Assembly: GCA_964549615.1 (NCBI GenBank)
Contig: CAZJVP010000018.1
Location: forward strand, 1 to 64,000
Length of the DNA stretch: 64,000 bases
Reading direction: 5' to 3'
Source of the DNA: an uncultured Thermococci archaeon
GTDB taxonomy: Archaea > CAYQAE01 > CAYVLA01
In this document: piece after piece, positions 1 through 64,000 of the stretch
How the letters are laid out: each line of letters begins with the position of its first letter
Numbering within the stretch: the first letter of the stretch is position 1
Position numbers and translations under genes: made by a program
Notes under the pieces: model-generated
What the model saw: only the letters and a program-made list of their open reading frames with translations
Database searches by the model: none
Told to the model about the DNA's origin: nothing

Positions 1-197
1 CGTCACTATTGGATGATGACGAAGGATCTTTGAGAGGACATAGGACGACAGCTCGGCCGCCGGGGTTGCATCTCCTTGCAAAGCATCCGACCGAGCCGGA
101 CATGATGGATCGAAGATCTACCATGCTCTGCCCTTGCGATCCGATCCGGGATAAGGGTTTTCAAGAGACATGAGGAGCTGTGTGGCGAGGTTTTTCC

Positions 198-341
198 TTG
201 GCCAAGAAGGGAGAAGTGTACAAGTGCAGCATCTGTGGAAACCTGGTTGAGGTCCTCCAAGGCGGCAAGGGCCAGCTTGTATGCTGCGGAAAGCCCATGG
301 AGCTTCTTGACGAAAAGCACGCTGGCGCGTACCGGACCTAA
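198..341 (+). CDS. Stand-alone desulforedoxin (Dx)-type Fe(Cys)4 protein, 47 aa (not in ORF track)
   Basis: Hand translation from TTG198: [47 protein letters not shown]. It has the YKCxxCGN...LVCCGxPM desulforedoxin signature. A GAGGT RBS lies at 187-191. Confidence 0.9.
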
Positions 342-431
342 CCGTAGACGAGTTCGGCCCGCAAGTCCTGCAACTGCTGCGCGGCTCGTTGCCAAAGCCG
401 CTTGGCACCGTGCTTGGCCGCGGGCACAACG

Positions 432-1106
432 CTAGATAAGTTTAGTGCCGCACTTGGCGCAGAAGGCATCGCCCGCCTTGACTTCGGCGCCGCAGCTGGG
501 ACACTTTGGCGCAGCCGCGGGTGCTGTAGGTGCCGCGGGTGCTGTAGGTGCCACTGGGGCGGCAGCGCTCACTTCCGCGGGGCTGAGGATCTTAGGCTGT
601 GCAAAGGGCCCTCCGCGGCCGCCCTTTGCTTGGTAGACGACCGTCTTGGCCATTCTGTCGAGGAACCTCTGTCTGGGGTCGCCTTCCATCACGAGGCCCA
701 GTATGAGATCCAAGAGGAAGATCAACCCATGAATGCGCGATACGTTCCGGATGAGCGCGTTGACGAAGAGCGGCTTGTTGCCATCCGCTCCCGCCACCCT
801 CATGCCCAAGAGGCTCTTGCCAATGCTTGCCCCCCACATGCTCTCGGTCACTGCGAAGTAGAGTATCCATATCACCCAGAACAGGAACCCGAGCGCCCCG
901 AAGCCGGCAAGCCTCCCCACATTGGCGAAGTAGCCCCAACGACCCGCGATTCCTTCGGTTAGGAACAAGCCGGCAAAGGCTATCGTCCACAGAATGGCAA
1001 ACACGATCATCAGGAGGATTCCATCGATGATGGCTGCCACGACCCTCCTGAACCAGTTCTCCTGCAACGTTGAGTCCTTGAAGACGACTTCAAATGGCGC
1101 GACCAC
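432..1106 (-). CDS. RDD-family membrane protein with Pro/Ala linker and C-terminal double zinc ribbon
   Basis: RRVVAAIID, GASIGKSLLGMRV and RQRFLDRMAKTVV RDD motifs; C-terminal CPSCG...FCAKCG. Start placed at GTG1106 after a GGAGAGG RBS (track ORF starts at 1190). Confidence 0.85.
   Translation of the reverse strand: MVAPFEVVFKDSTLQENWFRRVVAAIIDGILLMIVFAILWTIAFAGLFLTEGIAGRWGYFANVGRLAGFGALGFLFWVIWILYFAVTESMWGASIGKSLLGMRVAGADGNKPLFVNALIRNVSRIHGLIFLLDLILGLVMEGDPRQRFLDRMAKTVVYQAKGGRGGPFAQPKILSPAEVSAAAPVAPTAPAAPTAPAAAPKCPSCGAEVKAGDAFCAKCGTKLI
514..552. repeat. Perfect 18-bp in-frame tandem duplication (GCCGCGGGTGCTGTAGGT x2) in the RDD linker
   Basis: Units at 514-531 and 532-549 encode the APTAPA repeats. 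Confidence 0.9.
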
Positions 1107-1343
1107 GTAACCGCCCTCTCCGCGCAAGGATGCAGGCTGCCCTAAAAAAGATTGTGGCAGGCGAGGCGGGCCGGATCTGCGACTGGCCATCGTGCAGCGG
1201 TTGCTTGATACCGGACACGGCGGGACTCATTCTGCGTGGGGCGACCACGCTGGGATCGCGGTCGCCGTCTCTTCCCTACAGCGGTGTCGAGGAGGCGGAT
1301 CAACAGTTAAGAACAGGCTGAAGATACACGGCGGAAGCCCTGC

Positions 1344-3215
1344 GTGTCGGTGAAGATGCCAGACATGGAAGTTACGGTGACCTTTCAGCCTTTTGGAAAG
1401 AGGGCAATTATACAGAGAGGCAAGACGCTTCTAGATGCCGCTCGGCTTTGCGGGGTATTCATACCGTCGATCTGCGGGGGCCGGGGAAGATGTGGGAAGT
1501 GTAGGGTGAGGGTGCTCGATGGCAACGCCGTCGAGCCTCCCACCCAGGCTGAGGCGGACCTCCTCGGCAGGCAAGCGGCTGACCAAGGCACGCGGCTTGC
1601 CTGCATGACGATTCCGCGCAAGGACCTCATCGTGGAGATACCCGAGGAGAGCAGGGAGGCAGCCCCGGACATACTCGTGGAGGGGGTTGGCTACGAGATC
1701 GCCGTGGACCCGATCGTTACGAAGCACTACCTGGTACTTCGACCCCCAACCTTGGACGACCCGATGGCCGACCTTGAGAGGGTTCGGCACGGCCTATCCG
1801 AGAAGGGCTTGGACGTACAGGAGGAGGCATGGTCGTGCCTTCAGCAAGGGCCGGATGAGCTGAGGAAGGCAGGCTGGAAGGTCACTGCATCCGTGTGGCG
1901 GTCCAGGAGGCTGTTCCGGATTCAGCGAGGCGACACCACCCGCCAGGCTCTCGGCGCAGCGGTGGACGTTGGAACGACCACGATCGTCTGCTACCTAGTC
2001 GACTTGGCCACCGGGAAAACCTTGGCATCCGACTCCGCTCTCAACCCGCAGATTCCCTACGGCGAGGACGTGGTCAGCCGGCTGGCCTTCGCCAGATTGA
2101 GCAAGGAAAACCGCGCCAAGCTCCACTCCGCGGTCGTCGGCTGCATCTCGGGCCTGATCTCCAACTGCTGCAAGGAGTCCGGCCGGAGCGTGGAGGACGT
2201 ATTGGACGTCTGCATTGTGGGCAACACGGTGATGCACCACTTGGCTCTTGATCTTCCGACAACGTACCTGGGCGTGTCCCCTTTCTCGCCGGTCGTGCGA
2301 AAGGGGTTGGATCTGGTCGCTGGACAGATCGGGCTAAGGCTTAACCCTGACACCCCCGTCCATGCCTTGCCGTGTCTTGCCGGGTACGTGGGGGCCGATA
2401 CGTGCGGGGTGATCCTCGCCTCAAGGATATACGAGGCGGAGGAGACATCGATGGCCATAGATATCGGGACGAACGGCGAGATCGTGCTTGGTGACTCCCG
2501 GGGGCTCACCGTGTGCTCGTGTGCCGCGGGTCCGGCCCTGGAAGGGGCCCACATCAGGTTCGGGATGAGGGCTGCGCAGGGAGCGATCCAGAGGGTGAAG
2601 ATCGAGGGGGGCGAGGTCAGGGTCAAGACGATAGGGGATAAGCCCCCCGTCGGGATCGCCGGCGCCGGCATCATAGACTCCGTAGCGGCAATGCTTGCCG
2701 CAGGGGCGATCGGCTGGGACGGGCGGTTCAAAACACACCCAAGGGTGCGGAAGAGGGGTGGCATGAAAGAGTTCGTTCTCGTCAAGGCTTCCGAAACTGG
2801 TATCGGCAGCGACATAGTGATGACGCAGCGGGACATCAGGGAGGTCCAACTTGCAAAGGCAGCCATCTACACCGGGGCAACCACGCTCATGGATCTATCC
2901 GGGACGAAACCCGAGGACATTTCCACGCTCTACATCGCCGGCGCGTTCGGGAATTTCATAGACTTCGAAAGCGCCAAGAGGATCGGCCTAATTCCGGATG
3001 TGCCGTTGGACCGTCTCAGGTTCATCGGCAACGGGGCCGCGGCGGGGGCGAAGCTTGCCCTGCTTTCCCAGTCTTTGAGGGAGGTCTCCGAGCACATCGC
3101 CGAGAAGATCAGGTATGTCGAGCTGACGTGTTCTCCAAATTTCACGTCCAACTACATGGATGCGACCTACCTTCCCCACAAGGATATCGGTCGGTTTCGC
3201 TCGAAGGCCAACTAG
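1344..3215 (+). CDS. RACo/RamA-type ATP-dependent reductive activator of corrinoid proteins (N-terminal [2Fe-2S] + ASKHA/DUF4445)
   Basis: CGGRGRCGKC...RLAC 2Fe-2S domain; DVGTTT, YGEDVVSR, DIGTNGE, AAGPALEG, QLAKAAI, AGAFG and GNGAAAGA motifs. Confidence 0.92.
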   Translation: MSVKMPDMEVTVTFQPFGKRAIIQRGKTLLDAARLCGVFIPSICGGRGRCGKCRVRVLDGNAVEPPTQAEADLLGRQAADQGTRLACMTIPRKDLIVEIPEESREAAPDILVEGVGYEIAVDPIVTKHYLVLRPPTLDDPMADLERVRHGLSEKGLDVQEEAWSCLQQGPDELRKAGWKVTASVWRSRRLFRIQRGDTTRQALGAAVDVGTTTIVCYLVDLATGKTLASDSALNPQIPYGEDVVSRLAFARLSKENRAKLHSAVVGCISGLISNCCKESGRSVEDVLDVCIVGNTVMHHLALDLPTTYLGVSPFSPVVRKGLDLVAGQIGLRLNPDTPVHALPCLAGYVGADTCGVILASRIYEAEETSMAIDIGTNGEIVLGDSRGLTVCSCAAGPALEGAHIRFGMRAAQGAIQRVKIEGGEVRVKTIGDKPPVGIAGAGIIDSVAAMLAAGAIGWDGRFKTHPRVRKRGGMKEFVLVKASETGIGSDIVMTQRDIREVQLAKAAIYTGATTLMDLSGTKPEDISTLYIAGAFGNFIDFESAKRIGLIPDVPLDRLRFIGNGAAAGAKLALLSQSLREVSEHIAEKIRYVELTCSPNFTSNYMDATYLPHKDIGRFRSKAN

Positions 3216-4288
3216 CGGGCATATCTGCCCGATCTTTCCCCCTCCCTGAGCATGGCGAGGTAGTTATCGACCTTGACGTAGTTGGGTATGCTGTTTCCCG
3301 AGCCGAGGGCCCACCCCCCTCCCGGGAGGCAGGAGTTGGCCACCGATCTGACGTACCGGACGGTCGTTCCGATGTCCTTTCTCGCGAGGACATCCACATC
3401 GACGCCCCCGAGCAGCGCGATCCGTTCGCCCCACCTTCTCCTTGCCTCGGCGATCGGCATGATCGCATCCTCGAATGAGTGCTTCGCGTCTATCCCAACG
3501 TAGTCTATGAGGGATTCCATGACGTCGGTCAGGTTGCCGCAGGAGTGCAGTATGAAGGGGAGGTCCTGCGAATGTGCCGCCCTGCAGATCTTCCTGTGCC
3601 ACGGAAAGATGTACTTTCTCAGGTCTGCAGGCGGGATCATCGTTCCGGTCCTCAATCCCATGTCATCTCCAAGACACATCGCGCCAACTCCTTCTACCTG
3701 GGACGCTTGCGTGAAGGCTTCTACCAACGCCCGCCCGACCCTATCGATGATGGAGCGAACCAGTTTCCGGTCGGTGTAGAATGCCCTGATGAAGTGCTTC
3801 GCCCCCATCAGCCACATGGCGTTCTCTAGGACCCCGCCGCAGGCATGCGCCACGATCTTGGTCCCCTCGGGCAAGACCCGGGACAGTTTCTCGATGGGAG
3901 AGGCGTAGTCAGTTCCCTGCGAGGGAAACGGATACGATTCAAAGTCCTCCCAACATTCGATCGTCCCGTGCTGTTGATCCACCCACCGCCTCTGGGGCCT
4001 GGGAATCCAGGCGGTGTCCGATCCAGTGACGAAGTTGGTCCTGGGAAAGGGCCACCTTATCTCCATCGGGACGTAGTCATAGCCGAGCTTTCCATAGAAT
4101 CTGATCCGAAGGTCGATCATTGCGTCGAGCGTGTCGGCTGAAGCCGTGGCGCCGACGATCGCGCTCATGACCTCGACGTCCACGAGGTGCTCGTAGAAGG
4201 GCACTCTGTCAGGCTCGCCTTCCATGCGCAATACCGTTTCCAGCCTTTCGAAGTTCGGACTGAGGCGCAAGGTCACCGTGCGGGGCAT
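3212..4288 (-). CDS. Uroporphyrinogen decarboxylase / MtaA-CmuA-family (corrinoid methyltransferase-like) protein
   Basis: EPDRVP start, GDDMG, Zn-binding LHSCGN, LGGVDVD, GGGWALGSGNSIP. Confidence 0.82.
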   Translation of the reverse strand: MPRTVTLRLSPNFERLETVLRMEGEPDRVPFYEHLVDVEVMSAIVGATASADTLDAMIDLRIRFYGKLGYDYVPMEIRWPFPRTNFVTGSDTAWIPRPQRRWVDQQHGTIECWEDFESYPFPSQGTDYASPIEKLSRVLPEGTKIVAHACGGVLENAMWLMGAKHFIRAFYTDRKLVRSIIDRVGRALVEAFTQASQVEGVGAMCLGDDMGLRTGTMIPPADLRKYIFPWHRKICRAAHSQDLPFILHSCGNLTDVMESLIDYVGIDAKHSFEDAIMPIAEARRRWGERIALLGGVDVDVLARKDIGTTVRYVRSVANSCLPGGGWALGSGNSIPNYVKVDNYLAMLREGERSGRYAR

Positions 4289-4461
4289 TGGGGATGGGGT
4301 GAAATCTGTTTCCTAGTCCTCAACCCCTGATGCGTCGCAGCGGTATGAGCGTTAAGAGCTGCGCCAGGTCGGGCCTTGACCGTCACCGTTTTCCGGGAGG
4401 ATCGTCGTCCACGGATCCAGAACCCAAAAAAGGTTTAACCTGCGCCATCGATGAGCCTGCC

Positions 4462-5697
4462 ATGGCAGATTGCTCGCACGCTTGTGCTCTCGGTCTCATC
4501 TTGATGATCGCCACCACCGCGTGCCCGGCGGAGCCCCGCGACGCTAGGTTTGACCCCGCAACCGGAAGGGTCCGCCTCCTCTACATCGGCGATGCGATCG
4601 GCGTTCCGAATCCTTTCCCGATACTCAACAACGAGCCCCTGCTTTCTTGCAACGCCGTCTACGCCTGCACCGCCCACCAGCCCGTAGACGTGATCAAGAA
4701 GAGCATCCGGAGCTATATGCCGAGGACCTACGCGAGATTCGTCAACAACGACGTCGTGATCCTAAGCGATGCGAATAGGGACGGCTTCCGCGCCGACCAC
4801 TTCAGGTGGATGAAGGACGGGGTCATCGAGGAGGGCTTGGGCCTTGTGATGATAGGCGGTGCGGAAAGCTTCGCCCAGGAGGGTGGCTACCCGTCTTGGC
4901 AGCCCACGGAGGTCGCGGACGTGCTTCCATGCGATATGATCCCGACGCCACCCAGATTCTCAGGCGGCTGGATAAGGGTCACCGACTGGGACGACGAGTT
5001 CATCAAGAGCCTACCTTTCAAGACCCTGGGAAGCTACGGGGTTTTCTCTGGGAGCAACAACATACTTCCTAGGACAAACGCTAGGTGCATCGCCGATCTC
5101 GTCCACACCACGCTTGGAAGCGCGCCCTTTCTGATGTGGTGGGACCTTGGCAAGGGAAGGACCATGGCCCAATCGGCAGATTGGACCCCTGCGGGAGGGA
5201 ACGTCTTCATGCGATGGAGGTATTACGGGGATTATGCGATCAACATGGTGTTGTTCTTGGCTGGGCACAAGCTCCCCGACGACCTGGACCTTGTCTACCT
5301 CGTCAGGCGAAGGATGAGGGAGACGAACGATGCGCTCAGTTCTCTCCACAGCATGGTCGACATTGTAGAGAAGTTCGGCGGAAGCGCCACCCAGGTCACA
5401 AAGATGATCGCGGAGATCCAGAACGTCAAGGGCAGCGGCATCGGTCACTACGTCGGGGGCGAGCTTGACGAAGCTCTGGAGACCTTCGGCACCGCCTTGA
5501 AGATGTGTGACGACGCCATGCGGGCGGCGCTTAAGGCAAGGGACGCCGCGGCCTTCTGGATATTCGCCACCGAGTGGTGTGCCGTCGCGGGGACGTCGAT
5601 GCTTGCTGCATCCGTGCTTTGGCTTCTGATGATCAAGAGGCGGCTGTACAGAGAGGTAGCCCTGACGAGGCTTGGGCCGACCAAAGACCAACCCTAG
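4462..5697 (+). CDS. Exported, C-terminally membrane-anchored class I glutamine amidotransferase-like (DUF1355-like) protein
   Basis: Signal-like N-terminus; DVVILSD, GLGLVMIGGAESF, VADVLPC, WDLGKGRT; helical stalk; C-terminal TM followed by KRRLYREV. Start moved to ATG4462. Confidence 0.7.
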   Translation: MADCSHACALGLILMIATTACPAEPRDARFDPATGRVRLLYIGDAIGVPNPFPILNNEPLLSCNAVYACTAHQPVDVIKKSIRSYMPRTYARFVNNDVVILSDANRDGFRADHFRWMKDGVIEEGLGLVMIGGAESFAQEGGYPSWQPTEVADVLPCDMIPTPPRFSGGWIRVTDWDDEFIKSLPFKTLGSYGVFSGSNNILPRTNARCIADLVHTTLGSAPFLMWWDLGKGRTMAQSADWTPAGGNVFMRWRYYGDYAINMVLFLAGHKLPDDLDLVYLVRRRMRETNDALSSLHSMVDIVEKFGGSATQVTKMIAEIQNVKGSGIGHYVGGELDEALETFGTALKMCDDAMRAALKARDAAAFWIFATEWCAVAGTSMLAASVLWLLMIKRRLYREVALTRLGPTKDQP

Positions 5698-6683
5698 CTC
5701 AGGGGCCGCAACGGTTTCCCCCTGAAGGCCCAGTGCAGCAATCCTGCGACGAAGAGGAGCCCCACCGCCCACCCGGCCAGAAGCGTGGCTTGCTTTCTCA
5801 TCTGGCGGTCCTTCTTCACCTTCAGGGCATGGCTGCGTAACGCCTCGCGCCTTTCGGCATCCTGACGGACCATCTCGCCAATGCTCGAGCCATATCTGCG
5901 ATGCCTGGTGGCCCCCTGCATGGTCCAGTTCACCGCATCGGCAAGCAATGTTTGGAAGACGGGATCCTCAAGGAGATTGCCATAGTAGTTCTTCTCCGTC
6001 ACCTTGGACCGAACGAAACAACCAGTCAGGGAAACGGACCTGGATCCTTTGGGGCCCTCATAGGCGATGATCAGCGGGGCATTGGTCCTGCTCTCCCTGT
6101 AGAGAACGATCCTGGATCCCTCTGCAACCTCTGGATCGATGGCACTTCTTGAGGCGTTCGCACAGTACGGGAAGAACTGTCCGAGCAGGTCGAACTGGCC
6201 GGGCAGGTCCCCAAAGGCTTCGAGATATTGGTCCCTCACGTACTCGTTGACGGGGATGCCTGCCTTCAGCGAGCCTGAACCCGTCGCGTTCCCGAAGGCC
6301 GGAAACACATCTCTCGCTAGGGCGCCAACCTGCTGTTCAACGCAACATCCCTGGAAGCCCACAACCGCACCGCCCTGGCTGAAGTATGCCAGAAGTGGAT
6401 CCACGAGCGTCTTCACTTCATTGCCGGACATGACCGCAAGGACGACGCATCCGACCTCTGGCATCGAGATGAGTGCGGAAAGGTCCGACGGATCGTTGAG
6501 GAGCACGAGATCAGCCCACCCTCCGATGCGCCGCGACAAAATCTCGGCGACTCCCCGTCCGAGGCCGGGCATGTCATAGGAGTATACCAGGATCTTTGGT
6601 TTAGGCGTGACCGCGCATGCCACTTCGAGTGTCGCGGTTACCAGAACGATGGAGAAAATGCGCTTGTAATTCACGGCCGACAC
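5694..6683 (-). CDS. Exported membrane-anchored protein with GATase/flavodoxin-like domain
   Basis: Signal peptide, YFSQGGAVVGF, LLADAVNW, basic stalk and C-terminal TM. Confidence 0.65.
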   Translation of the reverse strand: MSAVNYKRIFSIVLVTATLEVACAVTPKPKILVYSYDMPGLGRGVAEILSRRIGGWADLVLLNDPSDLSALISMPEVGCVVLAVMSGNEVKTLVDPLLAYFSQGGAVVGFQGCCVEQQVGALARDVFPAFGNATGSGSLKAGIPVNEYVRDQYLEAFGDLPGQFDLLGQFFPYCANASRSAIDPEVAEGSRIVLYRESRTNAPLIIAYEGPKGSRSVSLTGCFVRSKVTEKNYYGNLLEDPVFQTLLADAVNWTMQGATRHRRYGSSIGEMVRQDAERREALRSHALKVKKDRQMRKQATLLAGWAVGLLFVAGLLHWAFRGKPLRPLS

Positions 6684-6685
6684 CT

Positions 6686-7516
6686 CTATCCTAAGGGGAT
6701 GGGGTTCACCACGAAGAGCGCTAGATCCCCATCCGCATAGCCCTTCGCAACCTGAAGGAGCACGAGGTTCCTGGCGCCCGGCACGATCTCCGGCAGCGAC
6801 TCAAGCCTCGAGAGTACCTCGTAGATGACCGAGACCTTGGAGTTTTTCCGCAGCGGGCCTTGCCTTACGATTCCGAACGGCGCCATCCTGACCTGTTCTC
6901 CCACGTACTCCGTCTTGTTCCCGGCCACCGCAATGGAGAGATACTCGACCACTTCATCTTGGGCAAGGAAGAAGCCCGTTCTTCCCTCGAAGAACCTCAC
7001 CTCCGTGCCCTTCTTCAGGACGCCGTACATGGAGATGTACCTTGACAGCGTCGCATCGTCGTCAAAGACGCCCATGAATCGGCTGAAATCGAAGAATAGC
7101 CCATCGTAAACGGTGCCGTTGATGGCGACCTGCTTTCGGAGGACCTCGTACTCCCCGCCGAGCGATGTCACCTCAGACTTCATCAACGTTATTGCGGGCA
7201 GGTGAAGCGCGACATCCTCAAGCGAGGAGGATTCCTCAGGCTGCCAGTCCACAGGATCGAATGGCGGCAGCCTTTCATACAGGACTGAGAAGCGAAGCTC
7301 CAGCTCGCTGAGGTCGCGGCCGGAAATTGCCGAGAGGGCGAAAGAGGTTTCGATCCCTTTTTGGGCGGATTCCTTGACGAAGACGTCCGGGTAGTCGTTC
7401 GTCAGGAGGGCAAGGTCATCCGGCTGTGGCAGGCGGAAGATGGTCAGCACGGCCAGCGTCGACACTACGAGCGATGTGATGACTATCGCGACGAGCCTGG
7501 GGTCCGACCTCGGCAA
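6686..7516 (-). CDS. Hypothetical protein with N-terminal membrane anchor
   Basis: 276-aa ORF with N-terminal TM, ending 2 nt before the next co-oriented gene. Confidence 0.65.
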   Translation of the reverse strand: MPRSDPRLVAIVITSLVVSTLAVLTIFRLPQPDDLALLTNDYPDVFVKESAQKGIETSFALSAISGRDLSELELRFSVLYERLPPFDPVDWQPEESSSLEDVALHLPAITLMKSEVTSLGGEYEVLRKQVAINGTVYDGLFFDFSRFMGVFDDDATLSRYISMYGVLKKGTEVRFFEGRTGFFLAQDEVVEYLSIAVAGNKTEYVGEQVRMAPFGIVRQGPLRKNSKVSVIYEVLSRLESLPEIVPGARNLVLLQVAKGYADGDLALFVVNPIPLG

Positions 7517-7639
7517 GCATTTGCCCGACCCGCCGATCCTTCCTTAAATCTTTAACCGATTCCCCTCCGTCAACCGCGCCCCGCGACTCACTTTCTGCCG
7601 GAACGCAGAAGACAGGTGTTCGCCTTGGGATGTGAGAGT

Positions 7640-8893
7640 TCACAGCAGTCCCAGTATGAAAGACCTGTAGCCGCTGAAGTAGATCAGGGTTGGAACCATC
7701 AGGACCCCCATGTTGTGGACCCTTCTAATGCCGAGTATGGGCGGAAGGAATCCGAGGAAGGTTGCCGTGAAAAGGACGAGCAGTCCCCTGGGCCCGCAGA
7801 TGATGAGGACCATGGCAGCCACCATCGCAACGACCCCTCTAGCTAACAGCACGTAGGGCAGTCGGCTTATGTTGTTTGCGAACAGTCCGCCCAATGAACG
7901 GGTGAGGAGCGCGCCGATTCCACCGCACATGAGGGTCACGCCGATCAGCAGAATCAGGAGATTGAAGTCGAGCCTGCCGCCGAGCAACTGCTGTATCGCT
8001 TTGACCGCCCCGTTCCGCGCCTTCCCTATGCTGTACAGGCACACTAGTCCGAAGATCATGTTCGCGGTGTTGACGCCGCTTGCGGCGACGATGAAGGACC
8101 TATGGTCGTTTTCCCCCGTGATCCTCTGGGCGAGGACGGTGGCCTGGGCGCATCCGACGGCCGGAAGGATGCCCACGATCATCCCCGCGAAGAACCCGGC
8201 AAACGTGGACTTGGCCAACGCGAGCCTGCCCAGCGCGGTGCTTGTGTCCATGTCTTGCCTCGGGATCTGGACTCCGCTCTCGGAGCTGAGGATCAGCGTG
8301 GACACGCCGAAGAGTCCGGAGAGCGCTGGGAAAAGGGCCTTGTCCGTAGCCATGAAGCCTGAGCTAGTGATGAGGATGCCTAGTGTTCCACTCAACAGGA
8401 TGACCAGCACGGCATAGACCATCTTCCACCCGGTTGGCTCCGCGGCTACGACGCTTGCCTCGATGCATAGAAGGAGGGGGAAGAGAACGCACGCGACGAT
8501 CGGGTAGAGTGCAGGTAGCAGGGCAATCATGGGAAGCGCCAGCGCGCACGCCAGTACCACCGCTCCTAGGCTTCCGATCACCGAAAGCCAGACGGCTTCG
8601 AATCCTCGCCCCTCCAGAAGCATTCTGTGCCCTGGCAACACGCTGAGCACGGCATCAGGGTCCGGCGCACCGAGAAATATGGCGGGGAGTATGTTTAGGA
8701 ACGTCTGCACAACGGCCATCGAGAGGATAACGACCGAGAAGAGGACCGGGTCCATCCTCGACCCCGCCGAGATGGCAAGGATCATCACGGATACCATGTT
8801 GACGTGGATGCCTGGAACGCAACCAGCCAGCACGCCGAGGCCTGCCCCGCAGAGCGCAAGCGGCAAGATCCTCAGAAAAAGGTCCACATACAT
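7640..8893 (-). CDS. Tripartite tricarboxylate transporter TctA-family (archaeal DUF112) permease
   Basis: GCVPGIHVN, PAIFLGAPD, VLPGHRMLLEGRG, GLFGVSTL; about 12 TM helices. Confidence 0.88.
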   Translation of the reverse strand: MYVDLFLRILPLALCGAGLGVLAGCVPGIHVNMVSVMILAISAGSRMDPVLFSVVILSMAVVQTFLNILPAIFLGAPDPDAVLSVLPGHRMLLEGRGFEAVWLSVIGSLGAVVLACALALPMIALLPALYPIVACVLFPLLLCIEASVVAAEPTGWKMVYAVLVILLSGTLGILITSSGFMATDKALFPALSGLFGVSTLILSSESGVQIPRQDMDTSTALGRLALAKSTFAGFFAGMIVGILPAVGCAQATVLAQRITGENDHRSFIVAASGVNTANMIFGLVCLYSIGKARNGAVKAIQQLLGGRLDFNLLILLIGVTLMCGGIGALLTRSLGGLFANNISRLPYVLLARGVVAMVAAMVLIICGPRGLLVLFTATFLGFLPPILGIRRVHNMGVLMVPTLIYFSGYRSFILGLL

Positions 8894-9007
8894 TCTGTCG
8901 TCGAAAGAATTCAGAAGGTTTGGGTTCAGGTTGCTGTAACGCTTGATGAAGAGTCCCTGCGCGAGTGCGGACAGGCCTCGGAAGCAGGGCGGACCTTGCG
9001 GAAGGGT

Positions 9008-9634
9008 CTAGGCCTGTTCCTCCTTCACCCTCAGCTCATGCACACAGAGGCCTTTCTCCGCGGCCCTCCCGCATACGCCTCTCGTACAGTAGATCCTATC
9101 ATCGTTCATGGCCTGTTGGGCGAATCCCGCCATCATCCCGGATATGAGTGCGTCCTGCGGACAGTACCCGATGGCGAAACTCATCCTCTTGCACGGGCAT
9201 CCTTCCGTTTCGAAGAGAGCGTAGAGCCTCGTGACCTTGCCGAGCGAAACCTTGTGGGAAAACAGCTCAAGCATCTTGCATACCTGTCCGACGCAGTCCT
9301 CCCAGCCCTTCGGCTCCTCGAGTTGCATCTTCTCCCCAAGTTCCACCCTCAGCTTGTGCCCCATGATCACGCCGAGCCTGTAGATCATTTTCTCCGAATT
9401 GAGCCTCCAGATGTCGTGGAGCGCGTCAAGAAGCGCTGCTTGGATGAAGAGCGGAAGCTTGTCGTCGATGCTGTCGAAAAGCGGTTTCTCGGCCTTCCGT
9501 TCGATCGGCTGCCTCTTGCGGATCCTCTCCACCAGCCAGCTGAGCCCATGGCCGGCGTCCGGGCCTTCCGACTTCTTGGTCAAGATGGTTACGAGCTGGG
9601 AAGGGGCAATAACAATCTTTTCGTGGGGCACCAA
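9008..9634 (-). CDS. V4R (4-vinyl reductase)-domain protein
   Basis: IYRLGVIMG, GCPC, YC...SGMMAGF and C-terminal C...C, typical of V4R. Confidence 0.65.
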   Translation of the reverse strand: MVPHEKIVIAPSQLVTILTKKSEGPDAGHGLSWLVERIRKRQPIERKAEKPLFDSIDDKLPLFIQAALLDALHDIWRLNSEKMIYRLGVIMGHKLRVELGEKMQLEEPKGWEDCVGQVCKMLELFSHKVSLGKVTRLYALFETEGCPCKRMSFAIGYCPQDALISGMMAGFAQQAMNDDRIYCTRGVCGRAAEKGLCVHELRVKEEQA

Positions 9635-9689
9635 TACCGGAATCCAGGTCGGCTTGCCAGTTGCGTTTCCCGGGGGTCGATGGCCGGCG

Positions 9690-9703
9690 GAAACCGATAA
9701 ATA
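9690..9703 (+). promoter_or_regulatory. Putative BRE/TATA promoter for tyrA
   Basis: GAAACC-GATAAATA about 25 nt upstream of ATG9728. Confidence 0.5.
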
Positions 9704-9727
9704 GATGCCTGAGGGTTGACGGGTGAG

Positions 9728-11077
9728 ATGGCGCAGATGTGCTGCCAGAACAGCCTTGCCTTGGTCGGCGGATACGGCAAGATGGGCGTTTGGATACTGA
9801 AGTTCCTCGAAGGGCAGGGCTTGTTGTCCAAGATGTCCGTCGTGATAACAGGGCCAAGGAGAGACCCAGGGGAGAAAGTGGCCAGACGTTTCGGCTGCTC
9901 ATATTCCCCGGACAACCTCACCGCGGCGGCATCGGATTTGGCGGTCATCTGTACGCCGATCAGGACGGCCCCCTCAGTCGTTGCCCAGATAGGGCCCCAC
10001 ATGCGGCAGGGCAGCATCCTCATGGACATCTGTTCGGTCAAGAGCGAAATCTGTTCAGTGGCAGAGAGATCCGTCCCAGCAGGCGTCGAGTACGTCTCCG
10101 TGCACCCCATGTTCGGGCCATCCGTCGCGAACCTCGACGGGCAGGTCGTCATAATCGTGCCGGTGAAGGGGAACGGCTTCGCCCGGAGGCTGCAGGCCTT
10201 TCTCGAGCGGGCAAAGGCCAGGACGATCCTAACGAGCCCCGAGATGCACGACTACTCGCTTGCTGTTGTCCAGTCTCTAACACATTTCGCGTACATCGCC
10301 GTCGGCGCGACCCTGAAGGATCTCGATTTCGACATCCGTGATTCAAGATCCTACTCCTCCCCGGTCTACGAACTGATGCTCGACATGATAGGCCGCATAC
10401 TCTCAGGCGATCCGGGAATGTACACCGAGATACAGATGTGCAACCCTTACTCGGCTAGGGTCGAGGAACTTTTCGTCGCAAACGCCCAAAGGCTGAAGGC
10501 CGCCGTCGATGCACGGGACGCGACGGCCTTTTCCAGGATCATGATCGAGGCGGCCAGACATTACGACGATCTCGACTCAGCCTTCTCCAAGTCCAATAGG
10601 GCCGTCTCCGCGCTCTACGAAGAGTTCCTCAAGATGAAGGCATCCGTGGGAAGGCGGGTCGCGATCCGTAACGAGCTCAGCGGCGCAATCCACATCGGCG
10701 TGCTGAAGGAGATGACGCCCGAGAGCGTGGTCATAGGGGATGGCAGGCGGACGACGCGGCTCAAAGCGGCGAACGTGTCCCTGCTCCCGGAGGAGGAAGC
10801 CAGGAAACAGAGGATCAGGAAGTTTGGCACCTGCCAGAGGGACGCGTCCTTCATCTTCGACAAGACGGCCGACCCAGGGACGATCGCCGCCTTGATCCAA
10901 GCCCACGATCATGAGCTTGTCTCTGTCTCGGTCATCGACGTCTACGTCGGCCCCGGGATCCCCGAGGGCAAGAAGAGCGTCACCTTTCGTTTCGTCTTCT
11001 TCGCGGATCTGGACGTGGATGATGCCGAGAGGAAGGCGAGGGGCCTGCTCAGGGCGTTGGGCGCTTGGGAAAGGTAG
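9728..11077 (+). CDS. tyrA: Prephenate dehydrogenase with C-terminal extension ending in a ferredoxin-fold anticodon-binding (FDX-ACB)/ACT-like domain
   Basis: GGYGKMG, DICSVK, HPMFGP, HD..AVVQSLTH; C-terminus RDASF...VIDVYVGPGIPEGKKSVTFR. Confidence 0.9.
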   Translation: MAQMCCQNSLALVGGYGKMGVWILKFLEGQGLLSKMSVVITGPRRDPGEKVARRFGCSYSPDNLTAAASDLAVICTPIRTAPSVVAQIGPHMRQGSILMDICSVKSEICSVAERSVPAGVEYVSVHPMFGPSVANLDGQVVIIVPVKGNGFARRLQAFLERAKARTILTSPEMHDYSLAVVQSLTHFAYIAVGATLKDLDFDIRDSRSYSSPVYELMLDMIGRILSGDPGMYTEIQMCNPYSARVEELFVANAQRLKAAVDARDATAFSRIMIEAARHYDDLDSAFSKSNRAVSALYEEFLKMKASVGRRVAIRNELSGAIHIGVLKEMTPESVVIGDGRRTTRLKAANVSLLPEEEARKQRIRKFGTCQRDASFIFDKTADPGTIAALIQAHDHELVSVSVIDVYVGPGIPEGKKSVTFRFVFFADLDVDDAERKARGLLRALGAWER

Positions 11078-11876
11078 CGGCCGGGTAGGATCCGAGTACC
11101 TTGACCGAGACGCACACGCGCGAGAGCTCGGCGAGGGCCATCTGGCTGGCCTGGTCGGCCAAGTGGCCGTCGAAATCCACGAAGAAGACGTACTCGCCCA
11201 ATGCCCTCTTCGACGGTCTGGACTCTATCTTCGTGAGGTTTATGCCCCTCCGGGCGAATGGCTCCAGCGCCCTGTACAGGGCACCGGGCGAATCCTTGAG
11301 AACTATGATGAGCGAGGTCTTATCCCTGCCGCTGGGGCCCGGCATGGAGCGCCCCACCACGATGAATCTCGTGTAGGTCTCTTGGTCCTGTATGTCCTGC
11401 GCAAGGACCTTCAGGCCGTATATTCCAGCGGCCCTCGGACTAGCGATCGCGGCCGACCGGGGCTCAAGCGATGCGAGCTTTGCTCCCTGTGCCGTACTCG
11501 ACGCAACGACGAGTTCGGCGTGGGGCAGCCTTTCCTTGAGAAACCGCCTACATTGGGCAATTGCGGCCGGGTGCGAGAACACCTTCTCGACCGATCCCAG
11601 GTCGCACCTTCCGACCAGGCTGTGGCTTATTCTCAGGACGACCTCATCACAGATGACGCTTGTCATCTCCCTCATGATGTCGAGGGTGAGTCCGATGGAG
11701 CCCTCCAAGGAGTTCTCGATGGCGACGACCCCGAGGTCGGCTCCCCTTTCCAGGCCGATGATCTCTTGAGGATCGTCCATGAGCAGGATCTCTAGCTCCT
11801 CGAAGCGCTTGCCGTACTCTAGGGCCGCCTCCTCAGAGAAGGATCCCTCAGGCCCCAAGGTCGCGATGCGGGGCAT
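11049..11876 (-). CDS. pheA: Prephenate dehydratase (PDT + ACT)
   Basis: LGPEGSFSE, ENSLEG, SHPAAIAQC, TRF, NLTKIESRP. Confidence 0.95.
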   Translation of the reverse strand: MPRIATLGPEGSFSEEAALEYGKRFEELEILLMDDPQEIIGLERGADLGVVAIENSLEGSIGLTLDIMREMTSVICDEVVLRISHSLVGRCDLGSVEKVFSHPAAIAQCRRFLKERLPHAELVVASSTAQGAKLASLEPRSAAIASPRAAGIYGLKVLAQDIQDQETYTRFIVVGRSMPGPSGRDKTSLIIVLKDSPGALYRALEPFARRGINLTKIESRPSKRALGEYVFFVDFDGHLADQASQMALAELSRVCVSVKVLGSYPAATFPKRPTP

Positions 11877-12156
11877 TGTCCACCTCCTTTCTCTGTTGCC
11901 TCTTGCTGTAGTCGATGAGCAGGGCGAAGATCCTATCCACGAGTTCCTGCTCTAGCCCAAGCTCGGCCGCCTTGTCCCGGGCGCGTTTGAGGACGATCTC
12001 CTCGACTTCCCTGGACTCTATGTCCAGCCCTTTCATCGACTTGATGCGTCCGATCTTGGATGCCAGCCGCATCCTTTGGGCGACGGCGCGCACTATCCGC
12101 AGGTCAAGATCCGCGATCTTCATCCGGAGGGCTTCCAGCTCCTGATCCGAACTCAT
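11848..12156 (-). CDS. Chorismate mutase (AroQ type)
   Basis: LRMKIADLD...R...IGRIK...RE pattern; located in the aro/phe operon. Confidence 0.9.
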   Translation of the reverse strand: MSSDQELEALRMKIADLDLRIVRAVAQRMRLASKIGRIKSMKGLDIESREVEEIVLKRARDKAAELGLEQELVDRIFALLIDYSKRQQRKEVDNAPHRDLGA

Positions 12157-13025
12157 TCCAACACCCTGGACCCAGTATTGTTCGTCCTAGTCACGATGAC
12201 CCTCTCCCCCATGCCCTGCCAGGCCTCCCTTACCGCCCCACCGTCCCGGCACAGGGCAATGAATGCCGGTCCCTTTCCAGAAAGCCCTGCAGCAAGCGCG
12301 CCGGCCTTGAGGGCCACCAGAGCCGGCCAAGGATCATAGCGCAGCGATGCGCAATAGATGAGGCCGTTGAGGGTCATCGCCCTGAGCAGGTCGCCCTCGA
12401 GCGCTTCCCTGTGCGCCATCTCCACCTGGGGGGCTAGTAGCTTGAGCGTCGCCACGTCGACCTTTCCCGAGTAGGACTTGGCCTGGGGAACGAGGATGAC
12501 GGCTTCGAGATCGCTCATGGGCGTTTTCCGCAGAATCCTCCTGTTCGAGTTGTCCGTGACGACAGCGCCCCCGAAGTAGGAAGCGCACGCATCGTCGAAG
12601 GCGCCCGTTATGGTGACGCCGCATTCTATGCTCGCATCTACGCCCATGTCGAGGATATCGTGATCGGGCGGAATCCTGTGGCCGAGCTTGTGCAGGGCGG
12701 ACGCGGTTGCTAGGAGGGTCGCGTTGCAGCAAGCACTGCTGCTCTTCAGCCCCCTTGCGATCGGGATGTCGGACCGCGTCTCGACGGTCGCTCCTAGGCG
12801 TGCGTCAGCCTCACGAAGCATCTTCCGGACGCAGGCCTCCATCAGGCGAGTGTCCTCGCCCGGTTCGTCCAGTATTCTGCCACGGACTTCCTGTGAGTCA
12901 TCCAGGACGACGGTGGCGACCGTCTTCAGGTTGACGGCGAAGGCCGCCCCGCCGCCCGTTGCCATGGCATTTACTATCGTTCCTGCCCCAGGGGCCTCGG
13001 CACGTCCCCTTGCAAGCTCCCGCAA
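12153..13025 (-). CDS. aroK: Archaeal GHMP-type shikimate kinase
   Basis: TIVNAMATG, PIARGLKSSSA, TGAFDDACAS, GLSGKGPA. Confidence 0.95.
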   Translation of the reverse strand: MRELARGRAEAPGAGTIVNAMATGGGAAFAVNLKTVATVVLDDSQEVRGRILDEPGEDTRLMEACVRKMLREADARLGATVETRSDIPIARGLKSSSACCNATLLATASALHKLGHRIPPDHDILDMGVDASIECGVTITGAFDDACASYFGGAVVTDNSNRRILRKTPMSDLEAVILVPQAKSYSGKVDVATLKLLAPQVEMAHREALEGDLLRAMTLNGLIYCASLRYDPWPALVALKAGALAAGLSGKGPAFIALCRDGGAVREAWQGMGERVIVTRTNNTGSRVLE

Positions 13026-13050
13026 ACGAATCCGGCCACGGTCTGGCGGA

Positions 13051-13066
13051 ATTTAGTTAAATATTA
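13051..13066. promoter_or_regulatory. AT-rich TATA region of the divergent aroK/aroC promoter
   Basis: ATTTAGTTAAATATTA in a 73-bp divergent gap; AAGGAG RBS before aroC. Confidence 0.5.
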
Positions 13067-13098
13067 CCGGGTACTGTGTCAAAGCGGGAAGGAGTTCG

Positions 13099-14193
13099 AT
13101 GAGTGGAAACAGTTTCGGCCAAGCCTTCAGGGTAACGACCTACGGGGAAAGCCACGGGCTCGCCGTCGGGGCAACGGTGGACGGATGCCCAGCCGGTTTG
13201 CCCCTGACCGAGGAGGAAGTACAGCTCGAGCTGGACAGAAGGAAGCCGGGGACGTCGGATCTGGTATCTGGGCGAAAAGAGGAGGACAAGGTCAGGATTC
13301 TATCGGGCGTGTTCGAGGGCAAGACGACGGGGACCCCCATATCGATGATAGTCTACAACCTCGACGTTGATTCTTCCAGTTACGAGGCTTTGATCAACAG
13401 GCCTCGCCCCGGACACGCCGACCTAACCTATGCACTGAAATACGGGAGGCGCGACCATAGAGGTGGTGGCAGGTCTTCGGGCAGGGAAACCGTCGGCCGG
13501 GTTATGGGCGGAGCGGTGGCCAAGAAGCTGCTTTTTCACACGCACGGCATTCAGATAGCCGGCCATACGCTGCAGATAGGACGCGTCAAAGCGCCTGCAC
13601 CTCCCGACTTCGACGCCGTCGTGAAGGCCCAACGGAACGCGGTCCGGTGTGCGAATGAAGCCAAGGCCATGGAGATGGTTCAAGAAATAAGGGCCGCCGC
13701 CGAGTGTGGCGACTCGGTCGGTGGGATCGCCGAGGTCATCGCCAGGGGGGTTCCGCCGGGCGTTGGGGAACCCGTGTTCGATAAGCTCGACGCGGAGATA
13801 GGGAGGGCACTATTCTCGATCGGCTCCGTGAAGGGGGTGGAGTTCGGGGCCGGCTTTGGCGTGGCGGACTTAAGGGGATCCCAATCCAACGACCCGATAG
13901 CGAACGTGGACGGCTCGCCGCGCCTGCTGACGAATCGGGCGGGAGGCATCCTCGGCGGAATCTCCACGGGCAACGACATCGTTGTCAGATTCGCCGTCAA
14001 ACCGACGCCCTCCATCTCGGTCGTGCAGCAAACTCTTGACATGGTTACCATGGAGGATGTGGAGATACGAGTGGCGGGCAGGCATGACCCCTGCATCGTC
14101 CCGCGCATCATACCGGTCGCGGAGGCCATGGTTGCAATGGTCCTTGCCGATCTGATGATCAGGGGCGGCTTCATCGGCCCCAGCAGGATATAG
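13099..14193 (+). CDS. aroC: Chorismate synthase
   Basis: [32 protein letters not shown]. Confidence 0.97.
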
Positions 14194-14211
14194 CGTGCCG
14201 ATCGGAACCCG

Positions 14212-14562
14212 TTAGGTCCATACCACCCGCATTCGCTCGGTCCAACGGAAGATCCGGGTCCTCCTCCTCTGGGATCGAATCCAGCACGCCGTGCCCTTGG
14301 CTGCCCTTTCCTTCAGCGACCTAGTCAGGACCCCTTTGCTCTTGCCGAACACCGAGTTGACCATCGAGAGTTTGGCGCAGACAAGGTCAGGGCACAGCCC
14401 GCAATGCTCAAACGCGCGTTCGACGCAGCACTCATAGACCTTGCACCTGCCCCACCTCGACCCGAGGTTGGATCTGCACCCAGTGCAGGTTTCGTCCCTG
14501 TAGCAGCTGCACCTTCCACAGTACCGGCCGCAGTAGCCGGCTAGTGAGATCTCTAACTTCAA
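14212..14562 (-). CDS. DUF3795-like Cys-rich protein
   Basis: CGRYCGRC...CTGC...CKVYECC...HCGLCPDLVC. Confidence 0.75.
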   Translation of the reverse strand: MKLEISLAGYCGRYCGRCSCYRDETCTGCRSNLGSRWGRCKVYECCVERAFEHCGLCPDLVCAKLSMVNSVFGKSKGVLTRSLKERAAKGTACWIRSQRRRTRIFRWTERMRVVWT

Positions 14563-14575
14563 CGCGCTCCTCCGG

Positions 14576-15235
14576 CTATCTCCGCACCTTGCTGGCTATC
14601 GCCTGGGCGATCTCCTTGGCTGCAAGTCCAGGGTCTTTGGCGCTGCATATCGCCCTCCCCACGATCTCGAAGTCTGCGCCCATGGCTACGGCGTCGCCCG
14701 GATTGCCGCCCTGAATACCTATCCCGGGGCACAGTATCTGCATCGACGGTCCGACGATCTCCCTATAGGACGCCAGCTTCTCCGGCCTGTTCGCTGGGGC
14801 AACGATGCCTGACGCTCCGACGTTCCGGGCCATCCGGGCTATTTCCTCCGAATGTTTTGAGATGAATTGGAGCGAGCCGGGGTGCGACATCTCGACCAAC
14901 ACGTAGACGTCGCCGCCTGCCTCTACACACGCCCTCACGCTATCCTCGCCAGCAAAACCTTGGCAAATGACTCCCGATGCGCCGGAGCAGCGCATGATCT
15001 CGCAGGCCACCCTATTCGTGCTCGGGATGTCGGAGAGTTTGGCATCGACTATCACCGGCGCAAGCTCGGCCAGCCCGCGCACGCCGTGCAACCCGCGCTC
15101 TAGGATCACCGGCCAGTGGATCTTTATTGCATCGATATACTCCGCTGTCAGCTGAGCGACCTTGGCGGCCCGCTCGATGCCAATGACGTCCAACGCAAGG
15201 ATCAGATGGTTCTTTGGCTCGATCAACTGCGCCAT
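14576..15235 (-). CDS. pyrF: Orotidine 5'-phosphate decarboxylase
   Basis: LALD, DAKLSDIPST, MSHPG, PGIGIQGG, IVGR. Confidence 0.95.
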   Translation of the reverse strand: MAQLIEPKNHLILALDVIGIERAAKVAQLTAEYIDAIKIHWPVILERGLHGVRGLAELAPVIVDAKLSDIPSTNRVACEIMRCSGASGVICQGFAGEDSVRACVEAGGDVYVLVEMSHPGSLQFISKHSEEIARMARNVGASGIVAPANRPEKLASYREIVGPSMQILCPGIGIQGGNPGDAVAMGADFEIVGRAICSAKDPGLAAKEIAQAIASKVRR

Positions 15236-15238
15236 CCC

Positions 15239-15724
15239 TCAGAACTGGTCCAATATCTCCTTCTCCTCGACGAACCTCCCGCAGTAGTTGCACCTTAGGC
15301 GCAGGGGGTTCCTCGAGGCTACCCTGAAGGACGCGACGACGGGCTCCCGCGCGTTCGTGATGCAGTTGGGGTTGATGCACCGCACCGTTCCCTCGATGCT
15401 CTTGGGCAGGGAGACCGTAACCTTCTTTTTCACCTCGTAGTCCTGTATGAAGTTGATCGTCGCATCGGGGGTGATCAGCGATATCTTGTTTAGCTCGGAT
15501 GCGGCCAGGGCGCGCCCCTCCACCTTGACTACATCCTTCCTGCCCATCCTGGATGAGGGCACGTTTATCGCGACCGTGACGATCTTGTTCGGGTCTTTGG
15601 TCACAGAATCCTTCGTCACGCCGAGGATCCTCAGGACGGCCAACGCATAGCCGGGCTTTATGTGGTCGATGACCGTTCCATCCTTGATCTTCTTCACCCT
15701 GAGTTCCGTCGATTGCGTCGACAT
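15239..15724 (-). CDS. pyrI: Aspartate carbamoyltransferase regulatory subunit
   Basis: GTVIDHI, KDVVKVE, CINPNCIT, CNYC. Confidence 0.96.
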   Translation of the reverse strand: MSTQSTELRVKKIKDGTVIDHIKPGYALAVLRILGVTKDSVTKDPNKIVTVAINVPSSRMGRKDVVKVEGRALAASELNKISLITPDATINFIQDYEVKKKVTVSLPKSIEGTVRCINPNCITNAREPVVASFRVASRNPLRLRCNYCGRFVEEKEILDQF

Positions 15725-16726
<1,002 letters not shown>

Positions 16727-17008
16727 TCATCCCGGCTTGGCTCCGGCCTCTCGCGCTACGGCCCGGTCGGCGGCCCCCAGACACATATCGCCTCTTCGAG
16801 GCGGTCGTTTTTCGAGATAGATTCTCACAAATCTGGAGGCATGTTGGAGCGGGGCTGAACGTGAAGGCCAAGGGCAACGCGCGGCCCTTCGCCGACGGAC
16901 GTCCGTGCAGATGAAGAGCCGGTGGAAGACGCGGTGGAGGGCCCGGCCAAATCATCCCCATCGGTTGCAGGCAGAAGCCAAGGCTGTTTGCAGGAGACGG
17001 AATGCCGC

Positions 17009-17218
17009 CTAACTGTACTTGCTCGCCAACCTTATGTCCTCTTCGACGACGGTCTTCCTGCCTGCGTGTTTGGCCAATAGGACGGCTTTCTGGGCGATCC
17101 GAGTACCTTCCTCCTCCATCAGCTCGGCCAGTGCTCTAATGCCATCGGCGCCCACGCGGTCGATGTTAGCATTATCCTTAATCACCCGCTTCACTGCAGC
17201 AAGCGGCAAAATCCCCAA
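17009..17218 (-). CDS. Archaeal histone (HMf family) with atypical L1 loop
   Basis: LPLAAVKRVIK...RV...HAGRKTV..EDI histone fold, 69 aa. Confidence 0.93.
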   Translation of the reverse strand: MGILPLAAVKRVIKDNANIDRVGADGIRALAELMEEEGTRIAQKAVLLAKHAGRKTVVEEDIRLASKYS

Positions 17219-17465
17219 GAACTTTTCACCTCAAGGTGCGAACGGCATTTGAAGGTGGGATGGATCGCCGATCCACGAATGAAAGGCCCCTCCGGCTGAT
17301 TTCTGGTCGTATCTCGCTTAAATATGTTAGATTACCAACCGGAAGGCCACCTTGGCCCCATTTCGCCCGTGCAGGATCGGATGCCGTTCAGGATGCGATC
17401 TGGAGATTCCGATCGTGCAGCGGGCCTCTTGAAAGACTTAAGAAGCTCCGAGAGAAGTAAGAGCC

Positions 17466-18779
17466 GTGAGGGTCCGGGCGCCGGTTGACCTTCTCGTTGG
17501 AGAAAGCCGCCTAGTGACTCCGAGGGGGATCTTGAAAGCGAGCTTGGCCATCGACGGCGGGAAGATCGTGAAGATCGGAAAGCCCGCCATCATGCCGCAG
17601 GCCGACGAAACCGTCGTTCTTCCCTCGTCCTCGCTGGTCCTTCCGGCTCCTCTGGACGTTCACGGCCACCTGAGGGATCTGGAGCTGCGCCACAAGGGTG
17701 ACTTCGCTTCAGAGACTCAGGCAGCGGCGATAGGTGGCATCTCCTTCGTTGTGGATATGCCGAACTCCAAGCCTCCGACCTTGTCCGCAACTGCGTTCCA
17801 GGCCAAGAGGGACATGGCCTTAGGTAGGATCGCTGTGGATATCGGGCTGAACATGGGCGTCCAGGGGAACTGCGCGGAGCTTGAGAGTGTGAAGGAAAAC
17901 ATCGCCTACGGCGAGATATTCGTTGGCCCCTCCACCGAAGGGCCGGTCGTGGGCTACGGGGAGCTCGCTTCCGCCTTACGGGTCATAGCTCGAACCGGGA
18001 AGGTCGCCTGCATTCACGCGGAGGATTCCACTTTCTTCCGAGAGACAGCCGGAGAATATGACCACACTCTAGCGAGGCCCCCGGAGGCGGAAGAGGAGGC
18101 CGTCTTGAGGGTGCTTTCGTTGAATGAGGGAATCGGGGCGAGACTTCACTTCTGTCACATCTCCACAGGAACGAGCCTGCGCACCATAGCCGCGTATAGG
18201 TCGAGGAAGATGGAAGTTACCTGTGAGGTGACGCCGCACCATCTGATCCTTTCGAGGGCAACTTACCTAGAACATGGAGCGGTGGCAAAGATGAACCCGC
18301 CGCTCAGGGAGCAACGGCACGTAACAGCGATGCTCGACGGCGTGAGATCAGGCTTGGTGGATGTCATCGCCTCGGATCATGCTCCTCATGCCCTTGAGGA
18401 GAAATCCCTCGGTGAGCCGGATGCGCCTGCTGGCGTCCCAGGATTCGAAACGCTTGTTCCAGCCGTCCTCACTTACTTTGAGGCCAACGGCGTTTCGCCG
18501 TCCGCTTTCGTTCGCCTGACGAGCGTGGAGCCCGCCCGCATCTTCAACATTCCGGGCAAGGGCTTTGGGGTTGGGCGAGACGCTGATTTGGTCGTCGTGG
18601 ACAGAAAGAGGCGGAAAGTCGATCCCGAAAGCTTTCTCTCGAAGGCAAAGTACTCCCCATTCGTTGGGATGAGCCTAAGGTTCTGGCCCAGCATGACGAT
18701 CATGCGCGGAACTGTCATTTCGGATGGCGGGGAGGTAGTAATAAGAGACCAAGGCCGCTTCGTTGCCGCCGGTGAGTAG
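17466..18779 (+). CDS. pyrC: Dihydroorotase
   Basis: DVHGHLRD, DMPNSKP, HAED, CEVTPHH, KMNPPLR, SDHAPH; pyr gene context. Confidence 0.9.
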   Translation: MRVRAPVDLLVGESRLVTPRGILKASLAIDGGKIVKIGKPAIMPQADETVVLPSSSLVLPAPLDVHGHLRDLELRHKGDFASETQAAAIGGISFVVDMPNSKPPTLSATAFQAKRDMALGRIAVDIGLNMGVQGNCAELESVKENIAYGEIFVGPSTEGPVVGYGELASALRVIARTGKVACIHAEDSTFFRETAGEYDHTLARPPEAEEEAVLRVLSLNEGIGARLHFCHISTGTSLRTIAAYRSRKMEVTCEVTPHHLILSRATYLEHGAVAKMNPPLREQRHVTAMLDGVRSGLVDVIASDHAPHALEEKSLGEPDAPAGVPGFETLVPAVLTYFEANGVSPSAFVRLTSVEPARIFNIPGKGFGVGRDADLVVVDRKRRKVDPESFLSKAKYSPFVGMSLRFWPSMTIMRGTVISDGGEVVIRDQGRFVAAGE

Positions 18780-19194
18780 GTTGGACGACGAGATCGAGGC
18801 AATAAGGGAAAAGAAAAGGCGGGAGATGATCGAGCGTCTTTCGGGCAAGGCGAACGAGGGACGGTCCGAACTGCCCGGCGGTGTGCTCGAGATGGACGAC
18901 GCGTCGATCGACGCTGCCATCCAGTCCTACCCGTCTCTTGTGGTGGACTGCTGGGCAGCTTGGTGCGGTCCGTGCCGGGCAATGGCCCCGGTGATAGAGC
19001 AGCTCGCAAAGAAGCACAAGGGTAAGATCGTCTTCGGAAAGATCAATGTGGACCGGAACCCGGGCACGGCCGCCCGGTTTCAGGTCATGAGCATTCCTGC
19101 CTTCCTGGTGTTCAGGCGGGGCGAGCACGTCGACACGATCATCGGTGCGATGCCGGCCGAACGGCTCGAGCAGAGGCTGGCGAAGTACTTCTAG
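18772..19194 (+). CDS. trxA: Thioredoxin
   Basis: WAAWCGPC motif; archaeal N-terminal DDEIEAIREKK helix. Confidence 0.93.
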   Translation: MSRLDDEIEAIREKKRREMIERLSGKANEGRSELPGGVLEMDDASIDAAIQSYPSLVVDCWAAWCGPCRAMAPVIEQLAKKHKGKIVFGKINVDRNPGTAARFQVMSIPAFLVFRRGEHVDTIIGAMPAERLEQRLAKYF

Positions 19195-19963
19195 GGATCG
19201 GTTCCCTACGACCACATGCATCCCGTTTGAAGAGTCCGAACTCCGTCTCCTTGAGCTCCTTCCAGAAGAACACAGGGCCATCCCTGCAAACGGTGAAGCA
19301 ACCAAGCGCGCAGCTGCCGCAAAGGCCGATGCCGCACTTGAAGTACCTCTCGACGAGAAGTTGGCATTCGACCCCGGCGGTTTCGGCCATCATGCCGGCA
19401 GTCGCCATCATTGCCTCGGGCCCGCAGGCGAAGATGCAGTCGAATGCGGAAAGCGGAGGAAGGTGATCGGTGACGTTTCCGGCCATCCCAAGGCTGCCGT
19501 CGACCGTGCAGATCTGCGTCTTGCCCAATCGCCCGAACTCCTGGGCGTATATCGCATCGACGGCACTATTGAAGCCCAGAAAGATGGTTGGACTCGTTTT
19601 TCTGTGAGCCAGCTCCGAAGCTAGATGGAGAATTGGCGATGCGCCGATCCCGCCGCCTACCAGGATCGGCCTCTCATAGGCGAGGTCGAAGGCGCGCCCG
19701 TAGGGCCCCCTGATGCCGAGCAGGTCGCCCGGCTTGCAGCGGGCAAGCGCCCGGGTGAAGGGACCCACCTGCTTGACGGTCATGAGAAGCTCTTTCCTCG
19801 AGATCCTGGTCACGGCCATCGGCTTCTCGTCAGCGCCGTTCCACACCATGATGAACTGGCCGGGTCGTGGCAGCTTCTCGAGAGGGTTCTCGATCCTGAC
19901 GCAGGCTATGTTCCGAGCGATCTCCTTGGCCTCCATCACGCGAGCTGGCTTGGGCCTCTCCAT
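19139..19963 (-). CDS. pyrK: Dihydroorotate dehydrogenase electron transfer subunit
   Basis: PGQFIMVW, RGPYG, GGGIG, CGPE, CGIGLCGSC...VCRDGPVF. Confidence 0.94.
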   Translation of the reverse strand: MERPKPARVMEAKEIARNIACVRIENPLEKLPRPGQFIMVWNGADEKPMAVTRISRKELLMTVKQVGPFTRALARCKPGDLLGIRGPYGRAFDLAYERPILVGGGIGASPILHLASELAHRKTSPTIFLGFNSAVDAIYAQEFGRLGKTQICTVDGSLGMAGNVTDHLPPLSAFDCIFACGPEAMMATAGMMAETAGVECQLLVERYFKCGIGLCGSCALGCFTVCRDGPVFFWKELKETEFGLFKRDACGRREPIPRSTSPASARAVRPASHR

Positions 19964-20890
19964 CTAAGTGCCTCCGTGGGCAGCTCCTATGATGTCTTTA
20001 TGGGAGACTCCGCGATCCTCGAGGAAGCGTTCTATGCCCGCCGATATCTCCCTGAAGGCTTGAAGTCCACGATGGTAGACAGCTGTGCCTATCTGAACCA
20101 ACGTGGCACCGGCCTCCATGAGCTCGATCGCGTCCTCTGCTCTCGCGATGCCGCCGACGCCTATGATTGGGATATCCACCGACTCGTATATGTCGTAGAC
20201 GCACCTCACTGCGATCGGCTTGATGCACGGACCCGTCAGGCCTCCCCTGAGGTTGGATAGTATCGGCCTCCTTCTCTCGATCTCGATGGCCATCCCCGGC
20301 CCCACGCTGTTTATCGCGCAAATGGCATCGGCGCCGCCCGCCTCTGCATGTTCCGCGATTTCCTCTATCCGCGGGACGTTTGGGCTGAGCTTCGCTATCA
20401 CGGGCTTCTCGGTATTTTCCCTGCACTCCTGGACGATTTGCTTCACAAGCCCGGGGTCCGAGCCGACCGCAAGCCCGTACCGTTTTGAGTGCGGGCAGGA
20501 AAGGTTCAGCTCAAAACCGTCCACCACGGGCTCAAGGGCTCTCAGGGAAGTGCGGAACTCCCGGCATGACGCGCCGTAGATGGAGGCAATTAGCGGAATC
20601 TGGAAGGGCTCCTTCGAGATCCCTTCTTTGAGGTCCTCGAGGAAGGCCTGCACGCCCGGATTGGCCAGGCCGACGGCGTTCAGGAATCCTGACTCGACCT
20701 CGACGAGTATCGGCCCGCGGTAGCCAGGGTTGGGCTTGGGGCCGATCGATTTCGTCACCAAGGCCCCCGCACCCTCCCTTTCCACCCTCTTCAGGGATCC
20801 GTAGGTCTCGCCTAGGATTCCGGCGGCGAGCATCACCGGGTTCCGTATCTTCATCCCTGCAACCGATTCCCAACGGGTCAAGAATTCCAC
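19964..20890 (-). CDS. pyrD: Dihydroorotate dehydrogenase (family 1B) catalytic subunit
   Basis: NAVGLANPG, ELNLSCPH, KLSPN, GVGGI. Confidence 0.95.
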   Translation of the reverse strand: MEFLTRWESVAGMKIRNPVMLAAGILGETYGSLKRVEREGAGALVTKSIGPKPNPGYRGPILVEVESGFLNAVGLANPGVQAFLEDLKEGISKEPFQIPLIASIYGASCREFRTSLRALEPVVDGFELNLSCPHSKRYGLAVGSDPGLVKQIVQECRENTEKPVIAKLSPNVPRIEEIAEHAEAGGADAICAINSVGPGMAIEIERRRPILSNLRGGLTGPCIKPIAVRCVYDIYESVDIPIIGVGGIARAEDAIELMEAGATLVQIGTAVYHRGLQAFREISAGIERFLEDRGVSHKDIIGAAHGGT

Positions 20891-20891
20891 C

Positions 20892-22742
20892 CTAGCCCTT
20901 CTTCCTCCACCTGAAACCCAGCGTGCCCATGACTAGAGTCACACCGCCGTAGGCTCCAACCGAGATAAGGTTCCCCAAGGCCTCGCCGAGCGTCGCGTCC
21001 TTTATCATGCCAGCCTTGAGAAGGTCTGCGACGTAGGTGATCGGCACGTACCTCGATGCCTGCCTCACTATGGAGGGGCTGAGTTCGAAGGGGTAGAAAA
21101 TGCCCGAGATGATCAGCATGATGAAACACAGGCCGAATGACGCCGTCAGGGCCTCAAGTTCGGTCTTGCTCACGGATGAGACCAACAGTCCGAGTCCAAC
21201 GAAGCCAACCGAGGCGTATAGCCCAAAGAAGAAGGTCTTTGGCACGTTGACGATGTATATGTCGAATAGCAGCACGGCGCAGGCCGTCAGGATGATTATC
21301 TGCACGGCCGCGATTCCCAGGCAGACGAGGCACTTCCCCCCGACGTAGGTCCACCTGCCCACGTTGCAGACGAAGATCCTGCGGAGGATGCCCTTCTCCC
21401 TGTCCCTGACGACGCTCAGCACGGTGTAGACCAGGACCGAGAAGAGTATCCCGAAGGCGAAGATGCCGGGGGAGATGTAGTCGACATACCTCTTCCTCTC
21501 GGATCCGAAGTAGAGGGGCATCTCGGTGAGGTAGAGAGGGGATGTCAGGAACGCTTTTTCCATTTCGCCCACTCTCTCCAGCAGACTCTTTCCCTCTCTG
21601 CCGAGCTCGGCCAAGTCGACGGATTCAAGCCGCATCCGGACGGCCTCGACGCGTCGACTCATGTTGACGATTTCCAACTGTCGTGAGATGACCACATCCA
21701 TCAGGCTTGACGCGCTGCTCAGGACCGTCTCGGCGATCGATCCGATCTCCTCGGGGGTCTTGTCCGGGCTTTCGCTGGAGAGCGTCTGGATGAGCCTATC
21801 TCTTAGGAGGGGGAGCGCTAGCTTGATGATGGCGGCTTGCTCCGGCGTGATCTCCGAGAGGTTGGACGTGAAGCCAGACAGATCCGCGGCCATTTGCAGG
21901 GGCAGCCCCCCTACGTCGCCAAGGTGAGGATATGCGTACCTGAGGAAGTGGTAGCATGAATCAAGCAGCGGCTTTGAATCGGAGAGCCCTCTCAACGTGC
22001 CAACGACGGCGGATTGGTTTATCATCGAGACGAGCATTTTCTGCGCAGGCGTTCCGTTCGCCATGATCTCCCGCAGGCCGGTCTCAGTTGCGGCAACCAT
22101 CGAGCTTATCGCGTCGTCATCGACAGACTCGATCTTGGCCAACAGATCTAGCGCGTCTCGGGTCTCCTGCCCGGATCGACCCTGCTCGAGCATGGCCTCG
22201 ATGCTCGTCAGAGCCTCCACGAGGCGGGGGATGATTCCCTCCTTCAGGCTCTTTACGTACGTCCAAGCTAGCTCGTCCACAACCTCTTCCTTAGCCTGGA
22301 GCATCGTCACCTCTATCGCTGCGGTCAGGAGCGGTCTCGTCTCGTCCGCATGGATCCGAATCCAGCTTCGTTTGAATTCCCTCATCTTCTCGGTTATCCA
22401 GGGGTCGACCTCGATGATGGAGTCGATCTTCTCGGCGACCAGATCCTTTCTGGCGTCCTCAACCGTTTCGTAGACGATGGCCGTCGCGTTCTGCTGCTCG
22501 ATCCCATCCACGATCATCTGGGCATAGGTCGAGTTGCGATGCTTCACCACCCCGATCACAAGCTCCCTCTTCTCGAACTGCTGGTAGCCTAGGCTGAATG
22601 TGACGCCGACCACGATGACCACGATGACCGGTAACACTATGGTCAGCAGGATGGTTCGCCTCTCGCGCGCTATCTTCCTCGCGTCTGTCAGGGCGATCCA
22701 GATGGGCTTTCGACCAGCTGACAACGTCCTAGGCCCCCTCAT
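20892..22742 (-). CDS. ABC-2 type exporter permease with large extracytoplasmic helical insert
   Basis: N-terminal TM, long soluble region, YVDYISPGI, DREKGILRRI, SGIFYPFE and about five C-terminal TMs. Confidence 0.85.
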   Translation of the reverse strand: MRGPRTLSAGRKPIWIALTDARKIARERRTILLTIVLPVIVVIVVGVTFSLGYQQFEKRELVIGVVKHRNSTYAQMIVDGIEQQNATAIVYETVEDARKDLVAEKIDSIIEVDPWITEKMREFKRSWIRIHADETRPLLTAAIEVTMLQAKEEVVDELAWTYVKSLKEGIIPRLVEALTSIEAMLEQGRSGQETRDALDLLAKIESVDDDAISSMVAATETGLREIMANGTPAQKMLVSMINQSAVVGTLRGLSDSKPLLDSCYHFLRYAYPHLGDVGGLPLQMAADLSGFTSNLSEITPEQAAIIKLALPLLRDRLIQTLSSESPDKTPEEIGSIAETVLSSASSLMDVVISRQLEIVNMSRRVEAVRMRLESVDLAELGREGKSLLERVGEMEKAFLTSPLYLTEMPLYFGSERKRYVDYISPGIFAFGILFSVLVYTVLSVVRDREKGILRRIFVCNVGRWTYVGGKCLVCLGIAAVQIIILTACAVLLFDIYIVNVPKTFFFGLYASVGFVGLGLLVSSVSKTELEALTASFGLCFIMLIISGIFYPFELSPSIVRQASRYVPITYVADLLKAGMIKDATLGEALGNLISVGAYGGVTLVMGTLGFRWRKKG

Positions 22743-23667
22743 CTTCTGTCAGGACGTCGAACACCTCGTCGGGCGGTACCTCGAATGAGATCGACGATGC
22801 TTGGATTCCCTTTGCTTCCAAGAGCCCGACGAGGCTGAAGGCCTCCGACCGAGAATCCACTTCGATCTGCACGCCGCCCAGCGTTGGCAGGATCTTTCTC
22901 GGAGATACGAGAGCCGTCAACCTGCCCTCATCCACTTTCGGAATGCCCCTGACGATGAGCCGTGCTCTGCAGGCAGAGCTGATCGCGCCCCACGTTCCCT
23001 GGGAAACAACCCTTCCCCGATGAAGGACGGCCAGACGGTCGCACAGGCGGCTGGCGTCCAAGAGGTCGTGGGTCGTCAGAAGGCAGGTGAGGCCCTGCTC
23101 GCGGTTCATCTTAAGGATTAGCTTCTCGACATCCCTCTTCGTCCTCGGGTCGAAGCCCGCCGTGACCTCGTCGACCATGATCAGTTGCGGCGAATGGACT
23201 ATGGAGCACGCGAAGTGGACCTTCTTCTTCATCCCGACCGAATACGTTTCGACGGGATCGTCCTTGCGCTCAAGCAGCCCCATGAAACGTATCAGGCGGT
23301 CAACCTGTTCGCCCAGGGTGCCCGATGGGACATCCAGAAGCCTACCGAAGTACCTCAAGTTCTCCTCGGCGCTGAGCCTTTCCTCCACACTCGTTTCCTG
23401 CGGTATGACACCGATGATCCTCCGAAGCCTCGCCGCTTGGCGTATCGGGTCCAGGCCCAGTACCCTGATCCTCCCCGACGACGGCTTCACCATCCCCGAC
23501 AGCACGTCGATGAGTGTGGACTTGCCCGCTCCGTTCGTGCCGACAATGCCGAAGATCTCGCCCTTCTTGATCTCAAGGTTGATGTTGCTCAGGGCCTGAA
23601 CCTTGCCGAAATTGACGGTGAGATCGACCACGCTTACTGCCGCTTCGGATTCCTGAGCTTCCGCCAT
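22729..23667 (-). CDS. ABC transporter ATP-binding protein (DrrA-like)
   Basis: GTNGAGKST, YSVGMKKK signature, VDEVTAGFD, TTH; start at ATG23667. Confidence 0.92.
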   Translation of the reverse strand: MAEAQESEAAVSVVDLTVNFGKVQALSNINLEIKKGEIFGIVGTNGAGKSTLIDVLSGMVKPSSGRIRVLGLDPIRQAARLRRIIGVIPQETSVEERLSAEENLRYFGRLLDVPSGTLGEQVDRLIRFMGLLERKDDPVETYSVGMKKKVHFACSIVHSPQLIMVDEVTAGFDPRTKRDVEKLILKMNREQGLTCLLTTHDLLDASRLCDRLAVLHRGRVVSQGTWGAISSACRARLIVRGIPKVDEGRLTALVSPRKILPTLGGVQIEVDSRSEAFSLVGLLEAKGIQASSISFEVPPDEVFDVLTEDEGA

Positions 23668-23737
23668 CCGGGGTGCGGCTGGGAATGCCCGTCGATTAAT
23701 AGGTTTTGGCCAGCCTAGCGACCCTTGGCTTCCCGAC

Positions 23738-23752
23738 GAAAGACAATTTAAC
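23738..23752 (+). promoter_or_regulatory. Putative BRE/TATA promoter of the mtd-ftr-hdr-fwd operon
   Basis: GAAAGACAATTTAAC about 30 nt before ATG23782; GGTGA RBS at 23771-23775. Confidence 0.5.
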
Positions 23753-23781
23753 AAGGCGTCGGTTTAATCGGGTGATCTCCC

Positions 23782-24618
23782 ATGGTTCATGTAGTCATCA
23801 TGAAGTGCGGCAACATCGCAACGTCCACCATGGTCGACCTTCTCCTGGACGAGATAGCCGCAAGAGATGATCTTCAAGTGACCGTGGTCGGTTCCGGCCC
23901 AAAGATGACTCCCGCCGAAACTACGCGGATAGCTGGGTACATCCCATCCACAAACCCCGACATCCTCGTGGTGTGCGGTCCAAATGCTGCCTCGCCGGGC
24001 ATGACGAGGCTTCGGGAGGCGCTCGCCGATGTCAAAGCGCCGAAGATAGTGATAGGAGATGGCCCTAGCAAGAAGGTGAAGGACAAGCTGGAACAGGAGG
24101 GTTTTGGATATCTGATAATGGAGGCGGATCCTCTCATCGGGGCAAGGCGCGAGTTCCTAGATCCGACCGAAATGGCGATCTTCAACGCGGATGTGATTAG
24201 GGTCTTGGCCACGGTGGGCAGCTTGAGAACCGTGCAGGAGGAACTGGACAAGGCCATACAGTCAGTGAAGAATGGAAAGGTGTATCTTCCCCGGTTGGTG
24301 GTATCCGAGTCCCGTTCCCTGGCAAAGGCCGGTTTTTCCAATCCCTATGCGAGGGCAAAGGCAGCGGTTGCCTTCCGACTTGCCGATCTTGCAGCCCAGG
24401 TCAACTATAACGCCTGCTTCGTCGAGAAGGACGTCAAGAAGTACATCAGGCTCGCGGCGGCAGCACATGAAGCAGTGAGGACGGCTGCCCAATTGGCGGA
24501 CGAGGCCCGCGAGATCGAGAAGGCATCGGACAAGGTCCTGAGAACCCCCCACTCTAGGAAGGGCAGGATTCTTCGGAAAAGGGCTTTGCTGGCCAAACCC
24601 CAGGAGGCGGTCCAGTGA
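23782..24618 (+). CDS. mtd: F420-dependent methylene-H4MPT dehydrogenase
   Basis: KCGNIATS, DEIAARDD, GSGPKM, DPLIGARREFLDPTEMA, FSNPYARAKA, RTPH. Confidence 0.95.
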   Translation: MVHVVIMKCGNIATSTMVDLLLDEIAARDDLQVTVVGSGPKMTPAETTRIAGYIPSTNPDILVVCGPNAASPGMTRLREALADVKAPKIVIGDGPSKKVKDKLEQEGFGYLIMEADPLIGARREFLDPTEMAIFNADVIRVLATVGSLRTVQEELDKAIQSVKNGKVYLPRLVVSESRSLAKAGFSNPYARAKAAVAFRLADLAAQVNYNACFVEKDVKKYIRLAAAAHEAVRTAAQLADEAREIEKASDKVLRTPHSRKGRILRKRALLAKPQEAVQ

Positions 24619-25517
24619 ACGGGGAAACAGTTGAGGACACGTTTGCGGAAGCCTTTCGGTCGTACTACTCCCGCGTGTTGATCACCGGCTCAACATCCGA
24701 GCTGGCTAGGACCGCCGCGGTCACCTCAACAGGATTCGCCACGTCGGCACTAGGATGCGGCGTTGAGGCTGGTATCGAGACTGAGCTTCCGGAGAAACAA
24801 GCGCCGGATGGCAGGCCCGGCATCATCTGCCAGTACCACATCTGGAGCAGGGACCCCAAGAAGATGTATGGAGTCCTGCTCGCTAGGATCGGGCACTGCG
24901 TTCTGACCGCCCCGAGTACCGCGGTTTTTGATGCTACGGCAAACCCCTTGGCCAAGATCGATCTGGGTGTGAAGCTCGGGTTCTTCGGCGATGGCTACGA
25001 GGAAGAAGGAGAGATCGGGGGCAGAAAGGTCATCATCATACCCATCATGGGGGGAGAGTTCAAGATCGAGAGAGAGGTGGGAATGAGCAAGGGCATCTCA
25101 GGGGGAAACCTGTGGTTCATGGGGTCCTCCCAGTCTGCTGCAATCGAGGCGGCACGGTCAGCCACAGCGGCAATAAGCGGAGTAAAGGGCGTCATCACCC
25201 CCTTCCCGGGCGGGGTCTGCAGCTCCGGATCCAAGGTGGGAGCCGAGAGGTACAAGTTCCTAGCCAACTCAACCAATCATCCCTATTGCCCAACGCTGAG
25301 GGGCAAGATCCGGGATTCCAAGGTTCCGAAGGGCGTGGAGTCCATTATGGAAGTAGTCATCAACGGAACCAGCCTCAAGTCTGTCCAAAGAGCAATGAAG
25401 GTGGGCATCGATGCAGCCCTTGGGACGAAGGGGCTCATCAGGATCTCCGCAGGGAACTTCGGCGGAAAACTTGGGCGGTTCAAGATCCATTTAAGAGACT
25501 TGCAGGATGCGCCGTGA
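24615..25517 (+). CDS. ftr: Formylmethanofuran:H4MPT formyltransferase
   Basis: EDTFAEAF, PDGRPG, FFGDG, PFPGG..SSGSK, ISAGNFGGKLG. Confidence 0.96.
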   Translation: MNGETVEDTFAEAFRSYYSRVLITGSTSELARTAAVTSTGFATSALGCGVEAGIETELPEKQAPDGRPGIICQYHIWSRDPKKMYGVLLARIGHCVLTAPSTAVFDATANPLAKIDLGVKLGFFGDGYEEEGEIGGRKVIIIPIMGGEFKIEREVGMSKGISGGNLWFMGSSQSAAIEAARSATAAISGVKGVITPFPGGVCSSGSKVGAERYKFLANSTNHPYCPTLRGKIRDSKVPKGVESIMEVVINGTSLKSVQRAMKVGIDAALGTKGLIRISAGNFGGKLGRFKIHLRDLQDAP

Positions 25518-25553
25518 CCATCGCCCCCGCAAACCCTTGAACGAGGCAAGCCA

Positions 25554-27002
25554 ATGCAGCACAGGCAAGAGCTCGAGAAGGTCCTCGATATCGACAAACT
25601 GAAGTACTGCTACGAATGCGGCATCTGCACATCCAGCTGCCCGGTCGCAGAGTTGATGCCAAGAGTGTACAATCCACGAAGCCTGCTCCAACAGATCCCA
25701 CTCGATTTCCAGCAGGCCACGAAGAGCAAGGAGATCTGGCTTTGCGCATGGTGCTACCGGTGCTACAGGAGGTGTCCGCAAGGGCTTAGAGTTCCGGATA
25801 TTCTCTTGCTGCTCAAGGACACTGCAGCCCAGAGCGGATCCCTTGAAGGATTCAAAGAGGCATTGGAGGTGATCCTCAGAGAGGTCCCTTTGCCCTTGGC
25901 CTGCCTATACGCTTGCTTCAACCCTGCGCGAGGCAACGTGGAGAAGCCGGGGACAATCGAGGCCGTGAGGCACCTGGTGGCCAACTACCGGCACCTGACA
26001 AGAGGGGAGAAAGCCGACATCGCCAGCCCCCGAAAGGAGAGGATAGCCATAGTGGGATCGGGTCCGGCCGGCCTGACCGCCGCCCAGGAGCTCGCGAAGA
26101 AGGGATACTTGGTCACCGTGTTCGAATCGATGCCCAGACCTGGCGGCATGTTGGGTTGGTGCATACCGGCATATAGGTTGCCAAGAGAGGCCGTCGAGGC
26201 TGAGATCCAACGGATAAGGGACCTCGGGGTCGACTTCCGAACCAATGTGACGGTCGGCAAAGACCTGTCCATCGACGACATCTTGAAGGAAGGCTACGAT
26301 GCCTTGTTCATCGCCATAGGAGCCCAGAAGGTGAGAAAGCTCGGCATTGAGGGCGAGAACCTCCGCGGGGTCCTTGATGCCCTTGACTTCCTGAGGAAGG
26401 CAGGCACAGGAGAGAAGATCGAACTCGGAAACAAGGTTGCGGTGGTTGGTGGCGGAGATGTGGCGATGGATGCAGCCAGGATCGCTAGGGTTGCCCTCCA
26501 TCTTGGAGCAAAGGATGTCACGATACTGTACAGGAGGTCGAGAGACGAGATGCCGGCAAACCCCTGGGAGGTCAAGGAAACCGAGGATGAGGGCGTCAGG
26601 ATCGAGTTCCTGGTTGCGCCCAAGAGGATCCTGGGCAAGGATGGACGCGTTGCGGCCTTGGAGTGCGTTCGCATGAAGCTGGGAAGGCCCGACCAAACCG
26701 GCAGGAGAAGGCCAATACCGATCCAAGGATCTGAGTTCATGATGGAGGTCGACAGCGTGATACCGGCGATAGGCGAAAGCCCAAGCCTCTTTCCGCTCCC
26801 AAAGGGGGTCAGGATCACGAAAAGAAACACCATCGCGGCCGATCCTTTCACCCTCCAGACCGGCGTTCCTGGAATATTTGCCGGAGGCGATGTTGTACGC
26901 GGGCCGTCGACGGTGATCGAGGCCGTGGTGGACGGAAAGAGGGCCGCAGAATCGATTCACCGATACCTGCTAGACAGATCCAAGACGGGCCAAGGTGGTT
27001 GA
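25554..27002 (+). CDS. Fusion of HdrC-type 2x[4Fe-4S] domain to GltD/NfnB/SudA-like FAD-NAD(P)H oxidoreductase
   Basis: CYECGICTSSCP..NPR..IWLCAWCYRCYRRCPQG (HdrC pattern), then IVGSGPAG, GGML..IPAYRLP, GGGDVAMD, YRRS, FAGGD. Confidence 0.88.
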   Translation: MQHRQELEKVLDIDKLKYCYECGICTSSCPVAELMPRVYNPRSLLQQIPLDFQQATKSKEIWLCAWCYRCYRRCPQGLRVPDILLLLKDTAAQSGSLEGFKEALEVILREVPLPLACLYACFNPARGNVEKPGTIEAVRHLVANYRHLTRGEKADIASPRKERIAIVGSGPAGLTAAQELAKKGYLVTVFESMPRPGGMLGWCIPAYRLPREAVEAEIQRIRDLGVDFRTNVTVGKDLSIDDILKEGYDALFIAIGAQKVRKLGIEGENLRGVLDALDFLRKAGTGEKIELGNKVAVVGGGDVAMDAARIARVALHLGAKDVTILYRRSRDEMPANPWEVKETEDEGVRIEFLVAPKRILGKDGRVAALECVRMKLGRPDQTGRRRPIPIQGSEFMMEVDSVIPAIGESPSLFPLPKGVRITKRNTIAADPFTLQTGVPGIFAGGDVVRGPSTVIEAVVDGKRAAESIHRYLLDRSKTGQGG

Positions 27003-29454
27003 GATGCCGGAAGCGGAAGCCATCGGAAAGACGATCACGGAAACCGCCCTGCCTGTCCGAGACGATGAGATTAGAGTAGGCGTCTATGTCTGCCATTGTG
27101 GACTGAATATCGCGGGCTCCGTTGACTGCGAGGAAGTGGCAAGATTCGCCGGGGGCCTTCCGGATGTCGTCGTTTCAAGGAGTAGCCGTTACACCTGCTC
27201 GGACCAGGGACAGGAACTGATCAAGAGCGACATCAAGGAACACAAGCTGAACCGCGTTGTGGTTGCGTCCTGCACACCTCGTCTCCACGAACCCACCTTC
27301 AGAAAGGCGTGTGAGGAAGCCGGATTGAACAAGTATCTCTTTGAGATGGCAAACATCAGAGAGCACTGCAGCTGGATACATCTCTACGAGAAGGAAAAGG
27401 CCACTGAGAAGGCCAAGGACCTTGTCAGGATGGCCGTGGCCAAGGCCCGATTTCTGCAACCACAGGTTGAGCTTGAAGTCCCGGTCACAAGGCGGACACT
27501 CGTTGTGGGCGGGGGAGTCGCAGGCATCCAGGCGGCCCTAGATCTCGCAGATGCTGGTTACCAGGTGTACCTCGTGGAGAAGAACCCGAGCATCGGCGGC
27601 AGGATGGCGCAGATAGACAAGACCTTCCCGACCATGGACTGTTCCATCTGCATCCTCGCGCCCAAGATGTCGGAAGCGGGAAGGCATCCAAACATCGAGT
27701 TGATGACGAATAGCGAGGTCATTGAGGTAAGTGGTTACATCGGCAATTTCAAGGTAAAGGTATTGAAGAAGCCAAGATACGTGGTGAAATGTAACAGCTG
27801 TGGTGAGTGCGCCAACGTATGTCCCGTCCAGGTCCCAAACGAGTTCGACGCAAACTTCGCCCCAAGAAAGGCCATCTACATCCCCTTTGCACAAGCGGTC
27901 CCGTCCACGTACATAGTGGACATGGATCACTGCATAAGGTGTTACGAGTGCATCAAGGCCTGCAAGGTCGCCGGTGCGGGGGCCATCGACTTCAATCAGA
28001 AGCCCGAAGTGGAGGAACGTGAGGTCGGCACGATCATCGTGGCAACGGGCGCGGATGTGTACGATCCCAGTTCGCTCACCGAGTATGGGTACGGGAGATA
28101 CGCAAACGTGATAACGTCGCTTGAGTTCGAACGCCTGATAAATGCCGGGGGCCCATCGGGCGGCCGGCTGATCCGGCCCAGCGATGGCAAGATCCCGGAG
28201 TCGGTGGCCTTCATCCAGTGTATTGGTTCGCGATCGGACAGGAGTGGTCACCTGTACTGTAGCAACGTCTGCTGTATGAACACGATCAAGGATGCCTTGC
28301 TCATAAAGGAGCACTGGCCGGAAACGAAGATCTACGTCTTCTATCTCGACATAAGGGCCTTCGGCAAAGGGTTCGAGGACCTGTTCAAGAGGGCAAAGAA
28401 GGAGGGCGTCATTTTCATCCGCGGCCTGCCGGCCGAGATCTACGAGAACGGAAGGAAGAACCTGATTCTCACCGGCGAGAACACTTTGAGGGGGGAGATC
28501 TATAACATCGAGGTCGGACTAGTAACACTTTCGGTCGGGCTTAGGCCCGGACAGGACGCGGATATCGTCCAACGGCTCTTCAACCTATCCAGGACCCCGG
28601 ATGGCTTCTTCATGGAGGCGCATCCGAAGCTTCGTCCAGTGGATGCTCCAACGGGAGGCATATTCTTCGCGGGGTGCGCGGAATCCCCAAAGGACATCAA
28701 GGACTCCGTGACCCAAGCCAGCGCGGCGGCGGCGAGGGCAAACATCCTCATGGCTAAGGGAAGCGTGACGGTCGAAGCAATAACGCCCACTCTGATTCGG
28801 GAGAACTGCAAGGCCTGTGGGCTTTGCGCCAAAGTCTGCCCCTACAACGCCATTCGCGTCGACAAGGAGACGAAAACGACGGAGGTGATCGACGCGGCCT
28901 GCGCGGGATGCGGAACCTGCGGCGCAGAGTGCCCCTCGGGTGCGTTGGTCATGCGCCATTTCACGGACCAACAGATCATGGCCCAGATCGACGCAGCGAC
29001 GGAAGATGACGCTGGAAAGAAGGTCATTGCCTTCTGCTGCAACTGGTGCTCATATGCAGCAGCGGATTTTGCTGGAGTCAGCAGGATGCAGCAACCCACT
29101 CTTGCCCGCGTGATCCGGACCATGTGCTCGGGAAGGGTGACAAGCAAGTTCATCGAACGGGCTTTTTCTAGAGGCGCAGGTGCTGTCCTGGTTTCCGGTT
29201 GCCACCCGGGTGACTGTCACTACATCAATGCCAACTACCAGACCCAGAAGCGAGTCGAGAGATTCTGGAAGACGATGGAAAAGAAAGGATTGGATAGGAG
29301 GCGGCTCCAGCTAGCCTGGTTCAGCGCTGCGGAGGGCGAGGCCTTTGCAAGGAAAATCAAGGAAATGCAGGAGATCGTGGAGAGCCTGACTCCCGACGAG
29401 ATCGAGAGATCGAAGGCGGTCTGGAAGACGGCTGTCGAGGCTGAGTCATCTTGA
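26995..29454 (+). CDS. hdrA: Heterodisulfide reductase subunit A fused to MvhD [2Fe-2S] domain
   Basis: GVYVCHCG, NIREHCSW, GGGVAG, KTFPTMDCSIC, EFERL, QCIGSR, CSNVCCM..IK, two ferredoxin inserts; C-terminal FCCNWCSY, MCSGR, GCHPGDCHY (MvhD). Confidence 0.95.
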   Translation: MVEMPEAEAIGKTITETALPVRDDEIRVGVYVCHCGLNIAGSVDCEEVARFAGGLPDVVVSRSSRYTCSDQGQELIKSDIKEHKLNRVVVASCTPRLHEPTFRKACEEAGLNKYLFEMANIREHCSWIHLYEKEKATEKAKDLVRMAVAKARFLQPQVELEVPVTRRTLVVGGGVAGIQAALDLADAGYQVYLVEKNPSIGGRMAQIDKTFPTMDCSICILAPKMSEAGRHPNIELMTNSEVIEVSGYIGNFKVKVLKKPRYVVKCNSCGECANVCPVQVPNEFDANFAPRKAIYIPFAQAVPSTYIVDMDHCIRCYECIKACKVAGAGAIDFNQKPEVEEREVGTIIVATGADVYDPSSLTEYGYGRYANVITSLEFERLINAGGPSGGRLIRPSDGKIPESVAFIQCIGSRSDRSGHLYCSNVCCMNTIKDALLIKEHWPETKIYVFYLDIRAFGKGFEDLFKRAKKEGVIFIRGLPAEIYENGRKNLILTGENTLRGEIYNIEVGLVTLSVGLRPGQDADIVQRLFNLSRTPDGFFMEAHPKLRPVDAPTGGIFFAGCAESPKDIKDSVTQASAAAARANILMAKGSVTVEAITPTLIRENCKACGLCAKVCPYNAIRVDKETKTTEVIDAACAGCGTCGAECPSGALVMRHFTDQQIMAQIDAATEDDAGKKVIAFCCNWCSYAAADFAGVSRMQQPTLARVIRTMCSGRVTSKFIERAFSRGAGAVLVSGCHPGDCHYINANYQTQKRVERFWKTMEKKGLDRRRLQLAWFSAAEGEAFARKIKEMQEIVESLTPDEIERSKAVWKTAVEAESS

Positions 29455-31211
29455 AGTGCATCCTGAACACCGGCAGGACATTGGAACAGGGCGTGGCATT
29501 GGAGGCTGGCAAGACATCGCAGCAGTACTATGAGGCTACCGCTCTGGCCTACGTCAACGATGACGACATGGAGGATCTGGGGTTGGAAGAGAATATGCCA
29601 ATGGAGATCTCCACGGAGTCTGGGTCGGTTGTCGTAAGATGCAGGAAGGGCTGGATAGACCGGGGCCAGATCTTCATGCCCTGGGGCCCCTGGGCCAACG
29701 CGATCGTGGGTTCCGACACATCGGGGACTGGCATGCCAAGATATAAGGGCGTTGAGGTGGAGGTCAGCCCAACCAACAAGCCGATTACAACGCTCCACGA
29801 TCTCTTCGTTGAGAAGGACAGGATGGTCAGAGCCGTCAGCGAGATTCCGAGATACTCCCCAAGCGCAACTACCCAGCTCGAGTCCAAGGGGCAGGGCGAG
29901 AGTGTTCAAACCACAATCAGCAACGTGGTCTGTCCTTTCTGTGGCTGCCTGTGTGATGATGTGGAGATCGTGACTGAGAGGGGAAGAATAGTAGATGCGG
30001 TAGTGGGTTGTGAGCTTTCCAAGAGCAGGTTCCTGAATTGGGACAAAGATCGAGTCAAACCGGCGATCAGGAAGGATGGGAAACTTGTCGAAGTGACCCT
30101 TGACAAGGCTATAGAAAAGGCGGCCGAGATTCTCAGAAAGGCCGACTACCCTCTGATCTACGGCCTGAGTTCAACGGAAGTGGACGCTCAGAGGGCAGCC
30201 ATCAACCTTGCTGAGATGATCGGTGCAACAATCGATAACACAACCTCGGTATGCCACGGTCCAACCACGCTTGCTGCCCAAGATTGCGGTGTGCCGGAGA
30301 TGACATTGGGGGAAGTGAGAAACAGAGCCGACTTAGTCATCTACTGGGGATGCAATCCCGCGGAGGCACACATCCGACACGTAACGCGGTACGCCACGAC
30401 TCCGAAGGGCATGTTCATCAAAGGCGGAAGAAAAGACCGATTCGTGATCCACGTGGACGTTAGGGAAACGAAGACCGCGAAGGCTGACCCCAGGTGGCAC
30501 TTCGTCTACCAACTCGCCAACATGTTCGTGAAAGTTAGACCCGGCCAGGACTACGAGCTGTTCTCGGCCCTAAGGGCCAGGTTAAGGGGACATGAGGTGG
30601 GTGAAGTTGCCGGGGTGCCCGCAAGCACTATCGACGACCTCGTCAACCGAATGAAGACGTGCAAGTTCGGAGTCATATTCTTTGGTCTGGGTCTCACAAT
30701 GTCGAGCGGCCGGCACATGAACATCGATGCAGTCCTGCGACTGGTCAGAGACCTGAATGACCACACCAAGTTCACGATCCTCCCGATGAGGGGCCACCAC
30801 AACGTAGCGGGGATCAACCATGTGATGCTGTGGACCACGGGATACCCCTATGCCGTCAACTTCTCGCGAGGCTATCCCATCTACAACCCGGGCGAGTTCT
30901 CGGCCGTGGACGTGCTTGCCCGAGGGGAATGCGATGCAGCCTTGATAGTCGCATCCGACCCGGTCGCTCACTTCCCGGTCCAGGCCGTCAAGCATCTTGC
31001 TGGAATCCCAACGATCGTAGTCGACCCGAAGATGAGCATGACCTCGCTGATGGCCGAGGTTCTGATCCCATCCGCGATAGCAGGAATCGAGTGCGACGGA
31101 ACCGCCTATCGAATGGATGGCGTGCCCATCAGGCTCAGGAAGGTCGTCGATTCAGCATTCGAGCCAGACAAGCTGATCTTGGATAGGATCATCGAGAGGG
31201 TCCGGAGTTGA
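29451..31211 (+). CDS. fwdB: Formylmethanofuran dehydrogenase subunit D-B fusion (Mo/W-bisPGD)
   Basis: N-terminal LNTGRT..QG...PWGPWAN..GTGMP.YKG (FwdD); then CPFCGCLCDD, SVCHGP (Cys, not Sec), WGCNP, MRGHHN, GTAYRMDGV (FwdB). Confidence 0.95.
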   Translation: MKCILNTGRTLEQGVALEAGKTSQQYYEATALAYVNDDDMEDLGLEENMPMEISTESGSVVVRCRKGWIDRGQIFMPWGPWANAIVGSDTSGTGMPRYKGVEVEVSPTNKPITTLHDLFVEKDRMVRAVSEIPRYSPSATTQLESKGQGESVQTTISNVVCPFCGCLCDDVEIVTERGRIVDAVVGCELSKSRFLNWDKDRVKPAIRKDGKLVEVTLDKAIEKAAEILRKADYPLIYGLSSTEVDAQRAAINLAEMIGATIDNTTSVCHGPTTLAAQDCGVPEMTLGEVRNRADLVIYWGCNPAEAHIRHVTRYATTPKGMFIKGGRKDRFVIHVDVRETKTAKADPRWHFVYQLANMFVKVRPGQDYELFSALRARLRGHEVGEVAGVPASTIDDLVNRMKTCKFGVIFFGLGLTMSSGRHMNIDAVLRLVRDLNDHTKFTILPMRGHHNVAGINHVMLWTTGYPYAVNFSRGYPIYNPGEFSAVDVLARGECDAALIVASDPVAHFPVQAVKHLAGIPTIVVDPKMSMTSLMAEVLIPSAIAGIECDGTAYRMDGVPIRLRKVVDSAFEPDKLILDRIIERVRS

Positions 31212-32836
31212 GTGTCGTCACAAGCAGTCTTGTCATAAGGAACGGCACCGTCTACGACCCGGCCAATGGGATAGACGGGGAGAAGATGGACCTGTTCATC
31301 GAGAACGGAAAGATGGTCGAGGAAACCAGAGGCAGGGAGATAGACGCATCAGGATTGGTTGTGTTCCCCGGGGGGATCGATATCCATTCCCACATCGCAG
31401 GGTCCAAGGTCAACCTCGGCAGGCTGTTCAGGCCGGAGGACCACAGGAAGGACCATGTCAGCAGGACCCACCTTACAAGAAGCGGCGTGGGATACTCGGT
31501 TCCGACGACCTTTGTGACCGGTTACAGATATGCCAAGCTCGGCTACACAACTATCATGGAGGCTGCAAGCCCTCCCCTGATGACGAGGCATACTCACGAG
31601 GAACTGAATGACACCCCCATCGTCGACAAAGCGTGCTACACTCTCATGGGAAACAATCACTTCGTCATGGACTACATCAAGAAGGGAGAGATGGAGAAAC
31701 TCCGAGATTACGTGGCTTGGCTCCTGAACGCCACGAAGGGATATGCGGTGAAGATAGTCAACCCCGGCGGCGTGGAGAACTGGAAGTGGGGCAGAAATGT
31801 GGAAAGCATAGATGACAAGGTCGACAACTATGAGGTCACCCCCAGAGAGATACTGGTTGGCCTCTCTAGGGTCAACGACGACCTTGGTCTGCCGCATGCG
31901 ATACACGTTCACGCCAACAATCTGGGTTCGCCCGGCAATTACGAGACCACCCTGCAGACCATGGACGCTGTGAAAGGCAGAATGCATCTGACCCATCTGC
32001 AGTTCCACTCGTACGCGGGAGACAGCTGGGCCAAATTCAGCTCCGGCGTCGACGAGGTGGTCAAATCAGTGGATAAACACGACAACATCACATGCGATAT
32101 GGGCCAGGTGATCTTCGGCGACACTACCACGATGACGGCCGACGGCCCGTGGCAACACCGCCTCTATGGGCTGACGGGCAACAAGTGGTTCAATGCTGAT
32201 GTAGAAATGGAGACCGGAGCGGGGGTCGTTCCCTACTACTTCACCAGGAAGAGTCCCGTTAACTCGGTTCAGTGGGCAATAGGTCTGGAGATTGCCCTCA
32301 TGGTCAAAGATCCTTGGAAGGTCTGCCTCACGACCGACCATCCCAACGGGGGACCCTTCTATATGTACCCAAAGGTCATCTCGTGGCTCATGAGCAAGAA
32401 GGCGCGGGACCAAACCCTAGGATCGATCCACAAGGCCGCCTCCGCTAGAACTGCCCTGCCCAGCCTCGATAGGGAGTACTCCCTCTACGACATCGCCATC
32501 GTCACGAGGGCAGCGCAGGCCCGGGCCCTGGGGCTGAAGAACAAGGGGCATTTGGGGGTTGGAGCCGACGCCGACGTGGCGATCTATGAGTTCGCCGAGG
32601 ACCACGTACAGCGCTCCTTCTCGAAAACGCGGTACACAATCAAGGAGGGAAGGGTCGTCGCTGTGAACGGAGAGATCGTCGACTCGTTTCAAGGAAGAAC
32701 CTTTTGGGCTGATGCTCAGGGCGGGGTGACCGATGAGGTCAGGGAAGCATTTGCGAAATACTACACGGTCTCGTTTGAGAATTATCCCGTTCAGGACGAT
32801 TATCTACCCAGAGCCGAGGCCGTTCCATGTGGCTAG
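31208..32836 (+). CDS. fwdA: Formylmethanofuran dehydrogenase subunit A
   Basis: DIHSHIAG, KIVNPGG, HANNLG.PGN, TTDHPNGGPF. Confidence 0.96.
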   Translation: MSVVTSSLVIRNGTVYDPANGIDGEKMDLFIENGKMVEETRGREIDASGLVVFPGGIDIHSHIAGSKVNLGRLFRPEDHRKDHVSRTHLTRSGVGYSVPTTFVTGYRYAKLGYTTIMEAASPPLMTRHTHEELNDTPIVDKACYTLMGNNHFVMDYIKKGEMEKLRDYVAWLLNATKGYAVKIVNPGGVENWKWGRNVESIDDKVDNYEVTPREILVGLSRVNDDLGLPHAIHVHANNLGSPGNYETTLQTMDAVKGRMHLTHLQFHSYAGDSWAKFSSGVDEVVKSVDKHDNITCDMGQVIFGDTTTMTADGPWQHRLYGLTGNKWFNADVEMETGAGVVPYYFTRKSPVNSVQWAIGLEIALMVKDPWKVCLTTDHPNGGPFYMYPKVISWLMSKKARDQTLGSIHKAASARTALPSLDREYSLYDIAIVTRAAQARALGLKNKGHLGVGADADVAIYEFAEDHVQRSFSKTRYTIKEGRVVAVNGEIVDSFQGRTFWADAQGGVTDEVREAFAKYYTVSFENYPVQDDYLPRAEAVPCG

Positions 32837-32903
32837 ATCAGGACAGGGCATCAGTTTCATCGTGGGACACGGGTTCGAGCAGCAATCCGCGTGAGGGAGC
32901 ACC

Positions 32904-33716
32904 GTGATCAGGCTTAGACCGAGACAGGAATCGAGAATCCCAGTGGAGGCGGAATGCATATCGCCCGACGCCTTCTCGGGGAAGTCGGCAGCGCAAGTGG
33001 AGGATATGAAGATCCTATGGGGCAACAAGACGAAGAGGTTGGTCGATCTCTTCGAGGTCGTTGAGGATCCGGCAGAGCCTAACGAGATAGTGGTGGACGG
33101 GGACGTGAGATTCGTCAAGCATATCGGCGCCAAGATGAGCATGGGAAGGGTGATCGTGAACGGCGATGCGGGCATGCACCTCGGCCGGGGGATGGCGGGG
33201 GGCGAGATAATCGTAAACGGAGATGCTGGGGACTGGCTGGGAACGGAGATGGTCGGCGGGCTTATCAGAGTTAAGGGAAACGTGGGAAACTTGGCTGGGT
33301 CTGCCTACCGGGGCTCCAAGTCCGGCATGAAGGGTGGGATGATCGTCATCGAGGGGGGTGCAGGCGATGAGCTGGGCGAGTTGATGGAGGGTGGAACGAT
33401 AGCCGTGAAAGGCAACGTGCAATCATTTGCGGGGGCGCTGATGTCGGGCGGGGCGATCGTTTGCTTCGGGGGTCTGGGCGGGAGACCGGGCGCTGGGATG
33501 ACCAACGGAACCCTACTTGCCTTCAGCCAGCCAAGGCTTCTTCCGACGTTCAGATACGCGCGAACGTACAAACCGACTTTCATCAAGCCTATCCTTGAGG
33601 AGCTTAGGAAGCAAGGCCTCCCAGTGGAAGACCGGCAGATAGAAGGCTTGTACGACGCGTACGAGGGAGATCTTGCATGCGACGGGAAGGGGAAGATCCT
33701 CGTTTGGAAAGACTAG
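32904..33716 (+). CDS. fwdC: Formylmethanofuran dehydrogenase subunit C
   Basis: GXGXG beta-helix repeats (G..M.GG.I.V.G), AYRG..GM.GG. Confidence 0.95.
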   Translation: MIRLRPRQESRIPVEAECISPDAFSGKSAAQVEDMKILWGNKTKRLVDLFEVVEDPAEPNEIVVDGDVRFVKHIGAKMSMGRVIVNGDAGMHLGRGMAGGEIIVNGDAGDWLGTEMVGGLIRVKGNVGNLAGSAYRGSKSGMKGGMIVIEGGAGDELGELMEGGTIAVKGNVQSFAGALMSGGAIVCFGGLGGRPGAGMTNGTLLAFSQPRLLPTFRYARTYKPTFIKPILEELRKQGLPVEDRQIEGLYDAYEGDLACDGKGKILVWKD

Positions 33717-33767
33717 GCACAGATCTCCACGGGCGGTGCTTCTGCCCAGTGTGTCTGGATCCCGATG

Positions 33768-34664
33768 CTATGGATAGCGAACGTCGACCGTCAGCCCATC
33801 CCGCCCAATGATCGTCCTGGGGAAGTCGACTTCCTTGGCTATGGTCTCCTCGTCATATCTAGGTGAAAAATGGGTCAACAGGAGTCTCTTGGCTCCCGCC
33901 TTTCTCGCAAGCTGGCATGAAAGCTTGACAGTGGAGTGCCCGGTCTCCACGGCGCGGTCGGCGAGGTCATCGCAGAAGGTTGCCTCGCATATCAGAAGAT
34001 CGGCGCCCCTGGACAGTCGGATTGCCAACTCCGTCGGGAGGACGTCTCCAAGGTAGACGATCTTCCGACCCTGCCGCGGCGGCCCAACCACCTCGCTAGG
34101 GCTGATTGTCCTGCCCCTCCAATGAATGGCCTTCCCCATCTGCAGATCCTTGTAAAGCCTGCCTTGGGGTATGCCGAGGGCTCGCGCCTTCTCCAAGTAG
34201 AACCTCCCCGGCCTTTGGTCCTCCTGAAGGAGGTAGCCCAGCGTCGGCACGAGGTGTTCGACCGCCCCACAATAGACAGCATAGCCGTCGAATCTCACAA
34301 TGGCTCCAGATTCAAGCTCATGTCCCACGATCCTGAAACTAGATTGGAAATTGCCAATGGAGTTCAAGAGATGCGAAATCTTCTCCATTCCCGGGGGGCC
34401 GTAGATGTCAAGGGGATGGTCTCTTCCGAAGAAGGACATGCTTTGAACCAATCCGAACAGCCCAAGATAGTGATCTCCGTGGAAGTGCGTCACAAATATC
34501 TTGGAAACCCTCATGAAGCTGAGGCCAAACCTTATCATCTGTCGCTGGGTGCCTTCCCCGCAGTCGAAGAGTATTATTTCCCTCTGCCTTCGGACCGCCA
34601 CAGCTGGCAAGCCGCGCTCCGGCGTCGGAACGCCGCAGGAAGTCCCCAGCAATGTTACCTTCAT
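33768..34664 (-). CDS. rnz: Ribonuclease Z
   Basis: LGTS...PT..R, FDCGEGTQ, THFHGDH, exosite arm, THFSPRY. Confidence 0.93.
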   Translation of the reverse strand: MKVTLLGTSCGVPTPERGLPAVAVRRQREIILFDCGEGTQRQMIRFGLSFMRVSKIFVTHFHGDHYLGLFGLVQSMSFFGRDHPLDIYGPPGMEKISHLLNSIGNFQSSFRIVGHELESGAIVRFDGYAVYCGAVEHLVPTLGYLLQEDQRPGRFYLEKARALGIPQGRLYKDLQMGKAIHWRGRTISPSEVVGPPRQGRKIVYLGDVLPTELAIRLSRGADLLICEATFCDDLADRAVETGHSTVKLSCQLARKAGAKRLLLTHFSPRYDEETIAKEVDFPRTIIGRDGLTVDVRYP

Positions 34665-34757
34665 GTTGGAGACGGGGTTCCGAGGTCGCCCTGATTAGTG
34701 TTCCGTTATGTTTCGCATTCGAGAGGAGCTCGGATGTGGGTCAGACAGGACAGGATC

Positions 34758-37490
34758 CTAATCCAGTACCAAGGTTGCCTTGACTAGGGAGGGGTCCACG
34801 CTCTGGATGGTGAATTCCATCTTGCGACAGATGTGTATCATCCTTTCGTTCTCTGCACTTATCAAGCCCCAGATGGAGGCCAGCTTCTTGTCTTCGGCGA
34901 TTCCGATCATCTTATCCACTAGCTTGGTCCCCAAGCCCAGTCCCTGCCAAGGATCTCCGACGAGCACGGAAATTTCAGCCGACTTTCCGTCGGGCCCCAC
35001 GAGCAGCCTCGCCATGCCGATGATCTTCCTCTTGCCCTTTTCGACCAACTCTGCAACGATGGCCATCTCACGGCGATAGTCTATGTTCGTGAGGCGAACC
35101 AGATCCTCATGCTCTATTTGTTTTAAGGCTCCGAAGAACCCGAACCTGATCGACTGGGGTGACAATGCCTTGAGCAGCTTCCACAGCAGGGGCTCGTCCT
35201 CGGGCCTGACAGGTCGAAGGGTCACGGGCCGCCCGTCTCTGAGCGCCCATTGCTCAATGTATTTTCCGGGGTACGGTTGGATGACCAGATGGGAGCGTGG
35301 CTCAACCCCCGAGATTGCGAGATCCTTGTCAATAACGATCCTTGCGTCTAGGGCGATGAATTCCCGGCCGACGACGGCCAACGGGTTGATATCGACCTCG
35401 CGGATCTCAGGAAAGTCGATGATCATCTGCGAGAAGCGGACTAGATACTCCTCAAGATAGTCCAGCTTGACGGGGGGTTTGCTCCGGTAGCCTTGAAGCA
35501 GCGAGTAGACCTTCGTCTGTTCCATCAGCCTCCTAGCTAGAACGCGGTTCAGCGGAGGCAAGCCCACGGCTATGTCTCGATAGATCTGCACGCCCGTTCC
35601 CCCTTGGCCGAACATTATCGCAGGGCCAAACGTCGGGTCCGTTTTGCACCCAAGAATAAGCTCATAATCCACGCCCGTCACCATCTTCTGGACGGTGACC
35701 CCAAACAACCGGGCGGAAGGATCGTGCTTCTTGGCATTGGCCATAATCTCGTCGAACGCGTTTCTGACCTCCGCGCACGAATTCAGCCCCAGCACAACGC
35801 CGCCACAGTCGCTCTTGTAGGTGATGTCGGGGGAGTAGATCTTCAGAACCACGGGGAATCCTATGCTTGACGCCACGTTCATGGCGGCGCTCGCGCTCTC
35901 AGCGACGCGCGTCTCAACAACCGGAATGCCGTAGGTCTGCAGGAACTTCTTGGACTCCTCCTCCGTGAGTATGTGTCGTCCGCTGCGGGCGACCCTAACC
36001 ACCATAGCCTTGAGATGGTTCCTTGGAGGGATCGCTTCAACCGGCAACTCCTCGGGGGTCTGGTATAGCTGCTCCAAGTTCCTGGAGTATTGGTACATGT
36101 ACATGTAGGACTTCACGGCCCTCTCCGGGGACGAGTAGGCTGGTATGCGTTTCTCTCGGAGGAGCTCAAGTCCCGCCTCGACCTTCCTTTTTCCGAGAAA
36201 AGATGCAAGAATCGGTTTCCTGCCTGTTCTCGGTAGCTCTGTAATCGCCCTTGCAACGTCATCGGAGGATGCCGCCCCTTGCGGCGTGTATATCACCAGA
36301 ATTCCGTCGACGTTCTTGTCTCCGATACAAGCCACAATCGCGTTGCGGTATCGTTGGCCGTCCGCATCCCCTCCGATGTCGACGGGATTTTTCTTGCTAG
36401 CATGGGAGGGCAGCACCCTTGATAGAGTCCCCACAGTCTCTCTTGAGAGCTGTGGTAGTTCCCCGCCTCTTTCAAGCAACACGTCGGCGGCCATGATGCC
36501 AGGGCCGCCGGCGTTCGTTATTATCGCGAGCCTAGAGCCTCTTGGAGGTCTCTGCGTCGCCAAGATCTCCGAGACGTTGAAGAGATCCTCTATCTCATCT
36601 ACCCTTGTGATGCCAACCCTCTGGAAGGCCGCGTCAAAGACCTTGTTCTCATCGGTCAAAGACCCCGTGTGCGATACAGCGGTATGAGATGCTGCGGCCT
36701 CTGCGCTCTGAGCGAACTTGCCCGACTTGATTGCCACGATGGGCTTGGTCCTTGAAAAGGCCCTTGAGGCGCTGAGGAAGTTTGGCGCGTCCGTGACCGA
36801 TTCTATGTACATGAGGATGCTTCGGGTCTCGGGGTCCTGCCCGAAGAAATCGATCAGATCCCCGAAGTTGATGTCGGCCATGTTCCCCAACGATACGAAG
36901 CTGCTGAATCCAACATTCGTATCCATGGACCAGTCCAGAATTGCCGAACCCAAGGCACCGCTTTGCGAGATCAATGCGATGTTCCCCATTCTAGGCATCT
37001 GGTCCGCGAAACTTGCGTTCAACCCTATCGAGGGGACGATCAGGCCGAGGCAGTTTGGGCCGAGAATCCTCATGCCATACCTGCGTCCCGCGTCGATGAC
37101 CTGGTTCTCCAACGCCGCGCCCGAGGGACCAACTTCCCTGAAGCCTGCCGACACTATGATGATCGCAGGAATCCCAGCCTCCCCACAATCCTCCACGATC
37201 GCTGGAACCGTCGGAGCAGGGGTGGCGATGACCGCCAGGTCGACGGGACTTGCAAGCTCTTTGACGGTGGCGTGGCAACTGATTCCCAAGACAACGCTTC
37301 GATTTGGGTTAATCGGGTGCACCTCGCCACGATATCCCTTGATCAGGTTCTCCATTATCGTGCGTCCGACGGAGCCGCTTTCTTCGCTGGCCCCGACGAC
37401 TGCGATGGTATCCGGCCTAAACATTTTCTGGAGGTTCTCCACTCCCATGGGGGTGATCTCCAGCCCCGCGCTCATGGGCTTTCTGCCCAT
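34758..37490 (-). CDS. Pat/YfiQ-type protein: NDP-forming acyl-CoA synthetase alpha+beta domains fused to C-terminal GNAT
   Basis: GPNCLG, SQSGA, SHTGSL, NAGGPG, NPVD, ATP-grasp, DINPL; GNAT LRPVRPEDE...WQGLGLG. Confidence 0.93.
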   Translation of the reverse strand: MGRKPMSAGLEITPMGVENLQKMFRPDTIAVVGASEESGSVGRTIMENLIKGYRGEVHPINPNRSVVLGISCHATVKELASPVDLAVIATPAPTVPAIVEDCGEAGIPAIIIVSAGFREVGPSGAALENQVIDAGRRYGMRILGPNCLGLIVPSIGLNASFADQMPRMGNIALISQSGALGSAILDWSMDTNVGFSSFVSLGNMADINFGDLIDFFGQDPETRSILMYIESVTDAPNFLSASRAFSRTKPIVAIKSGKFAQSAEAAASHTAVSHTGSLTDENKVFDAAFQRVGITRVDEIEDLFNVSEILATQRPPRGSRLAIITNAGGPGIMAADVLLERGGELPQLSRETVGTLSRVLPSHASKKNPVDIGGDADGQRYRNAIVACIGDKNVDGILVIYTPQGAASSDDVARAITELPRTGRKPILASFLGKRKVEAGLELLREKRIPAYSSPERAVKSYMYMYQYSRNLEQLYQTPEELPVEAIPPRNHLKAMVVRVARSGRHILTEEESKKFLQTYGIPVVETRVAESASAAMNVASSIGFPVVLKIYSPDITYKSDCGGVVLGLNSCAEVRNAFDEIMANAKKHDPSARLFGVTVQKMVTGVDYELILGCKTDPTFGPAIMFGQGGTGVQIYRDIAVGLPPLNRVLARRLMEQTKVYSLLQGYRSKPPVKLDYLEEYLVRFSQMIIDFPEIREVDINPLAVVGREFIALDARIVIDKDLAISGVEPRSHLVIQPYPGKYIEQWALRDGRPVTLRPVRPEDEPLLWKLLKALSPQSIRFGFFGALKQIEHEDLVRLTNIDYRREMAIVAELVEKGKRKIIGMARLLVGPDGKSAEISVLVGDPWQGLGLGTKLVDKMIGIAEDKKLASIWGLISAENERMIHICRKMEFTIQSVDPSLVKATLVLD

Positions 37491-37540
37491 ATTAATCTAT
37501 CACGAGGCCGACGTGATGCCATGAAAGGGAAAGTGCGTTG

Positions 37541-37660
37541 GTCCTTGCACCTGGACCAATCCATCGGACAGCTGACAAGCCGGGGCCCTATCCCGGGTCT
37601 TCGCTGGGCTTCCTTCACGAACAAGCCATCGATGTTGCCATGTCTCCTGTCTGCAACATT
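37541..37660 (-). pseudogene. Probable degenerate GNAT acetyltransferase fragment
   Basis: Minus strand reads VADRRHGNIDGLFVKEAQRRPGIGPRLVSCPMDWSRCKD, resembling GNAT beta4/motif A. An in-frame TGA lies upstream at 37669-37667. Confidence 0.4.
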
Positions 37661-37865
37661 CTTTAGTCAAAACCGCCGAAAACCCGGCAGGAGATCGTTC
37701 CACCATCCTACGGCATCCTTCAGCTAGGATTCTCTCGGGTGCCTGACAATACTGGGGGGTGCTCCCGGACCGGCCGGCGTCGAACTACGCTTTTTGCCGA
37801 TGATGAGTTGGCCTTTTGCCGATCAATTTAAAAGGATCGGGCGCGAAGACCTGAAAGGTCGGGCC

Positions 37866-38087
37866 GTGACGAGGGTCAAGCTGTGTCTTGATGCGGGTTG
37901 TTCAAGGCAGATCCTCTTGGAGGACGGTCGCTGCATAGTCGAGATCAAGGACAAATGCACGGCCGTCCGCGTCCCCCGGGACTTCAAACTGAAATCTGAG
38001 CAGATAGCCCGTGAAACCAAGAGGCAGATTATCCTCTCGGGTGAGCTGTTCAAGGGCGTCAGGGAAGGCTGCGATCTCGAGATCTGA
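37866..38087 (+). CDS. Small hypothetical protein (73 aa, several Cys)
   Basis: GTG start about 35 nt after TTTAAAAG; protein-like composition. Confidence 0.5.
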   Translation: MTRVKLCLDAGCSRQILLEDGRCIVEIKDKCTAVRVPRDFKLKSEQIARETKRQIILSGELFKGVREGCDLEI

Positions 38088-38114
38088 CGAGGCCAACTGG
38101 CAATGGCCGGATCG

Positions 38115-38803
38115 AGCCATCTCCCTGATCGCACCCAAAACGCTGCGCATCGAATCCTCCACGCGTATCACGAACACGCAGCGAAGAGCCCAAGCCTAGT
38201 TCCTGCATTCATGAGGGCTGGCAAGTTCGGAAGGTGATGCAACCGCTCACTGCGTTGCGGAATTGCTTCCCAACCTTGGCCAATCTGGAGCCCGGATCAT
38301 GCCCGCGATCGGCCTAGGGGACCTCATCTGCGTGGGTCTCTCGATGACCCCCCCGCCGTCATCCCTTCACGGGTATCTCCTCTCGAGAACGTGCATCGCG
38401 TTGACAGACAGCTTGAGCCCCTGTGTCACCTCAATGGGGGCATTTGACCGCGGAGGCGCGCACCCTTCCCAGGAAAGCGAGCGCCAAGCACACCGCGATC
38501 AGGGCCACGGGCATCTGCCTGCCCTATGTCCGTCCTTCGCTGTCCGCTGCGAATAGATTGGGTAGGCCTTGCAACATCGGCAAGGTTGGTCCTCGATCAG
38601 GACTCTATGGCACACCGTCATGAACACCCTCAACGTCCGATATGCACCCAGGGAACCGCTGGCGAATCCTTGCAACAACCTCGGCTGCCACTCTCTGCGC
38701 CAACTATGCGTCCTTCCTCCCGGCGGGGACCATTGGCTTGTCGCTGGCGCCGATGATCCTTGCCTCGTCGAAGCGACCAATTGCCGTTCTGTTCTCGGAT
38801 CAG
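38115..38803 (-). pseudogene. nrdJ: Decayed N-terminal part of an ATP-cone ribonucleotide reductase (class II / NrdJ-like)
   Basis: Minus-strand pieces in correct order: FDEARIIGA..LAQRVAAEVVARIRQRF..DVEGVHD..VLIED..ADVA..Y (ATP cone); LKLSVNAMHVLERRYP*RDDGGGVIERPTQM; LPNLPALMNAGTRLGLFAAC/FVIRVEDSMRSVLGAIREMA. Internal stops and frameshifts are present (TGA 38369-38367; 1-nt loss near 38174). Confidence 0.85.
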
Positions 38804-38890
38804 GGCTCCCGTTTTTTTCCCGGGTCACCTCAGATCGAGTCTACTAAGATATAAAGCCCAAAGGTGTTTAGGGATGCAGCCGGCGTCTGG

Positions 38891-39721
38891 ATGGATCTGC
38901 TCTTCGTCTACTCAGGAAACTACGGCGAGAGGGTCATCGGGAACCTCATGAACTATCACAGGTTCTGCACCGTCTGCGATCCCGCTTGCAGCAGCTGCAG
39001 GTTTGGCCAGTTCAACTGGTCCTCCGAGATAAGACAGGCCCTTATCGTGCCTGGGCCCAGTGATGCCCTGCCGCCGCAGGAAGGGTCCTCCCTGGCAATC
39101 AATGCGCCAGAGGCCGAGGTGGCATTTCTAATCGACGTGCATCCAGAGGTCATGTTGGATTTTGTTGAATCCCTTCGGGGCACCCGGGTAAGGGCGGTCA
39201 TCGTGCCGATTGAAAGACCCGGGATCGGGGCCGGGCTCCTGAGGCAGGTCCGTTCCATCCTTGACGAGCTCAAGGTGGAGCTGGCCTGTCCAAAACCCTT
39301 CTGTTCCCTCACTCCGCACGATTCCTCGCCAACGATCAACGCCTTCATCGAGAAGTTCAGAATCGGAAGGCCGCTCATTGAAGTCGAGACTGAAACCGCA
39401 GCATCCGGCGAGCATACAATCTCCAAGGCACGTGTCCTAAGGAGTTCACCTTGTGGTGCGACCTGGTACATCTGCCGTAAGCTTGTGGGAACCCGGGTTG
39501 AGGCAGAGGCAGTTGCGGAGGTGGTTGCGCGCGCTCACCACACCTACCCCTGCACAGCCTCCATGGTCATGGACCGGGAGACCGGAGACACATTCCTTCA
39601 CGCGGGCGGGCGCATCGCCCGGGAGAGCGTGTTTGAGGCGCTGCGCCGTAACCTCGCGCAGAGGGGCAGGTATGCGGAGGCACAGCGCATGGCGGACTCG
39701 GCCTTGAAGAAGACGCCCTAA
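38891..39721 (+). CDS. DUF166-family protein with extra CxxCxxxCxxC motif
   Basis: YGERVIGN, CTVCDPACSSC, PKPFCSL, RSSPCGATW, HHTYPCTASM; TATA-like GATATAAA at about 38849-38856. Confidence 0.8.
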   Translation: MDLLFVYSGNYGERVIGNLMNYHRFCTVCDPACSSCRFGQFNWSSEIRQALIVPGPSDALPPQEGSSLAINAPEAEVAFLIDVHPEVMLDFVESLRGTRVRAVIVPIERPGIGAGLLRQVRSILDELKVELACPKPFCSLTPHDSSPTINAFIEKFRIGRPLIEVETETAASGEHTISKARVLRSSPCGATWYICRKLVGTRVEAEAVAEVVARAHHTYPCTASMVMDRETGDTFLHAGGRIARESVFEALRRNLAQRGRYAEAQRMADSALKKTP

Positions 39722-39731
39722 CGCAGCCGGA

Positions 39732-40472
39732 TCAGCCGCCTTCGGCCTTCTCCGCGACGGCTCTGGCCACCTCCTCGCACAAGCACTCGGCCGCGACCTG
39801 CATTATCTCCTTCTTAAGCTCTGGATCGGTGTCCATCCCCGCGAGGCAAGGGTAATCGTGATGGGCGCGGATCGCCTTGTCTCTTGACTCGGACACATCG
39901 ACCCCAACGAGCCTCCCGGCCACGAATCGCGCCGATCCACATGGAGTATCCCTCTTCACCCTGGCCGAAACGATCACTCCCTGTTTCTGCTCGATCTCCA
40001 AGCGCGGCTTTCCCAGTATGGTGGAGAAAGCTCGAATCAGAGGATGCGCGCTCCCGTCGAGTTGACAGAAAGGTTTGGGAAACTCATGCTTTATTCCGAG
40101 TTCGTCCAATTCCTTGGCCAGCTGCCTTTTCAACCCCTCGGGCAGCAGGTGCCAGTCCTCTATCGGCACCAGAACCTCCTTTGCCCCCGTGCGTTTCGCG
40201 ACCTCGGGTATCACTGGAGCGACATCAGGGTTCAGAAACAGTGCCAGCAGAAGATCACACTCAGGCGGGTCCTTTGGAATGACCGTCTCAAGGTCATCGA
40301 TCAACCCATGCACCGCCTCGGGGTACTCGTGTATCCCGACTATCATATTCGCGAGCCCGTGCTCAACAAGGTTGTTCACGACCTTCTCGCCAAGAGGTCC
40401 TCTGGAGAGGATGTATATTCTCAATGGATCTCGTCCAGATGATGGCGCTAAGCAGTCTACTGTTTCTTCCAT
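39732..40472 (-). CDS. DUF166-family protein (last gene of cdh operon)
   Basis: PKPFCQL, RDTPCGSARFVA, HHDYPCLAGM; overlaps the end of cdhE. Confidence 0.8.
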   Translation of the reverse strand: MEETVDCLAPSSGRDPLRIYILSRGPLGEKVVNNLVEHGLANMIVGIHEYPEAVHGLIDDLETVIPKDPPECDLLLALFLNPDVAPVIPEVAKRTGAKEVLVPIEDWHLLPEGLKRQLAKELDELGIKHEFPKPFCQLDGSAHPLIRAFSTILGKPRLEIEQKQGVIVSARVKRDTPCGSARFVAGRLVGVDVSESRDKAIRAHHDYPCLAGMDTDPELKKEIMQVAAECLCEEVARAVAEKAEGG

Positions 40473-41854
40473 TTCTTTTCAAGGAAGGACGGGATGGATG
40501 AGGAATCCAGCGGACCCACGAGAACATCAAAGCCTGTCGCATCCTCTATGTCTCCCCTGAGCCTTGCCGCCATGCCTGGGATGATCAGGGTCTTGTGATC
40601 GATCTTGCTCTTGACATCGTATTTCTGGATCGCGTCGGCCACCTTCTTGGCGTCCAGCTGGCCACCCGCCACCGAGGACTGTACGCCAATGCCCTCCGTG
40701 TCCACGACCAGGAGGCGGCAGGACAAATTGGCGGCCTGGATGTCGGATTCCACGGTGTAGAAGGTCAAGGCAAAGTTCGTCGTCAGCAACAACGGCGCAC
40801 TACGGTCGGGCGCTCCGTACTCCTTCAGGCCGGGCTCCACGGCCACCGGCCTCCGGGGATCCGTGTAGATGTTTTGGCGGAGGGTGAGGACCGCAAGATG
40901 GGCCCACGGTTCCATCGTCTTCAGCACCAGAAGGTCGGCGTACCTTCCGATGAGCGCGGAGGCCAGCATGGCCTCCCTAAGCGATTTCTCAGCCTCGTCG
41001 CCCTCATCCATCCACACGCTTGCGGGAACGCCCATCAAGGGGTACCCAACGATCTCCTGCTCGCCTTCAATGGCCGCGATCCTGAGCTTGGCGAAGTCTT
41101 GGATGGTGGAACCAAGTCCCGCCGAATACGGGTATGTCCCAGGGTCAAGGACGATGTCAGTAACACCGGCGGATCTCACCTTCGAGATGATCCTCACCAA
41201 CCCGTCCAGGGAGCCGGACGAAACCGCAAGCGGGCAGCGGTGCTTGGTTGCCAGGCTCGCCATCTGCTCCCAGTTCTCCTCGGCAGCCGCATAGAGGAGG
41301 GGACGGTTCGGCCCCACTTCCTCCAAGGCCGCCTCCAATTCCTTGGGATTCAGACTGCACAGGATGAGAGGCTTGCCCGAGGCAGCGCAGAGCTTGGCCG
41401 ACTTCGCGAAGCGCTCCGGATCTCCGCTTGCGCACCTTACGGCGATCAAGTCCAAGGTGAGCACCTCCCCAACCCTCTCAAACCTGACGCTTGCGATCGC
41501 CCTTGCACGTTCGGAGATCTGCTCCGGGGTCAACTCATCAGCCACCTCCACCGCTAGCGCAGTCCTGTTGTAGTACGTGAGCTCGTGACGCCGGACCACC
41601 TCCTGGCCTCCAACCAACACGCCCTTGTCCTCCGTGCCGATCAGCACCTGGCGAACCGGCGGTCTCAGGAGGTCCTCAAGCTCCCGCCTTAGCCCGTCAT
41701 ATTTGGCCTCCAGCAGAGGCGGACAGTCCGCCACCTTCACCTTCCTGTCGATTAGGCTTGACGCGAAGGCCATGCAAGTCTTCTGGGCACACAAGGCACA
41801 GTTGGTCTTCGGAAGATATCTGTAGATCGTAAGCGGAGTCGTGTTCTTTTTCAT
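40457..41854 (-). CDS. cdhE: ACDS gamma subunit (corrinoid Fe-S protein, large)
   Basis: LPKTNCALC..TCMAFA..CP, RQNIYTDP, TTNFALT. Confidence 0.96.
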   Translation of the reverse strand: MKKNTTPLTIYRYLPKTNCALCAQKTCMAFASSLIDRKVKVADCPPLLEAKYDGLRRELEDLLRPPVRQVLIGTEDKGVLVGGQEVVRRHELTYYNRTALAVEVADELTPEQISERARAIASVRFERVGEVLTLDLIAVRCASGDPERFAKSAKLCAASGKPLILCSLNPKELEAALEEVGPNRPLLYAAAEENWEQMASLATKHRCPLAVSSGSLDGLVRIISKVRSAGVTDIVLDPGTYPYSAGLGSTIQDFAKLRIAAIEGEQEIVGYPLMGVPASVWMDEGDEAEKSLREAMLASALIGRYADLLVLKTMEPWAHLAVLTLRQNIYTDPRRPVAVEPGLKEYGAPDRSAPLLLTTNFALTFYTVESDIQAANLSCRLLVVDTEGIGVQSSVAGGQLDAKKVADAIQKYDVKSKIDHKTLIIPGMAARLRGDIEDATGFDVLVGPLDSSSIPSFLEKKWKKQ

Positions 41855-41872
41855 CTTGCACCCTCACCTTCT

Positions 41873-43066
41873 CTATATCCCCACGACCCATGACCGTGGA
41901 TCCATCTTCCTACTGGGGTTGCCAGAGAACATCGCGGACAGCACATCCTTGTAAAGCTTGACGGCCAGCGGGTGAAGCATCATGCACAGGTCCGCACCTG
42001 CCAGTGTCAGAGTCAATGCCTGAACGGCTTCCCAGATCGGGCCCCTGTACTTCCTATCCCCCCACTCATCCTTCTTCTTCCAAGACTCCCTTGCTCCCCA
42101 CGCGTTGGTCACGCCCAGGCTAATTGGCATCTGGAGCGAGGCATCCCCTTTCAGGCCTGCAAGTCGGATCCTCTCTGTCACTGAGAAGCTGTAGTCTATC
42201 CCGTATCCAAGGGCGCCTGATGTCGGATCGATGATTATATGGTCCTTGGGCACACCGAAGTCCAGCAGCTTCTGGTTGAGCGATTTCTGCATGTTGACGT
42301 CCAAGTCAGTCCAGGAGAGCACGTTGTGGCCATAGTCGATCGCCGCCTGCGAGACTTTCTTCCAATCCTGGGACAGCGTCGCAGACGCCAACATCACCCT
42401 TTCCCCCGCAGCGGCTTCGGCTGCCTTCTCGAGGACCAGAGGGTCGTTCTCAGGATTCCCGGACCCGCCCACCGCGATCGGGAGATGCGTTGCCTTCAGA
42501 ACATCCCCAACGACCTCGGCAGCCTCCTCAGGGGTCTTGTACAGCTCCTTTCCTCCCTCAACTTTCAGGAGCAGCGGATCCGTGCTGACGAGGTGAAGGG
42601 TGATCATCTCGGCCTTGAGTTCTTCCTCACAGAACCTGGCCCACTTGCAGGGATCGTCCCAGACCGGGGAGTAGACCTTCCTCTGTTCCAAGGCAAACTG
42701 CGGTTGGGGCATGTCGAATACGTCGTAGGTAACGACCGGCCGATTGGGCATCGCCCCCTCCATGGGGTAGAACGGCGGAGCGGTCTCGCCGCCCAGCTCC
42801 ACGACCGATCCCCGGGTCCCTCCGTCGGCCTTGGTAGCCCCGATCGTGACCTCTTCGATCCTCCCTTTGAACTCCTCGGGCTTGAACTCAAACCTTGCCT
42901 CTTCGGCGGCCCTGACTTCTTTGGCCACCTCCGGAACGATTCCCAGCCTGCCCGCTGACGGCAAGAGGTCAAGCTCAAGCCTATCCAGCTCGATCGTCAC
43001 GTTCTGAAGCTCGATCTGCTCCAGTTTCTCGAGAGCCCGCAGAAGCTTCTCGATGTCAAGACTCAC
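41873..43066 (-). CDS. cdhD: ACDS delta subunit (corrinoid Fe-S protein, small)
   Basis: GGSGNPENDP, DPTSGALGYG, ERIRLAGLKGD, NAWGARE. Confidence 0.96.
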   Translation of the reverse strand: MSLDIEKLLRALEKLEQIELQNVTIELDRLELDLLPSAGRLGIVPEVAKEVRAAEEARFEFKPEEFKGRIEEVTIGATKADGGTRGSVVELGGETAPPFYPMEGAMPNRPVVTYDVFDMPQPQFALEQRKVYSPVWDDPCKWARFCEEELKAEMITLHLVSTDPLLLKVEGGKELYKTPEEAAEVVGDVLKATHLPIAVGGSGNPENDPLVLEKAAEAAAGERVMLASATLSQDWKKVSQAAIDYGHNVLSWTDLDVNMQKSLNQKLLDFGVPKDHIIIDPTSGALGYGIDYSFSVTERIRLAGLKGDASLQMPISLGVTNAWGARESWKKKDEWGDRKYRGPIWEAVQALTLTLAGADLCMMLHPLAVKLYKDVLSAMFSGNPSRKMDPRSWVVGI

Positions 43067-43824
43067 TTGCGACCCTCCAAGATCTTGCCCACAACGAAGC
43101 CTTTGACGGCGGAAAGGGCCTTGGAGGCGGGGTCCAAGGTGAATACGGACCTGCCCTCCCTGTCCGCCGTGGATACCTCGCTATCCTCGGGTATGATTGC
43201 ATCGATGCTGAGTCCGACCTGGGAGGCCATCCTCGCAAGATCCTCCCTACCATCGTTCACCCTGTTGGCTATCAGGTGGAACCTTCCGAACCTGGATCCG
43301 AGACTCTCAGCCAGCTTCATCATACGCTTCGCCGTTCTGAACCCCTTTAGGGAGAAGTCCGTGACTATGATGGCTTCGTCCACTGAACCGGCGGTCCTGC
43401 GACTGATGTGCTCAAGTCCGGCCTCGGCGTCGATGACCACATAACGATATGAATTCGCCAAGGAGTCCAAGAGGTTTCGGAGGATGTTGTTGACTGCGCA
43501 GTAGCATCCTGGACCTTCGGGCCTACCCATCGCGAGGAGGTCGAATTTGTCCCCCTCGACCAGGATCTCGAAGATTCTGGACTCTAGCCAGATCCGCTTA
43601 TCAACCTCCGGCCCCATTCGCCTTTGCTCGCGGGATAGCTCCTCTCTGATGTCCCCCAAGGTCGATCCAACGCTCACCCCCAGAGTCTCCCCGAGGTTTG
43701 AATCCGGATCGGCATCCACGGCGAGAATGGGGGCCTCCGCGCCCTCCTCTATCAGGGACCGCACGATCAGACCGGCAACTATCGTCTTGCCGGTTCCGCC
43801 TTTCCCCGCCACAAGTATGCGCAT
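43063..43824 (-). CDS. cooC: CooC/AcsF nickel-insertion ATPase
   Basis: GKGGTGKT, DADPDSNL, GPGCYCAVN, DAEAGLEHISR. Confidence 0.92.
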   Translation of the reverse strand: MRILVAGKGGTGKTIVAGLIVRSLIEEGAEAPILAVDADPDSNLGETLGVSVGSTLGDIREELSREQRRMGPEVDKRIWLESRIFEILVEGDKFDLLAMGRPEGPGCYCAVNNILRNLLDSLANSYRYVVIDAEAGLEHISRRTAGSVDEAIIVTDFSLKGFRTAKRMMKLAESLGSRFGRFHLIANRVNDGREDLARMASQVGLSIDAIIPEDSEVSTADREGRSVFTLDPASKALSAVKGFVVGKILEGRK

Positions 43825-43829
43825 GGGCC

Positions 43830-45200
43830 CTACTTTCCTCCCCTCCTAACGATGATGCGTTCGGCCTGTATTCGGGCGTTCTCGAGGATTATCCTGATCC
43901 CGGATCCCGCCGGCCAGCCGACGGCTTCCGCGGGCAGCTCCATCCTAGGAGCCACCAGCGCCTCCTCAGCCGCTTCCTTCCCCTCCTTCCATCGACCAAC
44001 CACAGGATGGCCACGCTGTCTGAGCGCTTCCTTGAGGCCCTCGATGTTGGCAACTTCTCTCTCCGTCGGGATCTTGTCTCTGAGATCTTCGGGGATCGCT
44101 TCTAGGACTGCCTCCTTGGTCCGGCTGGGAAGCCAGACGATCCGATTCCATCCCCCATCAGCTTGCAGGAACTTGGGTGAGCGCATGTACTCTATCGCCA
44201 TGCCCAGAAAGCCGTGGCTCTGTTTCCCCCCTCCAACCTGCGTCGCCATGGCCGAGAAGGTAAGGCCATTGACGGCCTCTCCCTGGAAATCCCTGGGCAC
44301 TATCCCTATCCCGTCAACCTCGGGGATGTAGAAGGCGATGGACTCGAAGCACCCGCAACTTGTGTGTGGATAGTCGAAGATGCTGTGCATATAGACCCTT
44401 TCCACCTCGCCCAAGGATCTCTCCTTGGTCACCGCGTTTATGCCCGAGTACTCTCCCGTCAGATCGTTGAGAAGCTCGCCTTTCGGAATCCGAAAGTTTG
44501 GCCCCTTGGGGTCAACCCTTGATGCAGCTCGAGCATCAAACCAGGTTATCGCGCCGCACAGAGCGATCCTGGTTGGCGTAATTGTGCAGACGTGAGTGGG
44601 GGCGAAGCTTTGACAAAGGACGCACCCGTAGAACTCATCAACGTCCTCGTCCCTCAGCGCCCGGGCCCTGGCATCCCGCGCCTTGTAGATCTCCATGGCC
44701 CTCTTCTGGAACTCCACGATCTCTTTGTCTTCGGTGAAGAAGGTAAATGAGATCTTCTCCGCTATCGGAAGCTCGGCCTTGAACAGCTTGATCAGGGCCA
44801 TGCCCAGGTATCTCAGGCTGTTGAACCCCTTCGCATACGCTTTCTTGCTGAGGCGACACCAGATGTCGTACCTTTGGTTCAGATGCATGAATCCCTCAAT
44901 GTAGTTGCAGAACTCGTGGATCCGCCTTTCCAGCACCGCTTCCAGATCCTTCTCGATCTGCTCGCCGGCAACCTCCATGAGAATCCCAAAGTTGTAGTGC
45001 CCTCCCTCCTCCATCTGCGAGAGGTCGGGCCCGATGATGGTCACCTTTCCGTCCTCGACCTCCGAGAGCTCCTTGGCTTGGGTGAGCTCGGCCTTGTACT
45101 TGACCTTCGGCCCACCGAGCTCGACGTACATGTCGGGGGTCCGAATTCGCTCTCCCTCGTAGATCATGCCCATCTCAAAGGGTAGCTCTGAAGACTCCAT
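43830..45200 (-). CDS. cdhC: ACDS beta subunit (acetyl-CoA synthase)
   Basis: YEGERIR, FYGCVLCQSFAPTHVC, LCGA, PHTSCGCFE, DGGWNRIVW. Confidence 0.97.
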   Translation of the reverse strand: MESSELPFEMGMIYEGERIRTPDMYVELGGPKVKYKAELTQAKELSEVEDGKVTIIGPDLSQMEEGGHYNFGILMEVAGEQIEKDLEAVLERRIHEFCNYIEGFMHLNQRYDIWCRLSKKAYAKGFNSLRYLGMALIKLFKAELPIAEKISFTFFTEDKEIVEFQKRAMEIYKARDARARALRDEDVDEFYGCVLCQSFAPTHVCTITPTRIALCGAITWFDARAASRVDPKGPNFRIPKGELLNDLTGEYSGINAVTKERSLGEVERVYMHSIFDYPHTSCGCFESIAFYIPEVDGIGIVPRDFQGEAVNGLTFSAMATQVGGGKQSHGFLGMAIEYMRSPKFLQADGGWNRIVWLPSRTKEAVLEAIPEDLRDKIPTEREVANIEGLKEALRQRGHPVVGRWKEGKEAAEEALVAPRMELPAEAVGWPAGSGIRIILENARIQAERIIVRRGGK

Positions 45201-45724
45201 TACTCCTCACCCCTAAGAAGGCCGGCAAGCCTCTGCATCTGCGCATGCCACGTAGCCGGGACCAGGTTCGAGAAGGAATACCTCGCGTTAGGCTGGTAGT
45301 GTCTTCCAAGGCTAACGGTTCCTACCCCGCGCCCAAAGTGCTTCATCAATGAGAACATCTGCGACGCGTAGTAGTAATCCATGCCTAGAAAGATGACCAG
45401 ATCGTAGGCGCCTTTTCCATCGAACCCCTGCCAGTCGGGGTCCCTTAACCTGTCCATTACCTCCAGCACATTCATGTACACGTCCGGCTTCACCCCACTG
45501 GCGACCGCCATCAGCGGCCTGGTTCTCGGTGAGGCGACGAGGCTTGAACTCGGTATTGCCCTGACGACGGATAGCATCGCCCCGTCATCTGAGATCTCCG
45601 GCCCCAAGACGGTTAGGATGCGCCTCGCCCTGGATATGATCTTGCTCATCCTGTCCGCGTCAGCCACCACGGCCCTTACGTGCCCGGGATCATTTCCAAG
45701 AAACCAAGGCGTCGACTCCGACAT
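45200..45724 (-). CDS. cdhB: ACDS epsilon subunit
   Basis: LRDPDWQGFDGKGAYDLVIFLG..YY, HYQPNARYSFSN. Confidence 0.94.
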   Translation of the reverse strand: MSESTPWFLGNDPGHVRAVVADADRMSKIISRARRILTVLGPEISDDGAMLSVVRAIPSSSLVASPRTRPLMAVASGVKPDVYMNVLEVMDRLRDPDWQGFDGKGAYDLVIFLGMDYYYASQMFSLMKHFGRGVGTVSLGRHYQPNARYSFSNLVPATWHAQMQRLAGLLRGEE

Positions 45725-45727
45725 GGA

Positions 45728-48055
45728 TCATCTGCCTCTCACTAATCTTTCAAGCAAAGTGGGATCGGGGATCTTCCTGGGTTCCCAGTTTCTATCCTTC
45801 AACAGTTGAAGTATCTCAGTCTTCATCGTTATTGGGATGTCGGCCTGGGTTCTGACGAAAAGGTGCAGGTCCTCTGGCATCGATCCGAGGTACTTCCTGT
45901 GCAGGTCGACGTAATGGGTCAGCTTGATCTGCCGCCCTTTGCTTGTGTCGTTGGGCCTGATGCACAGCTTGGCCGCTGCAACTATGGCGTCCTCCTTCGA
46001 ATCCGCCACGTACAGGAGGTGAAGCGGCGCGGGCTCGGTTTGAATTCTCGACCCATCGCGGGCATCATAGACCCACCAGTCCTCGTTCTTGTCCTGTCTA
46101 CCGACGTACGTCCTCCGGTACTTCGAAGCCTGGCTGCTGACAATGGCCGGGATGCCCAGCCGGTTGAACCCGGTCGCTATGGATGCCGCCTTCTGGGACA
46201 TCGCCCCCCAAGCTATGCCGACGGCGCCTACCCTGTTGAGGACGTAGTCGGCTATCTCCTCGAAATTGCCCCTCAGACGCCTCCCTGCGAATATGCTGGC
46301 GACCTTTATCGCGGCTCCCGAGATGTGGGCATTCGCGACGCACGATCCCACGTTGCACAGGCAGCCTCCGTCGAAGTCCCCTGGGTATCTTTCGTAAAGG
46401 CTCTTGCCTTCCTCATCCGCGTATGTCGCAAGATCCATCGCCGAGCAGCCGGACGCGGTCACGATGTATCTGCGATCAAGAAAGATCCTTGCCATCTCGC
46501 CTATCTCCTTGTATCCCCCTGGATAGTTCGGACAGCCGACGAAAGCGACCACCCCCGGGATCTCCCCCAGGACTATTGGCGCTCCGACCTTTCTGATCTC
46601 AACGTCCTGGATGGGTCCCCTGCCAGCCCGGAGTTTGAACTTCTCCTTGCTGATCCTGCCGGATGCACCCTCATTTATCATGTTGATTATGGGCATGTGT
46701 TGAGGGCAGGCCGATTCGCAGCGGGCACAGCCCGTGCAGCGCTCGTAGAACTCCTCGAAGAGGGAGAAATCCCCTTCGGCCGCCCTTGCCATCGCCTTCG
46801 GGATGTCCAAGTTGCTTTGACACTCCCTAACGCACGCCTCGCACTCGGTGCACCTAACGGCCATGGAGGAGAGGCGCTCCGCGTCGAGCTTCTTCCCATG
46901 TCCTTTCTTGTGCAGCTCAATTGCAGTCCTTACGGCCACCTCGCCGGCCTTTGCCTCATCTGTAATGAGCGCGCCGGGGGCCTTGTCCTGAACAAGGTCC
47001 CGCACTATCTCGTCCGCAGGATCATTCGTCCTATCCTGAAGTCCGTAGCAGATCTTGGCCGTGGTTGCGATCACCGGGGTTTTAAGTTTCTTGGCCTCCT
47101 CAAGAACATCGGCTCTCACGCATTGCTCATCGACGATTATGACATCGGCTATCCCCATTCGGATGAACCTTAGTTGCTTGGAGAGCGGGCCGATCACCTT
47201 GGTGGCCTTGCTGTACCTTGAGAGATCCAGGGCAGTGCAGCAGATGCCCGCAACCTCCACATCCTCCTGCAGCCCATTCCTCTCAAGGTACTCTATGACC
47301 TCTGCACCGGGCAGGACGCTATGACCTATGGCTAGGATCACGGGCTTTGCCGGGTCGATGCAGCCCAGCCCTATGTCCACGAGGGGCGCATCGGCGTCCC
47401 CTTTGGGATAGGGAAGCGCCACGACCTGGGCGAGGTCGGCAATTTCCATGAACATGTGGTCAATCATACTTATGTGAAGGGATTTGGACTCGAAGTCCAT
47501 GTAGCTTCCCTCCTGCCCGGTGTGCGTGGCCGATAGGAGATCCATCAGCTGGCGCTCCCCGTATTCCAAAGGGGGCAGTAGGTCGGCCAGGGTGGTGGGC
47601 TTGCTGCCATGTATCAGACGCACGAGCGGCGCCTCGACCTGGATCTTGTCGCCAAGGTTGATAGGGTGGCCGGGGCCGTATTTCTCCACGAGCCTCTCCA
47701 CCAACTCCCTGGCGTGAGCGCCGTGGGCAGACGCACCGATGCAGCATGCGAGAAGTATGATCCTTCCCTGCTGGCTTTCTATGTCAAGGCCGCAGGCACC
47801 CTTCTTGCCGTTGGAGAGATCGCATTTCCCGTAGGTGCAGAGGCAGCACATGTCGCAGAATGGGGCATACATGGGCCTGTACCGCGACAGCAGCTTCCGG
47901 TCCCATTCCCTCAGATCCAAAGGACCCGGAGCCGGCGTCGGGCCGCAGACCTCTTCCCATTCTTCGACCAGGACCTTTCCGACCTTTATCTCCAGCCCTC
48001 TGATCCTTCCAAAAGAGGTGACTACCTCATCGGCCTTAATTCTCGCTGCGCTCAT
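45728..48055 (-). CDS. cdhA: ACDS alpha subunit (Ni-CO dehydrogenase)
   Basis: CDMCCLCTYGKC, GICCT, DEQC, two extra CxxCxxC ferredoxin motifs, VGCPNY, GSCVANAH. Confidence 0.97.
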   Translation of the reverse strand: MSAARIKADEVVTSFGRIRGLEIKVGKVLVEEWEEVCGPTPAPGPLDLREWDRKLLSRYRPMYAPFCDMCCLCTYGKCDLSNGKKGACGLDIESQQGRIILLACCIGASAHGAHARELVERLVEKYGPGHPINLGDKIQVEAPLVRLIHGSKPTTLADLLPPLEYGERQLMDLLSATHTGQEGSYMDFESKSLHISMIDHMFMEIADLAQVVALPYPKGDADAPLVDIGLGCIDPAKPVILAIGHSVLPGAEVIEYLERNGLQEDVEVAGICCTALDLSRYSKATKVIGPLSKQLRFIRMGIADVIIVDEQCVRADVLEEAKKLKTPVIATTAKICYGLQDRTNDPADEIVRDLVQDKAPGALITDEAKAGEVAVRTAIELHKKGHGKKLDAERLSSMAVRCTECEACVRECQSNLDIPKAMARAAEGDFSLFEEFYERCTGCARCESACPQHMPIINMINEGASGRISKEKFKLRAGRGPIQDVEIRKVGAPIVLGEIPGVVAFVGCPNYPGGYKEIGEMARIFLDRRYIVTASGCSAMDLATYADEEGKSLYERYPGDFDGGCLCNVGSCVANAHISGAAIKVASIFAGRRLRGNFEEIADYVLNRVGAVGIAWGAMSQKAASIATGFNRLGIPAIVSSQASKYRRTYVGRQDKNEDWWVYDARDGSRIQTEPAPLHLLYVADSKEDAIVAAAKLCIRPNDTSKGRQIKLTHYVDLHRKYLGSMPEDLHLFVRTQADIPITMKTEILQLLKDRNWEPRKIPDPTLLERLVRGR

Positions 48056-49188
48056 CCCTCCCCACCTTCCTCCTCAACGGGCACCTCTGCAGACCTGAAC
48101 GGCAAGGCCGACTCCTTTCTCATCAGATCGAAAAGCTTCAGATTGCCCCTGTACCGTTTGGACCTAGACATCCTCCTGAGCGTTTTCGGCTTCGTCGGCC
48201 TTGCCGTCTCCAAGATTCCATCCTTGACGAGCGCATTCAAGATCTCCTCGCCCCTTTGTGTTCTGGCAATCACCGTGCACCAACCATCTGCAGCGCCGAC
48301 GGCCCCAACCGACACGTCCGCAAACTCGGCGGTGAAGTCGCGGCAAGCAAGGCATCCAGGGTTGATCACCGATTTCATCTCGGGAAGCGGGATCTCCACG
48401 AATTGGCTTCCCGCTTGCACTTTGAAGTTGCCTTTTATGTTGAGCTTCGTGATCGTCTTCGGGTCCACCCCCCTTTCCGGCAGGAAGGTGGTCACCATCT
48501 TCTCGCAGAAGTTCTCGCTGCAAAAGATCCCAACGAGGAGCGCCACCCTCTGGGTGAGGCTCTTGAGTCCACCGAACTCCAACTTCCTGAAGGCTGCTAG
48601 GTGGCACGGCAGGCCAACGAGGGCCACGCTCTCCAGCTTCTCCTGCCGGGCCCACCTCAAGGCCACTAGGTTAGGCGACAGGTTGTATTTCGATTTCGAT
48701 GCCTGCCTTGCCTCCTCCCAGCTCCTTGCCAGGAACGGCGACCCAATAAAGCTCTCATCGGCCTTGCAGACGATCGCCCCATCTATCCTTTTCTTCTCGA
48801 AGGCGTACTTGAGGATGGCCGAAACAACCCCCCCGTCCTGAGCCCGGCCTACAACCTCCGGATCGACCGCCCTTGCAGCAATAATCTGGACATGGTACCC
48901 GAGCTCGTCCTTCTCGCCCCTGAAGAGCCTGCTCTCGATCTCCTCGGTGTACATGAAACTCCTGGGACAATGAATGGCGCAAAGCCCGCAGGTTATGCAT
49001 TTCGCGCTGCCCTTCATCACCGGGAGCCCGTCGCGGCCAAACTCGATGACGTTTCGCGGGCAGACGGCCGAGCAAGCACCGCAACCGGAGCACAGGTCTC
49101 TCAGGACCACCTCATTCACCAGTCCCTGGAAGCCCTGCTCCCTCATCCTCAACGTGAAACTCTCGATTGCCTGCTCATCCGTTTCCAA
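48052..49188 (-). CDS. FrhB/FdhB/FpoF-family F420-binding FAD subunit with N-terminal 2x[4Fe-4S]
   Basis: CSGCGACSAVCP, CITCGLCAIHCPR, AQDGGVVSA, SKY, VGLPCH, GIFCSENF, GCLACRDFTAEFADVSVG; TTG49188 follows an AGGTGG RBS. Confidence 0.92.
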   Translation of the reverse strand: METDEQAIESFTLRMREQGFQGLVNEVVLRDLCSGCGACSAVCPRNVIEFGRDGLPVMKGSAKCITCGLCAIHCPRSFMYTEEIESRLFRGEKDELGYHVQIIAARAVDPEVVGRAQDGGVVSAILKYAFEKKRIDGAIVCKADESFIGSPFLARSWEEARQASKSKYNLSPNLVALRWARQEKLESVALVGLPCHLAAFRKLEFGGLKSLTQRVALLVGIFCSENFCEKMVTTFLPERGVDPKTITKLNIKGNFKVQAGSQFVEIPLPEMKSVINPGCLACRDFTAEFADVSVGAVGAADGWCTVIARTQRGEEILNALVKDGILETARPTKPKTLRRMSRSKRYRGNLKLFDLMRKESALPFRSAEVPVEEEGGEG

Positions 49189-49969
49189 TGGAATCCACCT
49201 TCCCGACCAGCTTCTCGGCAAGCCCCTCGATGGCTGATACTGCCTTGCTCTCGGGGTGAGCATCGATCAGGGCCTTCCCCTTCATCTGGGCGTCGATCAC
49301 GCATTCATCGTGGGGAACAATCTGAAGTATCTCAAATCCGCTGAGGGAATCCACTACGAATCTTTGCTCGGCTCCGTTCCTCACCTTGTTCGCAACAATG
49401 GCCTGCCTCAAGCCGAGCTGATCCGCAAGGGCACCGATTCGTTTGGCCGTCATTATCCCCGGAACCGTTGGTTCAACGATTATAAGGAGGAGGTCAGCGT
49501 ACCTCGCGGTCCCCCTGCCCAAGTGTTCAATCCCCGCCTCCATGTCGACCACGACATGGTGTTCGTCGGCCAGCACCCTTCTCAGGAAGGCCTTGAGGAA
49601 AGCGTTGGCCGGACATGTGCACCCGCTCCCGGCGGACCTGATGGTTCCGAGCAGCACGAATCGCACTCCGTCAGGTCCCTCTATCGCCAGCTTCTGCGGG
49701 AGATCCGAGACCTTTGGGTTAGCCTTGAAGACTGCGCCTATGGAGTAGGGTTCGGCCCCCGTCCTTTCCCGGATCAACTCTTTCATATCAGACAGGGGCA
49801 GTAGGTCCGAGACCTGCTCGTCTGGGATCCCAAGGCTGGAATGGAGGTTGTAGTTGGCATCCGCGTCTATCGCAAGGACCTTCAGTCCTCGTCTGGCCAG
49901 CTGCCTCGTAAGGGTTCCAGCGATGACGGTTTTTCCGGTTCCTCCCTTGCCGCTGACGCACACCTTCAC
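49175..49969 (-). CDS. cooC: Second CooC/AcsF nickel-insertion ATPase
   Basis: GKGGTGKT, DADANYNL, GSGCTCPAN, DMEAGIEHLGRGT. Confidence 0.92.
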   Translation of the reverse strand: MKVCVSGKGGTGKTVIAGTLTRQLARRGLKVLAIDADANYNLHSSLGIPDEQVSDLLPLSDMKELIRERTGAEPYSIGAVFKANPKVSDLPQKLAIEGPDGVRFVLLGTIRSAGSGCTCPANAFLKAFLRRVLADEHHVVVDMEAGIEHLGRGTARYADLLLIIVEPTVPGIMTAKRIGALADQLGLRQAIVANKVRNGAEQRFVVDSLSGFEILQIVPHDECVIDAQMKGKALIDAHPESKAVSAIEGLAEKLVGKVDSIGNG

Positions 49970-50363
49970 GAGATACCCTTTCCTAGGCTATTGCGCAGCC
50001 GATCGGGCATAAATATCTCCTCCAAATATGAAAGTCTGCAACTTTCCGCGTGCGCCGTTCTTGCGGTTCCCGGCCACTCAACACCCGTCAGCCTCTCGGC
50101 TGCCCAGCCAAGGCTCGCGAAACGGGGGCACGATCCTTTTGAAATCATGAACGGGTTAATCAAGGTGGCACAGACGGCAGAACAGCCCCGGTCGTCTCTG
50201 CAATCATGCCGAGCTCGATCTCTCCGGCGCCAACGGCCGCAGCCACCTGATCAACGGGGGATGTCGTCACGGTCGTCCTCTCGGACGGCCTCGTCTGACG
50301 CGCTGCCTTGGCCGAAATCGGAGGAATCTTCGCCTGAATGCGTCAGCTCGGGAAGATGCTCCT

Positions 50364-50552
50364 GTGAAACCCGGAGAATTCCAGCATGTCGGTTCACCAC
50401 CTGTTTTCGACTATTTCAACAGAGACCTGGTGGATTCAGACTGCACAATTGGTTGTGCACTGGCCAGTCAATCTGTAAAGGACGCAGTCGCTAGGTGGAA
50501 GGAGAGGAAAAAAAGTAATCCACCGGCCGAGATCCCAAGCAAGACGGGCTGA
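50364..50552 (+). CDS. Possible small hypothetical protein (62 aa)
   Basis: ORF in an otherwise unassigned 680-bp gap; no family recognised. Confidence 0.3.
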   Translation: MKPGEFQHVGSPPVFDYFNRDLVDSDCTIGCALASQSVKDAVARWKERKKSNPPAEIPSKTG

Positions 50553-50649
50553 GGAAGGACCCTCTCTGCCCAGGTCTTGGAGATGGCCGACAACATCGAG
50601 GTTTTGGAGGTGGAGGTGATGCGCCCAATCCAGTCCTAGGGACCTTGGC

Positions 50650-51774
50650 CTACCTCTTCGACCTGCCAAACTCCTCCAACGTCCGCTGCAGCAGCTTTTC
50701 CAGACGGAGGACGTGGTTATCCCACGTGAGGTCCTTGACGCTCCGAACGGCATTAGCGGACATCTCCGCCCGCTTGGAGTCGTCAGATAGCTCCTTGATT
50801 CCCTGCGCTAGGGAATTCGCATCTCTGGTACGCAACACGCAGTTGTGGCCGTCAACCAGGATGGTGTCGTAGCCGAAATTGGGCGCCACGATGGGGAGCC
50901 CGCACGCAAGGGCCTCGTAGCAAATCATCGTCAGATCGCGCCTGTACTCGTTGCCTATGAAGAGGAAGATGTCGCTGCTCGCGAAAGCATCCTCCACGTT
51001 GCTTAGAAAGCCGCCCACATATGTGAGGTTTGGTGCGTCCAGGTCCTCGATGAACTTCCTTTGCGGGCCGTCGCCGGCCACAAGGAAGTGGACCTCGTTT
51101 CGGAGCCTCTTGACGATCTTGACGAGTATGTCGACTCCCTTCTGGTAGCTCAGCCTGCCTGCGAAAAAGACGACAGGTTTGTCGTCAGGCAGTCCAAAAT
51201 CCACCGATGGCTTCCTTTCAGGCTTGAAGCGGTCATGATCGATTCCGAAGGGTATCCTGTGGTATTTCGTCAGGCCCAACCGTTCGAGCTCTGCGGCCAC
51301 AGTCCTAGACTCAAGTAGCAGGCAATCGCACTTCATGTACATTCTCTTGGAGTAGAAATCCATGAGCGGCTTCCAGGGAGCAAAGAGCGACCGAAAAGCA
51401 GCCCCCATGCTCACCGATTCGAGGCAGTGAAGGAAGGCCACGATCGGCCTGCGGTTGTTCTTCGCCGCGAAAAGGGCGATCGAGCCGAGAGGAGCTATCG
51501 ACTGGAGGAAAACGATGTCGTAGTCTATGACCACCTTCTTGGCCTCGCCGTAGGCGGGGAAGGTGAAGTCGTAGCCATGAACTGCGATGTCGATGCTTTT
51601 CAACCTGTGGACATGGATGCCGTTGGGATCCCGGTCGGTCTGCCTCATGCCGAACATCGGGGCTAGCACGCCGACCTCATTTCCGCGAACCAGCCGCTTA
51701 GACGTTTCATCGATATACCTAACCACGCCATCGGTCTTTGGAAAGTAGGAATCCGTGGCGTAGAGGATTTTCAT
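50650..51774 (-). CDS. Glycosyltransferase family 4 (GT-B)
   Basis: MKILYATDSYFP..DGV, GIDHDRF, AGRLSYQKG, EALACGLP. Confidence 0.92.
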   Translation of the reverse strand: MKILYATDSYFPKTDGVVRYIDETSKRLVRGNEVGVLAPMFGMRQTDRDPNGIHVHRLKSIDIAVHGYDFTFPAYGEAKKVVIDYDIVFLQSIAPLGSIALFAAKNNRRPIVAFLHCLESVSMGAAFRSLFAPWKPLMDFYSKRMYMKCDCLLLESRTVAAELERLGLTKYHRIPFGIDHDRFKPERKPSVDFGLPDDKPVVFFAGRLSYQKGVDILVKIVKRLRNEVHFLVAGDGPQRKFIEDLDAPNLTYVGGFLSNVEDAFASSDIFLFIGNEYRRDLTMICYEALACGLPIVAPNFGYDTILVDGHNCVLRTRDANSLAQGIKELSDDSKRAEMSANAVRSVKDLTWDNHVLRLEKLLQRTLEEFGRSKR

Positions 51775-51835
51775 TTGGCGCCCCCGGGCCTCGATAACAA
51801 AAAAATCTTATTACCGGGCGACACAGCCAAAAACC

Positions 51836-52459
51836 GTGTACCTAAAGCTCGACCCCAACAACTGGGCTACCGTAGCGAGGCGAGCCAGATCCATCATGGT
51901 CAGGGGGGGCCTAGTCGTGTATCCGACGGATACCGTCTACGGGCTTGGGGCTGATGCTTCGAATGAGCGGGCCGTTGACGCCGTCTACCTCGCCAAGGGC
52001 CGGCCGCCGGAGAAGGCGATCTCGATTGCCGTTGCAAGCATAGAAAAGATCAGACAGCTTGCGGAACTTGATGCCGGGCTCGAAAAGGCTCTCTCGATGA
52101 TGATGCCCGGCGCCTACACCGTTCTACTCCGGGCCAAGGGCAAGATGGCACACCTCTCAAGCCGCGGGAGGATCGGGATCAGAATCCCGAAGCACGACTT
52201 CGCCCTCATGCTCTGCCGCGATTTCCCGATCACGTGCACGAGCGCTAACCTCTCGGGTCAGCCCAGCCCAAGGTCGGCCTCCGAGGTGAACGTTGCCGCG
52301 GACCTCGTCATCGATGGCGGGCCCTGTCCGTTGGGCCTGGAGTCGACCGTGATCGATCTTTCATCCGATTGCCCGAGGGTTCTGAGGAAAGGGTCCGGCG
52401 ACCTGGGGGCCGTGAGGCGGGCCCTTCTTGATTCAGGCCTTCCCGATCTAGCGGAGTAG
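51836..52459 (+). CDS. L-threonylcarbamoyladenylate synthase (short TsaC/YrdC form)
   Basis: YPTDTVYGLG, KGRP..K, IGIRIP, TSANLSG, STVID. Confidence 0.92.
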   Translation: MYLKLDPNNWATVARRARSIMVRGGLVVYPTDTVYGLGADASNERAVDAVYLAKGRPPEKAISIAVASIEKIRQLAELDAGLEKALSMMMPGAYTVLLRAKGKMAHLSSRGRIGIRIPKHDFALMLCRDFPITCTSANLSGQPSPRSASEVNVAADLVIDGGPCPLGLESTVIDLSSDCPRVLRKGSGDLGAVRRALLDSGLPDLAE

Positions 52460-52503
52460 CGGCTTTCCCAACTGCGTGTCGCCCCAAGACCCGTGTGGTG
52501 CGA

Positions 52504-53031
52504 TTAGCTACGGCGCCCGCCTTCCAGTCTGCGAAACGCCTGCGCAAGGCCCGCAACGAGCGAATCCGCGCCTTCACGGACCATGGGCGATAATGGCTCC
52601 CCGAATCCGCAGCTCTGGATCTGCACGCCCAGGAGGAAGGTGTCGACACGGGCCCCCTTCTGCCTTGAGACGATCCTGCAGAAGAGCGAGAGGGGCAGCC
52701 TGTGCGTGGAAACGGCGTGCCCCCAGATGTCATCCTCCTCAGCTTGGACCAATGTACCCGGATTCAGCCCCGCCTGAGCGGCATCGACGAGGATGACGTG
52801 GGACGGATCGTGGGAAACCACCTCGGACAGGTAGTTCTCCGGAACCTCCCCGCAGGGAATCACCGCTACGAAGCTGGGCATTTCCAGCGCGAGGAGACGC
52901 TGGGCGACGTAGAGTCCAACGCCATCATCGCCGCGAAGCTCGTTTCCCACCCCGCAGACCACGACCCTGGTCGCATCGGCCAGCCTTCTGGACACCGCCG
53001 CGACTAGGCCTGTCCTTTCCAGGACTCGCAC
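52504..53031 (-). CDS. hycI: [NiFe]-hydrogenase maturation protease (HycI-like)
   Basis: GVGNELRGDDGVG, PEN, VDAA, STHRLPL. Confidence 0.88.
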   Translation of the reverse strand: MRVLERTGLVAAVSRRLADATRVVVCGVGNELRGDDGVGLYVAQRLLALEMPSFVAVIPCGEVPENYLSEVVSHDPSHVILVDAAQAGLNPGTLVQAEEDDIWGHAVSTHRLPLSLFCRIVSRQKGARVDTFLLGVQIQSCGFGEPLSPMVREGADSLVAGLAQAFRRLEGGRRS

Positions 53032-53178
53032 GAATCAAGTTCACCCAAGCTCGGAAAAATGTCTCCGGCTAGGAGTCTACCGGCTCTTTGAGTGTCTGGG
53101 GGTGGGCTCTGCGCTACCTGTCTCCCGTTGCCAGTTGGCACGAATCCTATAAGTACCTCAAGATACCTGACTGTCTCG

Positions 53179-54276
53179 ATGAAGGAGCAGGCACACAAGT
53201 GCCTGGGACTGGATCCTGGGAGTCTTTCGTGGAAGGCCGCCGTCCTCGACGACCATGGGCTCATCTGGACCGGCAAGGTTGCCACAGAAGACGTCTGTAG
53301 GGACCCGGACATCATGAAGTCCTTGGTATACGAGCATCGAGACGGCCTTCAAGCAATCGCTGCGCCATCAGGCTTCGGCTTGCCTCTGGTCCCCATCGAC
53401 AGGATCGGGAAGCGAGAACTGAGTTTGATGACGCTGAAGAGAGACGGGCCAGGCATCGTGGGTGTGGCGAGGGCGATAGAGGTACTGAAGGCCGTACAGC
53501 GAGACATTGGGGCCAAGTGCTTCGTCCTGCCCTCCGTCAAGCACCTCACGACCGTTCCCGTGCGGCGCAAGATAAACCGCGTTGACCTGGGCACCACGGA
53601 CAAGCTTTGTGCCGCTGCACATGCGCTCCAGAAACTAGTTGAAAAACAGTCCGCCTCCTATGAGGATATCTCCTTCGTGTTGGGGGAGATAGGCAGCTCC
53701 TTTGTTGGGATGGTGTGCGTGAAGAGGGGCAAGGTGGTTGATGGAATCGGGGGAACGAATGCAAGCTTCGGGGTGGGTGCATCAGGCGCGTTGGACGCCG
53801 AGCTGGCTCACATCTGGCATTTCCCCGACAAGGCTAGCCTGTACAGCGGCGGGTTGGCTGATGCGGCTGGCATGCCTCTCGGGCAGATCGAGGAGAGCCT
53901 GTCAGGCACCCTTCCCCCGCGGGCCAGGCACGCTTTTGCAAGGTTTGTCGAGTCCGTGACTTGCGACGCCTCTGCAATGGCATCTAGGAACGGCGTCGAG
54001 ACCTTTGTGCTTTCGAGCGTGCTAGGCCCCAAGATGAACGAGGCCATCGAAGACTCCTTGAAGCGGGTCGGGCTTAAAGTGGTCAAAGGAATCAACGATG
54101 AGATGTCGGCCAGCATCGGCGCGGCATTCCTGGTCAACGGCCTGATCGGCGGAAGATACCGACGCCTTTCGGAAACGCTGGCGATCGCAAAGGCTAGGGG
54201 CTCGATCATGGATCACATCTTCTATAGGGGGACGCCGGCTCTCCCGCACGTTGGGGAGACTTGTGCTCTTGATTGA
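53179..54276 (+). CDS. DUF1464-family ASKHA-fold protein (predicted kinase-like)
   Basis: GLDPGSLSW, APSGFGLP, RKINRVDLGTTDKL, VDGIGG; start at ATG53179. Confidence 0.8.
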   Translation: MKEQAHKCLGLDPGSLSWKAAVLDDHGLIWTGKVATEDVCRDPDIMKSLVYEHRDGLQAIAAPSGFGLPLVPIDRIGKRELSLMTLKRDGPGIVGVARAIEVLKAVQRDIGAKCFVLPSVKHLTTVPVRRKINRVDLGTTDKLCAAAHALQKLVEKQSASYEDISFVLGEIGSSFVGMVCVKRGKVVDGIGGTNASFGVGASGALDAELAHIWHFPDKASLYSGGLADAAGMPLGQIEESLSGTLPPRARHAFARFVESVTCDASAMASRNGVETFVLSSVLGPKMNEAIEDSLKRVGLKVVKGINDEMSASIGAAFLVNGLIGGRYRRLSETLAIAKARGSIMDHIFYRGTPALPHVGETCALD

Positions 54277-55405
54277 TCCGGACCGCGAGGAGCTTCGCAT
54301 AGAGGAGGATATGCGATGGGCAGGTGAAACCGATTCCCGCGTTAGCTCAGATGCCAAGGCCGCACTACGCAAGCTCCAGGATGCAAGGAAGGAGCTTGAA
54401 TCGGAGCTACAGAAGCTAAAGGACCGCAGGGACTACTTGGTTGGGGTCGTTGAAGGCAAGATCAAACCGGGCGTCATCGACCTTCCTGCGGATGAGGCGC
54501 AGAACATAGGGACGAAGATCAAGCTGAGGCTCAAGGGCGTCAGGGGGCTTGCGATCGAGAAGGCAAGGGATGAGCTTGGCTCGCTTGAGGACAAGATCCG
54601 ATCGGCCCAAGCCAAGATGTCTGAGATCGATGACAGCACTGCCGGTCTCAGGGACCGCCAATCGGAGGCGAAGGCGCGGCTCGCCGAGCTGACCGAAACC
54701 CTCAAGGCCCAGAGGGCCATCATCAGGCAGGTCTCAATGATCAACCAAAATATCTCAGCCATGGTCTCAACGTTCGGGTGGTTCAACCCTTACCTGCTCG
54801 GCCGCAAGTGTTTGGACGAGATGCTCATCACCAGGGGGAATCTGCTCAGGGCCAAGCGCTCAATCCAGAAAAGATCCGAAGAGATCAGCGAACTTGACCA
54901 CAAGATCACGCTGATCAAGGCACGGCTGAAGTCCGTCCTCGGTGAGGCCTACGATGGCTGCTTGATCCCGATCGTCTTCAAGGGCGGCTCAAGCCCGGAG
55001 GGAAAGAAGTTCCTGGACAACGACCTCACCGGGGAGGACATCAAATCGCTTAACCTCTCAAGCAAACTCTCCCACCCGAAGACAATCTCCGGAAGGGCGG
55101 ACAGGCTAAGGTCGATCCTGTGGGATCGCCGTTTTCTCATATCCGAGTCGCTGACGGAGATAGGCCATCTGGGCGAGCTGAAAGCGTATGCCAGGCGGCT
55201 TCTGCAGTCGGCGAGGTGCAAAGCACGGATCGCGCAGAGGGTCCTGGATTCAAAGCAGGAGACCTTTGCCCAGGTTTTGGACGTCGCCGAGGGCTGCCTC
55301 GCTCTGCGCGGCCTGGCGGCCGCCTACGATGAACAGTCGCGTGAGGCGGCCCGCAGGAGGGAACGGGCGGTGGTCGCGGTGGACAGGTTCCGAAGCGATT
55401 TATAA
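54251..55405 (+). CDS. Hypothetical coiled-coil protein
   Basis: 384-aa ORF with long heptad-rich stretches; overlaps the upstream gene. Confidence 0.7.
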   Translation: MGRLVLLIDPDREELRIEEDMRWAGETDSRVSSDAKAALRKLQDARKELESELQKLKDRRDYLVGVVEGKIKPGVIDLPADEAQNIGTKIKLRLKGVRGLAIEKARDELGSLEDKIRSAQAKMSEIDDSTAGLRDRQSEAKARLAELTETLKAQRAIIRQVSMINQNISAMVSTFGWFNPYLLGRKCLDEMLITRGNLLRAKRSIQKRSEEISELDHKITLIKARLKSVLGEAYDGCLIPIVFKGGSSPEGKKFLDNDLTGEDIKSLNLSSKLSHPKTISGRADRLRSILWDRRFLISESLTEIGHLGELKAYARRLLQSARCKARIAQRVLDSKQETFAQVLDVAEGCLALRGLAAAYDEQSREAARRRERAVVAVDRFRSDL

Positions 55406-55428
55406 AACATCTAGGGCGCTGTGGGTGA

Positions 55429-56175
55429 GTGCGGCCCGACGACAAGGCGTGGGCAATCGGCATAACGGTCGCGGTGGCGGCCTTCTTCGCGATGATCATA
55501 ATGGCTGGGAGGGTCTATCTCACGGACCTGGATCGCGCTTTCATGATTTCGAGTGAAACCGATGTCGTCGAGGCCAGACTCACCCTCTGGATGTTGAGGA
55601 ACGATTCAAGGAGCACCCCCATCCGGGTCAACCCGCCCGCCCAAGGGGATGCCACCCTCGGAGGGAAGAAAGTGTACATTCAGAGGGAGTTCATGGCGCT
55701 GAGCAGCCAGGCAACCTTGCAGATCAGGAGTGCGAGGCCGATCCTGGTCGACTCGGAGTCGCCCCCGTCAGGCACGCAGTTGGAAGTTGAGGTTCTCCAC
55801 TTCAAGGCGCCTGGCCACCGGCCCGTTATCGTTGTGGAGCCGGATCCAAATCTGACAAGATCCACCGAGCTATACATGGACGAGATCAATCCCACAAGGG
55901 TCAGCTACGATACCTTCGACCTTCAGCTTCATTGGCGCAAAGGGTTTGCAGGGCGTGGGTACCACGCGAACTTCCGGAAGGCTTTCTTCACGTTCTCCGG
56001 CGAAGATGACCTTTGGAGAATTGAGGCGCACGACAGCATATCCGGCAGGACGGAATCCTTCAATGCAATGGCCCTGTTCAAGGTCAGGGCCAGGCTCATC
56101 CTGACCTGGGACGACGGGACGCGTGCGAGCACGGATTGGATGGAGACGCAGTTCTTTGCCGTCGACTTGGCCTGA
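55429..56175 (+). CDS. Hypothetical single-pass membrane protein
   Basis: N-terminal TM then beta-rich soluble domain. Confidence 0.65.
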   Translation: MRPDDKAWAIGITVAVAAFFAMIIMAGRVYLTDLDRAFMISSETDVVEARLTLWMLRNDSRSTPIRVNPPAQGDATLGGKKVYIQREFMALSSQATLQIRSARPILVDSESPPSGTQLEVEVLHFKAPGHRPVIVVEPDPNLTRSTELYMDEINPTRVSYDTFDLQLHWRKGFAGRGYHANFRKAFFTFSGEDDLWRIEAHDSISGRTESFNAMALFKVRARLILTWDDGTRASTDWMETQFFAVDLA

Positions 56176-56208
56176 TCGTCGGTACGCCAGGCTCTTCCTC
56201 CTTCGAGT

Positions 56209-57003
56209 TCAGACGACCATCGCCAGATAGGTGGCCATTGACCCTGCGAAGACGAAGGGGATCGCTGGAACCATTCCCTTCTTGTCCGAGACGACGATGG
56301 CAAACCCAAGGCCGAACGCGCCTCCTAGGGCAACCCAAAGGGCACCCATGGCCGAATATGTCAGGGCGCAGGACGCAACGAACATGGAGGGCACGGCGAG
56401 ATCCGATATGCCGACGGCCGACTCCATCCCGGGCATCTCGATGAGAAATGTGGAGCGGCTCCCGCGCACGCTTTCCGCGACGAGGCTCATGTGCTTGCTG
56501 AAGCGGACCGCGATCACATCGTAGACCGAAAGGTAGCCCATCAGTGCTATGACGGGAACGATGCTCAGGTTCATGCCCATTATCGCGCCAACGGTTGCGG
56601 CGGTCAGGATCGACAAGCCCGTGGCCAGGAGCCAGTGTGCGTAAAGCCTCTTCAAGCCGGCGACCCCGGCAGCGACGGCCAGCCAGGCAAACGTGCCCTG
56701 TGGGTAAACGGACTGCAGCAACAGGAAGAGGCTGACGAAGACTATGGCGCTCTCCAGGTTCCTGAAGAGCGTCTTGGCCAAGCCCAGCTTCATTGCGACG
56801 GCGATGAATCCGACGCAGGCCATGAGGAAGACGTAGATGTAGAGGGAGGATGCGATGGTATCACCCCCCTCCAGGTAGCGAATCCTCGGCTCCCTGCCCC
56901 CCGGTGAATCCGGGCTCGGGACCGTGACCAGGTCGACGATGGCGAGGGTTACGGCCTGCGTCGCGCAGAAGACTGCGAGCAGTCCCAGGATCGTCTTTTT
57001 CAC
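56209..57003 (-). CDS. Presenilin/signal peptide peptidase-like (A22) intramembrane aspartyl protease
   Basis: About nine TMs; SVYDVIAV..SKHM (YD motif), GISDL (GxGD position), PAIP (PAL motif). Confidence 0.82.
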   Translation of the reverse strand: MKKTILGLLAVFCATQAVTLAIVDLVTVPSPDSPGGREPRIRYLEGGDTIASSLYIYVFLMACVGFIAVAMKLGLAKTLFRNLESAIVFVSLFLLLQSVYPQGTFAWLAVAAGVAGLKRLYAHWLLATGLSILTAATVGAIMGMNLSIVPVIALMGYLSVYDVIAVRFSKHMSLVAESVRGSRSTFLIEMPGMESAVGISDLAVPSMFVASCALTYSAMGALWVALGGAFGLGFAIVVSDKKGMVPAIPFVFAGSMATYLAMVV

Positions 57004-57102
57004 GTGCCTCTCTTCCCCCAGGCGCAGATAATTGCTTCCGGCCGGATGGTCCCCAGCGCACTGCGCCTCAGCACCTGCCGGCTGGCGCTTGCTCGGCGTT
57101 CA

Positions 57103-57116
57103 GAAGAAATATATAA
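57103..57116 (+). promoter_or_regulatory. BRE/TATA promoter of the site-2 protease gene (probably leaderless)
   Basis: GAAGAA-ATATATAA ending 24 nt before ATG57140; no RBS. Confidence 0.6.
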
Positions 57117-57139
57117 GGTGAACTAGGGCGGGCAGCCCG

Positions 57140-58708
57140 ATGGAAGCTGCCACGCCGAAAGCCCGCCTCAAGTGCGTTCAATGCGGGTATGAGGCGGAGG
57201 TGACGGCGCGCAAGGACCTGAGCGTAGGCAAGATGATCCCCGGGCTTTGCCCCGATTGCCAGGGGAACATGATAGTGACGAAGGATCTGACCGCGATCCA
57301 GCACGTGATCCCGACGGACAAGGTGCTGGAGATCGTCAGGGGGCATTTCCCGGTTCATCGCATCGAGGAAGGTTACAACTACCTCCGCCTCGAGGTGGGG
57401 GAGCCCTACAGCAAGGCATCTTTTTCTCAGACCCTTGGGCAGCTCGAATCGACCGGATCGCTCGCCATCGTGAGGAAGTTCGGCGAAAGGAACATCATGA
57501 CGGTTTTCCCGAGGGTGCCGGAAGCCAACGTCCGGGTGCGTAACAACCTCATCCTGCTGGGGTTGACCATCCTTTCGACCTTCTCTGCCGGGCTTTTCCT
57601 CACGGGCTTCCTTTCCGGGGCCGCCATGTTCGAGGTCGCGAAATGGGATGCCATCCTGTACTCGATCGGCATCATGTCCATTCTCGGCCTCCACGAGATG
57701 GGGCACAAGCTAGGGTCGATGAAGTACAAGGTGGAGGCAACCTATCCGTACTTCATCCCCGTTCCATGGCCCTTCATCCTCGGCACGATGGGAGCGATCA
57801 TCAAGATGAAGGGGTCGCTGCCGGACCGCAATGCGATGCTTAGGATAGGCGCGGCAGGCCCGATCTGCGGCTTCGTGGTTGCAATTCCTGTGACCATGGT
57901 CGGCCTTGCCCTGTCAACGCCCGAGGTGCCCGCAGTCCGGGGCGGACCGAGTATACTGATCGGTGCCTCCCCCCTCTTCAGGCTTCTGCGCAATATCGTT
58001 GTTCCGAATAGCTACGGGCTTTCCCTGCACCCGCTCGCAGTTGCCGGATGGGCGGGAATGCTGGTCACGATGTTGAACCTCTTGCCGGCAGGAATGCTCG
58101 ACGGCGGGCATGTGACGAGAGCGGTTTTCGGAATGAGGATTCACCGCCTTCTCGGATACCTGACGGGCTTCTTGCTTCTGGGGTTATTCCTGATTCAGCA
58201 GCTGAGCGGCGTTTCGTTCGCGGGCTGGTTACTGTGGGGGATCTTGGCCCTCTTCTTCTCGAGGGTTGGGCACCCCGGTTCACTCGACGAGTCCTCGGCA
58301 TTGAGCAAGACGAGCTTGGCGATCGGCGCGGCGGTCGTGGCGATCTTCGTTCTCGCCGCGGTGCCTCTTCCGATAAGGCTGGTTGACCAGCCCAAGGTCT
58401 ACGTATCGGCGTTCACCGCATCGCCGATCTCGGTATCGCAGGGCAGTTACATGGTGCATGCTAGGCTGAACAACCTCGCCAGCCTGAACCGGGTTCAGGG
58501 GATCGACGCCCGGATCATACTGCCCGAGGGGGCGTCCCTCATCTCCGGGTCCAACCCGGTTGTGAGCTTGCCTGAGATTTCAGACAGAGCGGACGTGTAC
58601 TGGAACATAACCCTGACGAGCTCCAGGCTGGTGAACGGAGTTTACTGCCTGGTGACTTCCGAGAATGGTGGCTCCGATGAGGCGCGCCTGAGGCTCGCAT
58701 CCCACTAG
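57140..58708 (+). CDS. Site-2 protease (M50) with N-terminal CxxC/CxxC ribbon and C-terminal Ig/CARDB-like domain
   Basis: [31 protein letters not shown]. Confidence 0.9.
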
Positions 58709-59694
58709 TCTATGTCGAGGTTCAGGTACTCAGCGATCTCCTTGTACCTGTTTCGCACCGTGACCTCCGTGACCCCGGTGATGTCGGATATCTCCTTCTG
58801 TGTGCGCTTGACATCCTCGAGCACGCAGGCGATGTATATGGCGGCCGCCGCGATTCCCGTCGGACCCTTTCCGGACCCAAGGCCCTCGTTGATGACCTGT
58901 CTTAGGATCTCGATCGCTCTCGTCTCGACGGTTCCCGGCAGGCCGAGCTCGCTCGTGAAGCGCGGTACGTAGTCTATCGCGTTGATGGGAGGCAGATGTA
59001 TCGTCAGCCCCCTGGCGATGACGCGATAGCTCTTTCCGATCTCCTTCTTGTTGTGTTTGGTAACCTCTGCTAGTTCCTCCAGGGTCCTGGGTATCCCGAA
59101 CTGTCGGCAGGATATGTAGATCGCTGAGGCGGTCGAAGACTCTATCGACCTCCCCCTTATCAGATCCTTCTCTACCGTCTTCCTGTAGATCATCGCCGCG
59201 GCCTCGCGGACATTCTTCGGAAGCTGCAACTGGGCCGCAACGCGATCGAGCTCCGAAAGGGCGTATGAGAGGTTCCTCTCAACCGAATTGGAGACCCTCG
59301 CCCGCTTGTTCCATTTCCTGAGTCGGTACATCTGGGCCTTGGTCTCTGGCGACAGGCTCCTGCCGAAGATATCCCGGTCGCTGTCGTCAATCATCGTGGA
59401 CAGGCCCTTGTCATGTATGGTGTAGGTCATTGGAGCCCCGGTCCTCTCTCGGGACATCGTCTGGTCGGTATCGAAGGCTCTCCATTCTGGGCCGGAGTCG
59501 ATTATCTTGTCCTCGATCACGAGGCCGCAGTCGCAACAAATGATCTCGGCGCGCTTGTAGTCCCTGACTTGGCGAAACGACCCGCACTCAGGGCACTGTA
59601 TCTTTCGAGGTTCGGTGACGGACGGTTCTTCGTCGATATCCCCCTTGACCAAGGGATTGTAGGTCGAATTCTCATCTGAGGTAAAGGAGGGCAT
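58705..59694 (-). CDS. tfb: Transcription initiation factor IIB (paralogue 1)
   Basis: [42 protein letters not shown]. Confidence 0.97.
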
Positions 59695-59837
59695 TAAAGA
59701 AGATCAACCTCCTTGACTCGCTGAGGAAGGGGGGCCAAATCGGCTATGACCAGTATCAGGTGCATCGTAGTATAAAAACCTATGCATTCTATATGCAGCG
59801 AAAACGAAATTATATTCAGTTATATAGCAATCTTCGG

Positions 59838-60785
59838 TTACGGAACGCGTAGCCCGAGGTACTCGACCATCTCCTTATACCGGTTTCTGACCGTGACCTC
59901 GGTCACCCTCGCGACCTCTGCGACCTCCCGCTGGGTTCGCTGTTCGTGGCTCAGTTCTGCAGCTATGTATAGGGCCGCGGCGGCGACGCCCATTGGCCCT
60001 CGGCCCGACGTGAGGCCTTGACTTACCACCTTGCCTAGGATCTCGATCGCCTTTCCCTGCACCTCGCCGGACAGCTTTAGATCGCTGGCGAACCGGGGTA
60101 TGTAGTCAACGGGGGAAGTAGGCGCTAGTTTGATGCCGAGCTCTCTGGCAAGGAACCGGTAGCTCCGCCCTATTTCCTTCTTGTCGACTTTCGTGACCGC
60201 TGCGATTTCCTCCAATGTCCGGGGCACCGCGAACTGCCGGCATGCCACGTAGAGCGCCGATGCTGTGAGAGACTCTATGGATCTACCGCGGATCAGCCTC
60301 CGCTCTATGGTGCGCCGGTAGGTCACGGAGGCGGCTTCCCGCACGTTCCTTGGAAGCCTCAGCTGTGCGCCGATCCTGTCAATCTCGGAAAGCGCGAAAG
60401 AGAGGTTGCGTTCCGTCGAATCCGAGATCCGGGCCCGCATCTGCCATTTCCTGAGCCGGCTCATCTGCGCTCTGCTCTGAGGGGAGAGCGCCCTTCCGTA
60501 TATGTCCTTGTCCCGCCAGTCGATTACCGTCGAAAGGCCCATGTCGTGGATCGTGTAAGTCATTGGGGCACCGCCCCTCTGCCTCTTCTCGCGCTGTTCG
60601 GCGTCGAAGGCTCTCCATTCCGGGCCAAGGTCCAAGAGGTGGTCATCGACTACCAAGCCGCATGATGCGCATGTGACCTCCGCCCTCTCATAGTCCCTGA
60701 TCAGCCTCTTGCATCCGCACTCTGGGCAACTTGATTCCTCAACGATCTCCGGGCCATCGGATTTTAGGTCGCGGAAGTCCTCCAC
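59838..60785 (-). CDS. tfb: Transcription initiation factor IIB (paralogue 2, gar1-linked)
   Basis: [42 protein letters not shown]. Confidence 0.97.
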
Positions 60786-61030
60786 CTGCCCAGCCTCCGA
60801 TCCTTGCCGGTGAGGTAATAGACCTGCTGACCAGGCGAAGCCTTGGCGGACGTACCTTGGATGCTCACCGAGACGAACGGAGTTTGCGCAGGCCCGAAGA
60901 CGTCAACGACTTGACCCAGTTGGACTAGATTGGCATCTACCACAGTAGCTCTGAGAGGCGGCACTGCCTCGCCCCTGACTAAGAGGCGCCCGGACCGAGT
61001 CCTTCCCACAATCTTGCCGAGAGCTTTCAA
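60764..61030 (-). CDS. gar1: H/ACA RNP subunit Gar1/Naf1
   Basis: LKALGKIV...[18 protein letters not shown]; conserved archaeal gar1-tfb linkage; TTG61030 start. Confidence 0.88.
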
Positions 61031-61398
61031 CCAAAGCCCACCCAAGGCAACTGGCGACAGATGTACCGGTGCCCGACCCCTGCCCTAGTTTCCCTTTCCC
61101 CGGCGGCAATCGGGACATTCCCCGAAATAAAAAGTTTACCGTGTCTGTCCGTGTCCGTGTCCTCCCTTGGCGTGATTCGAGGTCCCAGATTGTGCTGGGA
61201 ATAACCTGTATGGCACTCCACCATGAATCGGATGTGCAACCCGACAAGCGTGACGCCAGGTTAGAAACATGGGCCGGAAAACGATCAACCGTGCGGTCGA
61301 GATGGGGGATGAAGCATTTCAAGGACGAGGCCCTTGACCGTCTCTTGACCGAAGAAGAAGCGAAACAAATTTCGGTTAGGCCCGGCCCGGGGCTCGAC

Positions 61399-61412
61399 GA
61401 AAACAGTATATA
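61399..61412 (+). promoter_or_regulatory. BRE/TATA promoter of serA
   Basis: GAAAACAG-TATATA about 30 nt before ATG61441; AAGGA RBS follows. Confidence 0.55.
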
Positions 61413-61440
61413 CGCTCTACCGACGCCAAAAGGACTCGGA

Positions 61441-63015
61441 ATGGCCATGGCCAGGATACTCATTTGCGATCCTCTTCAAAAGAGGGCACTGGAAATCATG
61501 GGTGAGAGGCACCAAGTCGTCGATATGCCCCACATAACGAGGGAGGAGCTTCTGGAGAAGGTTGCGGACGTGGATGCCATCGTCGTGCGGGCAAGGACGA
61601 ACGTTGACTCGGAAGTCATCGCAAGGGGCAGAAGACTGAAAGTCATCGCCCGCGCTGGGGTCGGTACCGATAACATCGATGTTGACGCAGCAACTCAGAT
61701 GGGCGTGCTGGTGGTAAACTCGCCCGATCCCTCGATAAATGCCGTCGCGGAGCACACCTTCGCTCTGCTTCTTGGGGTGTGCAGGCGCATCGTCAAGGCC
61801 CACGAGAGCGCGAGGGCTGGGGAGGCCGGGAAAACGGAGTTGGTGGGTACTGAGATTTCGGGGAAGACGCTTGGTATCGTTGGGCTCGGTAGGATTGGCA
61901 CAAGGGTTGCCATGATCGCCAAGGGCTTCGGCCTCAACACGATAGCTGCCGACCCGTATGCATCCCCAGCATACGCGGAGAAGCATGGAGCGGAGCTGGT
62001 CGCATTGCACGAACTGCTCAAGAGGTCGGACTTCGTAACCCTGCACGTTCCGCTCACCGACTCGACCAGGAATCTCATCGGCAAGCGAGAGCTCGATATG
62101 ATGAAGCCAACGGCCATCCTGATCAACACCTCAAGAGCCGGGATCGTCGACAACGATGCGCTGGTGGATGCCCTAAAGAGGAGGCGCATTGCCGGAGCAG
62201 GTCTTGACGTTTTCGATGAGGAGTGCGCAGAGGAGCTCGCTAGCCTCGAAAACGTGCTCATGACTCCCCACATCGGCGCGTCGACGAAAGAGGCCCAGAG
62301 CCAGATCGCGGAGCTCATCGCAACCGAGGTGGTGGACGCGCTCGAGGGAAAGCCGACTAGGAACCCCGTTAACATGCCCCACGTTGACAGGAAGGCGTTG
62401 GAACTCCTCCAGCCCTACCTGCATCTGACGGATAGGATGGTTCGCGTCGTATCCCGGTTCTTGGCGGGCAACCCCAACCTGATCTCGATTTCACTTTTCG
62501 GGGAGGCGAGCGAGATCGAGCACCCGGATTTCCTGCTTAGAAGCGTGGTGGTCGGAATCCTTTCGCCCTTCCATGAGGTGAACATTGTAAATGCGATGGC
62601 CACCGCCGACAGGATGGGGATCAAGACGGAGATTTCCAAGGGCACCGGAAGGGACTCCTACCTCAGCAGCATCGAGATCAAGATCGGAACCTCTGAGGAT
62701 ACGTACGCCATCAAGGGGGCCCTTGTCGATTCGGACAAGCCCAGGATAGTCGGGCTTCTGGGTTATGAGTTGGAGTTCGTGCCCGCTGGCCACATCCTCA
62801 TCACCCAACACATGGACGTCCCGGGCATGGTGGGCATGGTGGGTACGAAGCTGGGATCGGCGGGAGTAAACATCGCAACCATGCAGCTGGCAAGGAAGAG
62901 GATCGGCGAGCAGGCCATGATGGTGATTCAGACCGACAAGGAGGCGCAGGCCGACCTAGTCCAGGAGATAGGCAGGATCAAGGGGGTCTCCAAGGTCGTG
63001 GCAATGAGCCTATGA
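61441..63015 (+). CDS. serA: D-3-phosphoglycerate dehydrogenase (type I, with ASB and ACT domains)
   Basis: RAGVGTDNIDV, AVAEH, GLGRIG, TPHIGAST, DVPGMVG ACT domain; start at ATG61441 or 61447. Confidence 0.95.
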   Translation: MAMARILICDPLQKRALEIMGERHQVVDMPHITREELLEKVADVDAIVVRARTNVDSEVIARGRRLKVIARAGVGTDNIDVDAATQMGVLVVNSPDPSINAVAEHTFALLLGVCRRIVKAHESARAGEAGKTELVGTEISGKTLGIVGLGRIGTRVAMIAKGFGLNTIAADPYASPAYAEKHGAELVALHELLKRSDFVTLHVPLTDSTRNLIGKRELDMMKPTAILINTSRAGIVDNDALVDALKRRRIAGAGLDVFDEECAEELASLENVLMTPHIGASTKEAQSQIAELIATEVVDALEGKPTRNPVNMPHVDRKALELLQPYLHLTDRMVRVVSRFLAGNPNLISISLFGEASEIEHPDFLLRSVVVGILSPFHEVNIVNAMATADRMGIKTEISKGTGRDSYLSSIEIKIGTSEDTYAIKGALVDSDKPRIVGLLGYELEFVPAGHILITQHMDVPGMVGMVGTKLGSAGVNIATMQLARKRIGEQAMMVIQTDKEAQADLVQEIGRIKGVSKVVAMSL

Positions 63016-63744
63016 CTAATCCCAGATGCTCCTTATCCCTTTGTCCGAGATGAAGCTGCCCCTGTACCTTGAGAAGAAGGATGTCACCAGGTAGGAATCC
63101 GGGAACGGCGACTCGGGTTCCAAGATCGGCTTAGGTTGGACGGACAAGGATTCCGGCGTGACCACGTGAAAGCCCAGCAGCCTCCTCTGCTCCTGCACCA
63201 TCCTAAAAACCGCCCGCCCCAGCTTGTTATATATGGCGGCCTCTGGGTTCCCATATTTCGTCCGCCTTACGACGCTGCCATAGATCAGCAGACCGTGCCT
63301 GGGGCTTACGCCTAGCGAACCGGCGGTTCTGTAGCGCGTGAGCGAGAGGTACTCTTGGAGAAGATCATGCAGCCCGGGATTCAGATCTTTCACGATGAGG
63401 ACCTTCTCCCGCTCGACGGCGCTCCTGAATCTTCCCAAGGTCGCATCCGAACTGGACACCACCTCGTGGTCGGGTTTCAGATCGCACAGCCGTCGTATGT
63501 AGCTCTCAAGCTCCTGACACGCGTCCTCGAAACAGGCAATGATCGCACACTTTCCTTCCCCCAGGAACGTCCCCGTCACGTCGACCCTTACCGGCTCGGG
63601 AAGCTTGCTTGAGGGCATGATGATGTAGCTGAGATACGTCTTCCATTGATGGGTCGAGAGGGAATCGATGAACTCCAGTGCCTTTTCCTTTGGCCTCATG
63701 CGACCATCCGGCCCAACCATGTCCTGAAAGATTATTAAGTGCAT
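63016..63744 (-). CDS. Hypothetical protein
   Basis: 242-aa ORF abutting the serA stop; no family recognised. Confidence 0.65.
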   Translation of the reverse strand: MHLIIFQDMVGPDGRMRPKEKALEFIDSLSTHQWKTYLSYIIMPSSKLPEPVRVDVTGTFLGEGKCAIIACFEDACQELESYIRRLCDLKPDHEVVSSSDATLGRFRSAVEREKVLIVKDLNPGLHDLLQEYLSLTRYRTAGSLGVSPRHGLLIYGSVVRRTKYGNPEAAIYNKLGRAVFRMVQEQRRLLGFHVVTPESLSVQPKPILEPESPFPDSYLVTSFFSRYRGSFISDKGIRSIWD

Positions 63745-63807
63745 TTTCCCAACAACGGTAGAGTTCGGCAGAAGAGATCCCTCTTGATAGAAAGGATCCG
63801 TAGGCTG

Positions 63808-64000
63808 ATGGACGAAACGCAGTTCCAGCCAGCAAAGCTCGATAAGGAAACCGAGATGAAGCTGGGGCGGTACAAACTATCCTTTCAAGACCACCGCGAA
63901 GCCTATGACTTAGCAGCGCGGATCATCCGCGACATCGTGGCCTCGATCGAGTCCAAGTCCGGCAAGGACTACGAGGAGTTCAAGGAACTGATGGAGATGG
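63808..64000 (+). CDS. Hypothetical protein, truncated by window end
   Basis: Open frame MDETQFQPAKLDKETEMKLGRYKLSFQDHREAYDLAARIIRDIV... running to the edge; alternative start TTG63784. Confidence 0.6.
   Translation, partial: MDETQFQPAKLDKETEMKLGRYKLSFQDHREAYDLAARIIRDIVASIESKSGKDYEEFKELMEM

Follow-up and report, generated by a model that had tools for sequence, protein, structure and literature searches.

The window, a 64,000-nucleotide stretch of DNA from an uncultured archaeon, carries on its forward strand, at positions 23782-33716, a cassette of seven genes: mtd, ftr, a gene encoding a 482-aa subunit, hdrA::mvhD, fwdD::fwdB, fwdA and fwdC. The original prediction, made from the sequence alone, had placed the same seven open reading frames at the same positions. 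The genes and their domains are as follows:

23782..24618, +, mtd, F420-dependent methylene-H4MPT dehydrogenase, the first gene of the operon (PF01993, E 2e-112; NF002162, 372.6 bits vs a cut-off of 297)
24615..25517, +, ftr, formyl-MFR:H4MPT formyltransferase (TIGR03119, E 4e-106, 354.8 bits vs a cut-off of 292.6)
25554-27002, +, gene encoding the 482-aa subunit, whole
25554..25868, +, HdrC-type N-terminal domain of the 482-aa subunit (phmmer vs PDB HdrC chains, E 1e-17 to 3e-11)
25869..27002, +, NfnB/GltD-type FAD and NADP(H) domain of the 482-aa subunit (9n5u_A, E 1e-96; 4ylf_B, E 1e-87; 5jca_L, E 6e-85)
26995-29454, +, hdrA::mvhD, whole (NF040770 'HdrA2', 1245 bits vs a cut-off of 1100)
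26995..29004, +, HdrA core, with predicted bifurcating FAD and [4Fe-4S] clusters (5odc_A, E 1e-261, residues 24-671)
29005..29454, +, MvhD domain ([2Fe-2S]) at the C-terminus of HdrA (PF02662, E 3e-46; 5odc_D, E 2e-39)
29451..31211, +, fwdD::fwdB, pterin-binding CO2-reducing subunit (NF042908 (FwdD), residues 1-120; TIGR03129, residues 158-584, 567 bits vs a cut-off of 328)
31208..32836, +, fwdA, amidohydrolase-type formyl-MFR-forming subunit (TIGR03121, 802.9 bits vs a cut-off of 392.75)
32904..33716, +, fwdC (TIGR03122, 270.4 bits vs a cut-off of 130.65)

Overlaps of 4 nt link mtd to ftr (GTGA), hdrA to fwdDB (TTGA) and fwdDB to fwdA (TTGA), and gaps of 36 nt and 67 nt separate ftr from the 482-aa gene and fwdA from fwdC, respectively. 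Four overlapping junctions had been claimed; three are certain, and the fourth, between the 482-aa gene and hdrA, hinges on the start codon. A GTG start at 26995 gives an overlap of 8 nt; an ATG start at 27004 leaves 1 nt between the genes and yields the 816-aa form of HdrA::MvhD present in the protein collection.

The 482-aa subunit and its HdrA partner

Residues 12-98 of the 482-aa subunit match solved HdrC chains (9sfi_E, E 1e-17; 5odc_C, E 9e-17, over HdrC residues 28-111 of 184), and residues 107-474 match NfnB-type chains. Two CX2CX2CX3CP motifs in the head, at residues 19-30 and 64-75, could together hold two [4Fe-4S] clusters, and all eight of their cysteines are invariant in 30 homologues. 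The HdrC::GltD fusion described in the original prediction stands as regards its two domain types, but not as a plain end-to-end fusion, because the second of these motifs corresponds in alignment to the first Cys motif of the canonical NfnB encoded by the same genome. The second Cys motif of NfnB is degenerate here, with C117 and C121 alone remaining and a 7-residue gap. The subunit seems better described as an NfnB with an Fe-S head rebuilt into an HdrC-type di-cluster domain. In both of its paralogues in this genome, the canonical NfnB beside NfnA (contig C48) and a HoxF::NfnB (contig C52), the head is of the ordinary Fer4_20 type. When the 105-aa head was compared with 1.84 billion cluster representatives, its closest relatives that are not fusions were mostly HdrC-sized proteins of 130-230 aa (E 1e-13 to 1e-21).

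The body is modelled with a pLDDT of 87 and has 5jca_L as its top Foldseek match (TM 0.69). It contains the motifs GSGPAG (168-173, FAD), GGGDVAMD (299-306) and YRRS (326-329). The GXGXXA plus YRRS dinucleotide site is conserved in the homologues, which points to NADP(H), and not NAD, as the probable nucleotide; this motif rule was also applied by Lyu et al. (2025). Databases give the homologues only unspecific names ('FAD-dependent oxidoreductase', 'sulfide dehydrogenase subunit alpha', 'glutamate synthase beta subunit-like').

The mean column identity of HdrA is 82% in 26 homologues, and its Cys motifs, DCSIC, EFER (377-380) and CCMNTIK (426-432) all fall in invariant columns. The last two, already highlighted in the original prediction, presumably have a role at the flavin. 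The FlpD/MvhD region spans residues 677-798 of HdrA::MvhD, and the MvhD domain is kept in all loci, with all its cysteines. The HdrC-type domain is predicted to dock on HdrA, as had been proposed, with an ipSAE of 0.67 (0.67, 0.69 and 0.66 in three runs) vs 0.00 for the best of three controls; of 80 solved complexes, 58 attain this ipSAE mark, as against 2 of 110 mismatched pairs. The models are cofactor-free, at least 94% of contacts are shared between runs and partner pLDDT is at least 79. Residues 15-42 and 73-77 of the head contact HdrA residues 360, 406, 410-414, 417, 448, 474-478 and 490-499, at a site adjoining the Cys-rich stretch 406-417, the canonical HdrC position. This pass may reflect memory of the solved HdrA-HdrC complexes 5ODC, 7BKB and 8RVU, and Fwd lies outside what the docking addresses.

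Distribution of the pair and genomic context

A five-gene core occurs in identical order in the window's genome (G000), in a congener (G001) and, from a different phylum, in the two genomes G300 and G320. Identity to G000 is 82% in G001 and 76-78% in G300/G320 for the HdrA core, and 71% in G300/G320 for FwdA. A 482-aa-type gene is directly followed by hdrA::mvhD in 9/9 further loci, and HdrA identity across phyla is 70-82%. The original prediction depended on conservation of the arrangement, and the two genes lie side by side in the same orientation at all 13 loci, from three phylum-level groups. Their linkage to Fwd is seen only in the gene order of four genomes of two lineages and, by proxy, in two further contigs (93603 and 100174). 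At least 20 contigs of identical size, the window's own included, are common to the lists of the 120 best matches of both proteins; among them are short contigs, of 4.9-12.6 kb, and one of 108,879 nt that both lists name Bathyarchaeaceae. No Fwd was found within the flanks examined in the nine other carrier loci, where the pair is followed by 2-oxoacid:ferredoxin oxidoreductase (OFOR) delta-alpha-beta-gamma genes (6/9) or a 316-327-aa polyferredoxin (3/9). The two-gene unit is, therefore, portable and not tied to Fwd; the low-potential partner downstream varies (Fwd, OFOR or polyferredoxin), yet is always present. None of the 13 loci contains a gene for a third redox partner or an FrhB-like gene, the weak matches to FrhB queries there being ferredoxin-motif only.

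The motifs CPFCGCLC (161-168) and CHGP (268-271) of FwdDB are conserved in 20 homologues. The cassette Fwd lacks the ferredoxin subunit present in the stand-alone Fwd of relatives. G300 carries a first set, mtd-ftr-fwdD-B-A-C with a gene for a 152-aa FeS plus 2x4Fe4S protein after ftr, and then the cassette, the Fwd of which has no such protein; G002, which belongs to the family of G000 and lacks HdrA, has a small Fd-like gene between mtd-ftr and fwdDBAC. The cassette FwdA proteins of both phyla cluster (93/97), apart from those of the first set of G300/G320 and of G002. The ferredoxin subunit of stand-alone Fwd may have been replaced in the cassette.

The window's genome (3.21 Mb, 104 contigs, 99.46% complete) encodes only one HdrA, one Fwd and one MvhD (a single FlpD match). 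It also has CODH/ACS, two FrhB-like genes and an NADPH-linked set consisting of a group-3b-like hydrogenase with an FAD/NAD(P) gamma subunit, canonical NfnAB, a HoxF::NfnB hydrogenase and Fno. The lack of hdrB, mcr, mvhAG and fwdF/G, noted originally for the window, extends to the genome, which encodes neither a CCG/HdrB domain nor McrA, and no FwdF, FdhA, MetF or Mer over cut-off. There is no MvhD at its three [NiFe] hydrogenase loci, and no Mvh-type or Fdh-type donor adjoining an MvhD was found. An HdrB encoded elsewhere as the true partner of HdrA is ruled out, with no CCG domain in G000 or in three family relatives (G001, G002 and G003). These relatives also lack McrA, and in all none of the five genomes tested besides G000 has any; this archaeon is unable to make methane. 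CCG proteins are encoded elsewhere in the genomes of G300, G320 and all five of the nine further carriers that were tested; HdrB-independence is strictly shown for the window's own family only.

Proposed electron flow and comparison with methanogens

[quoted passage not shown] In the original reading, the HdrC arm ends in a pyridine-nucleotide site instead of HdrB; every element of it amenable to in silico testing held. The bifurcating FAD would be carried by HdrA::MvhD, and the di-cluster head of the 482-aa subunit would bind where methanogen HdrA binds HdrC. The weakly reducing branch would pass to the body, an NfnB/GltD-type FAD/NADP(H) oxidoreductase, and terminate at NADP+/NADPH. The strongly reducing branch would be wired to the downstream FwdDB-A-C, itself devoid of a ferredoxin subunit, and we infer that the HdrA module assembles physically with Fwd. 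The interconversion of CO2 plus methanofuran and formyl-methanofuran would be coupled to NADP+/NADPH, with no heterodisulfide, and in other archaea the two-gene unit would act as a portable plug ahead of OFOR or polyferredoxin. True bifurcation needs a third redox partner. This mid-potential partner would exchange electrons with the MvhD domain, and its couple is expected, on thermodynamic grounds, near -420 mV or lower. In the CO2-reducing direction, it could be reduced ferredoxin or else H2, the latter through a [NiFe] hydrogenase of this genome; reverse confurcation would apply to formyl-MFR oxidation.

Standard potentials are about -530 mV for CO2/formyl-MFR, -320 mV for NADP and about -340 to -380 mV for F420. 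Oxidation of formyl-MFR (or a 2-oxoacid) could, thus, reduce NADP+ downhill, by about 200 mV, through the HdrA clusters and flavin, involving neither a third partner nor energy coupling, in a formyl-MFR:NADP+ oxidoreductase likened to pyruvate:NADP+ oxidoreductase. The absence of a third-partner gene from the 13 loci is consistent with such a plain wire, and a related HdrA2 complex also performs a non-bifurcating ferredoxin-to-heterodisulfide reaction (Yan et al., 2017). This seems unlikely, however, given the strong conservation of HdrA across phyla, with invariant cluster motifs, DCSIC pair and flavin-site motifs, and the universal retention of an MvhD domain needless for a simple wire. Moreover, the CO2-reducing direction is probably needed, because the cassette Fwd is the only Fwd of a genome that also has CODH/ACS, and this direction is beyond NADPH alone. 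Somewhat less likely again, NADPH may itself be the mid-potential donor, via the NfnB-type flavin and HdrC-type clusters, with one electron passing to Fwd or OFOR and the other via MvhD to an acceptor above about -240 mV. The genome looks NADPH-centred, and the flavin of NfnB itself bifurcates in Nfn (Buckel and Thauer, 2018), but no candidate for the high-potential acceptor was found in this genome (no HdrB, HdrD or CCG protein, and no MetF or Mer over cut-off), and the head is predicted to dock at the position that provides the weakly reducing output in solved complexes.

An F420-linked enzyme resembling M. acetivorans HdrA2B2C2, in which F420H2 would react with HdrA::MvhD and F420H2, NADP(H) and the Fwd couple would be interconverted, is improbable. 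HdrA::MvhD scores above the NCBIfam HdrA2 cut-off, HdrA2 is reported to interact with F420 and ferredoxin (Yan et al., 2017), F420-dependent Mtd heads the operon and the genome has Fno and FrhB-like genes. Nevertheless, conversion of 2 F420H2 to NADPH and formyl-MFR would be endergonic by roughly +30 kJ/mol, no coupling is required for the reverse reaction and the loci have no FrhB-like gene. It is very improbable that the adjacency is incidental, with the 482-aa protein acting alone or with NfnA as an enzyme of the sulfide-dehydrogenase, Nfn or glutamate-synthase type and HdrA::MvhD having other partners. The generic names of the homologues and the canonical NfnA on contig C48 would fit, but that NfnA adjoins its own canonical NfnB, the head is of HdrC type rather than the Fer4_20 type of the paralogues, the predicted docking stands out from three controls that all score 0.00, and the pair is adjacent and co-oriented at every locus.

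No description of an HdrC-type/NfnB-type subunit was found in the literature searched, in which the closest proteins were HdrA proteins with an inserted GltD/NfnB domain. An HdrB-independent HdrA module may explain how non-methanogenic archaea power CO2 fixation. The branches of the favoured bifurcating complex are assigned according to PMC13580544, in which the HdrC position is the weakly reducing output. In methanogens, the weakly reducing branch runs from HA4 through HdrC and HdrB to CoM-S-S-CoB, whereas that of the cassette would end at NADP+/NADPH; the strongly reducing branch runs in methanogens through HA3, HA5, HA6 and polyferredoxin to Fmd, whereas that of the cassette would lead to FwdDB-A-C.

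The seven-gene cassette and its host genome

Seven co-oriented open reading frames, assigned with Pfam and NCBIfam, occupy positions 23782-33716 of the window on the forward strand. They encode, in order, Mtd, Ftr, a 482-aa Fe-S/flavoprotein, HdrA with a C-terminal MvhD (HdrA::MvhD), a FwdD::FwdB fusion, FwdA and FwdC. The original prediction described an operon with four overlapping junctions; 4-nt start/stop overlaps are certain at three of them, and at the fourth the choice of start codon decides whether the 482-aa gene overlaps hdrA by 8 nt or ends 1 nt short of it. The cassette as such is real and, on the evidence of these assignments and of gene-order comparison, conserved well beyond chance. 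Archaeal CODH/ACS genes and the other genes listed here lie in the same window, and the locus thus belongs to an H4MPT-type Wood-Ljungdahl gene set.

Features of the window
23782-33716, forward: seven-gene cassette
34758-37490, reverse: 910-aa ADP-forming acetyl-CoA synthetase-type protein with a C-terminal GNAT domain, between the fwd and cdh operons
38864-39721, forward: first DUF166 gene
39732-40472, reverse: second DUF166 gene, convergent (tail-to-tail) with the first; the pair lies directly beside the CODH/ACS operon
40457-48055, reverse: archaeal CODH/ACS genes, including cdhA (45728-48055)
48052-49263, reverse: FrhB/FdhB-like Fe-S flavoprotein gene, with a 4-nt overlap at the start of cdhA

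The interval between the predicted mtd start and a divergent ABC-transporter ATPase gene is only 27 nt (23755-23781). Two archaeal promoters would not fit into it, and one of the two genes has thus probably been given a start codon too far upstream. The 910-aa fusion combines CoA-binding, succinyl-CoA-ligase-like, ATP-grasp and GNAT acetyltransferase domains, an architecture that we take to be Pat-like. The FrhB-like gene heads the CODH/ACS operon (cdhA, the epsilon subunit gene, cdhC, a cooC-like gene and two CdhD-family genes), an arrangement which suggests that CODH/ACS has an electron input of F420 type or linked to a flavin. A second FrhB-like copy, 67% identical, is found among unrelated genes on another contig (C69).

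Subunits A, B and C of the cassette Fwd all score over the cut-offs of their models (TIGR03121, TIGR03129 and TIGR03122), and FwdD matches NF042908 at residues 1-120 (E 7e-33), below the cut-off of that full-length model. The Cys motifs of FwdB are conserved. No ferredoxin or polyferredoxin gene lies between or after the cassette fwd genes, and the sole match in this genome to the Fwd-linked ferredoxin subunit of G300, a genome of another phylum, falls in cdhD. The cassette Fwd therefore lacks the ferredoxin subunit found in stand-alone Fwd operons, which is the best hint that the ferredoxin domains of HdrA itself might serve Fwd directly.

The genome (3.21 Mb in 104 contigs, 99.46% complete) encodes a single HdrA, Fwd, Mtd and MvhD domain, together with Mch and Fno. 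Sequencing runs listed for the locus comprised two of DNA, one a hot-spring metagenome that may be its source and the other with a 0.20 share, and none of RNA. The CCG domain (PF02754), the mark of HdrB and HdrD, is matched neither in this genome nor in three family relatives, in a search whose control was positive in 12 of 14 named genomes; it follows that the genome has no HdrB or HdrD. McrA is absent from it, and the lack of hdrB and mcr noted for the window thus extends to the whole genome. The same is true of mvhAG and fwdF, as FwdF gave nothing over cut-off genome-wide and none of the three [NiFe] hydrogenases is an Mvh beside an MvhD. FdhA likewise gave nothing over cut-off. The genome encodes Mtd, Mch, Ftr, Fwd and CODH/ACS without a recognised Mer (best match 98.9 bits, against a cut-off of 348.7) or MetF/MTHFR (not found), leaving the methylene-to-methyl-H4MPT step without an assigned enzyme.

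[NiFe] hydrogenase loci of the genome
Contig C52, 2406-10054 (locus L009): hox-type, with HoxF::NfnB
Contig C3, about 36600-39600 (locus L021): three-gene, group-3b-like, with gamma (FAD/NAD(P) and Fe-S domains), small and large subunits
Contig C104, about 82000-86500 (loci L022 and L108): membrane group-4/Nuo-like, preceded by a polyferredoxin

In the hox-type operon, a 1022-aa protein combines a HoxF/NuoF-like subunit and an entire NfnB (Fer4_20 and GltD-type), and the HoxU-like subunit (660 aa) carries a molybdopterin-oxidoreductase domain; this HoxF::NfnB would be the second enzyme of the genome to join two bifurcating flavoprotein families. The hydrogenase on C3 resembles group 3b, with no beta subunit gene alongside. 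On C104, a 459-aa open frame of many 4Fe-4S repeats lies just upstream of the group-4 small, large and NuoH-like genes; one HMM segment of this polyferredoxin spans a TGA in the neighbouring frame.

The 482-aa subunit and HdrA::MvhD

Against the PDB, residues 12-98 of the 482-aa protein match HdrC chains (E 1e-17 to 3e-11) and cover HdrC residues 28-111 of 184, and residues 107-474 match NfnB-type chains (E 1e-97 to 1e-85). The protein does not contain a full-length HdrC: beyond HdrC residues 28-111, its remainder is NfnB-type. It matches PRK12771 (E 3e-108) and has FAD and NAD(P)H Rossmann domains. The HdrC-type head contains two complete CX2CX2CX3CP motifs, the eight Cys of which are invariant in 30 homologues, as are the FAD motif and the GGGxxA...YRRS dinucleotide site. 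We take the basic YRR of this site to be a sign of NADP(H). Together with the GXGXXA rule, also applied by Lyu et al. (2025, PMC12054007), this sequence points to NADP(H) as the dinucleotide. The AlphaFold2 model of the protein (pLDDT 87, pTM 0.88) is closest to NfnI-L (5jca_L), with Foldseek top matches at TM 0.66-0.69.

The original prediction described this protein as an HdrC::GltD fusion, and HdrC-type and NfnB-type parts were indeed both matched. The body is 39% identical to the canonical NfnB of the same genome, and, when the two are compared, the second Cys motif of the head aligns with the first of NfnB, whereas the second Cys motif of NfnB is degenerate in the 482-aa protein, with two Cys left. 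By this alignment of Cys motifs, the protein is better seen as an NfnB with a remodelled, HdrC-like Fe-S head than as a simple fusion. Fer4_20 is not among its Pfam matches; both NfnB paralogues of the genome, one adjoining NfnA on contig C48 and the other within the 1022-aa HoxF::NfnB on C52, carry an ordinary Fer4_20 head. When the 105-aa head was used by itself as query against 1.84 billion cluster representatives, there were 2197 matches at E<=0.001 (336 at <=1e-10 and 2 at <=1e-30), with full-length fusions and their fragments first, followed mostly by HdrC-sized proteins of 130-230 aa. The heads of the paralogues and the HdrC-sized relatives are both consistent with an NfnB bearing an HdrC-like head. 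No NfnA or GltB partner is found in the cassette or in the other loci; NfnA adjoins the canonical NfnB on C48.

The HdrA core aligns end to end with 5odc_A (E 1e-261, residues 24-671), without large insertions, and the tail matches MvhD (5odc_D, E 2e-39), with FlpD at residues 677-798. The NCBIfam HdrA2 model NF040770 is passed with 1244.9 bits against a cut-off of 1100. Mean column identity of HdrA::MvhD is 82% in 26 homologues, in which the cluster motifs, the Cys pair of DCSIC, EFER, CCMNTIK and the MvhD cysteines are invariant; the glutamate of EFER and the lysine of CCM..IK, which had been picked out in the window's own HdrA, are thus kept throughout. The DCSIC pair corresponds by position to Cys202/Cys205 of PMC13580544, placed there between the MvhD cluster and the flavin. 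With these structure alignments and invariant cluster and flavin motifs, the protein looks like a working bifurcating HdrA.

The predicted docking of the HdrC-type head on HdrA was modelled with full-length HdrA::MvhD (816 aa, 26-row alignment) and residues 1-110 of the subunit (30-row alignment), giving ipSAE values of 0.67, 0.69 and 0.66, with contact agreement of at least 94% and partner pLDDT of at least 79; each of three controls scored 0.00. In the prediction, the head touches HdrA through its first cluster motif, at HdrA residues 406-417, 448, 474-478 and 490-499, presumably the HA4 region. The head is therefore predicted to dock as expected, although, with HdrA-HdrC complexes already solved, this result may show likeness only.

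Distribution of the cassette and the two-gene module

With the 482-aa protein as query (E<=1e-120), four of 401 relative genomes matched: that of the window (G000), its congener G001, and G300 and G320, which are two of the 17 genomes of their phylum in a sample apparently poor in members of the phylum richest in homologues. G001 has a gene order identical to the seven genes of the window. In G300 and G320, the order is mtd-ftr-[152-aa FeS and ferredoxin protein]-fwdD-fwdB-fwdA-fwdC, followed by the five-gene cassette (the 482-aa gene onwards) and then mch. G002, of the same family as the window, has no HdrA and carries mtd-ftr-small ferredoxin-like gene-fwdDBAC; its Fwd proteins share only 36-48% identity with those of the window. 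In a FwdA tree of seven rows, in which G002 has a long branch, cassette copies from both phyla cluster (93/97), apart from the stand-alone copies. By these gene orders and this tree, the cassette behaves as a unit, added to an ordinary ferredoxin-served Fwd in G300/G320 and replacing it in G000/G001.

A second sample of 401 genomes, from the phylum holding a Cren7-bearing genome, gave ten matches, nine of which were fetched as loci (G432 was left out, its match being cut by a contig end). In all nine, hdrA::mvhD directly follows the 482-aa homologue, with HdrA cores 70.5-75.6% identical, and no Fwd, Mtd or Ftr is present in the fetched flanks; downstream are the delta, alpha, beta and gamma genes of a 2-oxoacid:ferredoxin oxidoreductase, OFOR (six loci), or a polyferredoxin of 316-327 aa (three loci). 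The arrangement is thus conserved at two levels, as a five-gene order in G000, G001, G300 and G320 and as a two-gene module (the 482-aa gene and hdrA::mvhD), without Fwd in the fetched flanks, in the nine further loci. Elsewhere in their genomes, all five tested carriers of the Cren7-centred phylum have CCG proteins, as do G300 and G320. Six CCG loci were fetched from the latter two; all have an HdrC-type match, and four have an HdrA paralogue (42-44% identity).

Homologues of each module protein are abundant in metagenomes, with more than 7,000 proteins scored for either one. As an independent proxy for adjacency, the 120 top homologues of the 482-aa protein and those of HdrA::MvhD were compared by the length of their longest contig: 20 lengths occur in both lists, including that of the window's own contig and one of 2526 nt that is too short for both genes and probably a chance match; several are of only 4.9-12.6 kb, and one contig, of 108,879 nt, carries the name Bathyarchaeaceae in each list. 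The FwdD::FwdB and HdrA lists have only four such lengths in common (the window's own contig and those of 93603, 21504 and 100174 nt). Other contigs shared by the 482-aa and HdrA lists, including the Bathyarchaeaceae-named one, are absent from the FwdD::FwdB list, consistent with OFOR or polyferredoxin, rather than Fwd, downstream in those carriers. A single-protein locus search of genome contigs returned five distant, mostly bacterial NfnB relatives (26-41% identity). All of the metagenome loci listed by an alignment-based search (at least 80) were 36-55% identical paralogues, including HdrA with inserted GltD, with no orthologous cassette among them. In metagenome loci L026, L035 and L038, examples of this insertion form, a GltD-type match directly follows the HdrA-core match, and the MvhD match lies about 1.3 kb further on. 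In L137 (genome G609) and L138 (G585), the GltD-type match falls in open frames of 1125-1131 aa, and long frames of this type co-occur with the separate-subunit module in both genomes.

Putative electron flow and comparison with known systems

In the solved complexes of PMC13580544, electrons pass from the MvhD cluster to the flavin; the weakly reducing electron exits via HA4 toward HdrB, and the strongly reducing one travels via HA3, HA5 and HA6 to polyferredoxin and Fmd. In the cassette, NADP(H) would take the place of the heterodisulfide on the weakly reducing branch. The original proposal that the HdrC arm ends at a pyridine-nucleotide site, rather than at HdrB, stands as far as sequence goes. 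Fwd would be the low-potential output in the Fwd-type cassette, and in other lineages this output would be OFOR, via its ferredoxin subunit, or a polyferredoxin.

The standard potentials are -320 mV for NADP+ and near -530 mV for CO2/formyl-MFR, so a donor would have to be near or below -420 mV. As no donor gene is encoded in any locus examined, we infer this step: H2, formate or reduced ferredoxin would qualify. F420H2, with NADP+ as co-acceptor, was set aside because, by standard potentials, the reaction would be uphill by about +30 kJ/mol. Fwd acting as donor on the MvhD arm was set aside as well, as it would leave the low-potential arm without a sensible acceptor. The reverse would be equally possible on C1 oxidation, with formyl-MFR and NADPH reducing a third carrier. 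The genes upstream in locus L143 (diaminopentanoate-dehydrogenase-like and 5-oxoprolinase) and the neighbours of the FrhB-like copy on C69 (ribonucleotide reductase, CobA and a restriction enzyme) gave no clue to the third redox partner.

Many uncultured archaea possess a methanogen-type CO2-reduction route without methane formation, raising the standing questions of how the approximately -500 mV needed for CO2 reduction is reached and what HdrA does without a heterodisulfide. The cassette offers a concrete, testable answer, in which an NADP(H) module takes the place of HdrB, in a complex encoded with enzymes needing low-potential electrons. Its size suits heterologous expression (two genes for the core, five with Fwd). 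If this is confirmed, neither 'CoB-CoM heterodisulfide reductase HdrA2' nor 'glutamate synthase/sulfide dehydrogenase' could stand as the annotation of these genes. In a bolder version, which we consider unlikely, the two-gene unit would be a general, self-contained archaeal 'booster plug', joining NfnB-type and HdrA-type flavins to feed very low-potential electrons straight into CO2-fixing enzymes without free ferredoxin or heterodisulfide. The two flavins, both of bifurcating families, would sit in one complex that draws on ordinary cytoplasmic reductant, NADPH plus electrons at the level of ferredoxin or H2, and its targets would be Fwd, pyruvate/2-oxoacid synthase or, via polyferredoxin, others. 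If true, it would be the missing energy coupling of non-methanogenic H4MPT Wood-Ljungdahl archaea, including the Bathyarchaeia-named carriers.

A full-text search, confined to main texts, found no published account of an HdrC-type::NfnB-type subunit with HdrA::MvhD, or of its link to Fwd or OFOR. A Bathy-6 genome paper (PMC11697101) places 'MvhD/hdrA' beside 'MvhB', with no further comment in the part concerned. The nearest published systems are ANME-1 HdrA9-11 with an inserted NfnB domain (Chadwick et al., 2022, PMC9012536) and the 'type III HdrA' with inserted GltD (Lyu, Yu and Lu, 2025, PMC12054007), the latter from a survey that, as described, covers methane- and alkane-metabolisers only. 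Like the cassette, these insertion-type HdrA join an NfnB/GltD flavoprotein to HdrA, with two bifurcating-family flavins per complex. Their additional domain lies inside the ferredoxin domain of HdrA, on the low-potential side, HdrBC is kept (in Bathyarchaeota also mvhADG) and they carry GXGXXG (NAD), whereas the cassette has a separate HdrC-side subunit that replaces HdrB, with GXGXXA (NADP); its HdrA, colinear with 5odc_A, has no inserted GltD domain, the GltD-type domain being on the neighbouring polypeptide.

The methanogen Mvh/Fdh/Elp-HdrABC-Fmd(Fwd) supercomplexes (5ODC, 7BKB, 8RVU, 9SW2-6; PMC13580544) have a near-identical HdrA architecture, and share with the cassette the MvhD [2Fe-2S] cluster, an HdrC-type di-cluster module and Fwd A, B, C and D genes alongside. 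The cassette differs in having neither HdrB nor the C-terminal half of HdrC, hence no heterodisulfide site; its branch ends instead in an NfnB-type FAD/NADP(H) domain. The Fwd-type cassette also lacks an Mvh/Fdh/Elp donor, an FmdF/MvhB polyferredoxin and FwdG, its host has no Mcr, and a physical HdrA-to-Fwd electron path is predicted for it from gene order. HdrA2B2C2 of Methanosarcina acetivorans, which needs no hydrogenase subunit (Yan et al., 2017, PMC5296606), likewise has an HdrA with a C-terminal MvhD, and the cassette protein passes the HdrA2 model. In the cassette, however, HdrB2C2 is replaced by the HdrC-type::NfnB-type subunit, and on thermodynamic grounds F420H2 is an implausible driver of bifurcation there, NADP+ being too weak an acceptor.

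FAD and NADP(H) domains are common to the 482-aa subunit and NfnAB/NfnI/Xfn/NfnABC/StnABC (4YLF, 5JCA, 5VJ7, 9N5U, 9BOV, 8OH5). Unlike these enzymes, the cassette has no NfnA, the Fer4_20 head is swapped for an HdrC-type one and the second Cys motif is degenerate. FlxABCD-HdrABC is an NADH-linked bacterial Hdr complex with its nucleotide entry on the side of MvhD (FlxD). MetFV-HdrABC-MvhD is also counted among the NADH-linked bacterial complexes (Buckel and Thauer, 2018). Both resemble the cassette in linking HdrA-type bifurcation to pyridine nucleotides in non-methanogens, but they keep HdrB and HdrC and have no Fwd partner.
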